From: a virus
Direction: 5' to 3' (one strand)
Length of the DNA: 41,549 bases
Virus record (IMG/VR): IMGVR_UViG_3300045988_064955
Every line of letters begins with the position of its first letter. The first letter of the stretch is position 1. Of the stretch, positions 1-41,549 are shown one piece after another. The translations under genes and the position numbers were made by a program. A model generated the notes under the pieces. That model was not told where the DNA came from, searched no databases, and worked only from the letters and a program-made list of their open reading frames with translations.

Positions 1-119
1 ATAGTTGTTATGCGTTGGCACGCCATTTTGAAAATAACTCCAAGCAATGAGCCAGCCGGTTAGTGTTTGAGACAGTGGAACCGACATTGTCGCAACGTCT
101 CCATTCTCGGGCATCATAG
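1..119. repeat. Terminal direct repeat, copy 1 of 2 (identical to 41431..41549); circular-closure / assembly overlap
   Basis: Bases 1..119 equal 41431..41549 base for base. A - strand reading frame runs through the junction uninterrupted, so the unique sequence is a 41,430-bp circle. Confidence 0.95.
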
Positions 120-2310
120 CCCCCTGCCAAACCATCTGGTTATTATTTGCTAATTGCAAGACTTTTACAGTGTCTAAAGTGCTTGAGATATAGGTTGCAC
201 TGTTTCCCAGTCCACTAGCTAAGTGTGTAAACTCAAGAGTCCCCATTGAGATTCTGCTAACATCCATCTTCGTTGTACCGTCAGTTTGTGTTATATATGA
301 CAGTAAGCCATCGGGGTTTAACTCAGTATGATATCTTTGACCATTTGGATTACCCTTAGTATCTTCAATTGTGCCATCAATGGTGTATGAAGTGCCATTC
401 AGAGCCAGCTTGCCAGTTGACAATATGTGTCCACCTTCAATAGGAGCATGAGTGAAAGGCACGTTTATTGTTGGAGAATTAATTTCTGCGCTGTCAATCT
501 CAATTGATTGCAACTTTTTGATATTCAACACTGCTTGCTGAATGCTCTGATCGACCCATTTTGAGCCGTCATAATACTGCAAGGCAGTTGCGTCATTGTA
601 ACTCGTGCCGTGCCACCAAGTATCGCCTTTTTTCGGGCTTACTGGGGCCGACAATTGTACATATGGATAAGGCACATCCTTGCTTCCGGGAACCCCTTGT
701 GGACCTTGTGGTCCCTGTGGACCTTGCGGTCCTTGATCACCTTTGTCACCTTTAAAAAGCGCCCAGTTGTAATCAGCTGGATTGGTGCTATCGGCCTGTG
801 TGAAGTCGCTATAGGTGCCAATATACTTTTTTCCATCGCCACCGGATACCGTGAACCCACTTTTGCCACTTACATCATCTGCCCAAGCGGTGTGAAAATA
901 GCTTGTACGGCCATCTGCACCCTTTGCACCGGGAACACCATCAGCACCATCAGCGCCCTTAATCAATGCCCACTTGCCAGCGTAATCATCCGGATTGTCA
1001 CTTGGTACAGATGACTTGTTACTGTAAACGACTGCCATGTACTTCTTGTTGGCTGGAAATGCCGACATATTGGTACCTTTGTCGTCATCGGCATAACGTA
1101 CCCAAGGCCAATACTGCACTGTTTTGGGAATGTTCTTGATTTTCTCAGCCAGTTCACGGTACTGAGCGGCAACTTGATCCGTCTCAATCAAATAATCGCC
1201 CAAAGTCGCCGTGTGCGTATCCATTGAATAACTGGACTTCAATTCAAGTAATCTTGCCGATAGATATAACCGCTCATTTTCGTCAGCTAAATGCACTGTA
1301 TCACCAATATCCACATTATCCGGCAGACGCGCTATATCCGTTTCATAGTTGACAACTGGGTGATTGTGCTTCTTTAGGTCGCTCAATGCTGACTGCAAGA
1401 GTGAAGCCTGCGTGGTCGCTTCATAAGTGTTGACCCGATTGATATAGGCGCCAGCGGCATCTGGCCTTGCGCCACCGCTTAATAGCCGACTCCACTGCTG
1501 GTTGGCTACCGGATCAAGCAAGATGCCATCTGAGGTCAATACAAACCGACCATCAGGATCAGTCCATTGATAGCCAGCTAACGTAATTGGCTTCTGTTCG
1601 CTCGTGTCCCCGTCTTTAGCTTCCGGCGTGCCACCAGTTGGTGTAATCGCTGTATACAGATCCCAGATGTTACCAGAAGTTACAATCTTGTTGATATCCT
1701 TATCAACATACAAGGTAATCCGCTTATCGGCACCAATGCGTTTGTGAATGTTGATGAGTCGCTGTACCACCGAGGTACCATTCAACTGAAAGCTGAACTC
1801 CAATTCCGCATGGTCAAATTGCGTTGCCACCGACAAAATTCGCGCCAGTGCTGTATCTGATTCACCAGTCCATTCAAGTGTTCGCTTCAAGTCTGGAATT
1901 TCATTCAAGCCAATATCAAATCCGGAATCTGTCACGAAGAAATTAATGTATTCAGCAATACTCATTGGTTTACCGGCTTTGTACGGACCAACCGTTTCAT
2001 TGATAAGATCAATGCCGGCATCTTCAGCAGTGAAAGTGGCCTCACCCAGTAAAGGATCATGGTTTGATTCCATGATGGTCATGAAAACGGCCTTACCCCG
2101 CGTATCTTTGTACAAGACATAATTGCCATACGTCAACATTCGCTTCACTTTGTCAGACGTTTCGGGCGTAAATAAGACTGTTCCAGTATAGGTACGTGCT
2201 CCGGCTGATATCAGTTGATCATCAGTATCGTTAACGATATGAATCGGACCTTCGCCAGCCGTAGCAATTCCCAGTAAATGCCAAGAACGATCGGTGAAAT
2301 AAAAATCCAT
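1..2310 (-). CDS. Tail-associated lysin / receptor-binding tail protein (Tal-like), N-terminal 770 codons; continues across the circular junction to 41233 (about 835 aa in total)
   Basis: ATG at 2310..2308 overlaps the Dit stop (TAATG). I checked every in-frame triplet from 2310 to 1 and found no - strand stop. The frame joins the 41233..41547 ORF (..GVPTHNNY|AFTLIPK..). N-terminus MDFYFTDRSWHLLG.. and the position after Dit fit siphovirus Tal. It is absent from the ORF track because it has no stop inside the window. Confidence 0.85.
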   Translation of the reverse strand, partial: MDFYFTDRSWHLLGIATAGEGPIHIVNDTDDQLISAGARTYTGTVLFTPETSDKVKRMLTYGNYVLYKDTRGKAVFMTIMESNHDPLLGEATFTAEDAGIDLINETVGPYKAGKPMSIAEYINFFVTDSGFDIGLNEIPDLKRTLEWTGESDTALARILSVATQFDHAELEFSFQLNGTSVVQRLINIHKRIGADKRITLYVDKDINKIVTSGNIWDLYTAITPTGGTPEAKDGDTSEQKPITLAGYQWTDPDGRFVLTSDGILLDPVANQQWSRLLSGGARPDAAGAYINRVNTYEATTQASLLQSALSDLKKHNHPVVNYETDIARLPDNVDIGDTVHLADENERLYLSARLLELKSSYSMDTHTATLGDYLIETDQVAAQYRELAEKIKNIPKTVQYWPWVRYADDDKGTNMSAFPANKKYMAVVYSNKSSVPSDNPDDYAGKWALIKGADGADGVPGAKGADGRTSYFHTAWADDVSGKSGFTVSGGDGKKYIGTYSDFTQADSTNPADYNWALFKGDKGDQGPQGPQGPQGPQGVPGSKDVPYPYVQLSAPVSPKKGDTWWHGTSYNDATALQYYDGSKWVDQSIQQAVLNIKKLQSIEIDSAEINSPTINVPFTHAPIEGGHILSTGKLALNGTSYTIDGTIEDTKGNPNGQRYHTELNPDGLLSYITQTDGTTKMDVSRISMGTLEFTHLASGLGNSATYISSTLDTVKVLQLANNNQMVWQGAMMPENGDVATMSVPLSQTLTGWLIAWSYFQNGVPTHNNY
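685..750 (-). repeat. Collagen-like G-X-Y run inside Tal (GDKGDQGPQGPQGPQGPQGVPG); degenerate 9-bp tandem DNA repeat
   Basis: Plus strand reads ccc ttg tgg acc ttg tgg tcc ctg tgg acc ttg cgg tcc ttg. Translated on the - strand it gives 22 residues of Gly-X-Y. Confidence 0.9.
910..957 (-). repeat. Second collagen-like G-X-Y run inside Tal (GADGADGVPGAKGADG)
   Basis: - strand translation of 957..910 gives 16 residues of Gly-X-Y. Like the first run, it is preceded by a ~55-aa W..ADD..G...Y..Y motif unit. Confidence 0.85.
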
Positions 2311-4232
2311 TATAGCCACGCCTCCCGCCACTCAACTTGACACATGTATCGTTCAGCCCAATCAGACTGCAAGACTTGAATCGTGTTCTTGCCCGGCAGC
2401 AGCTGGAAGCCTTCCCAGTTGTTACCGACAGCCTGTAAAGTAGGATCTTCAGCACCATTCAGACTGACAACCCGTTTAGCCACATCAATCTTGACCACAT
2501 CGCCTTCCTTGAATCGGTTAGGTACGTCTGTCCAATAGTCAACGTTTACCCAATCAAAATAACTGTCCTGCCAGCCCATATTGGCTTCGAGAACATCTGA
2601 GAAAGCAGAGAACCATACTGTCCAGCCATCAACTGGCAATGCACCAAACCCAGCAATAGTGAATGGCCGAATAACATTGCCACCACCAACCCGGTCAATA
2701 CGGAAAGTTAACTGGTCACCCATTTTTGAAATGACGGCGAAACTGTTTGCCCTTGAATAGAGGTCACGTGGTAGCGCTTCATGAAATAGCATTCGTGCAT
2801 CGTTTCCGTCATGTATCTTGCCTTCGAACATAACTTGGTCATCTGTTGTGCTTTGGTCATAAAGTGCCAACGAAGCAACGATTTTGCCTTCGTAAGTCAA
2901 ATTGAATTCAACTCGTCCAGCCCAATTTGTCATGGTGGCAAAGCGGATTAGATTACGCCATTCAAAGTTGCCATTCTGTTTGCCATTAGAATTAGCAGCA
3001 AGTTTGCCGCTCATTGATGGTCCGCTCCAATAGTTAGAGGGATTACGTTCCGTGTTGGGGTAAGCAATCGCATTGTCATAGCCGTCTGGGCGTCCATAAG
3101 AGAAAATGCCTTTTTGCTTATTGGGGGTAGACGGATTATCGCGATAGTTGGGATAAGTCAGCGCGCCATCATTCATCACAATGCCCTTAGGTTCATTTTC
3201 AAAGTCAAAATAGTATACCCGTTCAGACTTCTGCCGCACAACGCCATCAATCTCGCTGGGCGAACCAAATTGCAAGACTGACCCTTGATCATTGACAAAA
3301 GCAACAACCCCATTATCACCATGCATAGTTGCCGTAATAACTGGCTCGACAGGATAAGTGCCACCATTATGAACCGTGATGGTGTCGGTATAGTATTCAG
3401 GATCAGCGGGGTTAGGTGACCAGGGAGAAGCTGTGGTGCCTAATTCAACCTTAACCCAGACTTCGATGGTGGCATTCAGATTGTACATTTCAACATCAAT
3501 CTGATTAGTCGTTCCAGTTAGAGGATGCTTTGTCATTGTTTTGGGCCCTAATGTATACACGCCATTTCCGGTGATGGGAATATGGTTAATTAATCCCGAC
3601 CACGCTCCTGTACTTAGACCATCTTTAACATCAATATATGGCCCTACGCTATTAGTGGAATCTACCTTCCCCTGATAATTAGTGACGATAACTTTGGCTA
3701 CAGTAGTAATGGTCTTCCCTGACAAGTCTTCTGAAAGTTGCATATGAATGGGATATGCATCTTTTGATGTCGTGTTGGATCCACTGGCGTGTGAAGCTAT
3801 GGCAAAATTCACTGGCACGTCCTTGTATGGCATGTTGTCAGCCGTCTGCGTGGCTACCGAGTGCGCAATGCCATCGGGAACAAGAAAATTAATAGTACCA
3901 GTGCCAAGAAAATAAGCCCGGTCCATATCAATCTTACCGTCAACTTTTGCATACCAAAATTCATCAGGGCGATCATCAATGATTAGCTTCTGAACACCAG
4001 AGCTATAAAGCAATGGCGCTAGCTGTCGTTCAAATTCACGACGAGATAGCGCCACAAAATCATAAGTCACTGGAATTATTCTCGATTTCAATCGACTTCT
4101 AATAAGCATTTCTCCGTCCGATGCACCGACAGACTGGGTTGTATTCTCAACTTCAGAAAAAACGCCGCGGGCTGCACTGAATTGAAGAGAGGAACTGCCA
4201 ATCTTATGACCTCCAAATATTAAATTTGCCAC
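2310..4232 (-). CDS. Distal tail protein (Dit), enlarged 'evolved' form with internal insertions (candidate carbohydrate-binding modules)
   Basis: 640-aa ORF directly between TMP and Tal. The N-terminal ~130 aa (MANLIFGGHKIGSS..IPVTYDFV..FWYAKVDG) looks like the siphovirus tail-component (Dit) fold. It is 2-3 times the length of a minimal Dit. GTG start abuts the TMP stop (TAAGTG). Confidence 0.8.
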   Translation of the reverse strand: MANLIFGGHKIGSSSLQFSAARGVFSEVENTTQSVGASDGEMLIRSRLKSRIIPVTYDFVALSRREFERQLAPLLYSSGVQKLIIDDRPDEFWYAKVDGKIDMDRAYFLGTGTINFLVPDGIAHSVATQTADNMPYKDVPVNFAIASHASGSNTTSKDAYPIHMQLSEDLSGKTITTVAKVIVTNYQGKVDSTNSVGPYIDVKDGLSTGAWSGLINHIPITGNGVYTLGPKTMTKHPLTGTTNQIDVEMYNLNATIEVWVKVELGTTASPWSPNPADPEYYTDTITVHNGGTYPVEPVITATMHGDNGVVAFVNDQGSVLQFGSPSEIDGVVRQKSERVYYFDFENEPKGIVMNDGALTYPNYRDNPSTPNKQKGIFSYGRPDGYDNAIAYPNTERNPSNYWSGPSMSGKLAANSNGKQNGNFEWRNLIRFATMTNWAGRVEFNLTYEGKIVASLALYDQSTTDDQVMFEGKIHDGNDARMLFHEALPRDLYSRANSFAVISKMGDQLTFRIDRVGGGNVIRPFTIAGFGALPVDGWTVWFSAFSDVLEANMGWQDSYFDWVNVDYWTDVPNRFKEGDVVKIDVAKRVVSLNGAEDPTLQAVGNNWEGFQLLPGKNTIQVLQSDWAERYMCQVEWREAWL

Positions 4233-7200
4233 TTAGAAAATCCCCCTTCTTCTATTACTCATGATGGTGTCTCTGTTTTTCAATTTATTTATTGTTGGAT
4301 ACAGCCACCGTCCTACTTCACGCCCATTGTCGAGAACAACCTTGCCTTCAGGAACAGACGGGTTACTAATTTGATAAGTTGTTAATTCGATCAGTCTTGC
4401 TAGCAAATCCTCAACACGACTATTGCTACCACTAGAAATGCTGGTAACAAAGGTTTGCGGATTCAATTGGTTTATTCTATTAGCAGCGCCTCCGAAGTCT
4501 GTGGTGCCACCAGCAAAACGTGGAATGTTCATTCGACGAGCCTTATCAGCAGGAATAACCATTGAGTGACGAGCAAGCGGAAAAACAACATTTCGTTCTT
4601 TGAACATAAACATGTTGCCATTAGGAGTGATAATAGGCTCTTGATAGTTAGATCCGGGGGCATCGTTCACCATCGCCAGTGAACTCGTTCGAAGATCATT
4701 AGTTCCGTGCTGCAAGTGAAGAAGCTTCCGAATACTGTCCGAAATATTAGCCACAAAATTGAAAGTCTTCGTGATGACTTCATTCCCACCAAATGCGCTA
4801 ACTGCACGTTTGGCGGCACTTGCGGGTCCTGTCGTATTATCATGGCCTTTGAAATATTTATCTCCCGGATTTGTTCCATTAAAACTTCCGATACTGTTTT
4901 TACCAGATCCGGCAGCCCCCACAACGCTTGAAGCATTACCCATGAAGTAACGCATTGATGGGTTAGTTCCATTGAAACTGTTGACTTCGCCCTTACCTTT
5001 TTCAGCATGTGCCGTCACGTTTGAGGAATCCCCAGTAAAGTAACGTGCCAACGGATTAGTCATGTTAAAGGTATTGACCTCACTCTTACCGTGTTCAGCA
5101 TGTTGAGTGACATTTGAAGAATCGCCAGTGAATTGCTTCATCCCCGGCTTGTAAGAATCATAGGAGATTAGATCTCCTTTCGCTTGCGAAGTCTTCGTCA
5201 GTAAATCATTGACGTTAGCCGTCAACTCTTTCGGTCTCGGGTGTTTGGCCTCGTATGCATCTACATCAATGCCTGCCTCAACTAGTTTGGCGCGGGCATC
5301 AGCATTATTTACCAATAATTCTTTGGTCTTTGACGGTAATTGATTCCACAAACCAAACTTGGCCACAGCGTCAGCAAGCTGTTCCTTGCCTTTGGCCTGA
5401 ATCAGTGCCGTCTTAGCCTCGACTGACAACCTGTTCCAAGACTGTGCTTCAATCATGCCTTGAATCAAGGTGGCTGTTGCTTTATCTTGCACAATCATCT
5501 GCATCTGCTTAGGTGTCAGTTGGTTCCAACCGTTAACTTCATCAATTGCCGTGACTAGAGATGAATAATCACCCTTAACCACCGCCTGCATTTGCTGCGG
5601 AGTAATCTTGTTCCACAGGGCCAACTGGTCAAGCATGTCAGCGAGTTTACCCTCGCCCACGGCTTTTAGCGTTGTGTACTGATCTTTGGGATCGATTGAC
5701 TGCCACACGCCCAGGTTGAATAAGACGTCCTTGAGTTCGTCTTTACCCTTGGCATTGATCAACGCAGTTTGTTGTTTAAGTGTCAAACCCTGCCACTTGC
5801 CAGACTGCGTCAAGATATCAATGAGTGGCAAAGTAGCCTTGTCATGAACGATCGCTTGCTGTTCTTTGAGACTCAATTCATTCCAGTAACCCATTTGAAC
5901 CAGTGCGTTGACAAGCGGTGTGTAATCTCCACTGACGATGGCTTGTTGTTCTTTTGGCGTGAACTTATTCCATGAAACAAACTCGGTTATGATGTTAGCT
6001 AAGTCTTTTTGACCGGATGCCCTCACTAGAGCTGTCTTCTCTTGAACGGTCAGCGAATTCCACTTGTCGGTGGAGGCCATCGCCTCGACAATCATTTGCT
6101 TTGCATTTGAGCTAATCTTGGCATTCTTTAGGTCAAATTTAAGACGTTTCCAACCATCTTCCGTGCTTGCGGTATCCTTTAGAACTTGTGGCAGATTGGT
6201 GACAACTTTACCAGTTTTAGGATCTAGTACAAGGTTGTTCCAATCGTTACCAGCCTTCTGGACACTCTTGCTCATATTGGAATTAACGGCGGCCGCAAAT
6301 TGCTTACTATCTTTTACACCCTTACTCATTGCCTCTGAATAAGCGCTCATTGCTTTTTTAGCTTGAGACGCCGTCGCACCAAACTCTGTTTGAAGTTGTT
6401 CTTGAATCGTCTTGTTGGATAGTCCTTGCGCTTTCATTGCTTGGATCGCACCCGCATAAATCACGCTCATGTTGCTTTGATGATCTTTTTCCAGCTTTTC
6501 AAGATCTTTATTCTTTTGAGCCGTACTCAACTCAGCAGAGTTTTTAACGGCAGCATAATGTTTGCCATAAGTATCAGTTTCGTCAGCAAATGCCTGTTGC
6601 ATCTGGCTGTACTGTTCCTTAGCCGCTGCTTGACTCATCCGAATCTTTTCGCCATTAATAGCTTTTAAGACATTCGCTTGTTGGGTACCAGAAATTCTAA
6701 GCGTCTTAACGGCCTCGGCTGCACTGCTCTTGCGCAAATTATCCAGAATCTGAATTTGATCTCGAGTAAATTCGACATGTTCTTTGCTGGCAGATTCAGT
6801 AATTGACTTAGCTTGTTTGGCATTAGCCTCAATTTGCTTGATGCGTGCATCGTCGGCCTTCTTCATTTCTGCTGCGTCTTTACGAATCTGATCAGCAGTC
6901 GATCCACCGACTTGCTTCGCCAACTTGTCAAGTGCGGTTTGGGTGTTTTTGGACGATTCTTTAGCGGCCTTCGTAATATCATCAAAACTGTTGGCGATCG
7001 TTTTGGCATTTTCTTTGACAGTGTGGTTAGTGTCAGTGAAAGCACCACTGATCTTGCCAGAAGCGTCTCGCATCTTAGTTGCGGACCTATCTGCTGCCTC
7101 GCCAATGTCCGTGCCCCATCGTGAAGTTCTGTCAGCAGACTCAAGAGCCTTTTTGCCCCATAATTCCCAGATGGCTACACCGGCACCGACGACTGCTGTC

Positions 7201-9095
7201 ACACCTAAAACAACTGGGACGATTGGCCCCAATGCTGCGAGCAAACCTGTTCCGCTCGCTGCGGCTCCGCCCATGGCCGCTCCCATTCCAGAAGCACCAT
7301 CTGCTGCCGCAGCCGCTGCAGGCGCAACCTTCAGTGCTTCAAAAGCTGTCTTACTAAACCCAGACTTGAGCACATCCATTGCAGTCCCGCCAATTTTTGC
7401 GGCTGCGGATGCTCGTCCAATGACTCCCGCAATTCCAGATATTCCTTTGCTCAAAGCAGTAACGGGCTTAAGAGCTCCACCGATAAGAGAACTAACTGGC
7501 CCCACAACTGCCGCAAACGCTGCAAATTTAATAATGGTTTGTTGTGTACCACTGTCCATTTTTGTAAAGGCATTGACAACATCGGTTGCTGTTTTGATAA
7601 GAGGAGTCAGCGTCGGTAGAAGCTTTTGACCTACTTCAATTCCTAAAACATGAATCGACTCTTGAAATCTCTTCAATTTGGCGGCATCCGTATTGTTTAA
7701 CTGGTTAGCAATTTTGGCAGTTGTTCCGCTAGCATGCTCAGCTTCACTGGTATATTTGCGTAGCTCACCGCCACCTGCACCAATTAAGGCATTCATGCCG
7801 GCTTGCGCTTCAGTGCCAAAAGCCAACGCTACTGCAGAAGCACGTTGCTGGTCCGTCCACCCCTTAGTGTTATTCTTGATTTTGTCAAGAATCTCTGGAA
7901 GAGTTAAAGTTCCTTTTTTGAAATCAGCAACAGATATGCCTAATTCATTAAAGCCTTGAAGGTTTTGCTTAGAAGGCTTCAACAGTCTTGTTAAAGCACC
8001 ACGTAATGCTGTGCCAGCAACTGATCCTTCAATCCCTTTGTTGCTCATAATACCAATAGCAGCCGCTGTTTCTTCGAGTGAAATACCAGCAGCATGAGCA
8101 GAAGGCCCGACATACGTCATTGCCTCGCCCATATCTTGGAACCCTGCTGCAGTAGCGTTCGCAATATAGGTAAGAGCATCTGTAACGCGAGACGTGTTTT
8201 TAAGCATGCCCGTTGTTGATTCTGTCTTTAGACCAAATTGCTCCAAAACGGATGTAGAAACATGCATAACATCGTTGAAGTCATCGCCAGACGCTTTTGC
8301 CGCATTGAGAACTGCAGGCATAGCGCCTAAAGTTTGCGCAGCAGTATAGCCACGTTTGATCATTTCTGACATACCATCGTTAATTGCAGCCGTGGAAACG
8401 CCATATTCAACCGACCACTTTTTAGATGCTGATGCTAGTTGATCAAGTTGCGCACGATACTTAGCTGTAATCGCACCACCATTTGTTAGCAAGGGCCCCA
8501 TTGCTTGAATTTGGCTGTTGAAATCAATAGCAGATTTAGCTGCTGCCACAAACCCAATGGCAATTGGAGCAGTTACCGCCCTTGTCATCGTTGATCCGAA
8601 ACTGGTTAGCTTAGAGCTTGTCTTTTCAGTGACAGACGCAAACTTTGATGCACCGTTTGATACTTTAGTCCAGCCGTCACTTTGCAGCGCAATCTCTTTG
8701 CGTAAGGCCGCCATTCGATTTTCATTTTGAGCAGCAGCGGCAGCAGTCCGATTATACTGTGATGCAGCATTAGCTTGCAGCTTTGTAGCACGATTAATTT
8801 CTTCCTGCGATGCAGTCTCACTTTTATTAAGTCTTTCAACCGCTTTCGAATTTTCATCATACCGTTCTCGCTGTTTCTGAAGCTGAGCTTGGTAGTTCTT
8901 TGACTGGCGGCTCAATGTGTCATAGGTTGAACGCATGTTGTTGATAGACTTTTCAGAGCCCTTAAACGCAGCATCTTGAGCCCGCAACTCAGCGGCAGTT
9001 GCTTTAATTGAAGAGTTCAAAACTCGCTGGCTCACTTGAAACGGATCAATGTTCAAGCTTACGGTGGCCGCAATTTGTCCGAGATTTCCTAACAT
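4233..9095 (-). CDS. Tape measure protein
   Basis: 1620-aa ORF downstream of the tail chaperone pair, with RBS GAAAGGAGG. It has a coiled-coil N-terminus, a Gly/Ala-rich hydrophobic segment, and two families of internal tandem repeats. Confidence 0.92.
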   Translation of the reverse strand: MLGNLGQIAATVSLNIDPFQVSQRVLNSSIKATAAELRAQDAAFKGSEKSINNMRSTYDTLSRQSKNYQAQLQKQRERYDENSKAVERLNKSETASQEEINRATKLQANAASQYNRTAAAAAQNENRMAALRKEIALQSDGWTKVSNGASKFASVTEKTSSKLTSFGSTMTRAVTAPIAIGFVAAAKSAIDFNSQIQAMGPLLTNGGAITAKYRAQLDQLASASKKWSVEYGVSTAAINDGMSEMIKRGYTAAQTLGAMPAVLNAAKASGDDFNDVMHVSTSVLEQFGLKTESTTGMLKNTSRVTDALTYIANATAAGFQDMGEAMTYVGPSAHAAGISLEETAAAIGIMSNKGIEGSVAGTALRGALTRLLKPSKQNLQGFNELGISVADFKKGTLTLPEILDKIKNNTKGWTDQQRASAVALAFGTEAQAGMNALIGAGGGELRKYTSEAEHASGTTAKIANQLNNTDAAKLKRFQESIHVLGIEVGQKLLPTLTPLIKTATDVVNAFTKMDSGTQQTIIKFAAFAAVVGPVSSLIGGALKPVTALSKGISGIAGVIGRASAAAKIGGTAMDVLKSGFSKTAFEALKVAPAAAAAADGASGMGAAMGGAAASGTGLLAALGPIVPVVLGVTAVVGAGVAIWELWGKKALESADRTSRWGTDIGEAADRSATKMRDASGKISGAFTDTNHTVKENAKTIANSFDDITKAAKESSKNTQTALDKLAKQVGGSTADQIRKDAAEMKKADDARIKQIEANAKQAKSITESASKEHVEFTRDQIQILDNLRKSSAAEAVKTLRISGTQQANVLKAINGEKIRMSQAAAKEQYSQMQQAFADETDTYGKHYAAVKNSAELSTAQKNKDLEKLEKDHQSNMSVIYAGAIQAMKAQGLSNKTIQEQLQTEFGATASQAKKAMSAYSEAMSKGVKDSKQFAAAVNSNMSKSVQKAGNDWNNLVLDPKTGKVVTNLPQVLKDTASTEDGWKRLKFDLKNAKISSNAKQMIVEAMASTDKWNSLTVQEKTALVRASGQKDLANIITEFVSWNKFTPKEQQAIVSGDYTPLVNALVQMGYWNELSLKEQQAIVHDKATLPLIDILTQSGKWQGLTLKQQTALINAKGKDELKDVLFNLGVWQSIDPKDQYTTLKAVGEGKLADMLDQLALWNKITPQQMQAVVKGDYSSLVTAIDEVNGWNQLTPKQMQMIVQDKATATLIQGMIEAQSWNRLSVEAKTALIQAKGKEQLADAVAKFGLWNQLPSKTKELLVNNADARAKLVEAGIDVDAYEAKHPRPKELTANVNDLLTKTSQAKGDLISYDSYKPGMKQFTGDSSNVTQHAEHGKSEVNTFNMTNPLARYFTGDSSNVTAHAEKGKGEVNSFNGTNPSMRYFMGNASSVVGAAGSGKNSIGSFNGTNPGDKYFKGHDNTTGPASAAKRAVSAFGGNEVITKTFNFVANISDSIRKLLHLQHGTNDLRTSSLAMVNDAPGSNYQEPIITPNGNMFMFKERNVVFPLARHSMVIPADKARRMNIPRFAGGTTDFGGAANRINQLNPQTFVTSISSGSNSRVEDLLARLIELTTYQISNPSVPEGKVVLDNGREVGRWLYPTINKLKNRDTIMSNRRRGIF

Positions 9096-9116
9096 GTTTT
9101 ACCTCCTTTCATAGAA

Positions 9117-9631
9117 CTAGAAAAGAAACGGAAAGGCCTTGTCGATCGTGGTCTCCCGTTCCTCGTAAATCTGGTTAAGTTTTTCAATATCGCGGAGCGT
9201 CATAGCATCAACGTCAGCTAATCGGTAGCCTTCAGAGAGCCTTGCTTTGTAGAAGTCGTCAAGGTTGCTAATGGCTTCTTTGACGTCCGCTTCGGTGATT
9301 TTTTTGCTGTGTCCTTCTTATCCTCTTCACCATCGCTTAGAGAATCGCCAATGGCATCATTGATTGAATCCAACGATTTCAAAGAAATAGACGAGCCATC
9401 AATAACATCATCGGTAGTAAACTGGTTTTTCCAGAAATCAACCGCAAATTTTGCTAAGTTTTTCTCGTTCTCATCGTAATCATCGTTTGAAGGGCCATCT
9501 TTACGGTTTAGCATGCGCAATTGTTGTTGCTGCACTTTTAAGGCGTTCGTGGTATCACGTAATGTTGGTTCTCCATTTCGTGTGAACACGCACGTTTCGC
9601 CTTTGATATTTAGTTTAATTTGATATGCCAT
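9117..9631 (-). CDS. Tail assembly chaperone, long (gpGT-like) form made by -1 frameshift at A AAA AAA
   Basis: After the A7 run (plus-strand T7 at 9299..9305) the -1 frame stays open. It reads KKITEADVKEAISNLDDFYKARLSEGYRLADVDAMTLRDIEKLNQIYEERETTIDKAFPFLF and stops at 9119..9117, just before the TMP RBS. Confidence 0.75.
9218..9631 (-). CDS. Tail assembly chaperone, short (gpG-like) form
   Basis: ATG at 9631 follows RBS AAGGAG. The track ORF start at 9679 lacks an RBS. It sits between the major tail protein and TMP and has an acidic C-terminus. Confidence 0.8.
   Translation of the reverse strand: MAYQIKLNIKGETCVFTRNGEPTLRDTTNALKVQQQQLRMLNRKDGPSNDDYDENEKNLAKFAVDFWKNQFTTDDVIDGSSISLKSLDSINDAIGDSLSDGEEDKKDTAKKSPKRTSKKPLATLTTSTKQGSLKATD
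9299..9305 (-). promoter_or_regulatory. -1 programmed frameshift slippery heptamer A AAA AAA (tail chaperone)
   Basis: gcA AAA AAA tca in the zero frame. This matches the conserved gpG/gpGT arrangement of dsDNA tailed phages. Confidence 0.75.
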
Positions 9632-9701
9632 GTTTAATCTCCTTAGGTATAAGCCGCCCGCTGTTCGCGTATTGTGCATTTACAAGGCGACGAGTTCATT
9701 G

Positions 9702-10564
9702 CTAAGCCACAGTTACAGTTGCGGTGGCAGTTTTACCACCATCGTCAGTTGTGACTGTTACGGTTGCAGACCCTGCCTTTACACCAGCCACAGTTCCATC
9801 ACTGGAAACGGTGGCAACTGTGGGATCTGACGTTTTGAAAGTAACTTGTTTATTTGCGGCATCAGCCGGATTAATTTGCACTTTCAACGCTGTAGATGCG
9901 CCAACCGCAAGGTTAATCGAGCTGTTCTCAAAGCTGACACCGACTACACTTTTGGGACAGTAGTTGAGACAATAGTCGCGTCTTCAGCAGTCTTAGGGAA
10001 AACATATCCGTGGAACTTATCAAAATCGAATCCATCGTTGTCTTCACGACCAATCAACACAACATTGCCAGTGTCTTGGTCACCTCGAGGAATAAATGAT
10101 CCTTCGATACTGTCAGCACTCGGATCTGGTGTGCCGTCAACAGTCTTGGTATCAACGCCCGGAAGTGAGAACATTCCCTTGAGCATACCAACCCAAACGT
10201 ACTTGCCATTTGAAAGCTTCGTGCGGAACAAAGTTGCGGCGTAATTAGGGCTAAGGTTTTTTGGATATACTTCAACCCCATTAACAACCTTAATGCCAAA
10301 TAAATCAGACTTCATCTGTGAATCCACATCGTACATTTCGATTGTTTCGGTTGCTTCTGTGATACCACCAGAAAGAATCAAGTACGGGCCATCATCAGCA
10401 GACAGCGTCTTTTGCTCTGTTTTAATATCCAATTTCACACTAGATAAGCCTTGAATCTTTCGTGTGCTTAGTACAAAGTCGTCATCACCGACAACCCCGT
10501 ATTCAAAGGCCGAAGCCCCAAATTTTGCTAACTTCTTATTAGTTGTAACAGCAGTATCTGCCAT
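9702..10564 (-). CDS. Major tail protein, long form via -1 frameshift, adding a C-terminal Ig-like (Big_2) domain
   Basis: Slippery C CCA AAA lies 2 codons before the stop. The -1 frame reads ..PKSVVGVSFENSSINLAVGASTALKVQINPADAANKQVTFKTSDPTVATVSSDGTVAGVKAGSATVTVTTDDGGKTATATVTVA. The track lists only its distal part, as a 61-aa ORF at 9702..9887. Confidence 0.75.
9944..10564 (-). CDS. Major tail protein, short form
   Basis: 206-aa ORF with RBS AAAGGAGG, placed between the head-tail joining genes and the tail chaperone. Confidence 0.85.
   Translation of the reverse strand: MADTAVTTNKKLAKFGASAFEYGVVGDDDFVLSTRKIQGLSSVKLDIKTEQKTLSADDGPYLILSGGITEATETIEMYDVDSQMKSDLFGIKVVNGVEVYPKNLSPNYAATLFRTKLSNGKYVWVGMLKGMFSLPGVDTKTVDGTPDPSADSIEGSFIPRGDQDTGNVVLIGREDNDGFDFDKFHGYVFPKTAEDATIVSTTVPKV
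9950..9956 (-). promoter_or_regulatory. -1 frameshift slippery heptamer C CCA AAA (major tail gene)
   Basis: Plus strand ttttggg at 9950..9956. Zero-frame context is gtC CCA AAA gtg tag. Confidence 0.75.
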
Positions 10565-10597
10565 ATTTAAAATCCTCCTTTAGGAAAATAAAAAGGG

Positions 10598-10984
10598 CTA
10601 GCCAATCGGCAGTCCTTGAAACTGAAAGTATCCTGTTGTCATACGGAGGGCTGGGGTATCACCATCAACGTAGGAGTTGCGATAATACCTTTCCCAGCCA
10701 GCCGCATGTAGTGCTTGATATATCTGTGTTTCAATTTTTTCTTGTTGATCCCAGTCCGTTTTGTCCACCCAAAAATCTACTTGTACTTTCGGATACTCTA
10801 GGATTCTAGAATCGTCAGCATAATCAGCAGCATCACCGGGCAAAGAAGTGATTCTCACCCATGGAGCTAAACTTTCAGGAGTTACGCTAGTCTGGTTATT
10901 GAAGCTTGGAGTGCCTATATACACCTTGTCAGCAATATCCAAATTGGCCGACAGGATGTCATAAACACGTTTTTCAGGTGCCAT
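10598..10984 (-). CDS. Tail completion / tail terminator-type protein (assigned by position and size)
   Basis: 128-aa ORF immediately upstream of the major tail gene. Its start overlaps the upstream stop (TAATG). Confidence 0.6.
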   Translation of the reverse strand: MAPEKRVYDILSANLDIADKVYIGTPSFNNQTSVTPESLAPWVRITSLPGDAADYADDSRILEYPKVQVDFWVDKTDWDQQEKIETQIYQALHAAGWERYYRNSYVDGDTPALRMTTGYFQFQGLPIG

Positions 10985-11370
10985 TACATCCCGCCTTCCT
11001 TCAAGTGGCTTAGGAAAGCAGCGATAACAACTGGCCGCATGACTTCTTGGGTTTCTTCAATGAAATGTTGCGGGTCCTGCATTGAAGTGCCCGAGTTTGG
11101 AAAGTGAGCACGCCAGCCAGTATTTTTACCATATCCAACGTCTACTTCTGTTACACCACTCGTTTCACGGACACTTGAAAGCTTGATGTCATCTCTCAGA
11201 TGTCCGCTCATATCCGTCTCGCCGTCCCACTCAGGCGTATTGCTTTTTAGCTTGTCGGCAAACTTTTGTGCGCCATCTCGGACAGCCGCTCGAGCCTCTT
11301 TTGCAACTCCAAACTGGATTTTGTTGAGATTAGCGAGCAGTTCAGCATCCCCTGTGACTTTTACGCCCAT
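10984..11370 (-). CDS. HK97 gp10-like head-tail joining protein
   Basis: 128-aa ORF. N-terminus MGVKVTGDAELLANLNKI.. and the ..VDVGYGKNTGWRAHF.. pattern are typical of the HK97-gp10 family. It is coupled by a TGATG overlap. Confidence 0.7.
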   Translation of the reverse strand: MGVKVTGDAELLANLNKIQFGVAKEARAAVRDGAQKFADKLKSNTPEWDGETDMSGHLRDDIKLSSVRETSGVTEVDVGYGKNTGWRAHFPNSGTSMQDPQHFIEETQEVMRPVVIAAFLSHLKEGGM

Positions 11371-11699
11371 CAGCTCACCGCCTTTGCCGTAATCGTTGTC
11401 AGATCGCGCCTATCGTAATCAGGATCAAGCCCTGTGATTTGATATTCATTACCACGCCATTGAATTCTCCAAGTTGGTTGGATTTCCTCTGCGGTCAAAA
11501 ATCGCACTAAAAAAGTCGGGCTGTCTTTGCGAGTTCCCAACTTTGTCTGTGGATCATTTGCTTCTCTGATTGGCACCTTAGGAACTTCCGCCCAAACCGT
11601 CATATGCTTAACAAGCACACCATCAACCGGAACTCCGTTAACCTTTTTTGACTCATAGCTGACGAACGCAATTCTCTCAGTCATTCGATTAGTTCGCAT
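11370..11699 (-). CDS. Head closure / head-tail adaptor protein (by position); start uncertain (11699 or 11684)
   Basis: The N-terminal 37 codons of the track ORF overlap the upstream gene in another frame. In-frame ATGs at 11699 (MRTNRM..) and 11684 (MTERIAF..) flank the upstream stop. Confidence 0.6.
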   Translation of the reverse strand: MRTNRMTERIAFVSYESKKVNGVPVDGVLVKHMTVWAEVPKVPIREANDPQTKLGTRKDSPTFLVRFLTAEEIQPTWRIQWRGNEYQITGLDPDYDRRDLTTITAKAVS

Positions 11700-12048
11700 C
11701 AGGATCACCATCCTCTTCCGGCAATTCTGAGCGAAGCTGATTGATGATATTTGTGGTTGATGTTTGCAACGGAAAGCGCATGACTTCAGCACCCATACCT
11801 CGGTAGTCATAGTCTTCCTTCACTTGCTTCATAAGTGCTGTGAAAAAACGATCCCGAGTTTCTGGATTGCTTAGAAATTGTTCCGGCTTTGATCCAAAAC
11901 TAATAGCCGAACTGATTTCACCACAAGCGTCATGCACCAGTTGCATAATCATTGGGTCTTCGATTGTCTGATCAACTTTCAAGTACATTTTCAGAACCTG
12001 AAACTGTTCATCAGTCAGTGGGCTTTTGTCAAGCGTAGTATCTGCCAA
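11689..12048 (-). CDS. gp6-like head-tail connector protein
   Basis: 119-aa ORF right after the capsid gene. The sequence LTDEQFQVLKMYLKVDQTIEDPMI..L is typical of phage gp6-like connectors. Confidence 0.7.
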   Translation of the reverse strand: MADTTLDKSPLTDEQFQVLKMYLKVDQTIEDPMIMQLVHDACGEISSAISFGSKPEQFLSNPETRDRFFTALMKQVKEDYDYRGMGAEVMRFPLQTSTTNIINQLRSELPEEDGDPDAN

Positions 12049-12058
12049 GAGTAATCAC

Positions 12059-13518
12059 CTACCCGGCGTTAACAGTAACAGCAAGCGTTGAGCTGATGCC
12101 ATTAGTGCTAAATGTGATTGTCGCTGTGCCCGCTGCCAGATTGGTAATTGTGTAAATACCATCGGACTTCTTAACAACCGTAGCGACGCTTTCATCGCTC
12201 GACACAGCTTCGACTGCTTGAGGAGCGCCATCAGGAGTGACTGTCACCGTGATATCTTTTGTGGCACCGACACCACCCGTGAACGTTTTCTGGCTCAAAG
12301 TCACTCCGTCAGGCGTTACGCTTTTGGGGTATATGTTAGGAAGTACCCTGCTTTTTCGTCAGCAACAGATACACCAAAGCGCATTCCTGCTTGCAAGAAT
12401 TGTCCGTAAATCTGATCGTCAACCCAGCGAACCATGAAGTCTGCGCGGTTAGCAAACAGAATCGCCCGCTTGATGTCACCCAAAAAGGCGTGTGCTTCGC
12501 CTGCTGCACCCAAAGTATCATCAGATACAACAACAATCGGCATACCAAGAACGCTCTTGCCAGACGGGGTCAAGATACTGTCTTGCAACAAGTAACGGCC
12601 ATTACCGTCCTTCACCGTATCCAAGAAGTTGTAAAAGCTCTGGGACGCGATGATGACACGTGAATATGCCGGATCTAAGTCCACATTGTTGATGTGCTTC
12701 AAATCATCAACGCTAGAGATCGTCTTGGCAGTGAAGCCTTTCAGCAGAGTTGCAACGGCACTGTTAGTCGTGTTGACCTTAATTTGTTGTGCGTTCTGGG
12801 CAATCAACCCAACCAAATCAATTGCGGAGTCGTCAATAGATTCCTGTGAAATTGGCAACGCTTGCCGATAGGTGTCCACTGACCAGTTGACAGGCTTGAA
12901 ATCAGGCTTAGCCATTGCCGGGTTCTTTTCAAGTTCAGCAACGGTTGCCATCTTGGTAGTGGCATTTGCAACTGTTGGATAAGTTCCCTTTTGAGTGGAG
13001 GCTTGGAAGACATTAGTGAATGGTTTCAGGTCGACCACTGTCTGCAATTCACGCTGTGGTGTATTGACAATAGTTTCTGGAATGGTCGATGCAGCATCTG
13101 CAGACTTAACCCCAGCGTTAACTGCATCACTGGCATCAGTAGGATCAGCACGCAAAACCGCAAAGGTACCAACGTCTGTTTTTTCAAAATCAATGCCTTC
13201 TGTGTTACGGCCACGGCTGTGAAGATAGGCATTCATAGCGGTGCGATAATTCTGCTGTTCAGGTTGCCGTTTCTTCTTGTCGCTTGGCTGTTCATTGCCT
13301 TTCAACGCAGCCTCGTATAAGTCACGTTTTTCTTCAAGATCTTTGATCTCTTTGCCAGCTTTATCATACTTGGCACGAACGCCTTCTGCCTTCTTCAGGT
13401 TTTCCTCGGACTCTTCACCTTCAAGTAAAGAACGAAGTTCTGTCTTCATAGCTGGCAACGCTGAACGCTTTTCATCAAGCTGCTTTTTAACAGCAGCTAA
13501 TTTTTCATCTAAAGTCAT
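12059..13518 (-). CDS. Major capsid protein, long form via -1 frameshift, adding a C-terminal Ig-like (Big_2) domain
   Basis: Slippery C CCA AAA lies 2 codons before the stop. The -1 frame reads ..PKSVTPDGVTLSQKTFTGGVGATKDITVTVTPDGAPQAVEAVSSDESVATVVKKSDGIYTITNLAAGTATITFSTNGISSTLAVTVNAG. The track shows this as a separate 81-aa GTG-start ORF. Confidence 0.78.
12316..13518 (-). CDS. Major capsid protein, HK97 family, short form
   Basis: 400-aa ORF after the prohead protease. It has a coiled-coil delta-like N-terminus (MTLDEKLAAVKKQLDEKRS..) and an HK97-like body. Confidence 0.92.
   Translation of the reverse strand: MTLDEKLAAVKKQLDEKRSALPAMKTELRSLLEGEESEENLKKAEGVRAKYDKAGKEIKDLEEKRDLYEAALKGNEQPSDKKKRQPEQQNYRTAMNAYLHSRGRNTEGIDFEKTDVGTFAVLRADPTDASDAVNAGVKSADAASTIPETIVNTPQRELQTVVDLKPFTNVFQASTQKGTYPTVANATTKMATVAELEKNPAMAKPDFKPVNWSVDTYRQALPISQESIDDSAIDLVGLIAQNAQQIKVNTTNSAVATLLKGFTAKTISSVDDLKHINNVDLDPAYSRVIIASQSFYNFLDTVKDGNGRYLLQDSILTPSGKSVLGMPIVVVSDDTLGAAGEAHAFLGDIKRAILFANRADFMVRWVDDQIYGQFLQAGMRFGVSVADEKAGYFLTYTPKA
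12322..12328 (-). promoter_or_regulatory. -1 frameshift slippery heptamer C CCA AAA (major capsid gene)
   Basis: Plus strand ttttggg at 12322..12328. Zero-frame context is acC CCA AAA gcg taa. The heptamer and frame match the major tail gene site. Confidence 0.78.
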
Positions 13519-13544
13519 CTAGTGACCCTCCTTATTTTTTGTAC

Positions 13545-13571
13545 AAAAATAGGCACCGATTATTCGATGCC
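13545..13571 (-). terminator. Intra-operon hairpin plus U-run between the protease and capsid genes (attenuator or RNA-stability element)
   Basis: - sense GGCAUCG aauaau CGGUGCC uauuuuug. The stem has 7 bp with one G:U that pairs only in the - sense. It overlaps the protease stop and lies about 25 nt before the capsid RBS. Confidence 0.4.
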
Positions 13572-14189
13572 CTTGAGCAATTCCTCTTTATTCAGTTGAT
13601 AAAGCATCTTGCGCCGCTTAAGTTCCCATTCTGGCGGCTGATCTAGCGCTTTTATCTGTTCCAACGATCGTGCTCCGACCTTTACCTCAGTGTCTGGATA
13701 AGCAGGTGTTGTCACCGGCGAAACATCAAACAGATGATCGATGTTGTTGATTGTGCGCTCGTATTTAACCCCTCGTTCGCTTGACTTTTGCCACTTTTGC
13801 GCGTCTTTGTCTGGCGCAATCGTAAATGCAAAGCTTGACTGACTGATAATCCCTTGCCGGACGTTTTCGAGTAAGTCACGACCGAGTTGTGTATCTGGTG
13901 GCGTCAGAGTGTACTTAAGTCCAGTGTCGTCAATGGTCAGTTCCAAATTAACGCCAGTGCGGCCTAACACTTGGTTTTGATCATGGTTAAATAGCGCCAC
14001 GACATTGCTCATATCAGCATTGTCGAGCGCATGGCGGTCAATGTGCTCACGAAAACTAAATTCACCGCCGCCCATGATTTCAGATTTCCGGTCAAATTTA
14101 AGCGCATAACCTTCGATGACAGTTGGATGTTTCTCATCCCCATCACGAATTTGCATGGGTGTCGCTGTCATTCGCAGCTCCTTTGTCAT
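13560..14189 (-). CDS. Prohead maturation protease, HK97 (S78) family
   Basis: Motifs ALFNHDQNQVLGRT and SQSSFAF, placed between portal and capsid. The best start is the ATG at 14189, 8 nt after GGGAGG. The track begins at a GTG at 14198. Confidence 0.88.
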   Translation of the reverse strand: MTKELRMTATPMQIRDGDEKHPTVIEGYALKFDRKSEIMGGGEFSFREHIDRHALDNADMSNVVALFNHDQNQVLGRTGVNLELTIDDTGLKYTLTPPDTQLGRDLLENVRQGIISQSSFAFTIAPDKDAQKWQKSSERGVKYERTINNIDHLFDVSPVTTPAYPDTEVKVGARSLEQIKALDQPPEWELKRRKMLYQLNKEELLKGIE

Positions 14190-15396
14190 TAGCATCACCT
14201 CCCTTCAATTGCGATGCGTGTTCAGCTTGATATGCTTCCTTTTGATCAAGGAACACTGTGTTAAGTGTCGACTGAATACGATCCATGTTCGGGTCTTTTA
14301 ACGGTTTCTTTCCAAGCTCCGCACGTCCCTCGTTTCCAGTCCACAGTCCGCCATTAACTGCTGTATTGACGTCAGCAATCGGCAATCCGTTTACTGATTT
14401 TGTGTCAAAGCCAATGCGATACTGATGGCGCTGGTTGTCATCAAGCAACTTTAGTTCAAACTCGCTTGTAATCGGTTCAAAGTAAAATGGAAGATCATTG
14501 CGAATATAGTCATCAGCAAGCTGCTTAACTGACTGATTGGGACTATTTTGGGCTAATCGATACGCTGGCACCCGTAAAGCCTTCGCAATCTGCGCTGTTG
14601 AATAGTTATTGCTGTTAATCAGATTAAGAACGTTGGTATCAACTTCCAACGGCTGATAATCCATCGTCGCGTCAACTATAATTGGTGAACCTGCATCAGC
14701 ACCTGCCTGTGCCCTTTCAAAATCTTCACGAATCTTCTGGCGTGCTTCGGCGGATAGGCGACTCTCCTTTGCTTTGATAATTGAGCCTTTCAAACCACTC
14801 TTGAAGAACTTCTGTAACGTTGAAACACCTGACTCCTGCAGTCCAATTTCATCACCAAGTGACAACAGCGGTGATCGCCCCATGATTGTGTCGTATGAGA
14901 AAAACTTCCAGTGAATGACGTCCTCAAATCCGCATATTTTTTGCATACTAGAGTTGTAAGGCGTGAAACGGTAGATGATGTTATCGGGATCGCTTGTGTC
15001 CACCTGCGTCTGTGATGGGGCATAGAACTCAAACATAGCTGGTTCGTTGGTTATCGGATCGCGCACAATCCGCGAATAAGCATTGCCAGTCAAAATTGCA
15101 TTGACCATCATGGAAAATTTCCACTGATATGCTGATAAACGTTTGTTAACCTTTGTGTTCATCAGATAATCAATGTCAGACAAGTCTATCACTTCATCGG
15201 TTGAGCTGTCAGTGATCACCAACGGAAATCGGCTAACATCACCTGCGACAATTGAGACAGCTGTCAGCACATCGGAGTTGCGTAATGCAGAAATACCAAG
15301 GTATCCACCTCGAAATGATGGGATTACCCCAGAATCAAGCAAATGATCTGCCCATTGAGGGTCCACTTCGGTTGCCAATCCTCGAAATAGCTTCAT
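14143..15396 (-). CDS. Portal protein, HK97 family
   Basis: 417-aa ORF after TerL, with RBS GGGAGGTGAG. Order and size fit an HK97-type portal. Confidence 0.9.
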   Translation of the reverse strand: MKLFRGLATEVDPQWADHLLDSGVIPSFRGGYLGISALRNSDVLTAVSIVAGDVSRFPLVITDSSTDEVIDLSDIDYLMNTKVNKRLSAYQWKFSMMVNAILTGNAYSRIVRDPITNEPAMFEFYAPSQTQVDTSDPDNIIYRFTPYNSSMQKICGFEDVIHWKFFSYDTIMGRSPLLSLGDEIGLQESGVSTLQKFFKSGLKGSIIKAKESRLSAEARQKIREDFERAQAGADAGSPIIVDATMDYQPLEVDTNVLNLINSNNYSTAQIAKALRVPAYRLAQNSPNQSVKQLADDYIRNDLPFYFEPITSEFELKLLDDNQRHQYRIGFDTKSVNGLPIADVNTAVNGGLWTGNEGRAELGKKPLKDPNMDRIQSTLNTVFLDQKEAYQAEHASQLKGGDANDKGAANDSDTHANS

Positions 15397-15401
15397 TCAT
15401 C

Positions 15402-15593
15402 TCACCTCCCTTCGTTATCAGGAAGCAACAGAATAAAGGCGAGAACAAACAACAAGCCGCCGCAAACCATGAATCCAGTAGGCCTATTGATCAAAAAAGC
15501 CCCATATCCAGCTAAAATGAAGCCTAAAACAGTGGCAATTCCAGCCATATTTGCGCCAAGAATTCTAAAAAAGTTAGCTAGTTTTCCATTCAC
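15402..15593 (-). CDS. Small membrane protein between TerL and portal
   Basis: 63 aa with RBS AGGAGGTGA and two hydrophobic helices (GIATVLGFILAGYGAFLI, VCGGLLFVLAFILLL). Confidence 0.6.
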   Translation of the reverse strand: MNGKLANFFRILGANMAGIATVLGFILAGYGAFLINRPTGFMVCGGLLFVLAFILLLPDNEGR

Positions 15594-15604
15594 GTTCTCA
15601 CCTC

Positions 15605-17317
15605 CTAGAAGCCAAAATCATCGCTGAAGACACGCTCATCGTCCAAGTAGTTGTCCAAGTCTTCCTTGAACGCGATGGCATAAGCATCAAGCGTGGCATC
15701 AATCATGTCTATTTTGTTAGCATACTTATTCTTATTAATACGGACGCCGTTGTTGTCAGACATTAGAACCGCGTTCATTGCGGCGGCCTGCATAATGCGA
15801 TTATCTGAATGCTTTATGCGACCGCCTATAACATCATCGCGGAACTGCTTAGTTGGCATTGACAGTGTCAGCGTTCCTTGTCGCACCTGTACCATCGGCC
15901 ACTCAGGATGATTCTTCTCAATTGCCGTTAGCATTGGTCCAAATTGATAAGGGTCGTACATGATACCTTGAACATCTAAGTCATTACGTTCAATGAAGTC
16001 TTCGAGCCATTCATATACCCGATCGTTGTCGATGATACCTGACCCTAAGCTGCTGATCTCTCCTTCGCCGTGTTGTTCAGCAGCCAAGTAGTCAATCCGA
16101 TCCGTCTTGATTTTGTTATCAATTCCGCCTTTAGAAGCGACAAATGCATAACCATCGAGCCACCACCAGCCTTCTTGCGGGATTAACCAAGTAATGGCAA
16201 AAAGGTCGCTTGTACGACCAACATCAATACCAATCCAAGCTCTTTTGCCGCGAATATCAGGCTTTTCACTCAATTCAGCATCCTTCCAAGCATCGAAGTC
16301 TAAATAACTATCTTCAGTCGCTTGCCGCCAAATGTTGAAATTCTTGACCAGTTTTGCATTCAAACTGCCATCAGCACGTGCTTGAGATAGCTTTGTGGTC
16401 AAATAGTCGGTGATCTGATCATGCACAATATCAACGTCAAGTAGCGGATTCGATTTAATCCAAGAATTGGGGTCATCAACCTCTTGTACGTTGTCTTGTT
16501 CAGCAATGAATGCAAAATAGCGTTCTGCCGTTTCTTCACCGGACAACACCTTTTTGGCATATGGATAATTTTGTTGAAACATCGGCACGTTCATGTCGAA
16601 TCCAGCCGTTGAAATGATGAACGTCAGATAACTAGGCAGTAACACCTGACCTGAGGCAAGGGTTTCAATCATATCTGTTGTTTTAGCGTTGGCATATTCG
16701 TCAACCACCGCAACATGGGGTTCATAGCCATCGACAAGTCCTGTATCACGAGAGAACGAACGAATTGTTGATCCGTCGTCTAAATTGACAAGTTCATCTC
16801 GCGTAATCTTAACCATTCGTTTGATGCCTGGGTCTTTCCGCATGAGCGCACGTAATCGGTCTTTTACCATTCCGAATACAATGCCGGCCTGCTTGCGATC
16901 ATTAGCAGCGGTATATAATTGCCGTTTGTTGGCTGGATTCTTTCCGAACAGAAACTCATACAGAATGACGCCAGAAATCAAAAGCGACTTACCGTTTTTT
17001 CGTGCCATCGAAATGAACACATCGGTAAATCGCCTTATATTTGGATCATCTTTGTCAACCCAGCCATATATACTGCCAATAATGAATTTTTGAAACGGTG
17101 CTAATGGTTGTGGTTTCCCACTTTTTGGTTCTGGCAGAATCTCCATAAATTTAACAGCTTTTCCCGCTAGATTTGGATCATATCGCCATCGCCAATCTGT
17201 TCGTTTCAAGTCTTCTTGATGCCGTTTCACCGCGAGATTAACTGCCTTAGAAGTAATAAGACGACCGTCTAGCACACGTTTTATGAAATTAGGCATTGGA
17301 TCCTTAAATTTTGACAA
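15605..17317 (-). CDS. terL: Terminase large subunit
   Basis: 570 aa with a TTG start after GGAGGTGA. It has an ATPase region (..ISMARKNGKS..VAVVDE..) and a C-terminal nuclease region typical of Terminase_1-type TerL. Confidence 0.92.
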   Translation of the reverse strand: MSKFKDPMPNFIKRVLDGRLITSKAVNLAVKRHQEDLKRTDWRWRYDPNLAGKAVKFMEILPEPKSGKPQPLAPFQKFIIGSIYGWVDKDDPNIRRFTDVFISMARKNGKSLLISGVILYEFLFGKNPANKRQLYTAANDRKQAGIVFGMVKDRLRALMRKDPGIKRMVKITRDELVNLDDGSTIRSFSRDTGLVDGYEPHVAVVDEYANAKTTDMIETLASGQVLLPSYLTFIISTAGFDMNVPMFQQNYPYAKKVLSGEETAERYFAFIAEQDNVQEVDDPNSWIKSNPLLDVDIVHDQITDYLTTKLSQARADGSLNAKLVKNFNIWRQATEDSYLDFDAWKDAELSEKPDIRGKRAWIGIDVGRTSDLFAITWLIPQEGWWWLDGYAFVASKGGIDNKIKTDRIDYLAAEQHGEGEISSLGSGIIDNDRVYEWLEDFIERNDLDVQGIMYDPYQFGPMLTAIEKNHPEWPMVQVRQGTLTLSMPTKQFRDDVIGGRIKHSDNRIMQAAAMNAVLMSDNNGVRINKNKYANKIDMIDATLDAYAIAFKEDLDNYLDDERVFSDDFGF

Positions 17318-17338
17318 TCAGCATCACCTCCATCACAG

Positions 17339-17794
17339 TCAGCCAAAAGTATCAATGATTGAATCGTTCTTCTGTGCTTCAGTCTTAGGCATATTCATTT
17401 GCATCCGACTGTTAACATTCAACCCTAGATCACTCGCGAGGCTCTTAATGCTTGCGGTGGCCTTATTCAAGGTGCTAATGTACGCATAATATTCATCTTG
17501 ATCTCCATTCTTTAAAGCCAATTTCATGTTGACCGATGTGTTTTTGTAAACCGAATACCATGTACAATAGTTTTCCAACTCGGCGCGATCGAGATTTCTA
17601 AGTGGTAAGGTCCCCAAAGATTCGATAATTCGCTTGTATTCTTGTTTTGCGACTGGGTCAAGATGATTAGGCGGTGTTACCTGAAGTTTTGGAATGCCAT
17701 CTTTGGCCATTAATTCCGCATGTAGCTTGGCTTCTTGCCGTTCTTTGGTCAAATCACCCTTAGACATTTGCAACACTTTGTATTTTCCAGCCAT
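17339..17794 (-). CDS. terS: Terminase small subunit, P27 family
   Basis: The C-terminal ..SLASDLGLNVNSRMQM.. and LDRAELENYCTWY pattern fit P27-family TerS. The ATG at 17794 follows AGGAGG. The track GTG at 17806 overlaps the RBS. Confidence 0.85.
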   Translation of the reverse strand: MAGKYKVLQMSKGDLTKERQEAKLHAELMAKDGIPKLQVTPPNHLDPVAKQEYKRIIESLGTLPLRNLDRAELENYCTWYSVYKNTSVNMKLALKNGDQDEYYAYISTLNKATASIKSLASDLGLNVNSRMQMNMPKTEAQKNDSIIDTFG

Positions 17795-17806
17795 TTCCCA
17801 CTTCAC

Positions 17807-17993
17807 CTCCTAATATCTATATAAAATGGGATGAGTTTACCCCTGCCGCCTTAAAAATCGTTACAATTTGGGGTGCAAAAAAGAGGCCGACCGTTCTTCC
17901 GCTTCGAGAAATGTAACCCCCGATAAAAATGGAGGGGGGTCTGGAGGATTTCAGCCCGTCTGTTCGCCCGATAAATTGTCGAAAATTTGTTTT
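17807..17993. other. Probable cos region (physical genome ends)
   Basis: 187-bp non-coding gap between an HNH gene and terS, the canonical layout for HK97-like cos packaging. It contains a C5 / G6 inverted pair (17917..17921 / 17934..17939) and G-rich GGAGGGGGGTCTGGAGG. Confidence 0.5.
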
Positions 17994-18794
17994 TTAATTT
18001 TTTATTTTCTTGAATTTTGCAAATTTGTTTTCTGATTTCATTTCGTCAAGTTTGTTCATCACTTTGATGAGTTGACTCACATCTCGACCTTGCTTAGACA
18101 GTCTCTGCATGCATGTGTCTCGATCAGTGTCAATGAGTATGTGTTCGACATCTCGACTAGCAAGCAACGAGTCTAGCTTCTCATCTGGATATGTCATGAC
18201 TAACCACACATGGTCGAAGGTCTGCTCTGCTTTAAGCTTCCGCAGTATCAGCTCATAGATTAGCTGCACATACTCATTGGCGTCTATATTTCCCTGATGT
18301 AATGGCAGGCCTGTTAACGCCGTCATGAGATGGTCATAATCATAGACGAGGTCATGCTGTCCTTGATGCCGCTTGACGTATGTTGACTTGCCACTTGCTG
18401 GATAGCCAACGATTACTGTAATCTTCATGGCTCGATGTTGTCCCTTCTTACGCTTGGTTGTCTCACGTCTCGTCTTCCAATAGTGACAGTCCTTGCATAA
18501 AGCCTGCAGATTATCCGCGTTCGTGCGGTCTTCCCAGTCATATTCGCTTGGAACAATATGATCAACCAATGAGGCTTGCAAGCCACAGCGTTGGCATAAA
18601 CTGTTGTCTCTAATCAATATCTGCTCACGCAGCTGCTTCCATTCATTACTGTGATAGAACTTAAGGTAGTCCGACTGCTGCTCATTCCGCACACGGTTGT
18701 ACTGCCTATCTGCCTCCGCCCTAACGCGAGTGTTGGCATCAACTAGCTCGGGTCTGCCATTGATGAATGCTAGCTTCTTACTCGGCATGGGCAT
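17994..18794 (-). CDS. HNH endonuclease (cos-associated type) fused to a C-terminal P-loop NTPase/kinase-like domain
   Basis: N-terminal half: FYHSNEWKQLREQILIRDNSLCQRCG..VDHIVP..NLQALCKDCHYWKT. C-terminal half: Walker A VIVGYPASGKST and Walker B-like VWLVMTYPDE. Confidence 0.8.
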   Translation of the reverse strand: MPMPSKKLAFINGRPELVDANTRVRAEADRQYNRVRNEQQSDYLKFYHSNEWKQLREQILIRDNSLCQRCGLQASLVDHIVPSEYDWEDRTNADNLQALCKDCHYWKTRRETTKRKKGQHRAMKITVIVGYPASGKSTYVKRHQGQHDLVYDYDHLMTALTGLPLHQGNIDANEYVQLIYELILRKLKAEQTFDHVWLVMTYPDEKLDSLLASRDVEHILIDTDRDTCMQRLSKQGRDVSQLIKVMNKLDEMKSENKFAKFKKIKN

Positions 18795-18824
18795 CTCCCG
18801 TATACGATGTGTTAGTCATGCCCA

Positions 18825-18989
18825 TCACTCCTCATGTAATCCGATGACGATTGCCAATCCAATAAACAACACCGGAACAGCAATCATCACTATTAGCTGC
18901 ATGAATACTAGCAGCCAACTCCACGCAATCAAGCCGAATAGCTTGGCCAGCACGAATATTAGTGTGAGCAGTAATAGGAAATTGCACAT
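18825..18989 (-). CDS. Small membrane protein (54 aa), below the track threshold
   Basis: Hand translation gives MCNFLLLLTLIFVLAKLFGLIAWSWLLVFMQLIVMIAVPVLFIGLAIVIGLHEE. GAGAGG lies 9 nt upstream. It fills an otherwise empty gap. Coordinates are hand-derived. Confidence 0.45.
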   Translation of the reverse strand: MCNFLLLLTLIFVLAKLFGLIAWSWLLVFMQLIVMIAVPVLFIGLAIVIGLHEE

Positions 18990-19006
18990 GCTAAATCGCC
19001 TCTCGA

Positions 19007-19330
19007 TTAAGATAATATGATTGTCGAATAGGAACCGATACCGTCAATGCTTATACCAGTAATATCCCATCCTGATTTCGTTAGCAAACTGATTACTTCA
19101 TTAACGACTGCTGGATTGTACTTGGAAACGCTAATTGAGATTGGGGATGTATTACCAATTCCTTGATTAATGGCATCGTTCACATCAGCAATCAGATTGT
19201 CTTTGTATTTCTTAGTTGCAGTGGCACGAGTTGGCAGGCATCCTTCCATTTTTGGTAGCACTGGTGCGGGTGGAGGCAACTGACGGTGAGACAATTCCCT
19301 ACTTTGGCCTTTAGCATTATCGAATAGCAT
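19007..19330 (-). CDS. Hypothetical protein
   Basis: 107-aa ORF in operon context with no motif I recognise. Confidence 0.55.
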   Translation of the reverse strand: MLFDNAKGQSRELSHRQLPPPAPVLPKMEGCLPTRATATKKYKDNLIADVNDAINQGIGNTSPISISVSKYNPAVVNEVISLLTKSGWDITGISIDGIGSYSTIILS

Positions 19331-19332
19331 GT

Positions 19333-19653
19333 CTATTCCTCCGTGTATTGTTTGATCCTGTCAACCCGCAAGTCGCACCATTCATCATGGGTGCCGTCTG
19401 CCTTGTAAACTGTTACGACTGGCATTGATCGGTATCCCAGCTTGCGGAACCGTTCGTAGTCGTCTGCGTCTGCTGTGATGGTTTGCACCGGCATGACACG
19501 TGACAGTTTGAATACTGTTCGCCGACACTTTTGACAGCCAGGCCTTGTGTAGATAATTGCTTGCATGTGTTTCTCTTCTCTCGATAGCGCTTCAATAATC
19601 GCTTGCTCCGTGCGGCTTACATATCCGTAACCGACTCGCTTCATACCTGACAT
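19333..19653 (-). CDS. NrdH/glutaredoxin-like redoxin
   Basis: IIYTRPGCQKCRRT.. carries a CxxC motif, followed by ..MPVVTVY... The thioredoxin-fold core may start at the internal Met (MQAIIY). Confidence 0.7.
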   Translation of the reverse strand: MSGMKRVGYGYVSRTEQAIIEALSREEKHMQAIIYTRPGCQKCRRTVFKLSRVMPVQTITADADDYERFRKLGYRSMPVVTVYKADGTHDEWCDLRVDRIKQYTEE

Positions 19654-19656
19654 GAC

Positions 19657-20187
19657 TTACACCGCCAACTCGAATGTATATCCGTGGCATGTTTTTTGCC
19701 TGCCGTGAAGACATGCCGTTATGTTTTGATAATGTAGACCAAGGAGTCTCGCGGCTTTGCTTACACCGCTAAAGTAATAGCGATGCCCCGAGTTAGTAAC
19801 GACGTAGATTTGTTTTTCCCTTGCTTCAGCCACGCGCTTGATGTGATTTCCGTAATTGTTGTTGTACTTACTGTCGCACCACTCAAGATTTTCAACTCGG
19901 TTGTTGCCTTTGTCCTCGTCTTTGTGATTTACCTGAGGCAGATTGTCTTGGTTCGGTAGAAATGCTTCTGCTACCAAGCGGTGAACCAACATGTATTTCC
20001 TTTTTCCATCTCTACATAGAATAACCTCGCGATAGCCGTTTTTTCTTAGCTTGCTGGAAAGCATTATCCCCTTCCAGCCGCGCCCGTTTCCGTCTACGCG
20101 GTCAAGGCTTCTCACCCTGCCTAAGTTGCTTATCTGATATAGCCCCTCATAGTCCTTAATGTCTTTCCAGATTTCCTTTTCGCTCAT
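19657..20187 (-). CDS. Free-standing HNH homing endonuclease (NUMOD4 + HNH_3 type), copy 1
   Basis: KEIWKDIKDYEGLYQISNLGRVRSLDR (NUMOD4) and LVHRLVAEAF..VNHKDEDKGNNRVENLEW (HNH). The ATG at 20187 follows AGAGGTGA. It is a paralog of 30915..31463. Confidence 0.85.
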   Translation of the reverse strand: MSEKEIWKDIKDYEGLYQISNLGRVRSLDRVDGNGRGWKGIMLSSKLRKNGYREVILCRDGKRKYMLVHRLVAEAFLPNQDNLPQVNHKDEDKGNNRVENLEWCDSKYNNNYGNHIKRVAEAREKQIYVVTNSGHRYYFSGVSKAARLLGLHYQNITACLHGRQKTCHGYTFELAV

Positions 20188-20199
20188 GATAATCACCTC

Positions 20200-21348
20200 T
20201 CAAACGTAATATATGGCTGTCGTATCATGATCCGAATATTCAATTAGCTCAAACGTCTTATGAGCCACAACTCCGAGATCATCTGTCCATTTGTCAGTAG
20301 GCTTTCTCGTGGACATCTGTCTTTGCACAAATCCCCCAAGGTCTTTACTCATTTCTGAATGTAAGTGCCCAGTTATCAGTTCGCGATTCTGTGCTGTGCC
20401 TAACATGAAGCCAAACTCATCTAGATATTTTGCAAGGTAGTTGTTCTTACCCTTGTCTCCGTGAGTAGCGCCAATGAAGTTATGGCCTAACATTGTGCCT
20501 TTGTAATGCTTCAGTGATATATCCCAAGTGATGTTCGACTGGTTGCTGTAGGCACGTTTCAATAGACGTGCAAACATATATCCAACTGACGGATCGTGGT
20601 TACCTGGCGCATACATGACCTCACACTCATTGGCGTTCTTAATGATTGCTTCTATCAGCGTCTCGAAGTATTGTTCCATTTCGTTCACAGTCTCGCCTAG
20701 GTCGGTTGTTTCGAGCTGTGTGCCCTTTGCTGTGGTCGAGTTGATATTATCCACATGAGCAAGATCACCGCCCAGAATAAGCAATACTTTGGCGTAGTGG
20801 CCGCGTTGAATGATCTCTAGCTGACGCTTAAGAGATTCCGCATAGATGTCGAATGTGTGACCGTTGAAATGCGTGTCGAAAGCAGGAATGACCAGATAGC
20901 GATCTGATTCCACAAAAATAGGAGCCTTAGCTTGATACGGCTCCTTGTGTGTGATGATGTCATTCATCAGCGATTCATATTGTTCTGCTTCAACTAACGG
21001 CCTGATTTGTATCTTGCTTTGATACAACGTTGCTTCAGGCGTCTGCTTCCAGAAGTTGCTTGTAGCACGTACAAGCTCCCACTTGGTGTAATCATACCCG
21101 TGAGCTTCCAGAACCTCTCTAGGCGTCATTTTGTGGCCCCTGACAACCTTTAGAATGGTTTCACTGGACTGTGTACCGTCTGAATCGTATTCATTCTTGA
21201 CTGGTTTTTGGAACTCGATGCCAAGCCGTCTTGCTTTACCTTGAAGCGCATCATAGCTAATCCCGAGTTTGTCGGCTGTCTCGCGTCTGGTAAAGCCTTC
21301 AGAGGCGAGCTTCCTAATGTCACCGATCTGTTCATCTGTCCATTGCAT
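20200..21348 (-). CDS. N-terminal HTH domain fused to a calcineurin-like metallophosphoesterase
   Basis: HTH: TRRETADKLGISYDALQGKARRLG. All five MPE motifs occur in order: FDTHFNG, LGGDLAHVD, APGNHD, GATHGD, TGHLHSE. Confidence 0.8.
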   Translation of the reverse strand: MQWTDEQIGDIRKLASEGFTRRETADKLGISYDALQGKARRLGIEFQKPVKNEYDSDGTQSSETILKVVRGHKMTPREVLEAHGYDYTKWELVRATSNFWKQTPEATLYQSKIQIRPLVEAEQYESLMNDIITHKEPYQAKAPIFVESDRYLVIPAFDTHFNGHTFDIYAESLKRQLEIIQRGHYAKVLLILGGDLAHVDNINSTTAKGTQLETTDLGETVNEMEQYFETLIEAIIKNANECEVMYAPGNHDPSVGYMFARLLKRAYSNQSNITWDISLKHYKGTMLGHNFIGATHGDKGKNNYLAKYLDEFGFMLGTAQNRELITGHLHSEMSKDLGGFVQRQMSTRKPTDKWTDDLGVVAHKTFELIEYSDHDTTAIYYV

Positions 21349-21461
21349 CTACTCGCCTCCTGAAATATAATGACCGTGAGCAGTTTGATGACGCTGCTCA
21401 CATTCTCATGAAGAACTTCCCGAGTTCTTAAGCCCTCGGATTAGGCCCCGAAAGCTTTTTT
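21343..21461 (+). ncRNA. Array A unit a: candidate small RNA transcription unit
   Basis: Promoter TTGCAT-N17-TATAAT (21343..21371) overlaps the RBS and start of the - strand gene. Perfect hairpins GTGAGCAG/CTGCTCAC (21376..21401) and AAGAACT/AGTTCTT (21411..21429). An imperfect terminator stem (21430..21457) is followed by a T6 run ending at 21461. Confidence 0.4.
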
Positions 21462-21516
21462 GTTGCTTAAAAAATTTCGATGAGTTAGAATTAAATTGTT
21501 CCCAACAGATACTCAT
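21406..21516 (-). CDS. Possible 36-aa basic peptide (competing explanation for part of array A)
   Basis: AAAGGAGTGAAAATG gives a strong RBS. The product reads MSICWEQFNSNSSKFFKQQKSFRGLIRGLKNSGSSS. It is below the track threshold and overlaps the predicted + strand units. Confidence 0.3.
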   Translation of the reverse strand: MSICWEQFNSNSSKFFKQQKSFRGLIRGLKNSGSSS

Positions 21517-21576
21517 TTTCACTCCTTTGTAATACCCTTTCTTTAGGCTCTCGGCCCCCAACCGAGGGCTATTTTT
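21463..21576 (+). ncRNA. Array A unit b: candidate small RNA transcription unit
   Basis: Promoter TTGCTT-N17-TAGAAT (21463..21491). Terminator stem 21546..21554 / 21562..21570 has 9 bp, two of them G:U that exist only in the + sense. T-run at 21572..21576. An exposed CACUCCUUU lies at 21520..21528. Confidence 0.45.
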
Positions 21577-21712
21577 GTATCTTCTATAAGGAATGTGCTA
21601 ATATATATGCGTGAGTAGTGTCTTTTCTCCTCCAAGTCAACCGCTGCTGCTCACACAAGTATTTCGTTTTTTCATTCTTTTGGCTCTTGGACTGGTCTCT
21701 GAGGGCTTTTTT
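21575..21712 (+). ncRNA. Array A unit c: candidate small RNA transcription unit (paralog of unit a)
   Basis: Promoter TTGTAT-N18-TGcTAATAT (21575..21604). Hairpin GTGAGTAG/CTGCTCAC (21611..21654) has CUCCUCC in its loop (21627..21633). The terminator at 21683..21706 has three G:U pairs that form only in the + sense. T6 run at 21707..21712. Confidence 0.45.
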
Positions 21713-21733
21713 AATCCGATTTATTGCTACATG

Positions 21734-21818
21734 TGTTATACTCTTTTTCGGTACCGTTGTTTCACCTCAGTAAACACCGGTAGCTAGGCCCTCAGTTAAT
21801 CGCTCAGAGGGCCTTTTT
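21734..21818 (+). ncRNA. Array A unit d: candidate small RNA transcription unit
   Basis: Extended -10 TGtTATACT (21734..21742). Hairpin CCGTTGTTT/AAACACCGG (21754..21780). Terminator GGCCCTC/GAGGGCC (21787..21813) is followed by T5 at 21814..21818. Confidence 0.45.
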
Positions 21819-21825
21819 GTTGCAC

Positions 21826-21856
21826 AAAAATAGCACCTCACCGTTTGGCGGAGTGC
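21826..21856 (-). terminator. Rho-independent terminator of the 286-aa orphan gene
   Basis: - sense GCACUCCGCC aaac GGUGAGGUGC uauuuuug. Two G:U pairs form only in the - sense. It lies about 30 nt after the stop at 21889. Confidence 0.6.
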
Positions 21857-21888
21857 TTTAGTAAATAAAAAGATGCCAAAGCGTCATA

Positions 21889-22749
21889 TTAGCTCTCTTG
21901 GTTTGTAGCACTAGATTTCGAAACGGCTGCCTTAAGCATATTCCCAGCATCGGTCGGACGTTCAGCATAAATTAACTCTGAAGGATTATTGGGATTAGCG
22001 TATGGTGGATTCAGCGTTCCCGAAATAAATTCAGCTAACTTATTTGATTCTAAATCAACGATTGCCATCTGGATGCTTGTCTTCTCAATGTTAGAAAAAA
22101 CTGGCACTTTGCTAAATGCGGTTGCTACCCATCCAGTATTGTCTCCCTGCACTCTACCATCTACAGCAATGAATGCTTTTGGTCCTGGAACTAACGGCCA
22201 ATGGTCTGAATTCCGAAGCAGAGTTAGAGCTAGCGGAGAACTTCTGTCTATTAAATTCAAAATGCTCTTGTTCTTAGAAAAAGTGCTTCCCCAATCTTTT
22301 TCATTTGCAAGATTACCCAGATAATCAGACATAATATCTAACATATCATCATCTGATGGAGCATCTGACAGTAGGGAGACTATTTTCGAATAGATACTCA
22401 GTCCGTACGGATTTGTGAGGAGAGAACTCAACCTGTGAAGGCCCTGCTCTTGATCATCGGTCTTTTGTAGATATTCTGCCAAAAGCAAAGTCTTCTTCAT
22501 GTCATCCAAACGGTCTTTTAAATGATCCCCCGTATCCACAAGATCAAGGATCAGATCTCCCCATTTGCCGTTTAAGACGTCTACCGCCAGCTGCTTTCCT
22601 TTCGACTTGGCAGTATCGACCACTGCTGACCTCACATCCTTACTATCAAGCTTTTTCTGCTCTATTCTCTTATCCAAGCTCATTTTCTCAGCATGCAAAA
22701 GATATTCTGGATGCTCAATCATGGCCCGAATTTCCGCTTTCTTGTCCAT
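21889..22749 (-). CDS. Orphan 286-aa protein, own transcription unit (moron-like); function unknown
   Basis: RBS GAGGTGAT lies 5 nt before the ATG, and the gene has its own terminator. It has a helical charged N-terminal half and no motif I recognise. It is flanked by non-coding RNA-like regions on both sides. Confidence 0.7.
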   Translation of the reverse strand: MDKKAEIRAMIEHPEYLLHAEKMSLDKRIEQKKLDSKDVRSAVVDTAKSKGKQLAVDVLNGKWGDLILDLVDTGDHLKDRLDDMKKTLLLAEYLQKTDDQEQGLHRLSSLLTNPYGLSIYSKIVSLLSDAPSDDDMLDIMSDYLGNLANEKDWGSTFSKNKSILNLIDRSSPLALTLLRNSDHWPLVPGPKAFIAVDGRVQGDNTGWVATAFSKVPVFSNIEKTSIQMAIVDLESNKLAEFISGTLNPPYANPNNPSELIYAERPTDAGNMLKAAVSKSSATNQES

Positions 22750-22869
22750 TTCGTATCACCTCACAAAAATAGTACCCCAGCATGAACTGGAATACTACAT
22801 TGAGGTGATTAAGTGAGCACTGCGCAGCCGTTTTCCGCCGGCCAATCTGGTGCACGTTTGATAGCGCAA

Positions 22870-22934
22870 TGTGGCATGCGGGAATCGAACCCGCCTGACT
22901 ATCTCAGCCAGTCCTCATTGCCACGCCTTGCCAC
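22870..22934 (-). other. tRNA-like fragment (canonical T-arm + acceptor 3' strand, anticodon-arm-like hairpin, no D-arm)
   Basis: - sense GTGGCAAggcGTGGCAAtgagGACTGgctgagaTAGTCagGCGGGTTCGATTCCCGCATGCCACa. The T-arm is perfect (GCGGG TTCGATT CCCGC). The acceptor pairs 6 of 7. There is no D-arm, only a 2-nt variable region, and C at position 33. Confidence 0.5.
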
Positions 22935-23036
22935 AGCTTTATCATCACTGAGGCTCGGAGGAAAAATGCGGTGTCTCAGGTTTCTCACCTTTGGCACAAT
23001 ACAATCATATGACGGAAAAGCGTGTTTTTTGTTGCA

Positions 23037-23489
23037 TCATTGTTGCACGGATGTTGCAACTAGTTTCACTAGCGGACATATTTCAGCAAAAGCATAGAGA
23101 GCTTCTTGTGTTTGTCGCCAAAGGGTCGTTCGGTCAACATGCAAGTGAGCGGCTAACTGAAGGCTGGATTTACGTGTCGTCTTTGGAGTCAGATAGCTCT
23201 CAACTAAGATGATGCGGTAGTCTTCATTCTCTATAGATTCAATAGCACCTTCACAGCACGCTATATAGTACAGCTCGTCAGCGTGCGATACGAGCTTGTC
23301 CTCGGCTTTATTTCCATAGCTGGGTGACTTGGGCATGCCGTCCATCACGGGGCTTCTGAGCGCTATTTTGGTGCGTTGAGCGAGCCGCTTGTGATGCCAG
23401 TAGTTCCCCAAGACCTCTTTGGCGTTTTCAATTGTTTTGTCATGATCAATTGGGCTAAAATATCTCGTTGCTCGCACCACTGCGTCCAC
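23037..23489 (-). CDS. arpU: ArpU-family late transcription regulator
   Basis: ..IDHDKTIENAKEVLGNYWHHKRLAQR.. plus a C-terminal sigma-r4-like ..LAAHLHVDRTTLWRQTQEALYAFAE. It sits at the early/late boundary. The real start is probably the GTG at 23480, 8 nt after AGGAG. Confidence 0.75.
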   Translation of the reverse strand: MDAVVRATRYFSPIDHDKTIENAKEVLGNYWHHKRLAQRTKIALRSPVMDGMPKSPSYGNKAEDKLVSHADELYYIACCEGAIESIENEDYRIILVESYLTPKTTRKSSLQLAAHLHVDRTTLWRQTQEALYAFAEICPLVKLVATSVQQ

Positions 23490-23495
23490 TCCTTA

Positions 23496-23560
23496 TGGTA
23501 TAATTAAATTTGTAAAAGTTTGGGGAAACGGCGTGCCGTAATGGTGCGCTTTTGTTTTTT
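23496..23560 (+). ncRNA. Array B unit 1: candidate small RNA transcription unit
   Basis: Consensus extended -10 TGgTATAAT (23496..23504) abuts the arpU RBS on the opposite strand. Terminator GCGTGCC/GGTGCGC (23531..23549) has two G:U pairs that form only in the + sense. T-rich run at 23550..23560. Confidence 0.45.
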
Positions 23561-23561
23561 G

Positions 23562-23630
23562 TGATATACTTGCTGTTCAAATAATTCGATTTGATAGACT
23601 GAGTCGTCCTGTTAATCCGGGGCGACTTTT
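23562..23630 (+). ncRNA. Array B unit 2: candidate small RNA transcription unit
   Basis: Extended -10 TGaTATACT (23562..23570). Terminator GTCGTCC/GGGGCGAC (23603..23626) has one G:U that forms only in the + sense. T4 run at 23627..23630. Confidence 0.4.
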
Positions 23631-23735
23631 GCTATACTACCTTTGGAGATGCTTTCTTATGCGTGTTAACCTTATAAGTTGGGGAACAATCTGATTCAAG
23701 CATCTCCCGCGCGTTGCTTATGTGACGCGCTTTTT
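23630..23735 (+). ncRNA. Array B unit 3: candidate small RNA transcription unit
   Basis: Extended -10 TGcTATACT (23630..23638). A perfect 10-bp stem GGAGATGCTT/AAGCATCTCC (23645..23707) encloses a 43-nt loop. Terminator GCGCGT/ACGCGC (23709..23730) is followed by T5. Confidence 0.45.
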
Positions 23736-23833
23736 GGTATACTGTATACGGAGGCCAAATCCTAATCTTTTATTTAATTCACTCTCAATCGTACGTCTGG
23801 CCTCCGGCGCGTCCTTCACCAGACGCGCTTTTT
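23735..23833 (+). ncRNA. Array B unit 4: candidate small RNA transcription unit (paralog of unit 3)
   Basis: Extended -10 TGgTATACT (23735..23743). A perfect 8-bp stem GGAGGCCA/TGGCCTCC (23750..23805) encloses a 40-nt loop. Terminator GCGCGTC/GACGCGC (23807..23828) is followed by T5. Confidence 0.45.
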
Positions 23834-23841
23834 GTTTACAA

Positions 23842-23913
23842 TCATTTTCCTCTTTTCCAGTTAGCCCACGCCCAAATTGCAGCACCTGAGATTAGCAGCA
23901 TTACGGCAATCAT
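23842..23913 (-). CDS. Possible 23-aa hydrophobic peptide coupled to yopX (ATGA overlap)
   Basis: Hand translation gives MIAVMLLISGAAIWAWANWKRGK. The ATG overlaps the YopX TGA. A weak + strand promoter-like TGtTTACAAT (23833..23842) would read antisense through it. Confidence 0.3.
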   Translation of the reverse strand: MIAVMLLISGAAIWAWANWKRGK

Positions 23914-24329
23914 TGCTTTCCCTCCAATAGCTGTTTGTCCTCAAAGATGTTTCCGATTACCTCGCACGTCTCAACACCTTCTTGAAAAATAGTTGCGAGT
24001 GCGTTTGCATCATAACTCCATGATGTCGGTATGCCTTCCAAATCAAATGCTGGGTAGTCCTCCTTGCCAAACCATTTTACTGTTGCTACATAAGATTCCC
24101 AGTCTTCTGACGTGACTTTCAGAATATCGCCTTCGTAGATTTCTCGGCCGTTCTTGTCTTTGAGCCCAGTGTATTGCATGAGTTCATAGCTATCCGCAAG
24201 TTGTAATTCTGCATCATACGCATCTTCGATAAGGCTCCATAATCCGCTTGGACCAAAATTCATAGCGGCAACATCAACCATCACTTTGTCTTTTTTGTTC
24301 CACGCTCTGAACTTAATCTCTCGTTTCAT
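23910..24329 (-). CDS. YopX family protein
   Basis: MKREIKFRAWNKKDKVM.. and ..QYTGLKDKNGREIYEGDIL.. are hallmark YopX sequences. Confidence 0.85.
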   Translation of the reverse strand: MKREIKFRAWNKKDKVMVDVAAMNFGPSGLWSLIEDAYDAELQLADSYELMQYTGLKDKNGREIYEGDILKVTSEDWESYVATVKWFGKEDYPAFDLEGIPTSWSYDANALATIFQEGVETCEVIGNIFEDKQLLEGKQ

Positions 24330-24366
24330 TTCTCCGCCTCCAATTTCACTATTTCTCCGGTTTCCT
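24327..24366. repeat. 40-bp junction repeat, copy 1 (37/40 identical to 24581..24620)
   Basis: catttctccgcctccaatttcac[t/g]atttc[t/c]cc[g/t]gtttcct. In the - sense it encodes ..ETGEIVKLEAEK, a stop, an RBS and an ATG. Confidence 0.85.
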
Positions 24367-24394
24367 TGGTGTATGTCTTCATGGTGATGTACTC

Positions 24395-24583
24395 CTAATC
24401 AAATTTGATTGCTGGCATGTTCAGGTGCTCAATCAAGCCAAGGCGTTCCAACCGCTCATAGTTGAGACGCTCGCAGTATAAATCCGCTTCGTACTGAGAA
24501 CTGAATTCCTTGATTTTGGTTTCACCATTGCGACCCACAATTTTGAATTTCATTTTTTTATCGGTCCTATCCAGTTGGCTCAT
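24395..24583 (-). CDS. Hypothetical 62-aa protein (cassette between the junction repeats)
   Basis: ORF track entry. Its ATG lies inside repeat copy 2 and uses the GGAGGCGGAG RBS. Confidence 0.55.
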   Translation of the reverse strand: MSQLDRTDKKMKFKIVGRNGETKIKEFSSQYEADLYCERLNYERLERLGLIEHLNMPAIKFD

Positions 24584-24969
24584 TTCTCCGCCTCCAATTT
24601 CACGATTTCCCCTGTTTCCTCAACGCGCCAGACACCTAGCACCCATGCACGGGCGAATGCGTTCTGATTGTTAGCGATCCAGTGATACTTCGTCTGGTTT
24701 AGGTCATCGAGCGGCGTATCAATGCGACTGACGGCATCTCTCAGGAAACCAAATAATGTGAACATCAGTTTGTATCTCTTTAGATACTCTCCTACCTCTT
24801 TCGGAATCACCGGCAGATCATCTGGCAAGGCGGCGTCATAGTCTTTCAGATAGACTTGTTTGTCTTCGTTAGTAAGCTCATCGCCAATTCCTTCACCGTC
24901 CAAGGCAATGTATGCATTTGCTAGTTCTTCGACTAAGTCATTGAACACGTCCCACTTCGTCTCTGTCAT
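24580..24969 (-). CDS. DUF1642-like phage protein (tentative)
   Basis: 129 aa. ..PVIPKEVGEYLKRYK.. and ..NQNAFARAWVLGVWRVEE resemble the DUF1642 pattern of LAB and streptococcal phages as I recall it. It shares an N-terminal ETK.DVFN..YDAALP module with the next gene. Confidence 0.5.
   Translation of the reverse strand: MTETKWDVFNDLVEELANAYIALDGEGIGDELTNEDKQVYLKDYDAALPDDLPVIPKEVGEYLKRYKLMFTLFGFLRDAVSRIDTPLDDLNQTKYHWIANNQNAFARAWVLGVWRVEETGEIVKLEAEK
24581..24620. repeat. 40-bp junction repeat, copy 2
   Basis: See copy 1. Here it forms the true 3' end of the 129-aa gene (..RVEETGEIVKLEAEK). Confidence 0.85.
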
Positions 24970-25337
24970 AATTTTCTCCTACAAATTGGGCAATAGTTAA
25001 TTGCCATATCCAAAACGACTGATACTTCTCCGAATCGGTTCATTTGCGTGACACACAGCTTCGGGTGCTTGTTTTCTGGTGATTTGATTCGTGCCTTCAC
25101 CCGTCTGTACAGCTTCGTTTTGCGAACAAAGTCGAAATATTCTGTCTTGTCTGACATGGCTTTGCCGTAATGCGCATGTTTTGATTGTGGGTCAACTTCA
25201 TGGCAATACGGGCAATTTTTCTGCTGCTCGGTTTCTTCTGGCAGGGCGGCGTCATATCTGGCACGCCATTGTTCTGAACCGTGTGACATGTCAGCCATTA
25301 ATGCGTTGAACACGTCTTGCTTCGTCTCATTGCTCAT
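24966..25337 (-). CDS. Zinc-ribbon-like hypothetical protein
   Basis: 123 aa with CPYCH near the middle and CPICRRK at the C-terminus. Its N-terminus is paralogous to 24580..24969. Confidence 0.55.
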   Translation of the reverse strand: MSNETKQDVFNALMADMSHGSEQWRARYDAALPEETEQQKNCPYCHEVDPQSKHAHYGKAMSDKTEYFDFVRKTKLYRRVKARIKSPENKHPKLCVTQMNRFGEVSVVLDMAINYCPICRRKL

Positions 25338-25842
25338 CGTCAGTCACCTCTTCTTTCTTGTAGTCTTGCAAGTGATAATGATCTATTTCTAGCTTTGTGA
25401 ATTTGGCTTCTGGACGATCAAGATCAATGTGAAACGAGTCATCAGCATTGCAAATTTCATGATCAATCTTGTAAAAATAGCTGTCGTCCGTATGTGGCAC
25501 CTTAACGTTGTATTTCTTCTCCTCTGCCACGGTGTAGCCGTTGACGTAAGCATTAATTAATAGCTGTTCATCAAGGCCATGCTTAGAAATGTACATTGCC
25601 GGACAGCAGTCTTCATGTGCCCCTTCAACGATTTCTGCTTGCTCTTTGGTTAGCACTACCTTTTCAGGCTCCTCAATAAAAGTGACAACGTGGCCACAAT
25701 AATAATTAGCCATAGCCTCAGCACTATCTTCGCTGACCAGAACCGGACAATAAGATTTGGACAATGGCAGAAATTTTGCATTTTCACAGTCAAAGTATTT
25801 GCCTTCATCGTTCTTTACCGCTTACAGTTTTTCTTCGCTCAT
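25327..25842 (-). pseudogene. Hypothetical gene interrupted by an in-frame TAA at codon 7 (or a gene restarting at the TTG at 25764)
   Basis: GAGGACGAAAAATG agc gaa gaa aaa ctg TAA gcg gta aag aac gat gaa ggc .. runs in the same frame as track ORF 25327..25764. No ATG or GTG and no RBS lie between the TAA and the TTG. Confidence 0.5.
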
Positions 25843-25853
25843 TTTTCGTCCTC
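25833..25853. repeat. 21-bp perfect direct repeat, copy 1 (same as 26696..26716), flanking the methyltransferase cassette
   Basis: cttcgctcatttttcgtcctc. In the - sense this reads GAGGACGAAAAATGAGCGAAG (RBS + ATG + SE). Confidence 0.85.
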
Positions 25854-25854
25854 C

Positions 25855-26610
25855 TTACAGAAGCGCCAAAGACATGGTGCTGAGCATTTTCTCTTTTGCC
25901 AGCCTGTACATATCTTTCTTAATTTCAAACCCAAAACAAGATCTGCCTAGTTCCGCAGCCGCTCTTAGCGTAGATCCACTACCAGCACACGGATCGATCA
26001 CAACGTCACCCTGATCGGTGAACAGCTCGATCAGTCTTTTCAGCACTGGGATAGGCTTCTGCGTGGGATGAATCTTAGGATAGGTATTGTCCGTATCCCA
26101 CCGGAACCAGTTGAATACCATCTGCCCATCATTGTTGAACTTCGGTAACTTGTCGCGGTATAAGACCACAGCGTACTCGGTAGCCCCCACGATCCTCATG
26201 TTGGCTTTCAGAGCCTGTGCCGACTGGTTTTTGATGAATATCAGCGGGAAACTGTGTTGGAACCCGTATTTATTCCCATATTCGATAACCATCTGCATCT
26301 GTTGGAATGCGCAAAACACGATCATTGCTGGTGCCTTTCCGCGCTCTTTTGGCTCCTTGGCTAGCATGTGACTACAAAAATGCATGAACTCGGCAACACG
26401 GAAATCAACGTCTGTATCGAAGAACGTCTTGCCAGCCTTACTGCTAGTGCCATTTTTGTCGTTCCCACCAACATACCAAGTTGGGTTTGACCCGTAGGCA
26501 TTGTTCCCAATGTTGTAAGGAATGTCAGCAATCACAAGCTGTGCCTTTGGAATACCGTATCGCTTAAAGTTCTGAAAGTGGTCGTTGTAGAGCTCGCACT
26601 TTGCTTTCAT
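25855..26610 (-). CDS. Orphan DNA methyltransferase (N6/N4 MTase family, beta-class motif order)
   Basis: The DPPY-like motif ADIPYNIG lies N-terminal to the AdoMet motif VIDPCAGSGST. The ATG at 26610 follows GGGAGGAAAC. No cognate restriction gene is present in the genome. Confidence 0.85.
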   Translation of the reverse strand: MKAKCELYNDHFQNFKRYGIPKAQLVIADIPYNIGNNAYGSNPTWYVGGNDKNGTSSKAGKTFFDTDVDFRVAEFMHFCSHMLAKEPKERGKAPAMIVFCAFQQMQMVIEYGNKYGFQHSFPLIFIKNQSAQALKANMRIVGATEYAVVLYRDKLPKFNNDGQMVFNWFRWDTDNTYPKIHPTQKPIPVLKRLIELFTDQGDVVIDPCAGSGSTLRAAAELGRSCFGFEIKKDMYRLAKEKMLSTMSLALL

Positions 26611-26705
26611 ACTTGTTTCCTCCCGGTTGTCCATGCCGAATCGCTGAGTACCATGATGAATATCGCGCATGCACACCCCCACCAAAAATAGATTCCTTCG
26701 CTCAT
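26607..26705 (-). CDS. Possible 32-aa hydrophobic peptide, or the remnant 5' end of a displaced gene
   Basis: It starts inside repeat copy 2 (MSEGIYFWWGCACAIFIMVLSDSAWTTGRKQV) and has ATGA overlaps at both ends. Coordinates are hand-derived. Confidence 0.25.
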   Translation of the reverse strand: MSEGIYFWWGCACAIFIMVLSDSAWTTGRKQV

Positions 26706-26716
26706 TTTTCGTCCTC
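26696..26716. repeat. 21-bp perfect direct repeat, copy 2
   Basis: See copy 1. The two copies are spaced 863 bp apart. Confidence 0.85.
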
Positions 26717-26812
26717 TACTTTCGTAAGCTTGTACATAATTCCTTTGATGTCCACGTACACCGGCTCACCGGTCACTTGGCTGATGTAAACATCGTCTAC
26801 TTCTGACTCCAT
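26702..26812 (-). CDS. Small 36-aa protein
   Basis: GGAGG lies 7 nt before the ATG. The product reads MESEVDDVYISQVTGEPVYVDIKGIMYKLTKVEDEK and has an ATGA overlap with the next start. Confidence 0.4.
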   Translation of the reverse strand: MESEVDDVYISQVTGEPVYVDIKGIMYKLTKVEDEK

Positions 26813-26823
26813 TGGTTGGCCTC

Positions 26824-27207
26824 CTAAAGCTGTTCTTCCGTGAATAGTCCTGTGTGATAGTCATATCTAGCAATCGTGATTGGTATTTTGTACCTAATCA
26901 TGAACAGCAGCATTCGAAGCCTAGCATCGGTGGTCAAAGTCGCGTCTCCGCCTTTAACGTCAACAACTTTTGTCAACTCGTCACCGTCATAAAAGCAGTA
27001 GTCGGGTGTGTATACGCGTGCTGAATATCGTTTTCCATTGATCTTGAATGCCGACAAAATCTCAAATGATTCTTGAATCGTTACCTTCTGTGGCTTGTTG
27101 CGTATCAGCATGTAGTAGGCGCCCTCTGCTTTGCTTGCAAATCGAATGCCATCAATTACGACTGGCTGCGCATTGTACTTGCCTCTGCGTCTCTTGCGGA
27201 TAACCAT
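26824..27207 (-). CDS. DUF1064 protein (putative PD-(D/E)XK resolvase-like nuclease)
   Basis: KYNAQPVVIDGIRFASKAEGAYY.. and ..YTPDYCFYDG..VVDVKG fit the DUF1064 pattern. Confidence 0.75.
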   Translation of the reverse strand: MVIRKRRRGKYNAQPVVIDGIRFASKAEGAYYMLIRNKPQKVTIQESFEILSAFKINGKRYSARVYTPDYCFYDGDELTKVVDVKGGDATLTTDARLRMLLFMIRYKIPITIARYDYHTGLFTEEQL

Positions 27208-27209
27208 GG

Positions 27210-27659
27210 CTAACGGCTCACGATCTCTTCATGGCCATTGTTGCGGCGTGGCAGCTTGATCTCAAATTCATCTGCCACTCGCTTCACGAACGTTGTTGAC
27301 TTCCCGATCCGTTTCGCAACGTCAATCAGCGTGTCACATTGTGAGGCCGCTTCTGCAATTCCGCGCGCGTATTTGGCACGGGCTTCTTTTCGCTTTTTTG
27401 AAATCTTTTTAAGGCCGTTGTTGACTGAAGTCTTCAAAATGTCGCTGTCATCAATACCAGATACCGCACGTTTATCAACAATCGCGCGTTTGGATACAAC
27501 GATCAGGTTATTGAACTCTTGCTTCTCAATTTTTGAGAATGCTTCGCTTTTTGAGATATCTAGCTTAACTGCGTTTTCGTATCGCTTTCGCAATTCAGCC
27601 TTGAAATCGCGCCACACTTTGTCTCCCTGTTTGTAAAGCCGTACCGTTACTTGTGTCAT
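27210..27659 (-). CDS. Hypothetical protein with a probable C-terminal HTH
   Basis: 149 aa, basic. The C-terminal ..LIDVAKRIGKSTTFVKRVADEF looks like an HTH. Confidence 0.55.
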   Translation of the reverse strand: MTQVTVRLYKQGDKVWRDFKAELRKRYENAVKLDISKSEAFSKIEKQEFNNLIVVSKRAIVDKRAVSGIDDSDILKTSVNNGLKKISKKRKEARAKYARGIAEAASQCDTLIDVAKRIGKSTTFVKRVADEFEIKLPRRNNGHEEIVSR

Positions 27660-27934
27660 GCTTTTTCCTCCTGACGCAACTCGATGTATTCTTGCTCGCT
27701 AATTGGCTGTTTTAGCTTATCGATCGATATATTCATAGCCTTTGCTATTTTCATGAGTGTTACCGTCATTACCTCTTTGCCACCAAGAAAACTAGCAACT
27801 GTGATGCGACTAACACCAGCAATCAAAGCAAAACGGTATACTGGCAAGCTGTGATGATCGTCAAGAAAGTTGCGAAGTCGTTCACGTGCCCAATCTTGGC
27901 CTGCATTGTTAGTTTCGCTCGTGTGCTCAATCAT
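27656..27934 (-). CDS. XRE-like HTH protein
   Basis: ..FALIAGVSRITVASFLGGKEVMTVTLMKIAKAMNISIDKL. Confidence 0.6.
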   Translation of the reverse strand: MIEHTSETNNAGQDWARERLRNFLDDHHSLPVYRFALIAGVSRITVASFLGGKEVMTVTLMKIAKAMNISIDKLKQPISEQEYIELRQEEKA

Positions 27935-27946
27935 GCTTTTGCCTCC

Positions 27947-28291
27947 TCAAAATTTTTGTTCTGGTAAACTCACGTTTAGCTTTTGCAAGTATCCTCGCCA
28001 AATATCGTATGTGTTTTGGCAATAAGCTCGCGTTACTGGATCAGTTTCTTTTGTTGGTAAATATGCACTAGTTTTCCCATAATATTCTGACTCAGCCGTC
28101 TCTAACGCATCGGCTAATGTCACGTACGCCCATTTGTGCCAAAACTTCTTCATACCAGTATCGGCTTGTTGCGCCTTTTTTAGATATTCCGCGGCTTCAT
28201 CAAGCTGCAGAATAACGAACAGCGAGTATTGATAATGTCCCTCCTGCATGTACTCATTGAACTCTTTAAGTGTCATAGTTGGATAAGCCAT
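27947..28291 (-). CDS. Hypothetical protein
   Basis: The ATG at 28291 (MAYPTMTLKEF..) lies 1 nt after the helicase stop. The upstream part of the track ORF overlaps the helicase. Confidence 0.55.
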   Translation of the reverse strand: MAYPTMTLKEFNEYMQEGHYQYSLFVILQLDEAAEYLKKAQQADTGMKKFWHKWAYVTLADALETAESEYYGKTSAYLPTKETDPVTRAYCQNTYDIWRGYLQKLNVSLPEQKF

Positions 28292-28292
28292 T

Positions 28293-29555
28293 TCAATACG
28301 CCACCTTGAACTGCAACTTTGGTGCGAAAAAACGAAAATCAATGCTGCCAAGTGCTCCTTCACGATTTTTTGCAATTGTTAAAGTCACAGTACGGATATC
28401 TGATTTTTCGTTCTGCCGATCACTGTTCCAAAGGAATCCAACCGCATTGCTATCTTGTTCAATTGATCCCGACTCTCGTAAATCTGATAGTACCGGTTGC
28501 TTGTCCTGACGATTCTCAATACCTCGTGATAATTGACTAAGCAAAACAATCGGGATACCAAGCTCGTTGGTCAGCACTTTGAATTGACGGGTGATCTCTT
28601 CGATTTGCAGACGGCGATCGGATTGGCTACGAACACCAATCAGCCCAAGATAATCAACAATCGCAAGGTATCCTTTATCTGCATCAGCGGCTCGCTGCCG
28701 CATTGTTTTGACGATCTGCGGTAATTCCACCTGCTTGTCGTAAAGCTGCAAGTGATAGTCTTTAAGGACGTTTCCCGCCTTTTCAACCTCAACCTTCTCA
28801 GCATCGCTTAGACTTTTCTGTGGGTTGATGAATTTACCAGCACTGATGCCAGTCTTGCAGGCCAACAAGCGGTTGTAGTTTTCTGCATTTGACATTTCAA
28901 GCGAAAACATATCAACTGTCAATTCCGGTTGCTGTTTCAAAGCCTCAATGATGAGATTGACCGCGAATGCTGATTTACCGACACCAGGGCGCGCACCAAT
29001 CGTCAACAAACGTCCCGGCATCAAGCCACCACCAAGAATATTGTTAAGAGTGAAGTACGTTTTAATCCCATTGTCAGTAGCACCGTGGATCATTTTGTCC
29101 TCCATGTCCGCTGCCAAATCTGCAATGCTACTTTCAGTTACCGTCTGGCTTGCTGCAGTCGCATTCTGTGAAGCCTCCATCATTGCTGTCAGGTTGTCCT
29201 CACTTGGTTCTTCCGAGTACGCTTGTGCTGCTTTAATGAGCTGACTACGGAAATAGTCCCGCTTTAGCTTGCCAACCCACCAGTCAAAACGTGAGGTGCC
29301 AAAATCACTGGTCATAATGTATTGCCAATCTGCTGCTGACATCACGCCTGGATGAGCTGTTGCAAAACCATCCTGCAATTCCAGCGTATCTACGTCACCT
29401 GGCAACTTGTTCATGTAGGCAACTACTGCAGCGTATTGCTGGCTGTTAAACCATTTAGGATCAATCCATTCAGACTTGATGAGTTCCGGCTTCGTATATA
29501 GTCCATACATGACATGTGGTTCAGGATTGCTAGGGTCATAAAGTTTTTTTGTCAA
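28293..29555 (-). CDS. DnaB-like replicative helicase
   Basis: Walker A GARPGVGKSAF, Walker B-like YLAIVDYLG, and ..LLSQLSRGIENRQDKQPVLSDLRESGSIEQDSN. The TTG start forms a TTGA overlap with the upstream stop. Confidence 0.9.
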   Translation of the reverse strand: MTKKLYDPSNPEPHVMYGLYTKPELIKSEWIDPKWFNSQQYAAVVAYMNKLPGDVDTLELQDGFATAHPGVMSAADWQYIMTSDFGTSRFDWWVGKLKRDYFRSQLIKAAQAYSEEPSEDNLTAMMEASQNATAASQTVTESSIADLAADMEDKMIHGATDNGIKTYFTLNNILGGGLMPGRLLTIGARPGVGKSAFAVNLIIEALKQQPELTVDMFSLEMSNAENYNRLLACKTGISAGKFINPQKSLSDAEKVEVEKAGNVLKDYHLQLYDKQVELPQIVKTMRQRAADADKGYLAIVDYLGLIGVRSQSDRRLQIEEITRQFKVLTNELGIPIVLLSQLSRGIENRQDKQPVLSDLRESGSIEQDSNAVGFLWNSDRQNEKSDIRTVTLTIAKNREGALGSIDFRFFAPKLQFKVAY

Positions 29556-30385
29556 GCTTGTTGCCTCCGTTCATCGTATTCAGCAATGTAACGTTTAGCA
29601 TCTTCTGGATCGATCGGAATACCCTGCGCTTTGATTTCCTCAAGCACGCGATCTAGGCTGTTGTAATCAAGGTACATAGCGATGGCTGTTTGTTGCGGGT
29701 CAAACTTCGGCTTTCGAGCTTCCTGCTCATCTCGTTCTTCCTTTACGACCTCAAGGTAATCGTTCCATGACTCTTGGTTGAAGAAAGTACTACCGTCTTT
29801 GACAAACCGCTTCTCTGTGCCTTTGCTCTTGATTAGCTGTCGATAAGCCACAATGCCATCCTGAATTTGTTTGTTGGTAGCAGGGTTCTTCTTTCTACTC
29901 ATTGCTCGTTTGTAAGCAGCTAATGCTGGCTTCTTGCCGATCTTCTTTGGATACAGTTTCCAGAGCTTTTCAAAGTCACTCTCTAACGTGCTGGATGCAC
30001 GTATGTTTTTATTAATACTTGTATTATTCTCTTGCCCGTTTTTGGGCATAGGGTATACCCGTTTTTGGCTATAGGTATTACCATTTTTGGGCATAGGGTC
30101 TGTACGAATTTTGATATACCTTTTTTCAATTTCTTTGGTACCGTCTTTGTATTTGACATGACGTTCAATATATCCGCTGTCTTCTAAAGCACGTAGCCAT
30201 CTTTGTATAGTGGTTTGACCTACCTCGTACAAAGTCATAAAGTATTGATCGCTCGCCCAACAAGAGCCGCTCTTACTGCTGAGTGCCGTGATCTCGCCAT
30301 ACAAGATCTTGGCTCCTTGTGGTAGCTGTTTGTCATAGCGCACACCTGCTGGAATGATGGCATAGTAACTAGGGCTTTCATTCAT
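29552..30385 (-). CDS. Replication initiator / replisome organizer (winged-HTH N-terminus, DnaD-like C-terminus)
   Basis: The ATG at 30385 (MNESPSYYAIIPAGVRYDKQL..ILYGEITALS..TIQRWLRALEDSGYI) follows AAGGCGGTGA. It lies upstream of the helicase and contains internal DNA iterons. Confidence 0.75.
   Translation of the reverse strand: MNESPSYYAIIPAGVRYDKQLPQGAKILYGEITALSSKSGSCWASDQYFMTLYEVGQTTIQRWLRALEDSGYIERHVKYKDGTKEIEKRYIKIRTDPMPKNGNTYSQKRVYPMPKNGQENNTSINKNIRASSTLESDFEKLWKLYPKKIGKKPALAAYKRAMSRKKNPATNKQIQDGIVAYRQLIKSKGTEKRFVKDGSTFFNQESWNDYLEVVKEERDEQEARKPKFDPQQTAIAMYLDYNSLDRVLEEIKAQGIPIDPEDAKRYIAEYDERRQQA
30035..30098. repeat. Three direct ~22-23-bp iterons inside the initiator gene (candidate origin of replication)
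   Basis: cccgtttttgggcataggg (30035), cccgtttttggctataggt (30058) and accatttttgggcataggg (30080). They encode the PMPKNG..PMPKNG protein repeat. Confidence 0.6.
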
Positions 30386-30401
30386 GATCGTCACCGCCTT
30401 C

Positions 30402-30839
30402 TTAGAATGGAAGATCATCATCCCTGATATCGACTGGCTGACCATTGTTGGCAAAACTGTTGCCTTGGATTGCGGCCGCTGGGTTATTAGCCGATCGTTG
30501 TTGACCATCCTGAGACGCTTGCCGTGGCTCAAGCAAAGCAAAATTCTCAACGATTACCTCGGTCACGAATACTTTCTGCCCTTGCGCGTTATCATACGTA
30601 CGCGTTTGGATATGGCCTTCGATGCCAACAAGTGAACCCTTGTGCGTGAAGTTGGCAAAGTTCTCAGCAGACTTACGCCAGATGGCACAATTGATGAAGT
30701 CAGTTTCACGTTCGCCGTTTGCGCTGCGAAATTGGCGATCAACAGCAATCGTAAATGAGCCAACTGCTGTTCCGCTTTGTGTATAGCGAAGATCAACATC
30801 TTTGGTTAATCGACCTGTTAAAGCAACTGTGTTTAACAT
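30402..30839 (-). CDS. ssb: Single-stranded DNA-binding protein
   Basis: OB-fold N-terminus MLNTVALTGRLTKDVDLRYTQSG.., a Gln/Asn-rich linker and the acidic tail DDDLPF. Confidence 0.95.
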   Translation of the reverse strand: MLNTVALTGRLTKDVDLRYTQSGTAVGSFTIAVDRQFRSANGERETDFINCAIWRKSAENFANFTHKGSLVGIEGHIQTRTYDNAQGQKVFVTEVIVENFALLEPRQASQDGQQRSANNPAAAIQGNSFANNGQPVDIRDDDLPF

Positions 30840-30914
30840 ATTAATTATCTCCTCTTGTTTTGTATTTTGTACGCGGCTAAATCCGCTTATCTTCGTAGTA
30901 CCGAGCTTATCGCG

Positions 30915-31463
30915 TCAGGCGCGTTGTTCCGCGTACTCGAAGGCGAAGCCTTGGTGATGTTTCTGTCTACCGATGAGACATTTAGACACGGTTCCGCGAT
31001 TCAGTCCGAGAAGTTCGGCCGCTTTCTTAATGCTACCGAAGCAGTAGTGGTGTCCCGAAGGCGCTATAACGTAGATAGGTTTTTCTTGCACGCGTGCTAT
31101 TGCTTTTCCCGCTTTCTCATTTCGAGTACCGTAGTTGATGTTGTAGCTATGTGAACACCACTCAAGATTAGATACTTTATTGTTTGTTATATTTTCGTCT
31201 TTATGGTTGATTTCCGGTAAACCATTCGGGTTGCTTATGAACTCTCCAGCGACCAAGCGATGAACTAGACAATATTTAACTTTTCTGTCTCGGTGTAAAT
31301 CAACCAAAAGATACCCGCCACTATTTAAGCTGTTAGCAAGTACCTTCCCTTTTCTGTGCTGTCCTCGCATATCAACACGGTCAACGCTTCGTACACGCCC
31401 ATAATTGCTTACTTGATAATAGCCTTCGTAGCCCTTGACGTCCTTCCAGACTTCTTTATCCAT
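30915..31463 (-). CDS. Free-standing HNH homing endonuclease (NUMOD4 + HNH_3 type), copy 2
   Basis: KEVWKDVKGYEGYYQVSNYGRVRSVDR and LVHRLVAGEF..INHKDENITNNKVSNLEW. The ATG at 31463 follows AAAGGGGTG. It is inserted between the HNHc-like gene and ssb. Confidence 0.85.
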   Translation of the reverse strand: MDKEVWKDVKGYEGYYQVSNYGRVRSVDRVDMRGQHRKGKVLANSLNSGGYLLVDLHRDRKVKYCLVHRLVAGEFISNPNGLPEINHKDENITNNKVSNLEWCSHSYNINYGTRNEKAGKAIARVQEKPIYVIAPSGHHYCFGSIKKAAELLGLNRGTVSKCLIGRQKHHQGFAFEYAEQRA

Positions 31464-31476
31464 GTTTAACACCCCT

Positions 31477-32145
31477 TTAATTCACCTTATAGCGTGGTTG
31501 TATTACTTTTAGTTCGTCAGCAGTTAGCTTCACTGGCACAATGTGGTACTTCTGAACAAAACTCTCAATGCCGATTGTATGCTGCTCCACGTGGTGAATG
31601 CGGCATAGGCTCATGTACCTGAACTTTGTTTCGTCAATTCTGTTGCGATTGCGCCCCATGCCAACCGCCTCGTAATGTGCCAAGTCAGCGGGATTTCCAC
31701 AGATAACACACTTTCTGAAACGGAGGCAGAACCATTGGCGTGCATAGTCGTTGGGTATCATGTCCCACGTCTTCGTCTTGAATGGCACATCGTTGCGGAA
31801 GCAAAACTCTAAAATCGTGTAGATCATGTTGCTGGCAGTTGTCATCGAACAGTCACTCAGTGAATATGGTTCAATTGCAAAAATCTCACGCGTATACGAC
31901 TTCATGAGGCATTCGATCATGTCAACCGTGTCACCGTTCCAGTCTGATATGTCATGCATCAGAGCAAATATCTTTTTGCGCTGATCTGGGCTTATATGGC
32001 GCCCGTCCTCGACTTCTAACTCAATCGATGGTCGTTTACCCGCGGCAAGCTTAGACAGCGTATACAAGCTCACAGAGTCATCAGCAGTGATAGTAATCTG
32101 CTGGCCTGAAAGCTTATCCAGCCTGCCGTTTATCTTCATGCTCAT
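31477..32145 (-). CDS. Putative HNHc-type nuclease (recombination-module associated)
   Basis: The C-terminal CVICGNPADLAHYEAVGMGRNR..LCRIHHVEQHTIG resembles the HNHc_6-like family found next to ERF/SSB in Firmicutes phages. Confidence 0.6.
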   Translation of the reverse strand: MSMKINGRLDKLSGQQITITADDSVSLYTLSKLAAGKRPSIELEVEDGRHISPDQRKKIFALMHDISDWNGDTVDMIECLMKSYTREIFAIEPYSLSDCSMTTASNMIYTILEFCFRNDVPFKTKTWDMIPNDYARQWFCLRFRKCVICGNPADLAHYEAVGMGRNRNRIDETKFRYMSLCRIHHVEQHTIGIESFVQKYHIVPVKLTADELKVIQPRYKVN

Positions 32146-32897
32146 TCACGTTCGCCACCTGCCAACTTTCTGAGTTCTGCTTCAAGCAAGTTTTTGACAC
32201 CAGCAGCGGCTTTAGGAGTCAATGTTTCAACACTCGTTGCTTTGCTGCCGAATTTTGCATTCGCTAAGCCTATCCATATTTCAGCAAGTTCATTAACCGT
32301 TTTTGGCTTTGGCTCGCCTTTTTTGTTAGTGGCCGGCAAAGCTTTAAACTGTTGAACCATCATGTCTTTGATAGCTTTAACGGTTGCGTGATCAAGAATG
32401 GCACTTGGCCGAATAGACTGCTTGTTTTTGGTTATTGGACCATTGCTTGCTGAGCTGTCATTTGCATCAGGGTCAGAGTCTTCGGTGTCAGTAATGTTGA
32501 ACATCTGCTTGTAAAAATACTTTTGCGCTGAAGTGCTGGCCTTGACCATGGCTTTTTCGCCAGTGTCCTGACCGCTGCCCGGGATGGTAAATGTCATCTC
32601 ATCATGACCATCAGTGACAGTGAATGTTCCCATCAAATCAACAAAGTGATTATTGCCACCTTTGCCCGTTGTGCGATCATACTGGTTGACAATCTCATAA
32701 CTGAATTTGATGACCAGACCGGCTTTGATCAGTGCCGGTTTCACAGCATCTTTGATGGCGCCTTCGCTCTGAAAACTATAATGTTGAAACGAGTTTTGAC
32801 CATCTTTCTTGATAACACCAACAGCCTGCTGGGCTATCAAAATGCGGTCAACAAGAGACAACTGATTGTCTGATGTTTCATTGTCATTCTTCTCCAT
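32142..32897 (-). CDS. ERF-family single-strand annealing recombinase
   Basis: ..LIAQQAVGVIKKDGQNSFQHYSFQSEGAIKDAVKPALIKAGL.. and ..GEKAMVKASTSAQKYFYKQMF fit the ERF pattern. Confidence 0.85.
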   Translation of the reverse strand: MEKNDNETSDNQLSLVDRILIAQQAVGVIKKDGQNSFQHYSFQSEGAIKDAVKPALIKAGLVIKFSYEIVNQYDRTTGKGGNNHFVDLMGTFTVTDGHDEMTFTIPGSGQDTGEKAMVKASTSAQKYFYKQMFNITDTEDSDPDANDSSASNGPITKNKQSIRPSAILDHATVKAIKDMMVQQFKALPATNKKGEPKPKTVNELAEIWIGLANAKFGSKATSVETLTPKAAAGVKNLLEAELRKLAGGERE

Positions 32898-32907
32898 TGC
32901 CGTCCTC

Positions 32908-33399
32908 CTACTTAATCAATAAATGTTCACCGCGTGGCTTAAGCTCAGCACCCAGCACTTTTTCTCCGGATTCTAATCGTTCTCGAATCTTGTCAGTATC
33001 TGGTTCGCGTTTTACCTTGAATACATCAGCCTGCAAATTGTCTTGATCGATGTAAATTGGCTGTTTTCCGCCATTCTTAGCAACACTGATAGTAAATAGC
33101 GGTGTCTTTATTTTGCGTTGATTAGTTTCGTTCATTGCTTCAACCAACCGCTGTGAAATAGTACCGAGGTTAGATTGGTAAGCTTTAATCCGTGCTTCGA
33201 AACGGTCACGTTCTTTTTTGTTAGCTTCAATATCGGCCTTGATTTGGCGAATAACCCGTGCATATCCTTCGGCTTTGTCATTAATTGCATCCACGATTGA
33301 ATCCATGGTGTCAGCTAATACTTCGGGATCAGTTGTCCCATCTTCAGCTAGTTCTAATAAACTCGCATATTTTCCTTGTAAGTCGTATAATGTTGACAT
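32908..33399 (-). CDS. Siphovirus Gp157 family protein
   Basis: MSTLYDLQGKYASLLELAED..DKAEGYARVIRQIKADIEANKKERDRF..KTPLFTISV is the classic Gp157 pattern. Confidence 0.85.
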   Translation of the reverse strand: MSTLYDLQGKYASLLELAEDGTTDPEVLADTMDSIVDAINDKAEGYARVIRQIKADIEANKKERDRFEARIKAYQSNLGTISQRLVEAMNETNQRKIKTPLFTISVAKNGGKQPIYIDQDNLQADVFKVKREPDTDKIRERLESGEKVLGAELKPRGEHLLIK

Positions 33400-33416
33400 A
33401 ATAAGTTTCCTTTCTA

Positions 33417-33623
33417 TCAGTCGTTGGTGTGCATACCAGCGGCTTTTTTCATGGCTTGTTTGATAATGAATAGGATTGCGTGTGCACCATCTTCTTGACC
33501 CATGGCGTACGTTTGATGGGGGTCTGTGTTGTTCGGCCCATAATCAGCAGCAACCTTGCGATATTTGGCGATCTGGCGGTTCGCTGCGGCTAGAATTCGT
33601 TCGTATTCCTCATTGGTCATCAC
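33417..33623 (-). CDS. Hypothetical protein
   Basis: ORF track entry (68 aa). The start is the GTG at 33623 or the ATG at 33620. Confidence 0.5.
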   Translation of the reverse strand: MMTNEEYERILAAANRQIAKYRKVAADYGPNNTDPHQTYAMGQEDGAHAILFIIKQAMKKAAGMHTND

Positions 33624-33624
33624 G

Positions 33625-33777
33625 TCATCCCCTTAGTTTTGCTAGTCGTGCACGTAGCTTCTCGTTCTCGACAAGCAACATCTTTGCAATTGGTGTGTGG
33701 TTGCCACGAATGCTGTCTAACGTCAATTCGTTATGCTCTTTCAGCAAATCACCAATGGTACGTTCTGCTTCATTCAA
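33625..33777 (-). CDS. Possible 50-aa coiled-coil protein (TTG start)
   Basis: GGAGG lies 7 nt before the TTG. The product reads NEAERTIGDLLKEHNELTLDSIRGNHTPIAKMLLVENEKLRARLAKLRG and fills the gap. Coordinates are hand-derived. Confidence 0.35.
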   Translation of the reverse strand: MNEAERTIGDLLKEHNELTLDSIRGNHTPIAKMLLVENEKLRARLAKLRG

Positions 33778-33862
33778 TCCACTGCCTCCAATTTCCGCTG
33801 TGGCCTAAGCAGTGACCAACGATCACGCCGAAGCCACCAGCAATTAGTAAATAACCAATCAT
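33770..33862 (-). CDS. Possible 30-aa membrane peptide
   Basis: TAATG overlap with the upstream stop. The product reads MIGYLLIAGGFGVIVGHCLGHSGNWRQWIE. Coordinates are hand-derived. Confidence 0.3.
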   Translation of the reverse strand: MIGYLLIAGGFGVIVGHCLGHSGNWRQWIE

Positions 33863-34218
33863 TATTTGCCCTTCTCTCTAAGCGACCTTGAAATCTCTGG
33901 GAACCATTTATCTAAGAAGTCGAGCCATGGTTTCGGATGAAACAGATACCCCTTTTTGCCAGGCGGTGGATATGAAACCACGGTATCTTGCAAGAACTTG
34001 TGGAAGCGTGGGACGTTCAAGATATTGTTAACTACCCACGTGTTGTTATGCCCTTCGACATAGCTTGTTGCGGTTGTGAGCGTCCACATGCCTCGTGCTG
34101 CTAGCTTGCGTTTTAACTCTTGGTTCTCCTCAATCATCTTTGCTAGTTCTTCTTCTTCAACCGCTAAATACTTTTTGCTTGAAATCTGATCATCTTCAAC
34201 AACCTGCAACAACGGCAT
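33862..34218 (-). CDS. DUF771-like protein (possible excisionase-type DNA-binding protein)
   Basis: ..WTLTTATSYVEGHNNTWVVNNILNVPRFHKFLQ..YLFHPKPWLDFLDKWF resembles DUF771 as I recall it. Confidence 0.45.
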   Translation of the reverse strand: MPLLQVVEDDQISSKKYLAVEEEELAKMIEENQELKRKLAARGMWTLTTATSYVEGHNNTWVVNNILNVPRFHKFLQDTVVSYPPPGKKGYLFHPKPWLDFLDKWFPEISRSLREKGK

Positions 34219-34265
34219 GGCATTTCCTCCTTTCCAGTGGATATTTTTGGCGTTTGGGCTCCAAT

Positions 34266-34991
34266 TTAGACAGCCTCCTTAGCTCGCTTCAGCTCATCGG
34301 CAATAGCCTTAACGCCCTGATCGAAGTACATCCATTGAGGGACTTCTTTGTCGCTGTGTTGAGACTTGCTGTTAGCCCATCGCCCGTATTCGTTTTGCCC
34401 TGGTTGTTCGGCCTTAATTCCCAGTCGGTTAGCAATGCGGCCAACCATCTGTCCAGATGATGCGTGAACCTTTCTGGCTACCTCACCGGCGCTGTATTCC
34501 TTTTTAAGTAGTACCGGAATAGTCATCTCACCGGTGATCGATTCGGCTGCTTTCGCAAGCAACGACTGTTTAGCTGTTTCTGATGTCGTCTTGCATGCAA
34601 TTTTGTATAAAGCGTTGGCCTTTGCGGTATTAGCACGAGTGACTGCAAGATCGGCTTGAGCAACCGGATCAAGTTTCCCGGCTGGCAGACGTTTCAGCGT
34701 AGCCTCCATACTATTGAATGCCTGGATGTACTTAATCTTGAACTGAAGTGCTTTCTTACCGGTGAAGCCCATAGCCAGCAATGTGAAACCGTCACGATTC
34801 ATGTAGTACATTGGATATTGCTTACCACGGTTGTCATACGTTGCCTCGGCAAAAAATTTGGCGGCTGATTTTTCAGCTGCGAGATTTTCGATAGACTGAA
34901 TTACGTTTTTGTGGTCTTTTCCAAATACCTCGGCCACACGCAAGCTGGTTGTTACCGCTTGTTTGTTGTGCATAATTACTAATTCGTTCAT
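34266..34991 (-). CDS. Rha-family phage regulatory protein / antirepressor
   Basis: N-terminus ..AVTTSLRVAEVFGKDHKNVIQSIENL fits the pRha domain. It is the second gene of the early lytic operon. Confidence 0.75.
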   Translation of the reverse strand: MNELVIMHNKQAVTTSLRVAEVFGKDHKNVIQSIENLAAEKSAAKFFAEATYDNRGKQYPMYYMNRDGFTLLAMGFTGKKALQFKIKYIQAFNSMEATLKRLPAGKLDPVAQADLAVTRANTAKANALYKIACKTTSETAKQSLLAKAAESITGEMTIPVLLKKEYSAGEVARKVHASSGQMVGRIANRLGIKAEQPGQNEYGRWANSKSQHSDKEVPQWMYFDQGVKAIADELKRAKEAV

Positions 34992-35233
34992 ACCGTCATC
35001 CCCTTTCGTTCTCTATCGGGAACGTTATTTGTAAAAAAAAGATCAAGTTGATTGGTGCCATACCCCAAAATGCTGGCCATTTTTACTAATTCGGTAGCGC
35101 TGATTGTTGTAATACCATTCTCACGCTTAGCATACGAAGAGCGGGTATGCCATCCCATAGCTTTTGCCATTTCGTCTTGATTCATTCCTTTTGCGATACG
35201 TTCAGCACGAAGACGCTTTAAATTTAGTGTCAT
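34988..35233 (-). CDS. Cro-like XRE-family HTH regulator
   Basis: The ATG at 35233 follows AAAGGAGG. MTLNLKRLRAERIAKGMNQDEMAKAMGWHTRSSYAKRENG. It is divergent from the CI gene. Confidence 0.8.
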   Translation of the reverse strand: MTLNLKRLRAERIAKGMNQDEMAKAMGWHTRSSYAKRENGITTISATELVKMASILGYGTNQLDLFFTNNVPDRERKGMTV

Positions 35234-35271
35234 TGTATTGCCTCCTTTCGTTTCCTTTTGGGAACATCTAA

Positions 35272-35300
35272 AGAATATCATCCGCGTTCCCATGTGTCAA
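35272..35300 (-). promoter_or_regulatory. Early lytic promoter (P_R-like)
   Basis: - sense TTGACA (35300..35295), 17-nt spacer, TATTCT (35277..35272). The GTTCCC / GGGAAC operator-like half-sites lie in the spacer and just downstream. Confidence 0.65.
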
Positions 35301-35346
35301 CGATTATTTCAAAAAAATATTCAGATATTGTTTTTTGGTGCCCCTA

Positions 35347-35375
35347 TTGTGCACAATCGGGAACGGTGTTAAAAT
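35347..35375 (+). promoter_or_regulatory. Repressor promoter (P_RM-like)
   Basis: TTGTGC-N17-TGtTAAAAT. The -35 lies inside the 12-bp palindrome ATTGTGCACAAT (35346..35357). It sits about 20 nt upstream of the cI ATG. Confidence 0.6.
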
Positions 35376-35394
35376 CATTCTTGAGGTGAGATAC

Positions 35395-36069
35395 ATGAAA
35401 ACAAATGATGAAATAATCAAGACTTTGAATGATCTTCGCAACCGTGAAGGGATTTCAATCAGTGAACTAGCACGCCGTGTTGACATGGCAAAATCGTCTG
35501 TGTCTCGCTACTTCAATGGAACGCGTGAGTTTCCATTAAACTATGTTGATAAATTTGCAAGTGCTTTACACACAACTCCGGAAAGCCTAATAGGAGTTTC
35601 TCCTGTAGATCCTTTTAAAGTCAAAAAACTAAATGTTCACTCTTATCCATACATTCCCGCTGATATATCGGCTGGAATCTTGTGCAATGTCGATCCGCTA
35701 ACTTCCGATGACGTTGAAACGATTCAACTGCCAGATAGTGTTATGGGAAGATATGCCGGAGACAGTAGCATATTAATGATGCATGTTAATGGCGAATCAA
35801 TGAACCAAACAATTCCTGATGGTTCTTTAATAGCAGTCAAACAGTACAACGACATTCAAGACCTTAAAGACGGCGACATTGTTGTATTTGCAGATGATGG
35901 TGACTACGCAGTCAAATATTTCTATAATGATCGTCAAAAGCAGATTGTTACCTTCATTCCGGATTCAACTGACAAAAGATTTAGCCCCATCATGTACACA
36001 TACGAAGACCTTGAAGAAGAGAACATCAACATCATTGGCAAGGTAGTCGTGTACACGGTAGTTCTATAA
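35395..36069 (+). CDS. cI: CI-type repressor (HTH_XRE + S24 LexA-like autopeptidase)
   Basis: The ATG at 35395 follows GAGGTGA. HTH ..ISISELARRVDMAKSSVSRYFNG. The S24 part has GESM (Ser) and AVKYF (Lys). Confidence 0.88.
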   Translation: MKTNDEIIKTLNDLRNREGISISELARRVDMAKSSVSRYFNGTREFPLNYVDKFASALHTTPESLIGVSPVDPFKVKKLNVHSYPYIPADISAGILCNVDPLTSDDVETIQLPDSVMGRYAGDSSILMMHVNGESMNQTIPDGSLIAVKQYNDIQDLKDGDIVVFADDGDYAVKYFYNDRQKQIVTFIPDSTDKRFSPIMYTYEDLEEENINIIGKVVVYTVVL

Positions 36070-36125
36070 AATCTCACGTCCAAACTCTGATCGACGTTAA
36101 AAGCTGAATTTTTTGGAGGGGAATA

Positions 36126-36803
36126 ATGAAACTACTTATCTTAATTGCCTTTTTAGGATCGCTCCTATTGGCTGCAATATTTGGCACATTGTCTATAGTT
36201 CAAAGAAAGGATCCGAGAAAACTAAAGCGGAACCTTATTATTACCGCATTGTCGGCGGTAGCATTTATTGCAATCTTTTTTTGGATTGGTACCTACTCGG
36301 GAGAAAGCAAGAGGTCAGCTGCGTCTAGTTCGTCTTCAAAAGCTGAATCGTCAAAGGTCGAGTCGTCACAAGATGATGATGACAGTTACGAAGACACTGA
36401 TAGCGATGACTCTGATGATGAAGAATCATCAAGCACAGAAACATTCAACGCAGCTGACTACAACACTGGGATCACTTATGAACAGTTGGCACGGACTCCA
36501 GACGACTACAAGGGCAAGAACATCACTTTAACAGGCGAAGTTATTCAAGTTGTTGAGGGTGACGATGAAACTGATTTGCGTGTTGCAGTTGATGGTAATT
36601 ATGACAATGTAATTATGGTCGGTTATGATCCAGATATTATGAACGGCTCTCGCATTCTAGAAAATGACAAGATCACCTTCTATGCTGAAAGCTTGGGTAC
36701 CACCACTTACAAATCTACCATGGGTGGCAAAATCACAGTTCCATTGGCTTTGGCCAAGAAGATTGATGACGCCGGAACCGCTCCCGACGACTATGGTGAT
36801 TAG
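36126..36803 (+). CDS. Membrane-anchored protein, candidate superinfection-exclusion factor
   Basis: Two N-terminal TM helices, a Ser/Asp-rich acidic linker and a ~110-aa beta-rich C-terminal domain. It occupies the classic sie/ltp position between repressor and integrase. Confidence 0.55.
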   Translation: MKLLILIAFLGSLLLAAIFGTLSIVQRKDPRKLKRNLIITALSAVAFIAIFFWIGTYSGESKRSAASSSSSKAESSKVESSQDDDDSYEDTDSDDSDDEESSSTETFNAADYNTGITYEQLARTPDDYKGKNITLTGEVIQVVEGDDETDLRVAVDGNYDNVIMVGYDPDIMNGSRILENDKITFYAESLGTTTYKSTMGGKITVPLALAKKIDDAGTAPDDYGD

Positions 36804-36860
36804 TCCCTTTCCCCACGCAAGCGGCGTCCCCGTGCAAGCCGGAGAGTGGGGCTGGATACA

Positions 36861-36906
36861 AAATAAAAAGCGCCTACCCCACCGACCAAAGTGAACGGGT
36901 AGACGC
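36861..36906 (-). terminator. - sense terminator between the sie candidate and int
   Basis: - sense GCGUCUACCC ..16 nt.. GGGUAGGCGC uuuuuauuuu. One G:U pair forms only in the - sense. Confidence 0.45.
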
Positions 36907-36974
36907 CTTATGGATCAATGACTGTGTGGTGGGTGCAATAGCACCTGTTTGTATTGTAGCACAAGGAGGTATGA

Positions 36975-38105
36975 ATGATGGCCAGCATTAGTAAACGTGG
37001 CAAAAAATGGCAATATCGTGTCTCTTACAAGGATAATGATGGAACACGCAAGTATGTCAACAAGGGTGGCTTCCCCTCAAAAAAAGCTGCTGATATAGCG
37101 GCAATCGAAGTCGAACGTCAGCATAATCGCGGTGCAAATTTGGATCTTAACAAGATAACGTTAATCGACTACTGGGACAAATGGATTGAGCTGTACAAAT
37201 CTGGTAAGCATTCTCGTATCACCGAAGCCCGGTATAAAACAATTCGTAAACAGTTATTAGCCTATTGGGGCGAAAGCCGTGAACTAAAATCAATTTCAAA
37301 ATCAGACTGGCAGGGATTTATCAATGAGTTTGGCAAAAAAAGGGCTAAAGATACAGTCAGCAAATTGAATGGCTATGTTCGCTCAATGGCTGATTCTGCC
37401 GTCGATGACCAAATAATATATACTAACTTCACTCATAACGTTGTCCTCACTGGTAATGAAGGCCAAGCAGGAATCATCAAATATTTGCAAGTAAAGGATT
37501 TGCGCAAGCTCGTCAATTACTGCCTAGAATTTGCAGACTACGAGCATATTGCTTACTACATCATCGCAACCGGGGCACTGACCGGAGCTAGGTATTCTGA
37601 AGTTCTTGGGCTAACGTGGGATCATGTTGATCTTAAAAAGCGCGTTGTGCACATTACCAGAACGTGGGATCACAGATATGGCAGCGGCTTTGCTGCTACT
37701 AAGAACAAATCAAGTGTACGTGACATCGACATCACGAGAGAACTTGCAGACTTGCTTTTACGTCTCAAGAAAGAACAGCAAGAGGTCTACCTTGCTCAGG
37801 GATATCGTGATAGCAAACAACTATTATTTCGTAGCATACGGCATAACATGCTATCGAGCACGGCAATTAATAAGGATCTAAGGACGATCGAGAAGACTCT
37901 CGACATTTCCCCCGCGATTACTTTCCATGGGCTTAGACACACTCACGTTTCCTATTTGATTGCCAATCACGTTGACATTAACTATATTTCAAGAAGACTT
38001 GGGCATGCCAATACAATGATCACTCAAAAAGTCTACGCTCATCTTCTTGAAGATCAAAGAAAAGAGCAGGTATCCCAGACGCTACAAGCACTTTCGAGAC
38101 TTTAG
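36975..38105 (+). CDS. int: Tyrosine integrase
   Basis: RBS AAGGAGG. SAM-like N-terminus and catalytic-domain pattern ..TGARYSEVLGLTW.., ..HGLRHTHVSYL.., ..LGHANTMITQKVYAHL. Confidence 0.92.
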   Translation: MMASISKRGKKWQYRVSYKDNDGTRKYVNKGGFPSKKAADIAAIEVERQHNRGANLDLNKITLIDYWDKWIELYKSGKHSRITEARYKTIRKQLLAYWGESRELKSISKSDWQGFINEFGKKRAKDTVSKLNGYVRSMADSAVDDQIIYTNFTHNVVLTGNEGQAGIIKYLQVKDLRKLVNYCLEFADYEHIAYYIIATGALTGARYSEVLGLTWDHVDLKKRVVHITRTWDHRYGSGFAATKNKSSVRDIDITRELADLLLRLKKEQQEVYLAQGYRDSKQLLFRSIRHNMLSSTAINKDLRTIEKTLDISPAITFHGLRHTHVSYLIANHVDINYISRRLGHANTMITQKVYAHLLEDQRKEQVSQTLQALSRL

Positions 38106-38106
38106 C

Positions 38107-38125
38107 TTGTGCACATTTTGTGCAC
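38107..38125. repeat. Arm-type repeat 1: TTGTGCACATTTTGTGCAC
   Basis: 18/19 identical to 38278..38296. Each copy holds two TGTGCA(C/T) half-sites. The related palindrome ATTGTGCACAAT sits in the cI promoter. Confidence 0.7.
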
Positions 38126-38155
38126 CGGAGGAAAAAAACAACCGAAAATAAAAGG

Positions 38156-38196
38156 AAACAAAAATCCCGGAATGCCTTTATACCAGCATTCCGGGA
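38156..38196 (-). terminator. - sense terminator in the attP region
   Basis: Perfect 11-bp stem TCCCGGAATGC/GCATTCCGGGA (38165..38196). The U-run follows only in the - sense (plus strand aaacaaaaa at 38156..38164). Confidence 0.55.
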
Positions 38197-38277
38197 AGCT
38201 ATAGAAAGCATCTAGAAGCATAAAAACGGAGAGTAAGTGCGAAAACAAACGCATATATAATAGTAGAAAACAACTTT

Positions 38278-38296
38278 TTGTGCATATTTTGTGCAC
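38278..38296. repeat. Arm-type repeat 2: TTGTGCATATTTTGTGCAC
   Basis: See repeat 1. The copies are spaced 171 bp apart. Confidence 0.7.
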
Positions 38297-38410
38297 AAAA
38301 ATAAGCCTCCCTGAGCAAAGGAGGCAGAACGGCAAGGCCTTACAGGCTGACTAAAATATTTAGTTGCTTACGTATCTTATTTTACAGCATTATGTCCATG
38401 CTTCAAAGCA

Positions 38411-38456
38411 ACAAAAAAAGTCCTCCACCCGCATTAGCGAGCAGAGGGCCTTTTTG
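38411..38456. terminator. Bidirectional terminator closing the lysis operon
   Basis: A7 - imperfect GC-rich hairpin (GTCCTCCACCCGC..GCAGAGGGCC) - T5. Its 3' arm CAGAGGGCCTTTTTG is identical to 21805..21819. Confidence 0.55.
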
Positions 38457-38489
38457 CGTGTTTAATTCAAACACGCATTCGGGACCAAT

Positions 38490-38693
38490 CTAATCAATCA
38501 TTGCAACGTCGCCCATGAATACAAGCGAATTGCTTATTGGATCGTAGGTCATATTCCATCCTTCTTCAATTGGCCTATCCTCAAGATTACCGCATACATG
38601 CACGGTCGCATTGGAAGGAAACTTTTTCAATAACTCAATGAGGTCAGACAGACTGTAAATGCCATCTTCTGGTAATAGTGTGTAATCATCCAT
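38490..38693 (-). CDS. Hypothetical 67-aa protein at the attP-proximal end of the lysis operon
   Basis: ORF track entry, followed by terminators. No motif I recognise. Confidence 0.5.
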   Translation of the reverse strand: MDDYTLLPEDGIYSLSDLIELLKKFPSNATVHVCGNLEDRPIEEGWNMTYDPISNSLVFMGDVAMID

Positions 38694-38707
38694 TTCGATT
38701 CCTCCTG

Positions 38708-40006
38708 TTACCTAATATACAGGCTTTCGCCAGGGTAGATCAGGCTGTAGATTGACTTGCCATTGTTGGCTGCCAGTGTGTACATACTGATGCCATACTT
38801 TCTGGCAATGCCCCAGAAGCTGTCACCAGAGCGTACCGTGTAATACGTGTGGCTTGCTACGCTTGAATAGCTTGTGCCAGATACTCGGATAACATCGCCT
38901 GGGTGAATTACACTGTTAATCGTCTTACCATTGTTAGAAGCCAAAGTATACATGCTCATGCCGTATTTGTAGGCGATCCACCACCAACTGTCACCAGACT
39001 GAACCGTGTATGACGAGCCAGAGCTTACTGATGGCACACCGGTCGTTGTCAGCAACTCAACATTGCTACGATTGATCCAGCTCATGATGCCACCAAGCAA
39101 TACGTTAGATCCAGATACTTGCTGCACGGTGTACGTCTTGCCCTGAACCCAGCTAGGCATTCCGACACCGTTCGCCCAACGGGTTGTGCCGAAGTTTACC
39201 TTAACACTATCGCCAACTTTGATCTGGCTAAGCGTGGTGTTATTAGCTTGCTGGCCTGCGTTGGTTGCCGGTGTATCAGTTGATGGCTTGACGTAGGTCT
39301 TGCCGCTGTCAGTTGTCGTGCTACCGTTGTAGCCTGAATCAGTGATGCCAGTTAGATCAACGTTGCCATCAAGGCCGCCAGCGCGATAGGTGGAAGTGAA
39401 CTGGAAGATACCTACATTATCAAAACTCGGGAAGTAGCCATAATTCGGAACAGTAGTGACATTGTAATCAGGATATTCCGCAAGCCATAGCTGGTAGCGA
39501 CTGGCAATCTGTGACAAGTCAATGTGACTCATCAAGAAGCTCTTATAGCCGTACAGCATTGGCGTGTAACCAGCATCACGGATATAGTCGAGTGCCCACA
39601 GCAAAGTTGCCGTATTTGTTGAACCGGCCTCGTAATCAAGCGCAACAATCGACCCTTTTGGTGTTTGAATCTCTGGCAAGAAATGATCTAGTACTTGCTT
39701 GGCAAAATTGGTGTTGTCGATATTCTGCCACCAGATATAGGTGTGTGCTCGCTTGCCAGCGGCAATCAACGATGCAACCTGTGTCTTATACGTGGTTTGC
39801 TCGTACGTGCCGTAGCCGCTATAGCCACCGATTTGAGAGATGCCGAACTTGTCAGTGGAGTAACCAAAGACACCGTTATCTCCTTGGTACCGGCTCCAGT
39901 CGACACCTTGATCTCCCTTAGCCGCATTGACCTGCGATGGCAGGGCAAAAGAAATAGCCGCCAAGAAGGCGACTACCAAAGTGATTAGTTTAGTTTTCAA
40001 TTTCAT
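38708..40006 (-). CDS. Endolysin: signal peptide + GH25 muramidase + SH3b-like + 2x LysM
   Basis: The ATG at 40006 follows AAGGAGG. MKLKTKLITLVVAFLAAISFALPSQVNA|AK is a Sec-type signal peptide. GVDWSRYQG..ALDYE resembles GH25. There are two C-terminal LysM repeats (YTVQSGDSWWWIAYKYG.., YTVRSGDSFWGIARKYG..). Confidence 0.88.
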   Translation of the reverse strand: MKLKTKLITLVVAFLAAISFALPSQVNAAKGDQGVDWSRYQGDNGVFGYSTDKFGISQIGGYSGYGTYEQTTYKTQVASLIAAGKRAHTYIWWQNIDNTNFAKQVLDHFLPEIQTPKGSIVALDYEAGSTNTATLLWALDYIRDAGYTPMLYGYKSFLMSHIDLSQIASRYQLWLAEYPDYNVTTVPNYGYFPSFDNVGIFQFTSTYRAGGLDGNVDLTGITDSGYNGSTTTDSGKTYVKPSTDTPATNAGQQANNTTLSQIKVGDSVKVNFGTTRWANGVGMPSWVQGKTYTVQQVSGSNVLLGGIMSWINRSNVELLTTTGVPSVSSGSSYTVQSGDSWWWIAYKYGMSMYTLASNNGKTINSVIHPGDVIRVSGTSYSSVASHTYYTVRSGDSFWGIARKYGISMYTLAANNGKSIYSLIYPGESLYIR

Positions 40007-40016
40007 GGTGCCCTCC

Positions 40017-40469
40017 TTATTGCTGTGGAGCAACAGATGATGGTGCCAGCTGAGCCTTAACTGCATCTGCGGCCGCCTGAGCTGCGGCAGCTACCTTGTC
40101 TTGATTAGATGCTTCCTGATCAACCGTCTTTTGTGGATAGGTTTCTGCTAGGCTGTCTTTCAAGTCCGCAAAAGCTTTCTCAACTGCGTTGGCAATTGTC
40201 TGCTCGTCTGTGCTGGTGAAACCAAGCGACTTCAAACCATCTTTAACTGCTTGAATGGCAGTAGATTTCTTAACCGCACCGTCAATCGCCTGTGTCACAC
40301 CAAGCTGTTCTGCCGCTGTTACCGCAGCATTTGCTAATGGGCCTAATACCTTTACCAAAGTTAGCGCTTGCTTGTTAGCCAGCAACTGTTTTGAGATCCA
40401 AGCCCCAATGATTGGGACTGCCGCTACTGCAAGTGATACCAAAAGTTCTGTCCAATTATTCATCATCAT
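40017..40469 (-). CDS. Holin, LL-H family
   Basis: A single N-terminal TM (WTELLVSLAVAAVPIIGAWI) and a long Ala-rich hydrophilic tail. It lies immediately upstream of the endolysin. Confidence 0.75.
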   Translation of the reverse strand: MMMNNWTELLVSLAVAAVPIIGAWISKQLLANKQALTLVKVLGPLANAAVTAAEQLGVTQAIDGAVKKSTAIQAVKDGLKSLGFTSTDEQTIANAVEKAFADLKDSLAETYPQKTVDQEASNQDKVAAAAQAAADAVKAQLAPSSVAPQQ

Positions 40470-40764
40470 TATCTCCTTTAATGCCTACATGGTCTTCCAA
40501 TCGAGTAATCCTAACCGAGTGACTCCCAAGCTCTTCATCATGTGTTTTCAGATGAGTATTCAAGTCTGCCAGCGACTGTTCGTGCAGTTTTAGCTGACGA
40601 TTAATTGTCTCTGAAAGCACTTGAATATCAGAGCGTAATGGATCTAAGGCAATCTTTTTGAACAGCCAGCTGCCCGCACTTACTCCCACCCCTATGATTG
40701 ATATAACCTCTGCCCAGTCACCAATCGTGTATCCAAAAAATGTCACTTTCTCACTTCCTTCCAT
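40456..40764 (-). CDS. Lysis-cassette membrane protein (N-terminal TM + coiled coil)
   Basis: TM WAEVISIIGVGVSAGSWLF followed by heptad-rich ..LSETINRQLKLHEQSLADLNTHLKTHDEEL. Confidence 0.6.
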   Translation of the reverse strand: MEGSEKVTFFGYTIGDWAEVISIIGVGVSAGSWLFKKIALDPLRSDIQVLSETINRQLKLHEQSLADLNTHLKTHDEELGSHSVRITRLEDHVGIKGDNDDE

Positions 40765-40775
40765 AAAAATAGCCG

Positions 40776-40907
40776 CTAGCTTTTGCTGGCGACATAGTTA
40801 CTGCCTGTGATTTGTTTGTATTGATCTGGGGTGATCATTACCGGTACATAAGGTGTTAAATCAATCCCCCAACTGTAAAGTAGTGCACACTGATCATAAT
40901 TAGTCAC
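40776..40907 (-). CDS. XkdX-like small protein (43 aa, GTG start)
   Basis: Hand translation gives (M)TNYDQCALLYSWGIDLTPYVPVMITPDQYKQITGSNYVASKS. The ITxxQYKxITG motif is typical of XkdX-like proteins. Below the track threshold. Confidence 0.45.
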   Translation of the reverse strand: MTNYDQCALLYSWGIDLTPYVPVMITPDQYKQITGSNYVASKS

Positions 40908-41223
40908 TTGATTTCGCCGCCTTCAGCTGTGCTACTTCAAGAGTTAAATTTGCGAGTAGCTTCTGTTCTGCGGTCGGTGTCACTTGATTAGCCGCTTTGT
41001 CTAATGCTGCTTGTTTATCGGTATCTATGACAACAGTACCGTCATCAGCCAACTTTGAGGCGCCAATGGCAATCTTTTTCAGCTCTTCAGGAGCGATCAT
41101 GATGGCTTTCTCATCATCAAACGGCGTTTGCCACTGAGTGCCGTCCCAAAATTCCTGCTGGTAGCCAGTGATATAGCCATCTTCATCAGTGCTAAAAATG
41201 GCTTTTACTTTGTCAACTTCCAT
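40900..41223 (-). CDS. Hypothetical protein at the tail-fibre / lysis junction
   Basis: 107 aa with RBS AGGAGG and a C-terminal coiled coil. Confidence 0.55.
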   Translation of the reverse strand: MEVDKVKAIFSTDEDGYITGYQQEFWDGTQWQTPFDDEKAIMIAPEELKKIAIGASKLADDGTVVIDTDKQAALDKAANQVTPTAEQKLLANLTLEVAQLKAAKSSD

Positions 41224-41232
41224 AGCAACCTC

Positions 41233-41549
41233 CTAAACTGCGTATACCTCAGTCATAACCGCTTTAGCTGGATATCCTGTTGCGTTTTCATCATTGCCAA
41301 CAATATTCCTATCGTCATAAAACAAAAGTTTGTAGGTTGTACCAACTTCATTCATTGTGAGGGTTACCCGCAAATAGTTAGCCCCAGTTGTGTTGTATAC
41401 CAGTGCAGCCTTTGGTATGAGAGTGAAGGCATAGTTGTTATGCGTTGGCACGCCATTTTGAAAATAACTCCAAGCAATGAGCCAGCCGGTTAGTGTTTGA
41501 GACAGTGGAACCGACATTGTCGCAACGTCTCCATTCTCGGGCATCATAG
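41233..41549 (-). CDS. C-terminal end of the Tal-like protein that starts at 2310 (wraps the circle)
   Basis: The frame is continuous with 1..2310 through the 119-bp repeat. The track's Met at 41547 is internal (..WQGAMMPENG..). Confidence 0.85.
   Translation of the reverse strand, partial: MMPENGDVATMSVPLSQTLTGWLIAWSYFQNGVPTHNNYAFTLIPKAALVYNTTGANYLRVTLTMNEVGTTYKLLFYDDRNIVGNDENATGYPAKAVMTEVYAV
41431..41549. repeat. Terminal direct repeat, copy 2 of 2
   Basis: Identical to 1..119. Confidence 0.95.

Follow-up and report, generated by a model that had tools for sequence, protein, structure and literature searches.

Between the gene for a 286-aa protein and the gene for a GcrA-type HTH metallophosphoesterase, the viral record IMGVR_UViG_3300045988_064955 carries a 540-bp gap, and this gap raises the question of what is encoded there, on which strand, and with what function. 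The window analyzed here is the whole 41,549-nt (41.5-kb) stretch of that record. To our knowledge, much less of the phage regulatory RNA repertoire has been mapped for Gram-positive bacteria than for Escherichia coli and Salmonella. A reading of the sequence alone had proposed that the gap is filled by four insulated + strand mini-genes, each comprising a promoter, a structured short RNA and an intrinsic terminator, and all antisense to the flanking genes. The analysis below indicates that the gap very probably contains four independently transcribed sRNA genes, each with a housekeeping-type promoter, a structured RNA of 70-100 nt and its own intrinsic terminator, which are antisense to phage genes and expressed from the resident prophage.

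Results

Organization of the array

A sequence check resolved the gap into four head-to-tail + strand units, and all of the previously proposed promoters, hairpins and T-runs were present at their coordinates (Table 1). The T-runs occupy positions 21456-61 (unit a), 21572-76 (unit b), 21707-12 (unit c) and 21814-18 (unit d), and the promoter of unit b is fused to the T-run of unit a. The first promoter had been placed on the start of the - strand gene, and its -35 box is indeed the exonuclease start codon, ATGCAA, read on the complementary strand. On the left, the array is invariably anchored by this exonuclease gene, with which the HNH-terminase block begins. On the right, the terminator of the 286-aa gene, correctly assigned to the - sense by the sequence-only reading, faces the terminator of unit d and forms the conserved boundary of the array slot; its motif AAAAATAGCACC is found in array-bearing and array-less relatives. 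PADLOC returned no defence-family match for the 286-aa upstream gene.

Table 1. Features of the array region (window coordinates).
Feature	Position	Strand	Description	Basis
Exonuclease gene	20200..21361	-	GcrA-type HTH + metallophosphoesterase ("DNA repair exonuclease"), SD included	PF07750, PF00149, phrog_704
Promoter, unit a	21343..21371	+	TTGCAT 21343-48, N17, TATAAT 21366-71	sequence
sRNA a	21378..21461	+	type A1, ~84 nt; 5' hairpin GAGCAG..CUGCUC, second hairpin, weak terminator, U6	fold, BL23 homologue
Micro-ORF	21406..21516	-	36 aa, phage-sense, strong SD AAAGGAGTGAAAATG	ORF, comparison
Promoter, unit b	21463..21491	+	TTGCTT 21463-68, N17, TAGAAT 21486-91	sequence, conservation
sRNA b	21498..21576	+	type B, ~79 nt; unstructured 5' half, then terminator	terminator scan, BL23 homologue
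Promoter, unit c	21575..21604	+	TTGTAT 21575-80, N18, TGcTAATAT (extended -10; TAATAT 21599-604)	sequence
sRNA c	21611..21712	+	type C, ~101 nt; 12-bp 5' stem, 20-nt loop, U-rich linker, terminator	fold, scan, BL23 homologue
Promoter, unit d	21734..21742	+	extended -10 box TGtTATACT; predicted	sequence, conservation
Predicted sRNA d	21749..21818	+	type D1, ~70 nt; hairpin, terminator, U5; 5' end predicted only	fold, compensatory changes
Terminator of 286-aa gene	21825..21857	-	intrinsic; hairpin 21832-57, U-run on low side	sequence, looser scan
Related second array	23496..23835	+	four promoter-hairpin-terminator units	sequence, BL23 RNAs

The unstructured half of sRNA b carries a conserved core, AUACUCAUUUUCACUCCU, ahead of the terminator GGCUCUCGG..CCGAGGGCU, sRNA c exposes the loop UUUUCUCCUCCAAGUCAACC, and the predicted sRNA d combines a hairpin loop CACCUCAG with the terminator GGCCCUCAG..CUCAGAGGGCC. 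CU-rich segments resembling an anti-Shine-Dalgarno sequence occur in the c loop (UCUCCUCCA), in b (CACUCCU) and in d (CACCUC). Units a and c have the stem GTGAGyAG/CTGCTCAC in common, as had been noticed; similarity between units is limited to segments of 10-30 nt (the a/c stem, terminator arms and junctions), and the whole-RNA homology between tandem copies that marks a sibling sRNA cluster was not found. CRISPR-repeat mimics and type III ToxI-like repeats were rejected because no unit repeats another. A cos site was likewise rejected, since another 3.5 kb separates the region from the terminase genes and in the linear phage A2 record the region is ~3.5 kb from the genome end.

Terminators, folding and promoters

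On the + strand, a terminator scan called the terminators of units b (21546-70) and c (21682-707), and it called none on the - strand within the gap. A looser scan, which also called the unit d terminator, counted 17 terminator-like sites on the + strand across the 41.5 kb; the 540-bp gap holds three of these, against an expectation of ~0.2. The unit a terminator was missed because its stem contains two C.A mismatches in the + sense. The units carry the GC-rich stem-loop and the U-tract on the transcribed strand that define intrinsic terminators, with a weaker stem in unit a, where the T6 run is present.

G:U pairs in the terminator stems of units b and c had been taken as a sign that the structures act in + sense RNA. 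The pairs exist (two in b, four in c), and consensus folding favours the + sense in types B, C, D1, D2 and E, five out of the seven examined; the terminator of unit a, with its C.A mismatches, is better in the - sense. When both strands were folded, the whole array reached -127.9 kcal/mol in the + sense vs -116.3 in the - sense (z -4.5 vs -2.5), unit c -23.8 vs -12.4 kcal/mol, and unit d -27.6 vs -25.3 kcal/mol (+ strand z -5.1), while units a (-26.2 vs -27.1 kcal/mol) and b (-14.9 vs -15.9 kcal/mol) folded slightly better in the - sense.

The four promoters were absent from the output of a stricter promoter scan because their -35 boxes match at only 3/6 positions. A relaxed scan listed only those of units a and d, and promoter motifs alone are therefore weak evidence. 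The hexamers by themselves are statistically unremarkable; the case for the promoters comes from their conservation and from where the homologous RNAs start. A sigma-70/SigA-type promoter has a -10 hexamer with a -35 box at 16-18 nt or a TG extension, and an RNA 5' end 6-8 nt downstream. The array promoters conform: the hexamers are conserved against variable spacers, and homologue 5' ends fit units a, b and c, the promoter of d being predicted only. No match at the Rfam gathering score was obtained in the window, a permissive search (E up to 10) over 21200-23100 gave only chance-level matches, and ARAGORN found no tRNA.

Homologous RNAs in a Lacticaseibacillus lysogen

The small RNAs of the lysogen L. 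casei BL23 have been sequenced strand-specifically, and the resulting list of discrete RNAs (PMC8220740, supplementary tables S2 and S8) includes homologues of three of the units with 84-88% identity. In alignments with the window, sLCB577.3- (86 nt; CPM 148-459) matches unit a end to end (72/84, window 21378-21461), the Northern-verified sLCB577.2- (79 nt; CPM 1057-8123) matches unit b (68/77, 21498-21575), and sLCB577.1- (101 nt; CPM ~10,200) matches unit c (85/101, 21611-21711). Each of the three starts 7 nt downstream of its predicted -10 box and ends inside the T-run; since the sequenced RNA had been treated with RppH (PMC8220740), these 5' ends are candidate primary ends. Two further RNAs of 75 and 63 nt, sLCB1266.9- and sLCB1266.7-, are homologues of unit types A2 and E from relatives. 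All of these sLCB577 and sLCB1266 RNAs were scored promoter+ and terminator+ and were present in all three libraries. They come from PLE4, a defective prophage, and PLE3, which indicates expression in the dormant state. The array is real because close relatives of three of its units are made in a lysogen, and the proposal of insulated antisense mini-genes holds.

The second array has BL23 counterparts as well: sLCB573.6- corresponds to 23518-23632, sLCB573.5- to 23645-23833, and sLCB1264.9- to 23512-23835. Its first promoter abuts the RBS of an arpU-like activator gene, and its units share the unit d promoter type.

Phage-sense RNA across the BL23 arrays was reported only as fragments of 85 and 92 nt, sLCB577+ and sLCB1266+, without predicted promoter or terminator (PMC8220740). 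Each fragment spans an inter-sRNA interval, overlaps the flanking antisense RNAs by ~20-35 nt, and is 2-80x less abundant than the antisense RNAs it overlaps. By homology, units a, b and c are discrete short RNAs opposite a transcribed phage RNA, with RNAs from both strands in the same cells.

The 2021 sRNA catalogue enters the array RNAs singly, as intergenic or antisense candidates, and leaves their prophage location, array organization, cassette variation and function undiscussed; "prophage" appears once, in a figure legend (PMC8220740). We found no literature follow-up on the sLCB577 and sLCB1266 RNAs. The earlier impression that no such element has been described is correct to the extent that no description of the array as such was found; its transcripts had already been catalogued.

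Cassette variation and conservation among relatives

Arrays were found in 63 of 89 related loci, in 17 architectures; the other 26 have none, and the array is therefore dispensable, a point against a lock acting in cis. The related R10.1 is 98.5% identical. About 146 distinct arrays comprise at least 20 architectures built from approximately nine unit types, with up to six units per array and a fixed unit order. Whatever their unit content, 141 of the 146 begin exactly on the exonuclease start codon, and the second array abuts the arpU-like RBS in the same way; these placements bear on a possible action in cis, although the start-codon anchoring could merely reflect the insertion site.

The units are exchangeable cassettes in a fixed slot that extends from the terminator of the upstream accessory gene to the RBS of the exonuclease-HNH-terminase block. 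In some arrays the same slot holds a + strand csbD gene in the same orientation, and its promoter and terminator resemble in kind those of the RNA units. This protein cassette fits a host-directed accessory (moron) role, which speaks against action in cis. A common junction, CTTTTTTGTTGC, flanks the csbD insertion; an IS30-family element is inserted at the same junction, and some units are chimeras, for example one that joins a C-type 5' part to a D1 terminator. The sequence-only reading had concluded from the a/c stem that the array grew by duplication. Duplication is only part of the history: comparison of the arrays reveals cassette gain, cassette loss and chimeras at CTTTTTTGTTGC. The units have the properties of morons, being autonomous promoter-cargo-terminator units that are variably present and, as seen via PLE4/PLE3, prophage-expressed.

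The unit a promoter is kept ahead of all A1, A2 and A3 types even though the RNA bodies differ, and array-less relatives have TATGTA where arrays have the -10 box TATAAT. Among 21 variants of the unit b promoter, the invariant columns number 5/6 in the -10 box, 4/6 in the -35 box and 7/17 in the spacer; in the sRNA itself, mean column identity is 0.98 in the core vs 0.78 in the adjoining segment. The TGn extended -10 of unit c is retained in all variants as TGCTAATAT, TGCTATTAT or TGTGATAAT, and 95.4% of cells in the sRNA c stem are paired, three pairs showing compensatory changes; 13/20 loop columns are invariant vs 12/24 stem columns. In unit d, the -10 hexamer TATACT is unchanged in 17/17 D1 variants, and TG plus the spacer base in 16/17, with one TGC for TGT. 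Its hairpin is paired in 94.7% of cells vs 31-50% in slid controls, and three pairs change on both sides (U-A/C-G, A-U/G-C, C-G/U-A).

The 36-aa open reading frame

The overlapping phage-sense ORF had been raised as a caveat that could explain part of the region; it is probably not a protein gene. That the gap encodes phage-sense micro-proteins, or a type I toxin-antitoxin pair with sRNA b as antitoxin, is in our estimate very improbable. The ORF has its strong SD and an ATG, its initiation region is highly conserved, a BL23 phage-sense fragment contains its start, and its frame is uninterrupted (29-55 aa) in 19 contexts. Its variable columns by codon position (8/21, 13/21 and 8/20) show no third-position excess, residue changes are radical, the C-terminal frame differs between contexts, one variant starts with ACG, and nothing comparable is found in units a, c and d. 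A type I toxin, a small, hydrophobic and conserved peptide, was rejected: the peptide is hydrophilic (GRAVY -0.73) and unconserved. The initiation region is the complement of the conserved sRNA b core. The most conserved part of sRNA b is complementary to the start of an ORF whose peptide is not conserved, an observation with a bearing on action in cis.

Discussion

We tentatively favour, at slightly less than an even chance, a reading in which the lysogeny-expressed antisense sRNA cassettes lock read-through into the packaging genes, possibly with regulation in trans as well. In a lysogen, the abundant antisense RNAs and the four convergent promoters would act in cis on phage-sense read-through past the upstream terminator. 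The antisense RNAs would pair with the ~480-nt leader, including the micro-ORF initiation region, and expose it to cleavage, and head-on transcription from the array would also interfere with the phage-sense transcript, so that the packaging and late genes would stay silent until full lytic transcription overrode the lock. The second array would act likewise ahead of the arpU-like late activator, and the exposed CU-rich loops may additionally act in trans. It bears on such a lock that phage-sense RNA across the arrays was reported in lysogens only as fragments scarcer than the antisense RNAs; these fragments are bounded by hairpins and could be ordinary decay intermediates instead of duplex-cleavage products.

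The RNAs might instead be trans-acting sRNA "morons", lysogenic-conversion cargo whose CU-rich segments pair with RBS regions of host or other-phage mRNAs, the antisense position being merely a safe place for insertion; we regard this as rather unlikely, with the c loop UCUCCUCC and the b core CACUCCU as the predicted SD-pairing seeds. It would account for loops and unpaired cores that are conserved while stems change with compensation, and a c loop conserved above its stem is not required by a purely cis mechanism because complementarity is automatic. The recurrence of the CU-rich motif across unrelated unit types, the cassette-like presence and absence, the csbD moron in the same array, and the very high expression from a defective prophage without a lytic programme to control also fit. 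Yet CU-rich runs are expected opposite purine-rich, SD-bearing leaders, the conservation of the b core is equally explained by the micro-ORF initiation region on the opposite strand, and no target stands out in the 41.5-kb window. The suggestion of riboregulators aimed at phage RBSs found no support in RNAduplex, where the sRNAs scored no better than shuffled sRNAs against the 74 initiation regions of the window. Seed complements in the window were limited to the cis sites, none were found in the BL23 sRNA list, and a genome-contig scan with the unit b core gave nearly all chance matches, two L. zeae contigs being the only relevant ones.

It is improbable, and clearly more so than action in trans, that the units are transcribed functionless shells, that is, promoter-terminator remnants of protein-moron insertion and deletion at a recombination hot spot, with the RNAs as by-products. 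The junction flanking csbD and accommodating the IS30-family element, the chimeric units and the absence of arrays from some relatives would suit such an origin; compensatory changes that preserve hairpins, promoter hexamers and unpaired cores conserved against variable flanks, the fixed unit order, the high RNA abundance and the lack of visible ORF remnants argue against it. A broader proposal, which we consider unlikely, is that Lacticaseibacillus temperate phages maintain a recombination-shuffled sRNA cassette system, integron-like without an integrase, with exchange at the terminator-promoter junction; the two arrays bracketing the late-activator block would then form a programmable antisense lock as well as an anti-Shine-Dalgarno riboregulator library that reprograms the lysogen.

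The arrays represent a whole class of phage cargo that consists of RNA, with up to six concatenated mini-genes in a fixed slot swapped as cassettes between near-identical phages. The hosts are widely used probiotic and dairy species, and in the lysogen the array RNAs rank with the most abundant small RNAs. If the favoured cis lock on the late genes operates, lysogeny would be maintained through an additional, new layer of control that matters for how stable prophages are in starter and probiotic strains; if the RNAs act in trans, they would give prophages a route to rewire host translation. The question of function is directly testable, because a strain (BL23), a set of RNA ends and a Northern probe that works are already at hand.

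Comparison with known systems

Units c, b and a and the types A2 and E have direct homologues in the BL23 sLCB577 and sLCB1266 RNAs; unit d has no counterpart there. Tandem sRNA clusters are known in Firmicutes from Listeria LhrC1-4, which are chromosomal, near-identical siblings under one regulator. Like the array, they are back-to-back sRNA genes with their own promoters and terminators, and their exposed CU-rich motifs, like those of the array, could pair with Shine-Dalgarno sequences; the array units, in contrast, show little sequence relationship for the most part, are carried by a phage and lie antisense to one of its leaders.

Morons, a concept from HK97 and lambda, are promoter-gene-terminator cassettes of temperate phages that are expressed from the prophage. 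Morons and array units are alike in being autonomous, located between phage genes, present or absent in near-identical phages and lysogen-expressed, and the csbD moron shares the slot. Morons carry a protein gene whereas the array units carry RNA, and the array cassettes are concatenated in a fixed order, with a T-run fused to the next promoter.

Phage cis-antisense RNAs include lambda OOP (against cII), the lambda paQ anti-Q transcript and P22 Sar (against ant). Like the array units, these are short RNAs of ~70-100 nt from a temperate phage, with their own promoter and intrinsic terminator, opposite the mRNA of a lytic function. P22 Sar covers a ribosome-binding site, as sRNA b covers that of the micro-ORF, and lambda paQ dampens a late-gene regulator, as the second array might do ahead of arpU. 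For the array, pairing, cleavage by RNase III and an influence on lysis or lysogeny are putative. OOP, paQ and Sar are single genes, whereas four to six heterologous insulated units here stand head to tail in a non-coding leader, and the number and type of units vary between close relatives.

Genomic setting and anatomy of the array

The window belongs to a temperate siphophage or prophage of the Lacticaseibacillus casei, paracasei and rhamnosus group in reverse orientation, with nearly all phage genes on the - strand; L. rhamnosus phage R10.1, the closest phage record, is 98.5% identical across the gap. In the phage sense, the gap is preceded by a 286-aa gene (phrog_15873, without a match in Pfam or PADLOC), and an arpU/RinA-like activator gene (phrog_248) lies 1.2 kb upstream. 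Directly downstream of the gap comes a 382-aa gene with GcrA-type HTH and metallophosphoesterase domains (PF07750, PF00149, phrog_704), named 'DNA repair exonuclease' in the annotation of relatives, then by an HNH/NUMOD endonuclease gene and the terminase genes.

Coordinates of the array and associated features
Feature	Position	Strand	Remarks
Gap holding the array	21349-21888		540 bp
Promoters of units a, b, c, d	21343-21371, 21463-21491, 21575-21604, 21734-21742	+	
36-aa micro-ORF	21406..21516	-	
83-aa ORF	21150-21401	-	+1 frame, over exonuclease gene start
Leader of 286-aa gene	22752-22809	-	
127-nt RNA	22870-22996	-	phage sense; tRNA-like 3' half
Second array	23496-23835	+	four promoter-hairpin-terminator units, from sequence; between arpU-like gene start (23489) and gene at 23910-24329
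Integrase and repressor genes	35.3-38.1 kb	+	
csbD-like general-stress gene inside array	L002 1860-2320, L003 2900-3370 (related loci; R29.1, BH1)	+	absent from window

The sequence-only reading had described four + strand units (a-d), each comprising a promoter, a structured short RNA and a terminator, and every array coordinate that it gave was exact against the sequence. On the + strand, a terminator scan called those of units b and c; on the - strand it called none within the gap. A looser scan found 17 + strand terminator-like sites in the 41.5-kb window, three of them in the gap against ~0.2 expected, and missed the unit a terminator because of two C.A mismatches in its stem. In promoter scans, the promoter hexamers by themselves were statistically unremarkable. 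The array RNA folded better in the + than in the - sense (-127.9 vs -116.3 kcal/mol), with unit c the main source of the difference (-23.8 vs -12.4 kcal/mol); unit a folded slightly better in the - sense.

Homologous units are expressed in L. casei BL23

Mickute et al. (2021) pooled six growth points of the lysogen L. casei BL23, sequenced RNAs of 50-500 nt in a strand-specific manner and catalogued 307 putative sRNAs (PMC8220740). We took the array-homologous RNAs from supplementary tables S2 and S8 of that study, where each is recorded with a promoter, a terminator and presence in 3/3 libraries (PMC8220740).

BL23 RNAs homologous to array units, with CPM in each of the three libraries
RNA	Length	Unit type	CPM	End-to-end alignment in window	Remarks
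sLCB577.3-	86 nt	A1 (window unit a)	148 / 188 / 459	21378-21461, 72/84	
sLCB577.2-	79 nt	B (window unit b)	1057 / 1435 / 8123	21498-21575, 68/77	Northern blot-verified
sLCB577.1-	101 nt	C (window unit c)	10,202 / 10,282 / 2,779	21611-21711, 85/101	
sLCB1266.9-	75 nt	A2 (relatives only)	470 / 744 / 3978		second prophage
sLCB1266.7-	63 nt	E (relatives only)	62 / 58 / 163		second prophage

The 3' ends of the three sLCB577 RNAs fall inside the T-runs, and their 5' ends lie 7 nt past the predicted -10 boxes, although RppH treatment of the RNA leaves these 5' ends unproven as primary. No counterpart of unit d was found in BL23. The sLCB577 RNAs map to the defective prophage PLE4 (557,260-588,824) and the sLCB1266 RNAs to PLE3 (PMC9600169); their expression therefore reflects the dormant state. 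Through these homologues, the units are shown to be real, separately terminated and abundant + strand RNAs made in lysogens.

Arrays vary among relatives as cassettes

With the exonuclease gene as anchor, 89 loci were compared: the array was present in 63, and in the remaining 26 the slot held a 34-nt junction, - strand ORFs or a methyltransferase gene. In L017, L028 and L070 (IMG/VR contigs), the - strand DNA-methyltransferase-like gene, judged by eye, carries CAGTTGYTG tandem repeats in variable number; the slot of phage A2 and others contains small - strand ORFs instead.

With all 346 loci pooled, ~146 arrays were distinct in sequence. They draw on about nine unit types (A1, A2, A3, B, C, D1, D2, E and F), combined into at least 20 architectures. 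Across these distinct arrays the order is fixed as A-B-C-D1-(F or D2), or with E at the end; the window's form, A1-B-C-D1, is the commonest, and 141 of the 146 start exactly at the exonuclease start codon. Where the array is of A2 or A3 type, the unit-a region contains an SD-ATG that leads into the frame of the 83-aa ORF; this ORF is probably fortuitous.

Units meet at a common junction, where the T-run of one terminator continues into the -35 box of the unit that follows (CTTTTTTGTTGCa/t). In BH1, R29.1, C3.1 and others, this junction flanks a csbD gene (PF05532, 47.9 bits) that lies on the + strand and has a promoter, an SD and a terminator of its own. An IS30-family element has inserted at the junction too. 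Chimeric units occur as well, for example a D1 terminator under a C-type 5' half. From the shared junctions, the csbD and IS30 insertions and the chimeras, we conclude that the array is a cassette region and not a simple tandem duplication; growth by duplication, as earlier suggested, explains it only in part. In R29.1 and BH1, and also in C3.1 and others, a different last unit, D2, comes after the csbD-like gene. The IS30-family element lies exactly at the terminator-promoter junction CTTTTTTGTTGC, in either orientation, in L031, L061 and L088 (IMG/VR contigs), and in L088 units d, c and b are repeated after it as an inverted copy.

Structure and conservation of the units

Consensus folding favoured the + over the - sense for types B (-15.6 vs -10.3), C (-22.5 vs -10.9), D1 (-25.7 vs -20.1), D2 (-24.8 vs -18.6) and E (-18.7 vs -10.2), and A2 was neutral. 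The proposal that the structures act in the + sense thus stands for those five types but not for A1, which folded better in the - sense (-23.7 vs -30.8). In unit d, 94.7% of cells were paired, against 31-50% with partners slid, and three pairs were altered on both sides; in the 5' stem of unit c, 95.4% of cells were paired, three pairs showed compensatory changes and the covariation score exceeded 499 of 500 shuffles. Coming from closely related sequences, these counts support the structures without proving them. The 20-nt loop of unit c (UUUUCUCCUCCAAGUCAA..) is invariant at 13/20 positions. In unit b, the -10 box is 5/6 and the -35 box 4/6 invariant, the promoter spacer is variable, and the core AUACUCAUUUUCACUCCU has an identity of 0.98 vs 0.78 in the next segment.

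A second array and other RNA elements nearby

The second array has the extended -10 boxes TGgTATAAT, TGaTATACT, TGcTATACT and TGgTATACT, and its first promoter adjoins the arpU-like RBS. Four BL23 RNAs (sLCB573.6-, sLCB573.5-, sLCB573.2- and sLCB1264.9-) match it at 90-92% identity.

Two further elements lie on the phage-sense strand. The 127-nt RNA has an acceptor-like stem, an anticodon-like arm, a T-arm (GCGGGUUCGAUUCCCGC) and the 3' end ..GCAUGCCACA, and received no ARAGORN or Rfam call; its homologues sLCB574.1+ and sLCB1265.4+ were detected in BL23 (124/127 identical), and three elements of this kind, none called as tRNA, occur in phages JNU_P10 and R24.2. In the leader of the 286-aa gene, the SD (UGAGGUG) folds together with an anti-SD (CACCUCA), a 13-bp terminator hairpin and a U-run into a single long stem and is masked by it (-31.3 kcal/mol, z -6.6); the segment looks like an attenuator or riboregulatory leader. 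The homologous region forms the 3' end of sLCB574.4+, a 129-nt terminated '5' UTR-derived' RNA of BL23 (PMC8220740).

Possible modes of action

We tentatively favour a role in cis on the phage-sense leader, giving this mode, which we infer, a little short of an even chance. To reach the exonuclease-terminase block, phage-sense transcripts would have to cross a leader fully complementary to the array RNAs. Besides this complementarity, a cis role is suggested by the anchoring of arrays on the exonuclease initiation region and by the second array, which abuts the arpU-like RBS and has homologues expressed in BL23. It is also suggested by the phage-sense RNA across the BL23 arrays, reported only as fragments of 85 and 92 nt, for which neither a promoter nor a terminator is predicted; each covers the interval between two sRNAs and extends ~20-35 nt into the antisense RNAs on either side.

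The main rival, regulation in trans through the conserved CU-rich loops, is less likely: a csbD moron occupies the same slot, which speaks for it, but a target search within the window found none. That the units are functionless moron shells is improbable. Least probable are micro-proteins, and the remaining share of the probability is given to none of these readings. The 36-aa micro-ORF, which the sequence-only reading had allowed might explain part of the region, is open in 19 contexts at lengths of 29-55 aa, yet its residues change radically, its C-terminal frame depends on the upstream unit, its start codon is ACG in one variant, and variable columns by codon position number 8/21, 13/21 and 8/20. 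The residue, frame and codon-position data argue against a conserved protein gene, and the hydrophilic peptide with unconserved residues argues against a type I toxin. Its conserved part is the initiation region, the complement of the sRNA b core.

Relation to known systems

Individual array-homologous transcripts were already present, undiscussed, in a public supplementary table (PMC8220740). No later paper on them turned up when the literature was searched by the names sLCB577 and sLCB1266, and a limited search found no description of the array organisation. Phage antisense RNAs (lambda OOP, lambda paQ and P22 Sar), morons and tandem sRNA clusters (Listeria LhrC1-4) are known; what appears new, as far as that limited search reaches, is the concatenation of up to six heterologous sRNA mini-genes in a fixed slot, shuffled as cassettes, together with a sister array ahead of the late activator.

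What the first reader, a model, noticed from the sequence alone, without database searches (positions are those of the whole stretch)
21343..23842. The late activator, a tRNA-like fragment and an orphan gene form a 2.5-kb island insulated on both sides by the antisense RNA arrays
Read in - strand order, the segment is:
- array B
- arpU
- tRNA-like fragment
- the 286-aa gene with its own RBS and its own - sense terminator
- array A
- the operon leading to cos and terS

About 1.2 kb of this 2.5-kb segment is non-coding, in a genome that otherwise packs genes with ATGA/TAATG overlaps.

Both arrays have four units. Both begin with a + strand promoter placed directly against the start of the next - strand gene.

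This symmetry suggests one regulatory device controlling the early-to-late switch, rather than random spacer DNA.
Basis: inference. Interest (0 to 1): 0.7.

Follow-up and report, generated by a model that had tools for sequence, protein, structure and literature searches.

The report
Antisense small-RNA gene arrays gating arpU
Two non-coding stretches of this Lacticaseibacillus phage are rows of tiny backward-facing RNA genes, and the one touching the start of the late-gene activator arpU recurs in phages of three bacterial genera, so it probably helps keep the lysis programme off until the phage commits.

Summary
Both non-coding blocks (21349-21888 and 23481-23841) are tandem rows of four + strand units. 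Each unit has a sigma-70-type promoter, usually TGnTATAcT, then a 5'-terminal hairpin starting 7 nt after the -10, then an intrinsic terminator. All units are antisense to the - strand lytic genes.

The 2.5-kb segment is not inherited as a unit. Among about 70 relatives, array B has 1-6 units and array A has 0-5. The cargo between the arrays is mosaic.

The late promoter appears to lie inside the "island". Three 7-nt ArpU repeats and a -10 sit directly after arpU. The "tRNA-like fragment" is a conserved tRNA-like element without a D arm, located in the late leader.

The constant part is the first unit. Its perfect extended -10 lies 4-6 nt from the arpU ribosome-binding site and fires away from arpU. 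It is present in 55/60 Lacticaseibacillus, 26/29 Enterococcus and 17/19 Limosilactobacillus arpU loci. Published dRNA-seq of E. faecalis V583 maps an antisense start exactly there.

Best reading: constitutive cis-antisense RNAs and head-on promoters set a threshold on arpU, and here also on the packaging operon. This would be a new variant of OOP/sar-type control.

The parts
23496..23557 (+). Unit B1. Extended -10 TGGTATAAT at 23496-23504, predicted start about 23511, terminator stem 23531-23549 plus a T-run. The RNA is about 45 nt and antisense to the arpU leader at -31 to about -80.
   Evidence: Present at the same offset in 72/73 related upstream regions. The stem carries two G.U pairs, so it forms only on the + strand. 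Same geometry in Enterococcus and Limosilactobacillus phages. A homologous antisense start is mapped in E. faecalis V583.
23562..23631 (+). Unit B2. Extended -10 TGATATACT at 23562-70, 5' hairpin, terminator 23603-23626. The RNA is about 55 nt.
   Evidence: fold z = -3.75. Family F2, found in 21 loci and always at position 2.
23630..23736 (+). Unit B3. Extended -10 TGCTATACT at 23630-38. Stem P1 pairs 23645-54 with 23698-707 and encloses an open loop of about 43 nt. Terminator 23709-23730. The RNA is about 92 nt.
   Evidence: z = -5.67; family F3; compensatory changes in P1 relative to B4-type units.
23735..23834 (+). Unit B4. Extended -10 TGGTATACT at 23735-43. Stem P1 pairs 23750-57 with 23798-805 and encloses a 40-nt open loop. 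Terminator 23807-23828. The RNA is about 85 nt. Its T-run ends 7 nt from the stop codon of the upstream gene.
   Evidence: z = -5.46. Family F1 has 47 distinct sequences and 4 interior subtypes. P1 starts exactly 7 nt after the -10 in all members. Covariation.
21343..21462 (+). Unit A1. Promoter TTGCAT (21343-48), 17-nt spacer, TATAAT (21366-71), overlapping the start codon and Shine-Dalgarno of the exonuclease-like gene. 5' hairpin 21378-21399. Weaker terminator 21430-57 plus T6.
   Evidence: z = -3.57. TATAAT at this offset followed by a hairpin in about 60% of related loci. In iLp84-type phages the hairpin is directly followed by a T-run.
21463..21576 (+). Unit A2. Promoter TTGCTT (21463-68), 17-nt spacer, TAGAAT (21486-91). 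Unstructured 5' part, then terminator 21546-21570.
   Evidence: The -10 and start resemble B1 (TAGAATTAAATT against TATAATTAAATT).
21596..21713 (+). Unit A3. Extended -10 TGCTAATAT at 21596-604, 5' hairpin starting at 21611, terminator 21683-21706.
   Evidence: Conserved in R23.9, R3.1 and BH1.
21734..21819 (+). Unit A4. Extended -10 TGTTATACT at 21734-42, 5' hairpin, terminator 21787-21813.
   Evidence: (z = -4.80).
21832..21857 (-). T2, the - strand intrinsic terminator after the 286-aa gene. It is a conserved junction block.
   Evidence: In Lrm1-type phages it directly abuts the ribosome-binding site of the exonuclease-like gene.
21889..22749 (-). 286-aa gene of unknown function. It is variable cargo.
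   Evidence: Matches phrog_15873 only. No Pfam, NCBIfam or PADLOC match. Other genes or tRNAs take its place in relatives.
22770..22797 (-). T1, a - strand terminator-like hairpin immediately upstream of the ribosome-binding site of the 286-aa gene. It is a conserved junction block.
22870..22935 (-). tRNA-like element without a D arm. It has an acceptor stem, an anticodon-like hairpin and a canonical T arm GGTTCGATTCC.
   Evidence: ARAGORN finds nothing. Rfam tRNA-Sec scores 25.5 bits against a gathering score of 47, E = 0.04. Present in 75/83 loci, with a compensatory T-stem change and an alternative allele of the same architecture.
22867..23019 (-). Universally conserved 153-bp block holding the inferred late -10 (TATGAT, 23004-23009), a leader hairpin with a T-run, and the tRNA-like element.
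   Evidence: Conserved at 95-99% in all nine reference phages even where arpU itself differs. Alignment.
23030..23058 (-). Three 7-nt direct repeats (TGCAACA on the - strand) spaced 11 bp apart, overlapping the end of arpU. This is the inferred ArpU operator of the late promoter.
   Evidence: the only cluster in the window. A2 has four GCGAACTA repeats and Lrm1 has two TGAGAC repeats at the same place. This matches the three 7-nt repeats shown to be required for ArpU activation in phiFL2A (PMC3753634).
23037..23480 (-). arpU, an ArpU-family late activator of 147 aa.
   Evidence: TIGR01637, 46 bits, cutoff 43.1..

Best explanation
Each array is a row of independent, constitutively transcribed small-RNA genes on the strand opposite the lytic genes.

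Host sigma-A RNA polymerase starts at an extended -10 promoter. It makes a 45-100-nt RNA whose 5' end is locked in a hairpin, and it stops at an intrinsic terminator. The T-run of that terminator often runs straight into the next promoter.

The first unit of each array has its -10 only 4-5 nt from the Shine-Dalgarno of the gene it faces. That gene is arpU for array B and the first gene of the exonuclease/HNH/terminase operon for array A.

Proposed mechanism (inferred, not shown):
1. In a lysogen, or early in infection, the antisense RNAs outnumber the few sense transcripts that reach arpU.
2. The antisense RNAs pair with the sense leader, and the duplex is cut by RNase III.
3. Polymerases starting at these promoters also collide head-on with incoming polymerases.
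4. Leaky or early transcription therefore cannot produce ArpU or packaging and lysis proteins.
5. When early transcription becomes strong, it overruns and silences the antisense promoters and titrates the RNAs. ArpU then appears abruptly.
6. Extra units raise or sharpen this threshold.
7. Each terminator keeps antisense transcription out of the neighbouring coding sequence.

What is shown: the signals, their strand, their conservation, the covariation in their stems, and an antisense start at the homologous place in E. faecalis V583.

What is inferred: transcription in this phage, the negative sign of the effect, and the RNase III and collision steps.
For: Clustering and coupling of signals:
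- + strand terminators and extended -10 boxes cluster in the arrays.
- There are no - strand terminators or convincing - strand promoters inside the arrays.

Structure of the predicted RNAs:
- All eight fold into a terminator. Seven also have a 5' hairpin. Five have z-scores between -3.6 and -5.7.
- In B3/B4-type units the 5' stem starts exactly 7 nt after the -10 in 40 or more distinct sequences.

Covariation:
- 17 pairs are 88% paired, and 7 pairs show changes on both sides.
- The covariation score is 0.185 against 0.090 in shuffles (0 of 500 reach it). Slid controls give 0.06 or less.

Strand:
- U.G occurs in 10 of 25 sequences at one terminator pair.
- The B1 stem has two G.U pairs. On the - strand these would be A.C mismatches.

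Conservation of the signals despite unrelated interiors:
- Every unit family keeps TTTTG-n-TATAcT.
- Unit number varies from 1 to 6, but B1 is present in 72/73 upstream regions.

Cross-genus conservation of the arpU-proximal unit:
- 55/60 Lacticaseibacillus loci.
- 26/29 Enterococcus loci, where ArpU is only about 29% identical.
- 17/19 Limosilactobacillus loci.
- Against 14/1200 random segments of the same loci.
- Promoter and terminator are conserved while the RNA body varies.

Experiment in a relative, dRNA-seq of E. faecalis V583 (PMC7724050 Suppl. Table 1):
- An enriched antisense start lies 35 nt upstream of the ArpU gene EF2024.
- Its upstream sequence is ...GCTCCTTTTATGGTATAATAATTTAT|A. 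The start is 7 nt after the -10, and the authors flag it as a putative asRNA.
- Three more + strand starts lie within the next 660 bp.

Geometry:
- The last terminator ends 3-7 nt from the stop codon of whatever gene lies upstream.
Against: - No transcript data exist for this phage or any Lacticaseibacillus relative in what I could search.
- The antisense RNAs do not cover the arpU Shine-Dalgarno or start codon, so direct translational block is unlikely. The sign of the effect could even be positive, for example processing that stabilises arpU mRNA.
- Virulent or reduced relatives (PL-1, J-1, BH1) manage with a single unit. Many phages lack array A, so multi-unit arrays are dispensable.
- In R3.1 and BH1 one unit of array A is a protein-coding CsbD cassette. 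This fits autonomous cargo as well as it fits regulation.
- Open complexes are generally poor roadblocks, so the collision component is speculative.
Confidence: 0.5

Rival explanations
1. The RNAs act in trans. One version is an RNA-based incompatibility or immunity between related phages. A resident prophage's unit would silence arpU of any incoming or co-resident phage that carries the same unit in its arpU leader. The other version is prophage small RNAs that regulate host genes, in the manner of morons.
For: - Promoters are constitutive-type and the homologous Enterococcus unit is active in a lysogen.
- Conserved scaffolds (promoter, P1 stem, terminator) enclose variable 40-50-nt open loops that come in discrete subtypes.
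- B1 has two alleles that differ only in the single-stranded 5' part and are unlinked to ArpU type.
- All 6 pairs of co-resident prophages carry different B1 alleles. The chance expectation for this is about 0.014.
- A CsbD cassette sits in array A of relatives, showing that the site accepts lysogen-expressed cargo.
Against: - No complementarity above chance to any other part of this phage genome.
- Co-resident prophages do share identical distal units. An F4 unit is 100% identical in L049 and L087.
- The sample of 6 pairs is small, and the B1 allele may simply be linked to the immunity region.
- The fixed position against the arpU ribosome-binding site across three genera points to a cis role. 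Host targets could not be searched.
Confidence: 0.2
2. The units are passive. They would be leftover promoter/terminator ends of past antisense-oriented moron insertions, or simple protective terminators at module junctions. They would be kept because conserved junction sequences promote module exchange, and they would have no effect on arpU or late genes.
For: - The region is a mosaic hot spot. Conserved short junction blocks flank variable cargo.
- Unit content changes by whole units.
- A protein-coding cassette occupies one slot in relatives.
- Arrays are dispensable in several viable phages.
Against: - Debris would not keep perfect extended -10 boxes, a fixed 7-nt spacing to a 5' stem, and compensatory stem changes across families.
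- Debris would not keep the proximal unit at the same few nucleotides from the arpU Shine-Dalgarno in three genera with only about 29% identical ArpU.
Confidence: 0.12
3. The functional molecule is the - strand leader RNA. The hairpins would structure the long 5' UTRs of arpU and of the packaging operon for stability, processing or terminator read-through. The + strand promoter and terminator look-alikes would be incidental.
For: - Most stems can form on either strand.
- The late path contains two - strand terminators (T1, T2) that must somehow be passed.
- A universally conserved leader lies nearby.
Against: - G.U pairs are placed so that stems weaken on the - strand.
- T-runs follow the hairpins only on the + strand.
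- TGnTATAAT is conserved with no role on the - strand.
- A + strand start is mapped experimentally at the homologous site in V583.
Confidence: 0.06
4. The units are antitoxin RNAs of type I toxin-antitoxin modules whose small toxin genes lie on the - strand.
For: - The layout is convergent small RNAs with a 5' stem and a terminator, on a prophage.
- A 23-aa hydrophobic ORF (23842-23913) ends 7 nt from the B4 terminator.
- A 36-aa ORF with a good AAGGAG lies opposite unit A2.
Against: - The 23-aa ORF is translationally coupled (ATGA) to YopX. In most relatives it is replaced by an HTH protein or other genes.
- The 36-aa ORF is hydrophilic, evolves with many non-synonymous changes and has occasional stops.
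- No ORF accompanies B1-B3.
- Neither small ORF has a Pfam match.
Confidence: 0.03

Closest known systems
Cis-antisense small RNAs of temperate phages: lambda OOP (against cII), P22 sar (against ant), P1/P7 c4 and P4 CI RNAs
   Same: These are short RNAs of about 45-100 nt. Each is made from its own constitutive promoter on the strand opposite a key developmental regulator and ends at an intrinsic terminator. They act on the sense transcript and help separate lysogenic from lytic expression. In P1/P7, allelic differences in a short recognition stretch give specificity, which parallels the two B1 alleles. The comparison rests on my own knowledge of these systems.
   Different: - The target here is the ArpU-family late activator of Gram-positive phages.
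- The RNA covers the leader at -31 to about -80, not the ribosome-binding site or the coding end.
- Units are multiplied into arrays of up to six independent genes. A second array stands before the packaging operon.
- No functional test exists.
Transcriptional interference between convergent promoters (coliphage 186 pR/pL; lambda PR/PRE)
   Same: Head-on promoters at a developmental switch, where the stronger flow of polymerase silences the weaker promoter. This would give the threshold behaviour proposed here (own knowledge).
   Different: Here the antisense transcripts are terminated after 45-100 nt and re-initiated by the next unit. The overlap is built from several short units rather than one long convergent transcript.
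Tandem small-RNA gene families in Firmicutes (Listeria LhrC1-5, streptococcal csRNAs)
   Same: Several autonomous small-RNA genes lie side by side. Each has its own promoter and terminator, and each carries pyrimidine-rich CCUCC-like stretches (own knowledge).
   Different: Those are chromosomal, trans-acting paralogues with a conserved seed. Here the interiors are the most variable part, the CCUCC is paired in stem P1, and the position relative to arpU is what is conserved.
Morons (promoter-gene-terminator cassettes inserted between phage genes)
   Same: Autonomous cassettes sit between essential phage genes and are gained and lost as units. One slot in relatives holds a CsbD protein gene.
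   Different: The cargo here is a non-coding RNA. The orientation is always antisense. The first unit is fixed to the ribosome-binding site of a regulator across genera.
Ltr/ArpU/RinA late-promoter organisation (Quiles-Puchalt et al. 2013, PMC3753634)
   Same: Three 7-nt direct repeats lie immediately at the end of the activator gene, followed by the late promoter and a leader. The repeats are cognate to each regulator variant.
   Different: That work describes the region downstream of the activator gene. An antisense small-RNA gene abutting the activator's own ribosome-binding site is not mentioned there or in any paper I could find.

Membership tests
Cis-encoded antisense RNA regulators (OOP/sar type) | Own promoter on the strand opposite the target gene | tested here: met
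   Perfect or near-perfect extended -10 boxes on the + strand. They are conserved across unit families and genera. The homologous promoter in E. faecalis V583 has a mapped start 7 nt after the -10. Not measured in this phage.
Cis-encoded antisense RNA regulators (OOP/sar type) | Defined short transcript ending at an intrinsic terminator | tested here: met
   Strand-specific hairpin plus T-run after every promoter. Stem covariation and G.U placement. This is prediction only.
Cis-encoded antisense RNA regulators (OOP/sar type) | A sense transcript overlaps the antisense RNA | tested here: inconclusive
   No - strand terminator or promoter lies between the upstream early gene and arpU, so read-through is expected. 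In V583 the arpU 5' UTRs of 144 and 293 nt overlap the antisense start. There are no data for this phage.
Cis-encoded antisense RNA regulators (OOP/sar type) | The antisense RNA changes expression of the target | not testable with these tools
   Needs reporter fusions, -10 mutants and an RNase III mutant.
Type I toxin-antitoxin | Small toxic (usually hydrophobic) peptide gene overlapped by the RNA and conserved with it | tested here: not met
   Upstream partner genes differ among relatives. The 36-aa ORF is hydrophilic and poorly constrained. B1-B3 face no ORF. No Pfam match.
Type III toxin-antitoxin (ToxI-like) arrays | Near-identical short tandem repeats followed by an endoribonuclease toxin gene | tested here: not met
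   Tandem Repeats Finder reports nothing in either array. The units differ in sequence and each has its own promoter and terminator.
RNA anti-CRISPRs / solitary CRISPR repeat units | Sequence similarity to host CRISPR repeats | tested here: not met
   The four repeat types of the L. casei group were taken from PMC7156538. They align to the arrays no better than to the rest of the window.
Any curated RNA family (Rfam 15) | Score at or above the gathering threshold | tested here: not met
   No match in the window at gathering thresholds. Only chance-level matches in the arrays at E up to 10.
tRNA (for the element at 22870-22935) | Complete cloverleaf with a D arm and an anticodon loop carrying U33 | tested here: not met
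   ARAGORN finds no tRNA in the window. Rfam tRNA-Sec scores 25.5 bits against a gathering score of 47. The D arm is absent and the loop is NNNGATA with G at position 33. An acceptor stem and T arm are present.
ArpU/Ltr late activator with cognate repeats | Protein matches the ArpU family model | tested here: met
   TIGR01637 at 46 bits, cutoff 43.1. No Pfam match at E of 0.01 or below.
ArpU/Ltr late activator with cognate repeats | Direct 7-nt repeats immediately distal to the activator gene, specific to the regulator variant | tested here: met
   Three TGCAACA repeats spaced 11 bp apart at 23030-23058. Different repeats accompany the different regulator variants in A2 and Lrm1. The criterion is from PMC3753634. 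Binding and activation were not testable.
Morons | Autonomous promoter-cargo-terminator cassette between phage genes, gained or lost as a unit | tested here: met
   Unit-wise presence and absence. A CsbD cassette occupies one slot. Expression in the lysogen is shown only for the Enterococcus homologue.

The most novel reading that the evidence does not exclude
The arrays would be a modular RNA-based incompatibility system. Every unit would be both a weapon and a target. The weapon is the + strand RNA made constitutively by a resident prophage. The target is its complement in the arpU leader of any related phage.

A lysogen would thereby block late-gene activation of superinfecting or co-resident relatives that share a unit. 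The allelic 5' tail of B1 and the loop subtypes would then act as specificity determinants under diversifying selection.

The evidence does not exclude this. It is hinted at by the discordant B1 alleles in all 6 pairs of co-resident prophages.
Probability: 0.15. Interest if true: 0.8.

Novelty: new variant of a known kind. Interest (0 to 1): 0.62.

Why it matters
ArpU/RinA-type activators are the master switch for packaging and lysis in a very large group of temperate phages of Gram-positive bacteria. They also control transfer of mobile islands. How their own expression is delayed, and kept silent in lysogens, has been attributed only to the CI repressor.

A conserved antisense RNA gene touching the arpU ribosome-binding site is found in phages of Lacticaseibacillus, Limosilactobacillus and Enterococcus. 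In this phage group it is expandable into arrays. It would add an RNA-level threshold to that switch.

The idea is directly testable with a handful of point mutations. It is relevant to prophage stability in probiotic and dairy strains. It also offers compact promoter-terminator insulator parts for lactic acid bacteria.

Tried and rejected
- **CRISPR-repeat mimicry (RNA anti-CRISPR).** I noticed a loose resemblance of unit B2 to the type II-A repeat. I took the four repeat types from PMC7156538 and aligned them in both orientations. Scores were within the background of the window. Rejected.
- **Trans targets inside the phage.** All 119 distinct units were searched against the whole window. Only chance-level matches of 10-15 nt appeared.
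- **Known RNA families.** Rfam found nothing at gathering thresholds. At E up to 10, only the sub-threshold tRNA-like match was meaningful.
- **Tandem DNA repeats or iterons in the arrays.** None. Short repeats between the arrays are terminator and promoter look-alikes.
- **Type I toxin-antitoxin.** There is no conserved peptide partner.
- **Coding potential of the units on the + strand.** Only an 11-aa frame in B3, and frames without stop codons elsewhere. These were read and not pursued.
- **A sense-strand promoter explanation for TGnTATAAT.** The reverse complement is a poor -10 in Lacticaseibacillus and L. reuteri.
- **Plasmids.** Array B matches only phage-sized Lacticaseibacillus episomes.
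- **The word-indexed protein search** returned only close ArpU relatives. Distant loci were reached instead by tblastn against phage records and separate viral-contig scans.
- **Two scripts needed repeating.** mis-assigned loci. One search timed out and was rerun with a coarser terminator scan, then redone uniformly.
- **Literature.** Searches for ArpU together with antisense or small-RNA terms found no description of this element.

Full report
**What the window is**

The segment lies in a temperate siphophage of the Lacticaseibacillus casei/paracasei/rhamnosus group. It is related in mosaic fashion to A2, Lrm1, Lc-Nu, iLp84, PL-1, BH1 and the R3.1/R23.9 series. There are 45 matching phage records, but only one covers at least 80% of 21200-24000. 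The lytic genes run on the - strand.

**Check of the observation**

- A YopX gene (23910-24329), with a 23-aa ORF (23842-23913) coupled to it through an ATGA overlap.
- A 361-bp non-coding block, array B (23481-23841).
- arpU (23037-23480). The plausible start is the GTG at 23480, 8 nt after AAGGAG.
- 287 bp holding a tRNA-like sequence.
- A 286-aa gene (21889-22749) with its own ribosome-binding site. It has terminator-like hairpins before it (22770-22797) and after it (21832-21857).
- A 540-bp block, array A (21349-21888).
- A 382-aa gene with a GcrA-like HTH and a metallophosphatase domain.

Non-coding DNA totals 1188 bp.

A consensus scan finds six terminator-like sites in 21000-24200, against 2.7 ± 1.9 in shuffles. 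Five of them are on the + strand inside the arrays.

My own window-wide scan gives three results:
- 7 of 14 + strand terminators fall in the 910 bp of the two arrays. The expectation is 0.16 (P = 4e-10).
- 8 extended -10 matches (TGnTAnnnT) fall there against 1.1 expected (P = 3e-5).
- The three cases where a terminator T-run runs directly into an extended -10 are all in array B.

Each array has four units. The first -10 of each array lies 4-5 nt from the reverse-complemented Shine-Dalgarno of the next - strand gene.

The 286-aa protein belongs to phrog_15873 (function unknown) and occurs in several relatives, so it is not an orphan. The tRNA-like sequence is not a decayed fragment, as explained below.

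**Anatomy of a unit**

In six of the eight units a hairpin begins at the seventh nucleotide after the -10. That is the expected transcription start.

B3 and B4 have an 8-10-bp terminal stem (GGAGAUGC/GCAUCUCC and GGAGGCCA/UGGCCUCC). The stem encloses an open AU-rich loop of 40-43 nt, and the terminator follows immediately. Fold energies are far below those of shuffled sequences for B2, B3, B4, A1 and A4, with z from -3.6 to -5.7.

A 5'-terminal stem plus a 3' terminator is the classic design of a stable small RNA in Firmicutes. That statement rests on my own knowledge.

**Relatives: the units are real, and they are modular**

I collected nine annotated phages, three genomic loci and 80 viral contigs encoding close ArpU relatives.

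Upstream of arpU, 72 of 73 distinct sequences carry unit B1 at the same offset. The number of consecutive antisense promoter/terminator units ranges from 1 to 6. The counts are 20, 21, 10, 15, 5 and 1 sequences respectively.

The 222 units fall into a few families:
- B1 is always first.
- B2 and B3 occupy fixed positions.
- The B4 type has 47 distinct sequences and sits at positions 2-6, usually last.
- Two families are absent from this window.

Families with unrelated interiors all keep TTTTG-n-TATAcT, the 7-nt spacing, a terminal stem and a GC-rich terminator. The terminal stem changes by compensation. Examples are GGAGGCC/GGCCUCC, GGAGGCAG/CUGCCUCC, GGAGAUGC/GCAUCUCC, GGAGGCAUU/AGUGCCUCC and GAAGAUGG/CUGUCUUC.

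I ran a formal count on 25 distinct sequences:
- 88% of cells are paired.
- 7 of 17 pairs have changes on both sides.
- The covariation score is 0.185 against 0.090 ± 0.010 in shuffles (0 of 500 reach it). It is at most 0.06 when partners are slid.

The strand is the + strand. U.G occurs in 10 of 25 sequences at one terminator pair, and the B1 stem has two G.U pairs. These would be A.C mismatches on the - strand. T-runs follow the hairpins only on the + strand.

**Array A in relatives**

About 60% of loci have TATAAT against the ribosome-binding site of the exonuclease-like gene, followed by a hairpin. In the remaining loci, terminator T2 or another ORF abuts that site.

Counting + strand terminators up to T2 gives 0 units in 25 of 62 loci and 1-5 units in the others. 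The number correlates with that of array B (rho = 0.58). This figure is not corrected for shared ancestry.

In R3.1 and BH1 one slot of array A is a + strand CsbD-family protein gene with its own promoter and terminator. Its Pfam CsbD score is 47.9 bits. The arrays are therefore rows of autonomous antisense-oriented cassettes.

**The island is not a unit, and the late promoter is inside it**

Block-wise comparison shows short conserved junctions separating variable cargo. The junctions are 22867-23019, 22747-22809 and 21807-21885.

Three 7-nt repeats (TGCAACA on the - strand) spaced 11 bp apart overlap the end of arpU. This is the only such cluster in the window. Phages with other regulator variants have other repeats at the same place: four GCGAACTA in A2 and two TGAGAC in Lrm1, Lc-Nu and PL-1. 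In all of them the repeats are followed by the same -10 (TATGAT or TATTAT) and leader.

This is the organisation shown experimentally for RinA, LtrC and ArpU. In phiFL2A it includes three 7-nt repeats that are required for activation (PMC3753634).

I therefore place the late promoter at about 23058-22997. Everything from the tRNA-like element down to array A would then lie inside the late transcript path. That path includes two - strand terminators that must be read through.

**The tRNA-like element**

ARAGORN finds no tRNA in the window. Rfam gives a sub-threshold tRNA-Sec match of 25.5 bits, E = 0.04.

The element has an acceptor stem, an anticodon-like hairpin whose loop is NNNGATA, and a canonical T arm. 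It has no D arm.

It sits in the universally conserved 153-bp block and is present in 75 of 83 loci. It shows a compensatory T-stem change (GCGGG/CCCGC to GUGGG/CCCAC). A different sequence of the same architecture replaces it in three loci.

Relatives carry real tRNA genes just downstream: Ile in iLp84, Leu in A2 and Met in Lrm1.

**The part that is conserved beyond this phage group**

ArpU homologues of only about 29% identity are preceded by the same device. This holds in Enterococcus phages phiFL3A, phiEf11 and phiFL2A and in L. reuteri phage LR1. The device is a perfect TGnTATAAT placed 4-6 nt from the reverse-complemented Shine-Dalgarno, firing away from arpU, with a terminator 20-60 nt later. 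phiFL3A has two such units in tandem. A streptococcal phage lacks the device.

I applied one criterion to all distinct upstream regions. The unit is present in:
- 55/60 Lacticaseibacillus loci
- 26/29 Enterococcus loci
- 17/19 Limosilactobacillus loci
- 14/1200 random 170-nt segments of the same loci

Promoter and terminator are conserved, while the RNA body comes in several alleles.

**Experimental support from the literature**

Supplementary Table 1 of the dRNA-seq study of E. faecalis V583 (PMC7724050) covers EF2024, an ArpU-family regulator on the - strand with its start codon at 1952842.

The table lists an enriched + strand start at 1952877. It is classified as antisense and as a putative asRNA. 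Its upstream sequence is ...GCTCCTTTTATGGTATAATAATTTAT|A. This is one of the Enterococcus variants I had extracted, and the start lies 7 nt after the -10 as predicted.

Further + strand starts follow at 1953002, 1953273 (a very strong one behind TGGTATAAT) and 1953538. Two weak sense starts give arpU leaders of 144 and 293 nt that overlap the antisense starts. A row of antisense starts in front of arpU is thus active in a growing lysogen of a related system.

I found no paper that discusses this element.

**How it most likely works**

Shown:
- strand-specific promoter and terminator signals
- their conservation and covariation
- their fixed geometry against two ribosome-binding sites
- an antisense start in a homologous prophage

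Inferred: the RNAs are made constitutively. They pair with the sense leader of arpU at -31 to about -350, and with the leader of the exonuclease/terminase operon. Pairing leads to cleavage or decay of low-level sense transcripts. Head-on initiation adds interference. Strong early transcription overruns the antisense promoters and titrates the RNAs. The result would be a sharp, delayed onset of ArpU and a fail-safe against leaky lysis in lysogens. The terminators confine antisense transcription to the spacer. The last one ends 3-7 nt from the upstream stop codon.

I give this 0.5. The sign of the effect is not established, because the RNAs do not cover the Shine-Dalgarno.

**Rivals**

- A trans role is not excluded and has one intriguing hint. 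B1 has two alleles that differ only in the single-stranded 5' part and are unlinked to ArpU type. All six pairs of co-resident prophages carry different alleles, with a chance expectation of about 0.014. Against it, no trans target exists in the phage, and co-resident prophages share identical distal units.
- Passive debris is hard to reconcile with the cross-genus conservation.
- A - strand leader function is contradicted by the G.U placement and by the mapped + strand start.
- Type I toxin-antitoxin, type III arrays and CRISPR-repeat mimics fail their defining features.

**Verdict**

Its "insulated island" framing, however, is wrong.

The closest known kind is cis-antisense RNA control of phage developmental regulators (OOP, sar, c4), combined with convergent-promoter interference. 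Three things are new:
- the target, which is the ArpU-family late activator
- the fixed promoter-against-RBS geometry conserved across three genera
- the expansion into variable arrays of up to six independent units, with a second array before the packaging operon

I rate it a new variant of a known kind, with interest 0.62.

**Limits**

- There are no transcript data for this phage.
- Terminators and starts are predictions.
- The loci are related, so counts and P values overstate independence.
- The Enterococcus evidence shows transcription, not function.

Noticed in passing
window 23030-23058 and 23004-23009 (- strand); L003, L004, L006, L008: Three TGCAACA repeats spaced 11 bp apart overlap the end of arpU, followed by a conserved -10 (TATGAT). 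Phages with other regulator variants carry different repeats at the same place (four GCGAACTA in A2, two TGAGAC in Lrm1, Lc-Nu and PL-1). This looks like a set of cognate activator/operator pairs on an otherwise identical late promoter.
   Followed up: partly
window 22867-23019 (- strand); 75 of 83 related loci: A 153-bp late leader is 95-99% conserved in all relatives, whatever flanks it. It holds a hairpin with a T-run and a tRNA-like element without a D arm. That element has a compensatory T-stem change, and in three loci an alternative allele of the same architecture. It may be an RNase P/Z processing signal or part of a read-through device. Function unknown.
   Followed up: partly
window 22770-22797 and 21832-21857 (- strand): Two strong - strand terminator-like hairpins lie between the inferred late promoter and terS. 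In Lrm1-type phages the second directly abuts the ribosome-binding site of the exonuclease-like gene. Late transcription must read through them or restart, which suggests attenuation or antitermination.
   Followed up: no
window 21406-21516 (- strand): A 36-aa ORF (MSICWEQFNSNSSKFFKQQK...) with AAGGAG 5 nt upstream lies exactly opposite the unstructured 5' part of unit A2. The start and N-terminal 20 residues are kept in many relatives, but with many non-synonymous changes and occasional stops. It is doubtful as a gene.
   Followed up: partly
window 23842-23913 (- strand): A 23-aa hydrophobic ORF (MIAVMLLISGAAIWAWANWKRGK) is coupled by an ATGA overlap to the YopX stop codon. It ends 7 nt from the last terminator of array B. 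In most relatives other genes take its place.
   Followed up: partly
L005 1075-1293 (+), L009 3419-3718 (+): R3.1 and BH1 carry a CsbD-family stress-protein gene, with its own promoter and terminator, as one extra + strand unit inside array A. In BH1 the frame is extended at its end.
   Followed up: yes
B1 units of L020/L025, L053/L057, L049/L087, L045/L086, L040/L092, L011/L012: The arpU-proximal RNA has two alleles that differ only in the single-stranded 5' part. All six pairs of prophages from the same genome carry one of each, with a chance expectation of about 0.014. The alleles are not linked to ArpU type.
   Followed up: partly
L012 unit 2 (terminator GCGCGTCTGGTGAAGGACGCGC): This terminator is the exact reverse complement of the usual B4-type terminator (GCGCGTCCTTCACCAGACGCGC). 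It is a hairpin inverted in place.
   Followed up: no
E. faecalis V583 1953273 (+), from PMC7724050 Suppl. Table 1: An extremely strong antisense start (step height 92,897) behind TGGTATAAT lies opposite EF2025, 430 nt upstream of the ArpU gene. The authors' sRNA_027, encoded at 532 kb, is predicted to pair with EF2025 over 68 nt. This suggests a related RNA copy elsewhere in that genome.
   Followed up: no
window 30035-30099: Tandem repeat of 22 bp in 2.9 copies (CCCGTTTTTGGGCATAGGGTATA). It may be iterons of the replication origin.
   Followed up: no
window 20200-21348 (- strand): The first gene after array A combines an N-terminal GcrA-like HTH (28 bits) with a metallophosphatase/exonuclease domain. 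It is annotated as a DNA repair exonuclease in relatives and is split into two ORFs in A2.
   Followed up: no

What the first reader, a model, noticed from the sequence alone, without database searches (positions are those of the whole stretch)
23496..23842. Array B: a second set of four + strand promoter-hairpin-terminator units between yopX and arpU
The architecture matches array A. The extended -10 boxes are:
- TGgTATAAT (23496..23504)
- TGaTATACT (23562..70)
- TGcTATACT (23630..38)
- TGgTATACT (23735..43)

Each box sits immediately after the T-run of the previous terminator. The terminator stems are at 23531..49, 23603..26, 23709..30 and 23807..28. The first two have G:U pairs that form only in the + sense.

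Units 3 and 4 are clear paralogs. Each has a long perfect stem (GGAGATGCTT/AAGCATCTCC or GGAGGCCA/TGGCCTCC) around a 40-43-nt loop, followed by a GCGCGT..ACGCGC terminator. Those long stems pair an SD-like GGAG with an anti-SD CUCC.

The first promoter abuts the RBS of arpU on the other strand. That is the same face-to-face geometry as array A with the gene at 21348.

A weaker fifth promoter-like box (23833..42) would read antisense through a possible 23-aa hydrophobic peptide (23842..23913). This layout resembles a type I toxin-antitoxin pair.
Basis: partly seen in the sequence, partly recalled or inferred. Interest (0 to 1): 0.8.

Follow-up and report, generated by a model that had tools for sequence, protein, structure and literature searches.

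The report
Antisense small-RNA array guarding phage arpU
Four tiny self-contained RNA genes sit head-on in front of the gene (arpU) that switches on a Lacticaseibacillus prophage's late and lysis genes; they probably hold that switch off in the dormant phage, and the core unit recurs in front of arpU in phages of at least four other bacterial groups.

Summary
Window 23496-23842 contains four + strand cassettes, each an extended -10 box, a short structured RNA and an intrinsic terminator. They run antisense to the phage genes, between yopX plus a small peptide gene and arpU.

- **Strand bias.** All five TGNTATAMT boxes in the 41.5-kb window are on the + strand, and four lie here.
- **Conservation.** In 71 distinct arpU-upstream regions of related phages, antisense versus sense counts are 148 vs 1 for boxes and 188 vs 1 for terminators.
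- **Structure.** The GGAG...CUCC closing stem of units 3 and 4 covaries.
- **Expression.** Published sRNA-seq of the lysogen L. casei BL23 (PMC8220740) maps a 5' end just downstream of the identical TGGTATAAT box. It maps 3' ends at homologous terminators.
- **Generality.** Unit 1 (promoter abutting the arpU ribosome-binding site, then a terminator) is present in 35/35 Enterococcus-type, 59/59 S. thermophilus-type and 19/19 L. reuteri-type arpU loci.

Most likely function (inferred, untested): a cis antisense or transcription-interference gate on the late activator. The type I toxin-antitoxin idea is not supported. Function and cross-genus conservation appear undescribed. I class it as a new variant of a known kind.

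The parts
23037..23480 (-). arpU (ArpU/Ltr-family late-gene activator), the presumed target. The start is GTG 23480.
   Evidence: phrog_248 'transcriptional activator', E 7e-42. Homologues are named 'ArpU family phage packaging/lysis transcriptional regulator'. The homologue CDS in R3.1 maps to 23480.
23489..23494 (-). arpU Shine-Dalgarno (AAGGAG on the - strand), 1 nt from the P1 box
   Evidence: Read from the sequence. The same SD-then-box juxtaposition is seen in other genera.
23472..23504 (+). P1: -35-like TCGCAC (23472-77) and extended -10 TGGTATAAT (23496-504). The -35 lies inside the first arpU codons.
   Evidence: The same two hexamers are listed as the promoter of sLCB1264.9- in BL23, with the RNA 5' end at the 8th nt after the -10. 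The box is present in most of the L. casei-group loci.
23512..23561 (+). Unit 1 RNA, about 48 nt (predicted start G23512). Terminator hairpin 23530-50 with three G:U pairs, T-run 23550-60.
   Evidence: stem nearly invariant, loop hypervariable. Start inferred from BL23.
23562..23631 (+). Unit 2: box TGATATACT 23562-70. RNA of about 54 nt with a 5' hairpin and terminator 23602-27 (two G:U pairs).
   Evidence: z -3.75. Family 3 has 8 distinct sequences and 21 copies.
23630..23736 (+). Unit 3: box TGCTATACT 23630-38. RNA starts at GGAG (23645/6). Closing stem 23645-54 with 23698-707, 43-nt loop, terminator 23709-30.
   Evidence: z -5.99. Family 4. Stem covariation.
23735..23836 (+). Unit 4: box TGGTATACT 23735-43. 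RNA starts at GGAG (23750/1). Closing stem 23750-57 with 23798-805, 40-nt loop, terminator 23806-29.
   Evidence: z -5.46. Family 2 has 47 distinct sequences. A terminator one base different is the 3' end of BL23 sLCB1264.7-.
23842..23913 (-). Conserved 23-aa membrane peptide gene (MIAVMLLISGAAIWAWANWKRGK). Its ATG overlaps the yopX stop. It is a neighbour, probably not part of the RNA system.
23910..24329 (-). yopX, the last large gene of the early operon upstream of the array
   Evidence: Pfam YopX, E 1e-24.
22769..22798 (-). Sense-strand terminator downstream of arpU. It closes the arpU transcription unit.
   Evidence: Sense terminators cluster at +500 to +1250 from the arpU start in 63 loci.
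21348..21889 (+). Array A: a second cluster of + strand promoter-terminator units with the same RBS-abutting geometry, in front of the gene starting at 21348.
   Evidence: BL23 homologues sLCB1266.7- and sLCB1266.9-. Second antisense cluster.

Best explanation
Array B is a tandem set of four autonomous, non-coding, sigma-A-type transcription units on the strand opposite to the phage lytic genes. Each unit is an extended -10 promoter, a 48-91 nt structured RNA and an intrinsic terminator.

The units are active in the lysogen. They lie head-on in the only path by which early-operon transcription reaches arpU, the activator of the packaging, morphogenesis and lysis genes.

The core is unit 1. Its promoter abuts the arpU ribosome-binding site and its terminator confines antisense transcription to about 50 nt. 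Units 2-4 are modular additions found in L. casei-group phages.

Proposed mechanism (inferred): the array is a cis-acting negative gate on arpU.
- RNA polymerases bound at and firing from the antisense promoters collide with or occlude polymerases coming from the early operon (transcriptional interference).
- The antisense RNAs pair with the arpU leader and expose it to double-strand-specific cleavage.

This would keep ArpU, and hence lysis, off when early transcription is only leaky. After induction it would impose a threshold or delay, with the number of units setting the strength. The terminators stop each antisense transcript from running back into the early genes.

Shown here or in the literature: the sequence elements, their strand-exclusive conservation, stem covariation, and the existence, 5' end and 3' ends of such RNAs in a lysogen.

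Inferred: any effect on arpU.
For: **Elements and statistics.** establish the boxes, terminators and strand asymmetry.

**Conservation in the L. casei group.**
- In 71 distinct arpU-upstream regions, antisense boxes outnumber sense boxes 148 to 1, and antisense terminators outnumber sense terminators 188 to 1. Loci carry 1-6 units.
- In 63 loci the antisense boxes and terminators pile up in the 500 nt before arpU (139 and 155). None lie inside arpU. Sense terminators follow arpU.

**Structure.** GGAG and CUCC are invariant and the five inner pairs covary, with 23 cells changed on both sides. In 0 of 500 shuffles was the observed value reached.

**Expression in lysogen BL23, prophage PLE3** (PMC8220740, Additional file 3):
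- sLCB1264.9- is abundant (CPM 660-940) and has its 5' end at the 8th nt after TGGTATAAT. It ends at the third terminator (244 nt) or, in one library, 97 nt earlier at the second terminator.
- sLCB1264.7- ends at a terminator of the unit-4 type.
- A sense-strand RNA, sLCB1264+ (163 nt), ends 26 nt inside the P1 transcript and 57 nt short of arpU. This is what a block at P1 would give.
- I mapped BL23 coordinates onto locus L008 and checked four anchors.

**Cross-genus conservation of unit 1 geometry.** Antisense TGnTATAAT lies 14-29 nt from the arpU start in 35/35 Enterococcus-type, 59/59 S. thermophilus-type and 19/19 L. reuteri-type loci. A nearby antisense terminator is present in 32, 57 and 18 of them. 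Almost nothing is found on the sense strand. In Enterococcus the RNA is little more than a terminator hairpin. That argues the promoter's position, not the RNA's content, is what is conserved.

**Why a guard is plausible.** Ectopic expression of the ArpU-like LlgA alone triggers phage lysis genes and kills Listeria (PMC7397523).
Against: - No experiment links these RNAs to arpU.
- The internal promoters of units 2-4 have no mapped start. The one BL23 RNA of unit-4 type has its widest 5' end 6 nt upstream of its box and was flagged 'no promoter'.
- The BL23 libraries were RppH-treated, so 5' ends are not proven primary starts.
- The short overlap (50-350 nt) limits collision-type interference.
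- Open complexes are usually displaced by elongating polymerases.
- Invariance of GGAG and CUCC is not explained by a pure interference model.
- In Listeria phi10403S, deleting the lysogeny-expressed ncRNA rliG (listed next to llgA) did not reduce virion yield after UV. I could not verify that rliG is the equivalent element. The result is also compatible with a brake.
- One Streptococcus phage (Javan330) lacks the element.
Confidence: 0.55

Rival explanations
1. Trans-acting regulatory sRNA 'morons'. The cassettes are autonomous accessory genes expressed from the prophage. Their exposed loops (about 40 nt in units 3 and 4) base-pair with host or phage mRNAs elsewhere. Their position next to arpU is incidental, or reflects a permissive insertion site.
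For: - Each unit has its own promoter and terminator, and units assort as a mosaic among phages.
- They are expressed in a lysogen.
- The stable 5' stem with a large open loop is a typical sRNA design.
- Many family-2 loops open with a C-rich ACUCC motif.
- Subfamily F2b pairs best with the arpU ribosome-binding region among 41 genes, CCACUCC with GGAGUGG.
Against: - The units are tied to one position and one strand, in front of arpU, plus a second junction at array A. They were found nowhere else in 63 loci or in the window.
- There is no complementarity beyond chance elsewhere in the prophage.
- The window's own units rank 4th to 34th of 41 for the arpU ribosome-binding region.
- Unit 1 in Enterococcus is too short to carry a seed.
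- Host targets could not be tested.
Confidence: 0.15
2. RNA-based superinfection immunity. Antisense RNAs made by the resident prophage pair with the arpU leader of an incoming related phage that carries the same units. This blocks its late genes. Loop diversity and unit shuffling would then reflect escape and counter-escape.
For: - The RNAs are lysogen-expressed.
- There are many loop subfamilies on conserved scaffolds, and the loop of unit 1 is hypervariable.
- There is precedent: prophage BTP1 antisense RNA STnc6030 excludes BTP1 (PMC7067206).
- From my own knowledge of the field, P1/P7 c4 RNA and P4 CI RNA are RNA immunity factors with loop-encoded specificity.
Against: - No direct test exists.
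- Terminator loops are expected to drift neutrally.
- Unit 1 is nearly identical across most L. casei-group phages, which would make them all homoimmune.
- The cross-genus conservation of geometry with minimal RNA content fits a cis role better.
Confidence: 0.12
3. Passive insulator. The region is a stack of terminators that stops stray antisense transcription (from the late region, array A or the host flank) from entering the early genes. The -10-like boxes are by-products of T-rich terminator tails.
For: - There are four terminators in a row on one strand.
- Boxes start in the T-run of the previous terminator.
- Only P1 has a mapped 5' end.
Against: - The TGnTAYAMT boxes are invariant at six of nine positions in 32 of 32 units. 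They sit at a fixed 6-7 nt from the invariant GGAG. That is not expected of by-products.
- P1 is not preceded by a terminator, and it is the most conserved element across genera.
- P1 drives an abundant RNA.
Confidence: 0.08
4. Type I toxin-antitoxin pair. The 23-aa hydrophobic peptide (23842-23913, - strand) is a toxin, controlled by a convergent or overlapping antisense RNA (unit 4 or a fifth unit).
For: - The peptide is small, hydrophobic and has a basic tail.
- The terminator of unit 4 lies 12 nt from its stop codon.
- A TACAAT or TGCAAT hexamer often follows that terminator.
Against: - There is no toxin-family match in Pfam. The only hit is phrog_27601, a phage small-protein family.
- Its ATG overlaps the yopX stop (ATGA), with an SD inside yopX, so it is an operon member and not an independent structured mRNA.
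- In roughly half of the loci the peptide gene is followed by another gene, not by an antisense unit.
- The fifth box lacks TG and has no terminator.
- No such RNA appears in the BL23 list.
Confidence: 0.03

Closest known systems
sLCB1264.9- and sLCB1264.7- (and sLCB1266.7-/1266.9-) of L. casei/paracasei BL23 prophage PLE3, sRNA catalogue of Mickute et al. 2021 (PMC8220740)
   Same: These are homologous elements. The P1 box and -35 are identical. The terminator of the unit-4 family differs by one base. The strand relative to arpU is the same. The RNAs were detected in a lysogen.
   Different: They are only listed in a supplementary table as 'antisense' sRNAs. That catalogue does not mention arpU, array architecture, unit families or function. 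PLE3 carries a different combination of units (families 1, 6, 2b, 2c) from this window (families 1, 3, 4, 2a).
Lambda paQ and OOP antisense RNAs, and P22 sar RNA (from my own knowledge of the field; OOP and P22 sas are cited in PMC7067206)
   Same: They are short phage antisense RNAs with their own promoter and terminator, opposing a regulatory gene. paQ opposes the late regulator Q.
   Different: - Each of those is a single RNA that overlaps the coding region or RBS of its target.
- Here there are 1-6 tandem cassettes that stop short of the RBS.
- Here the promoter itself, not the RNA, abuts the RBS.
- The hosts and regulator families are unrelated.
Convergent-promoter transcriptional interference, coliphage 186 pR-pL (PMC5001618 listed; details from my own knowledge)
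   Same: A face-to-face promoter arrangement in a phage developmental switch, with short overlapping transcription.
   Different: In 186 two mRNA promoters oppose each other across 62 bp. Here non-coding, immediately terminated units are stacked against a distant upstream promoter.
STnc6030 antisense RNA of Salmonella prophage BTP1 (PMC7067206)
   Same: A prophage-expressed antisense RNA opposite lytic genes, highly expressed in lysogeny. It gives a phage-specific block.
   Different: STnc6030 is about 786 nt, a single RNA, and lies opposite structural genes in a Gram-negative P22-like phage.
Listeria phi10403S ncRNA rliG next to llgA (PMC7397523)
   Same: An ncRNA expressed in lysogeny, of unknown function, listed adjacent to the ArpU-like late activator. 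A Listeria phage locus shows the same SD-then-TGATATAAT antisense geometry.
   Different: I could not obtain the coordinates or strand of rliG, so the equivalence is unverified.
Tandem sRNA gene arrays such as Listeria LhrC1-5 (from my own knowledge)
   Same: Several paralogous sRNA genes head to tail, each with its own promoter and terminator, and with C-rich motifs.
   Different: Those are chromosomal, trans-acting and stress-regulated. There was no Rfam match for this array on either strand.

Membership tests
Cis-encoded antisense sRNA of a phage regulatory gene | Own promoter on the strand opposite the target transcript | tested here: met
   Extended -10 boxes occur only on the antisense strand. 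In BL23 the RNA 5' end lies at the 8th nt after the P1 box.
Cis-encoded antisense sRNA of a phage regulatory gene | Defined 3' end at an intrinsic terminator | tested here: met
   Four + strand terminators. BL23 3' ends lie at homologous terminators.
Cis-encoded antisense sRNA of a phage regulatory gene | Non-coding | tested here: met
   There is no conserved ORF. The only AUG-initiated frames in unit 3 shift between homologues (sequences). Unit 4 has no AUG.
Cis-encoded antisense sRNA of a phage regulatory gene | Overlap with the target mRNA and a measurable effect on it | not testable with these tools
   The overlap with an early-to-arpU read-through transcript is inferred from gene order and the absence of sense terminators. 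The effect on arpU is untested.
Convergent-promoter transcriptional interference module | Face-to-face promoters with overlapping transcription and reciprocal inhibition | tested here: inconclusive
   The head-on geometry is met. A truncated sense RNA ending inside the P1 transcript in BL23 is suggestive. Inhibition has not been measured.
Type I toxin-antitoxin system (Fst/par, TxpA/RatA, BsrG/SR4 types) | Small hydrophobic toxin of a recognised family on its own transcript | tested here: not met
   No Pfam hit at E up to 10. ATGA overlap with yopX. phrog_27601 only.
Type I toxin-antitoxin system (Fst/par, TxpA/RatA, BsrG/SR4 types) | Obligate pairing of the toxin gene with an overlapping or convergent antisense RNA gene | tested here: not met
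   The peptide gene is often followed by another gene instead of an antisense unit. Many arrays lack the peptide gene.
RNA anti-CRISPR / solitary CRISPR-repeat unit | Sequence resemblance to the host CRISPR repeat or tracrRNA anti-repeat | tested here: not met
   The local alignment score is within the shuffle range (p 0.04-0.2).
Any Rfam family | Covariance-model match | tested here: not met
   No hit at gathering score in the window. There was no + strand hit in 23490-23842 at E up to 10; the only hit inside it was a - strand lncRNA match at 23609-23661, E 9.5, far below gathering.
Intrinsic (rho-independent) terminator | G+C-rich hairpin followed by a T-run on the transcribed strand | tested here: met
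   The G:U pairs of T1 and T2 form only on the + strand.

The most novel reading that the evidence does not exclude
The antisense promoter-terminator cassette abutting the arpU ribosome-binding site is an ancient, general 'safety catch' on the late-gene master activator of temperate phages of Lactobacillales and Listeria.

In L. casei-group phages it has expanded into modular, shuffling arrays. Unit number would set the induction threshold or timing. Variable loops would in addition give RNA-encoded immunity specificity against related superinfecting phages. That would be a second, RNA-based immunity region analogous to immI of P1/P22.
Probability: 0.3. Interest if true: 0.8.

Novelty: new variant of a known kind. 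Interest (0 to 1): 0.68.

Why it matters
ArpU/Ltr-family proteins switch on packaging and lysis in many temperate phages of Gram-positive bacteria. These include dairy starters, probiotics, enterococci and Listeria. How their own expression is kept silent in lysogens, and how it is timed after induction, is poorly understood.

A conserved head-on sRNA promoter at the arpU ribosome-binding site would be a missing control layer. It was present in every arpU-upstream region I surveyed in three distant ArpU clades, in nearly all regions of the window's own clade, and in one sampled Listeria phage. It is directly testable by point mutations in an intergenic region.

It could explain differences in spontaneous induction and lysis among industrial Lacticaseibacillus strains. 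The compact promoter-stem-terminator cassettes would also be useful parts for engineering.

Tried and rejected
1. **Rfam.** No family at gathering score. With the permissive search, no + strand hit in the array and only one - strand chance-level match. No tRNA genes in the window.

2. **CRISPR repeat or tracrRNA mimicry.** Alignment scores were at chance. The repeat sequence was from memory.

3. **Extended trans complementarity of the four RNAs elsewhere in the 41.5-kb window.** The best matches were 10-14 nt with E 0.6-1.2, which is chance level. An earlier RNAduplex tiling script timed out.

4. **Seed pairing to the arpU ribosome-binding region.** The window's units rank 4th to 34th of 41 genes. 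Only the foreign subfamily F2b ranks first.

5. **Type I toxin-antitoxin.** Rejected.

6. **Small peptides encoded in the units.** Frames are not conserved.

7. **Genome-wide taxonomic scan.** The pattern TATACT-N5-8-GGAG-N40-70-CTCC-N-GCGCG was too degenerate.

8. **The 14-nt inverted repeat** between the unit 1 terminator (23534-47) and the start of the peptide ORF (23895-908). It is not maintained in R3.1, whose peptide codons differ, so I treat it as chance.

9. **Literature.** Searches for ArpU plus antisense or sRNA found no description. One search was badly posed and uninformative. Supplements of PMC7397523 are not held, so the position of rliG is unverified.
Full report
**Context.** The window is a Lacticaseibacillus (casei/paracasei/rhamnosus group) temperate siphophage, a Junavirus relative, lying in reverse orientation.
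- Integrase and repressor-side genes are on the + strand near 36-38 kb.
- All lytic genes are on the - strand.
- The finding lies in the 360-nt gap between a 23-aa peptide gene that follows yopX (23910-24329; Pfam YopX) and arpU.
- ArpU belongs to the Ltr superfamily of late-operon activators (PMC3753634).
- Phage R3.1 (OP807344) is identical across the whole array.

- The four boxes are at the stated positions: TGGTATAAT, TGATATACT, TGCTATACT and TGGTATACT.
- Four hairpin-plus-T-run terminators lie at 23530-50, 23602-27, 23709-30 and 23806-29.
- Boxes 2-4 begin in or right after the T-run of the preceding terminator.
- The pattern TGNTATAMT occurs five times in the whole 41.5-kb window on both strands. 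All five are on the + strand, four here and one in array A. The expectation is 2.3 for the whole window.
- Six of the eleven + strand terminator-like sites in the window lie in arrays A and B.
- Folding favours the + strand for units 1-3 because of G:U pairs: -13.2 vs -5.3, -19.4 vs -10.5 and -37.1 vs -28.0 kcal/mol. Units 2-4 fold far better than shuffles, with z from -3.8 to -6.0.

**Conservation.**
- Thirteen annotated relatives all show the same kind of units on the same strand and none on the other.
- In an unbiased set of 80 IMG/VR loci retrieved through ArpU (71-99% identity), 71 upstream regions are distinct. They hold 148 antisense boxes against 1 sense box, and 188 antisense terminators against 1 sense terminator. 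Loci carry one to six units.
- A position profile over 63 distinct 3.4-kb loci shows three features:
  - The antisense elements pile up in the 500 nt before arpU (139 boxes, 155 terminators), with none inside arpU.
  - A second antisense cluster lies at +1250 to +2000, which corresponds to array A.
  - Sense terminators lie just after arpU (45 sites).
- So arpU is the terminal gene of its transcription unit. It is preceded only by antisense-oriented signals.

**Unit anatomy.** Clustering gives families.
- Family 1 is unit 1, which is nearly universal.
- Family 3 is unit 2, and family 4 is unit 3.
- Family 2 is unit 4, which is large and has at least five loop subfamilies.
- Families 6-8 are absent from this window.

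Families 2, 4, 7 and 8 share one plan: TGnTAYAMT, then 6-7 nt, then GGAG plus 3-6 variable bases, a loop of about 40 nt, the complement ending in CUCC, 0-4 nt, a GCGCG-type hairpin and T5.
- GGAG and CUCC are invariant in 32 of 32 sequences.
- The five inner pairs covary, with 23 cells changed on both sides. In 0 of 500 shuffles was this reached. Slid controls drop from 83% paired to 33-55%.
- By the BL23 spacing rule the RNAs start at the GGAG itself. The 5' end is therefore locked in a stem and the loop is exposed.
- The stem reads GGAG...CUCC on both strands, so the 'SD/anti-SD' reading is not strand-informative.
- In unit 1 the stem is nearly invariant and the loop hypervariable (five variants). 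Two alternative 5' segments exist.

**Direct evidence of transcription.** A published sRNA-seq catalogue of the lysogen L. casei/paracasei BL23 lists RNAs in prophage PLE3 (PMC8220740, Additional file 3, Tables S2, S4 and S5). The PLE3 array is homologous to this one.
- sLCB1264.9- is antisense, with CPM 661-942.
  - Its promoter is TGGTATAAT with -35 TCGCAC, the same hexamers as window 23496-504 and 23472-77.
  - There are 7 nt between the -10 and the 5' end.
  - It is 244 nt long and ends at the third terminator. It is 97 nt shorter in one library, which is the second terminator.
- sLCB1264.7- is 111 nt and ends at GGCGCGTCCTTCATCAGACGCGC. This differs by one base from the unit 4 terminator here.
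- The array A homologues sLCB1266.7- and sLCB1266.9- reach CPM 3978.
- I mapped BL23 coordinates onto locus L008 (iLp84, near-identical to PLE3). The mapping fits at four anchors: -35, -10 and two terminators.
- Caveats:
  - The libraries were RppH-treated.
  - Sizes below 50 nt were excluded, so unit 1 alone would be missed.
  - The internal promoters were not called separately.
- The same table lists a 163-nt sense-strand RNA (sLCB1264+). It starts inside the array and ends 26 nt inside the P1 transcript, 57 nt short of arpU.

**Beyond the L. casei group.** ArpU homologues of only 25-30% identity occur in Enterococcus, Streptococcus, L. reuteri and Listeria phages.
- Five of six sampled loci show an antisense TGnTATAAT a few bases from the arpU Shine-Dalgarno sequence.
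- Three larger surveys confirm this:

| ArpU clade | Distinct upstream regions with the box 14-29 nt from the arpU start | With an antisense terminator within 130 nt |
|---|---|---|
| Enterococcus-type | 35 of 35 | 32 |
| S. thermophilus-type | 59 of 59 | 57 |
| L. reuteri-type | 19 of 19 | 18 |

- Across these three surveys there is one sense-strand box and two sense-strand terminators in total.
- In Enterococcus the predicted RNA is about 35 nt, essentially a terminator hairpin.
- What is conserved is therefore a strong promoter pointing away from arpU, abutting its ribosome-binding site, with immediate termination.
- The arrays of extra units are an elaboration in the L. casei group.

**Mechanism.** I favour a cis-acting negative gate on arpU (confidence 0.55 for the whole statement; about 0.9 that these are real antisense transcription units).
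- The -35 of P1 lies in the first codons of arpU and its -10 lies 1 nt from the SD. A polymerase at P1 therefore covers the entrance to arpU.
- Polymerases arriving from the early operon must pass one to six head-on promoters.
- The terminators keep antisense transcription out of the early genes.
- Antisense RNAs could also pair with the leader and trigger cleavage.
- This fits expression in the lysogen, the strict position and strand, the truncated sense RNA in BL23, and the lethality of unscheduled ArpU-type expression. LlgA alone triggers lysis (PMC7397523).
- It does not explain the invariant GGAG and CUCC, and it has not been tested.

**Rivals.**
- Trans-acting sRNA morons (0.15). I found no target. 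The window's units rank 4th to 34th of 41 for the arpU ribosome-binding region, and only the foreign subfamily F2b ranks first.
- RNA-based superinfection immunity in the manner of STnc6030 (0.12).
- A passive terminator stack (0.08). This is contradicted by the invariance of the boxes and by P1.
- A type I toxin-antitoxin pair (0.03).

**The peptide ORF.** The ORF at 23842-23913 encodes a genuinely conserved 22-24-aa membrane peptide with many conservative variants.
- It overlaps the yopX stop (ATGA).
- It has no toxin-family match and belongs to phrog_27601.
- It is adjacent to an antisense unit in only about half of the loci.
- The 'fifth promoter' has no TG and no terminator.

**Novelty.** The RNAs of the homologous PLE3 array are already catalogued, so their existence is not new. 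I found no paper that connects them, or any antisense RNA, to arpU. The same holds for the modular array and for the cross-genus RBS-abutting promoter. Listeria rliG, expressed in lysogeny, of unknown function and listed next to llgA, may be the same thing, but I could not verify its coordinates. I class the finding as a new variant of a known kind: phage cis-antisense or convergent-promoter control, as in lambda paQ/OOP, P22 sar and 186 pR-pL.

Noticed in passing
window 22870-22935 (-): A tRNA-like fragment with a perfect T-arm (GGCGGGTTCGATTCCCGC) lies downstream of arpU. It scores below tRNA thresholds (tRNA-Sec model E 0.04) and ARAGORN finds no tRNA. Related phage iLp84 has an intact tRNA-Ile at the equivalent place. 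Enterococcus phages phiEf11 and phiFL3A also have a tRNA just after arpU. This looks like a decayed member of a conserved arpU-tRNA synteny.
   Followed up: partly
window 21348-21889 (+), array A: This is a second cluster of + strand promoter-terminator units. Terminators lie at 21546-70 and 21682-707, with two more by eye near 21432-61 and 21786-815. Boxes are AAATATAAT ending at 21379 and TGTTATACT at 21734-42. The first promoter again sits about 15 nt from the SD of the downstream - strand gene, a 382-aa GcrA-like plus metallophosphatase 'DNA repair exonuclease'. BL23 homologues sLCB1266.7- and sLCB1266.9- are expressed, up to CPM 3978.
   Followed up: partly
window 23842-23913 (-): A conserved 23-aa membrane peptide gene (consensus MIAVMLLISGAAMWMWANWKRGK) is translationally coupled to yopX. 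It is present in about 50 of 81 related loci. It is mis-annotated in some phages as 'tail length tape measure protein' (phrog_27601).
   Followed up: yes
L214-L219 and L220-L405 (Enterococcus, S. thermophilus, L. reuteri and Listeria phage loci): An antisense TGnTATAAT box lies 14-29 nt from the arpU start, followed by a terminator. It is present in every distinct upstream region surveyed in three distant ArpU clades. In S. thermophilus phage P9853 a 36-aa CDS (P9853_44) is annotated on that strand. Its start lies upstream of the predicted transcription start, so the annotation is probably spurious.
   Followed up: yes
L008 1410-1248 (sense strand; BL23 1263693-1263855): BL23 sLCB1264+ is a 163-nt sense-strand RNA. 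Its -35 (TTGACG) lies inside the complement of an antisense terminator hairpin (the GCGCGTCAACACCCGGCGCGC variant). It ends inside the P1 transcript before reaching arpU. In the window, a weak sense promoter-like site (TTGAGA-18-TAGGAT, 23788 to 23759) lies in the unit 4 loop.
   Followed up: partly
window 23534-23547 and 23895-23908: A 14-nt inverted repeat (13 of 14 complementary) links the unit 1 terminator and the first codons of the peptide ORF. It is not maintained in phage R3.1, so it is probably chance.
   Followed up: partly
window 17994-18794 (-), 20200-21348 (-) and 19657-20196 (-): Between arpU and the terminase lie three genes: an HNH plus AAA_33 (kinase-like) protein, a GcrA-like plus calcineurin-type phosphoesterase protein, and an I-HmuI-like HNH/NUMOD endonuclease. 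The kinase and phosphoesterase pair next to tRNA remnants hints at nucleic-acid end-repair functions.
   Followed up: no
alignment A2 columns 25-29 (family 2 units in L014-L093): Most family-2 loops open with (A/C)ACUCC directly after the GGAGGCC stem. This allows an alternative mini-hairpin GGAG-GCCAA-CUCC. In subfamily F2b it gives a 7-nt match (CCACUCC) to the arpU SD region GGAGUGG. GGAGU occurs in only 1 of 41 ribosome-binding regions in the window, that of arpU. The window's own unit 4 has AAUCC instead.
   Followed up: partly
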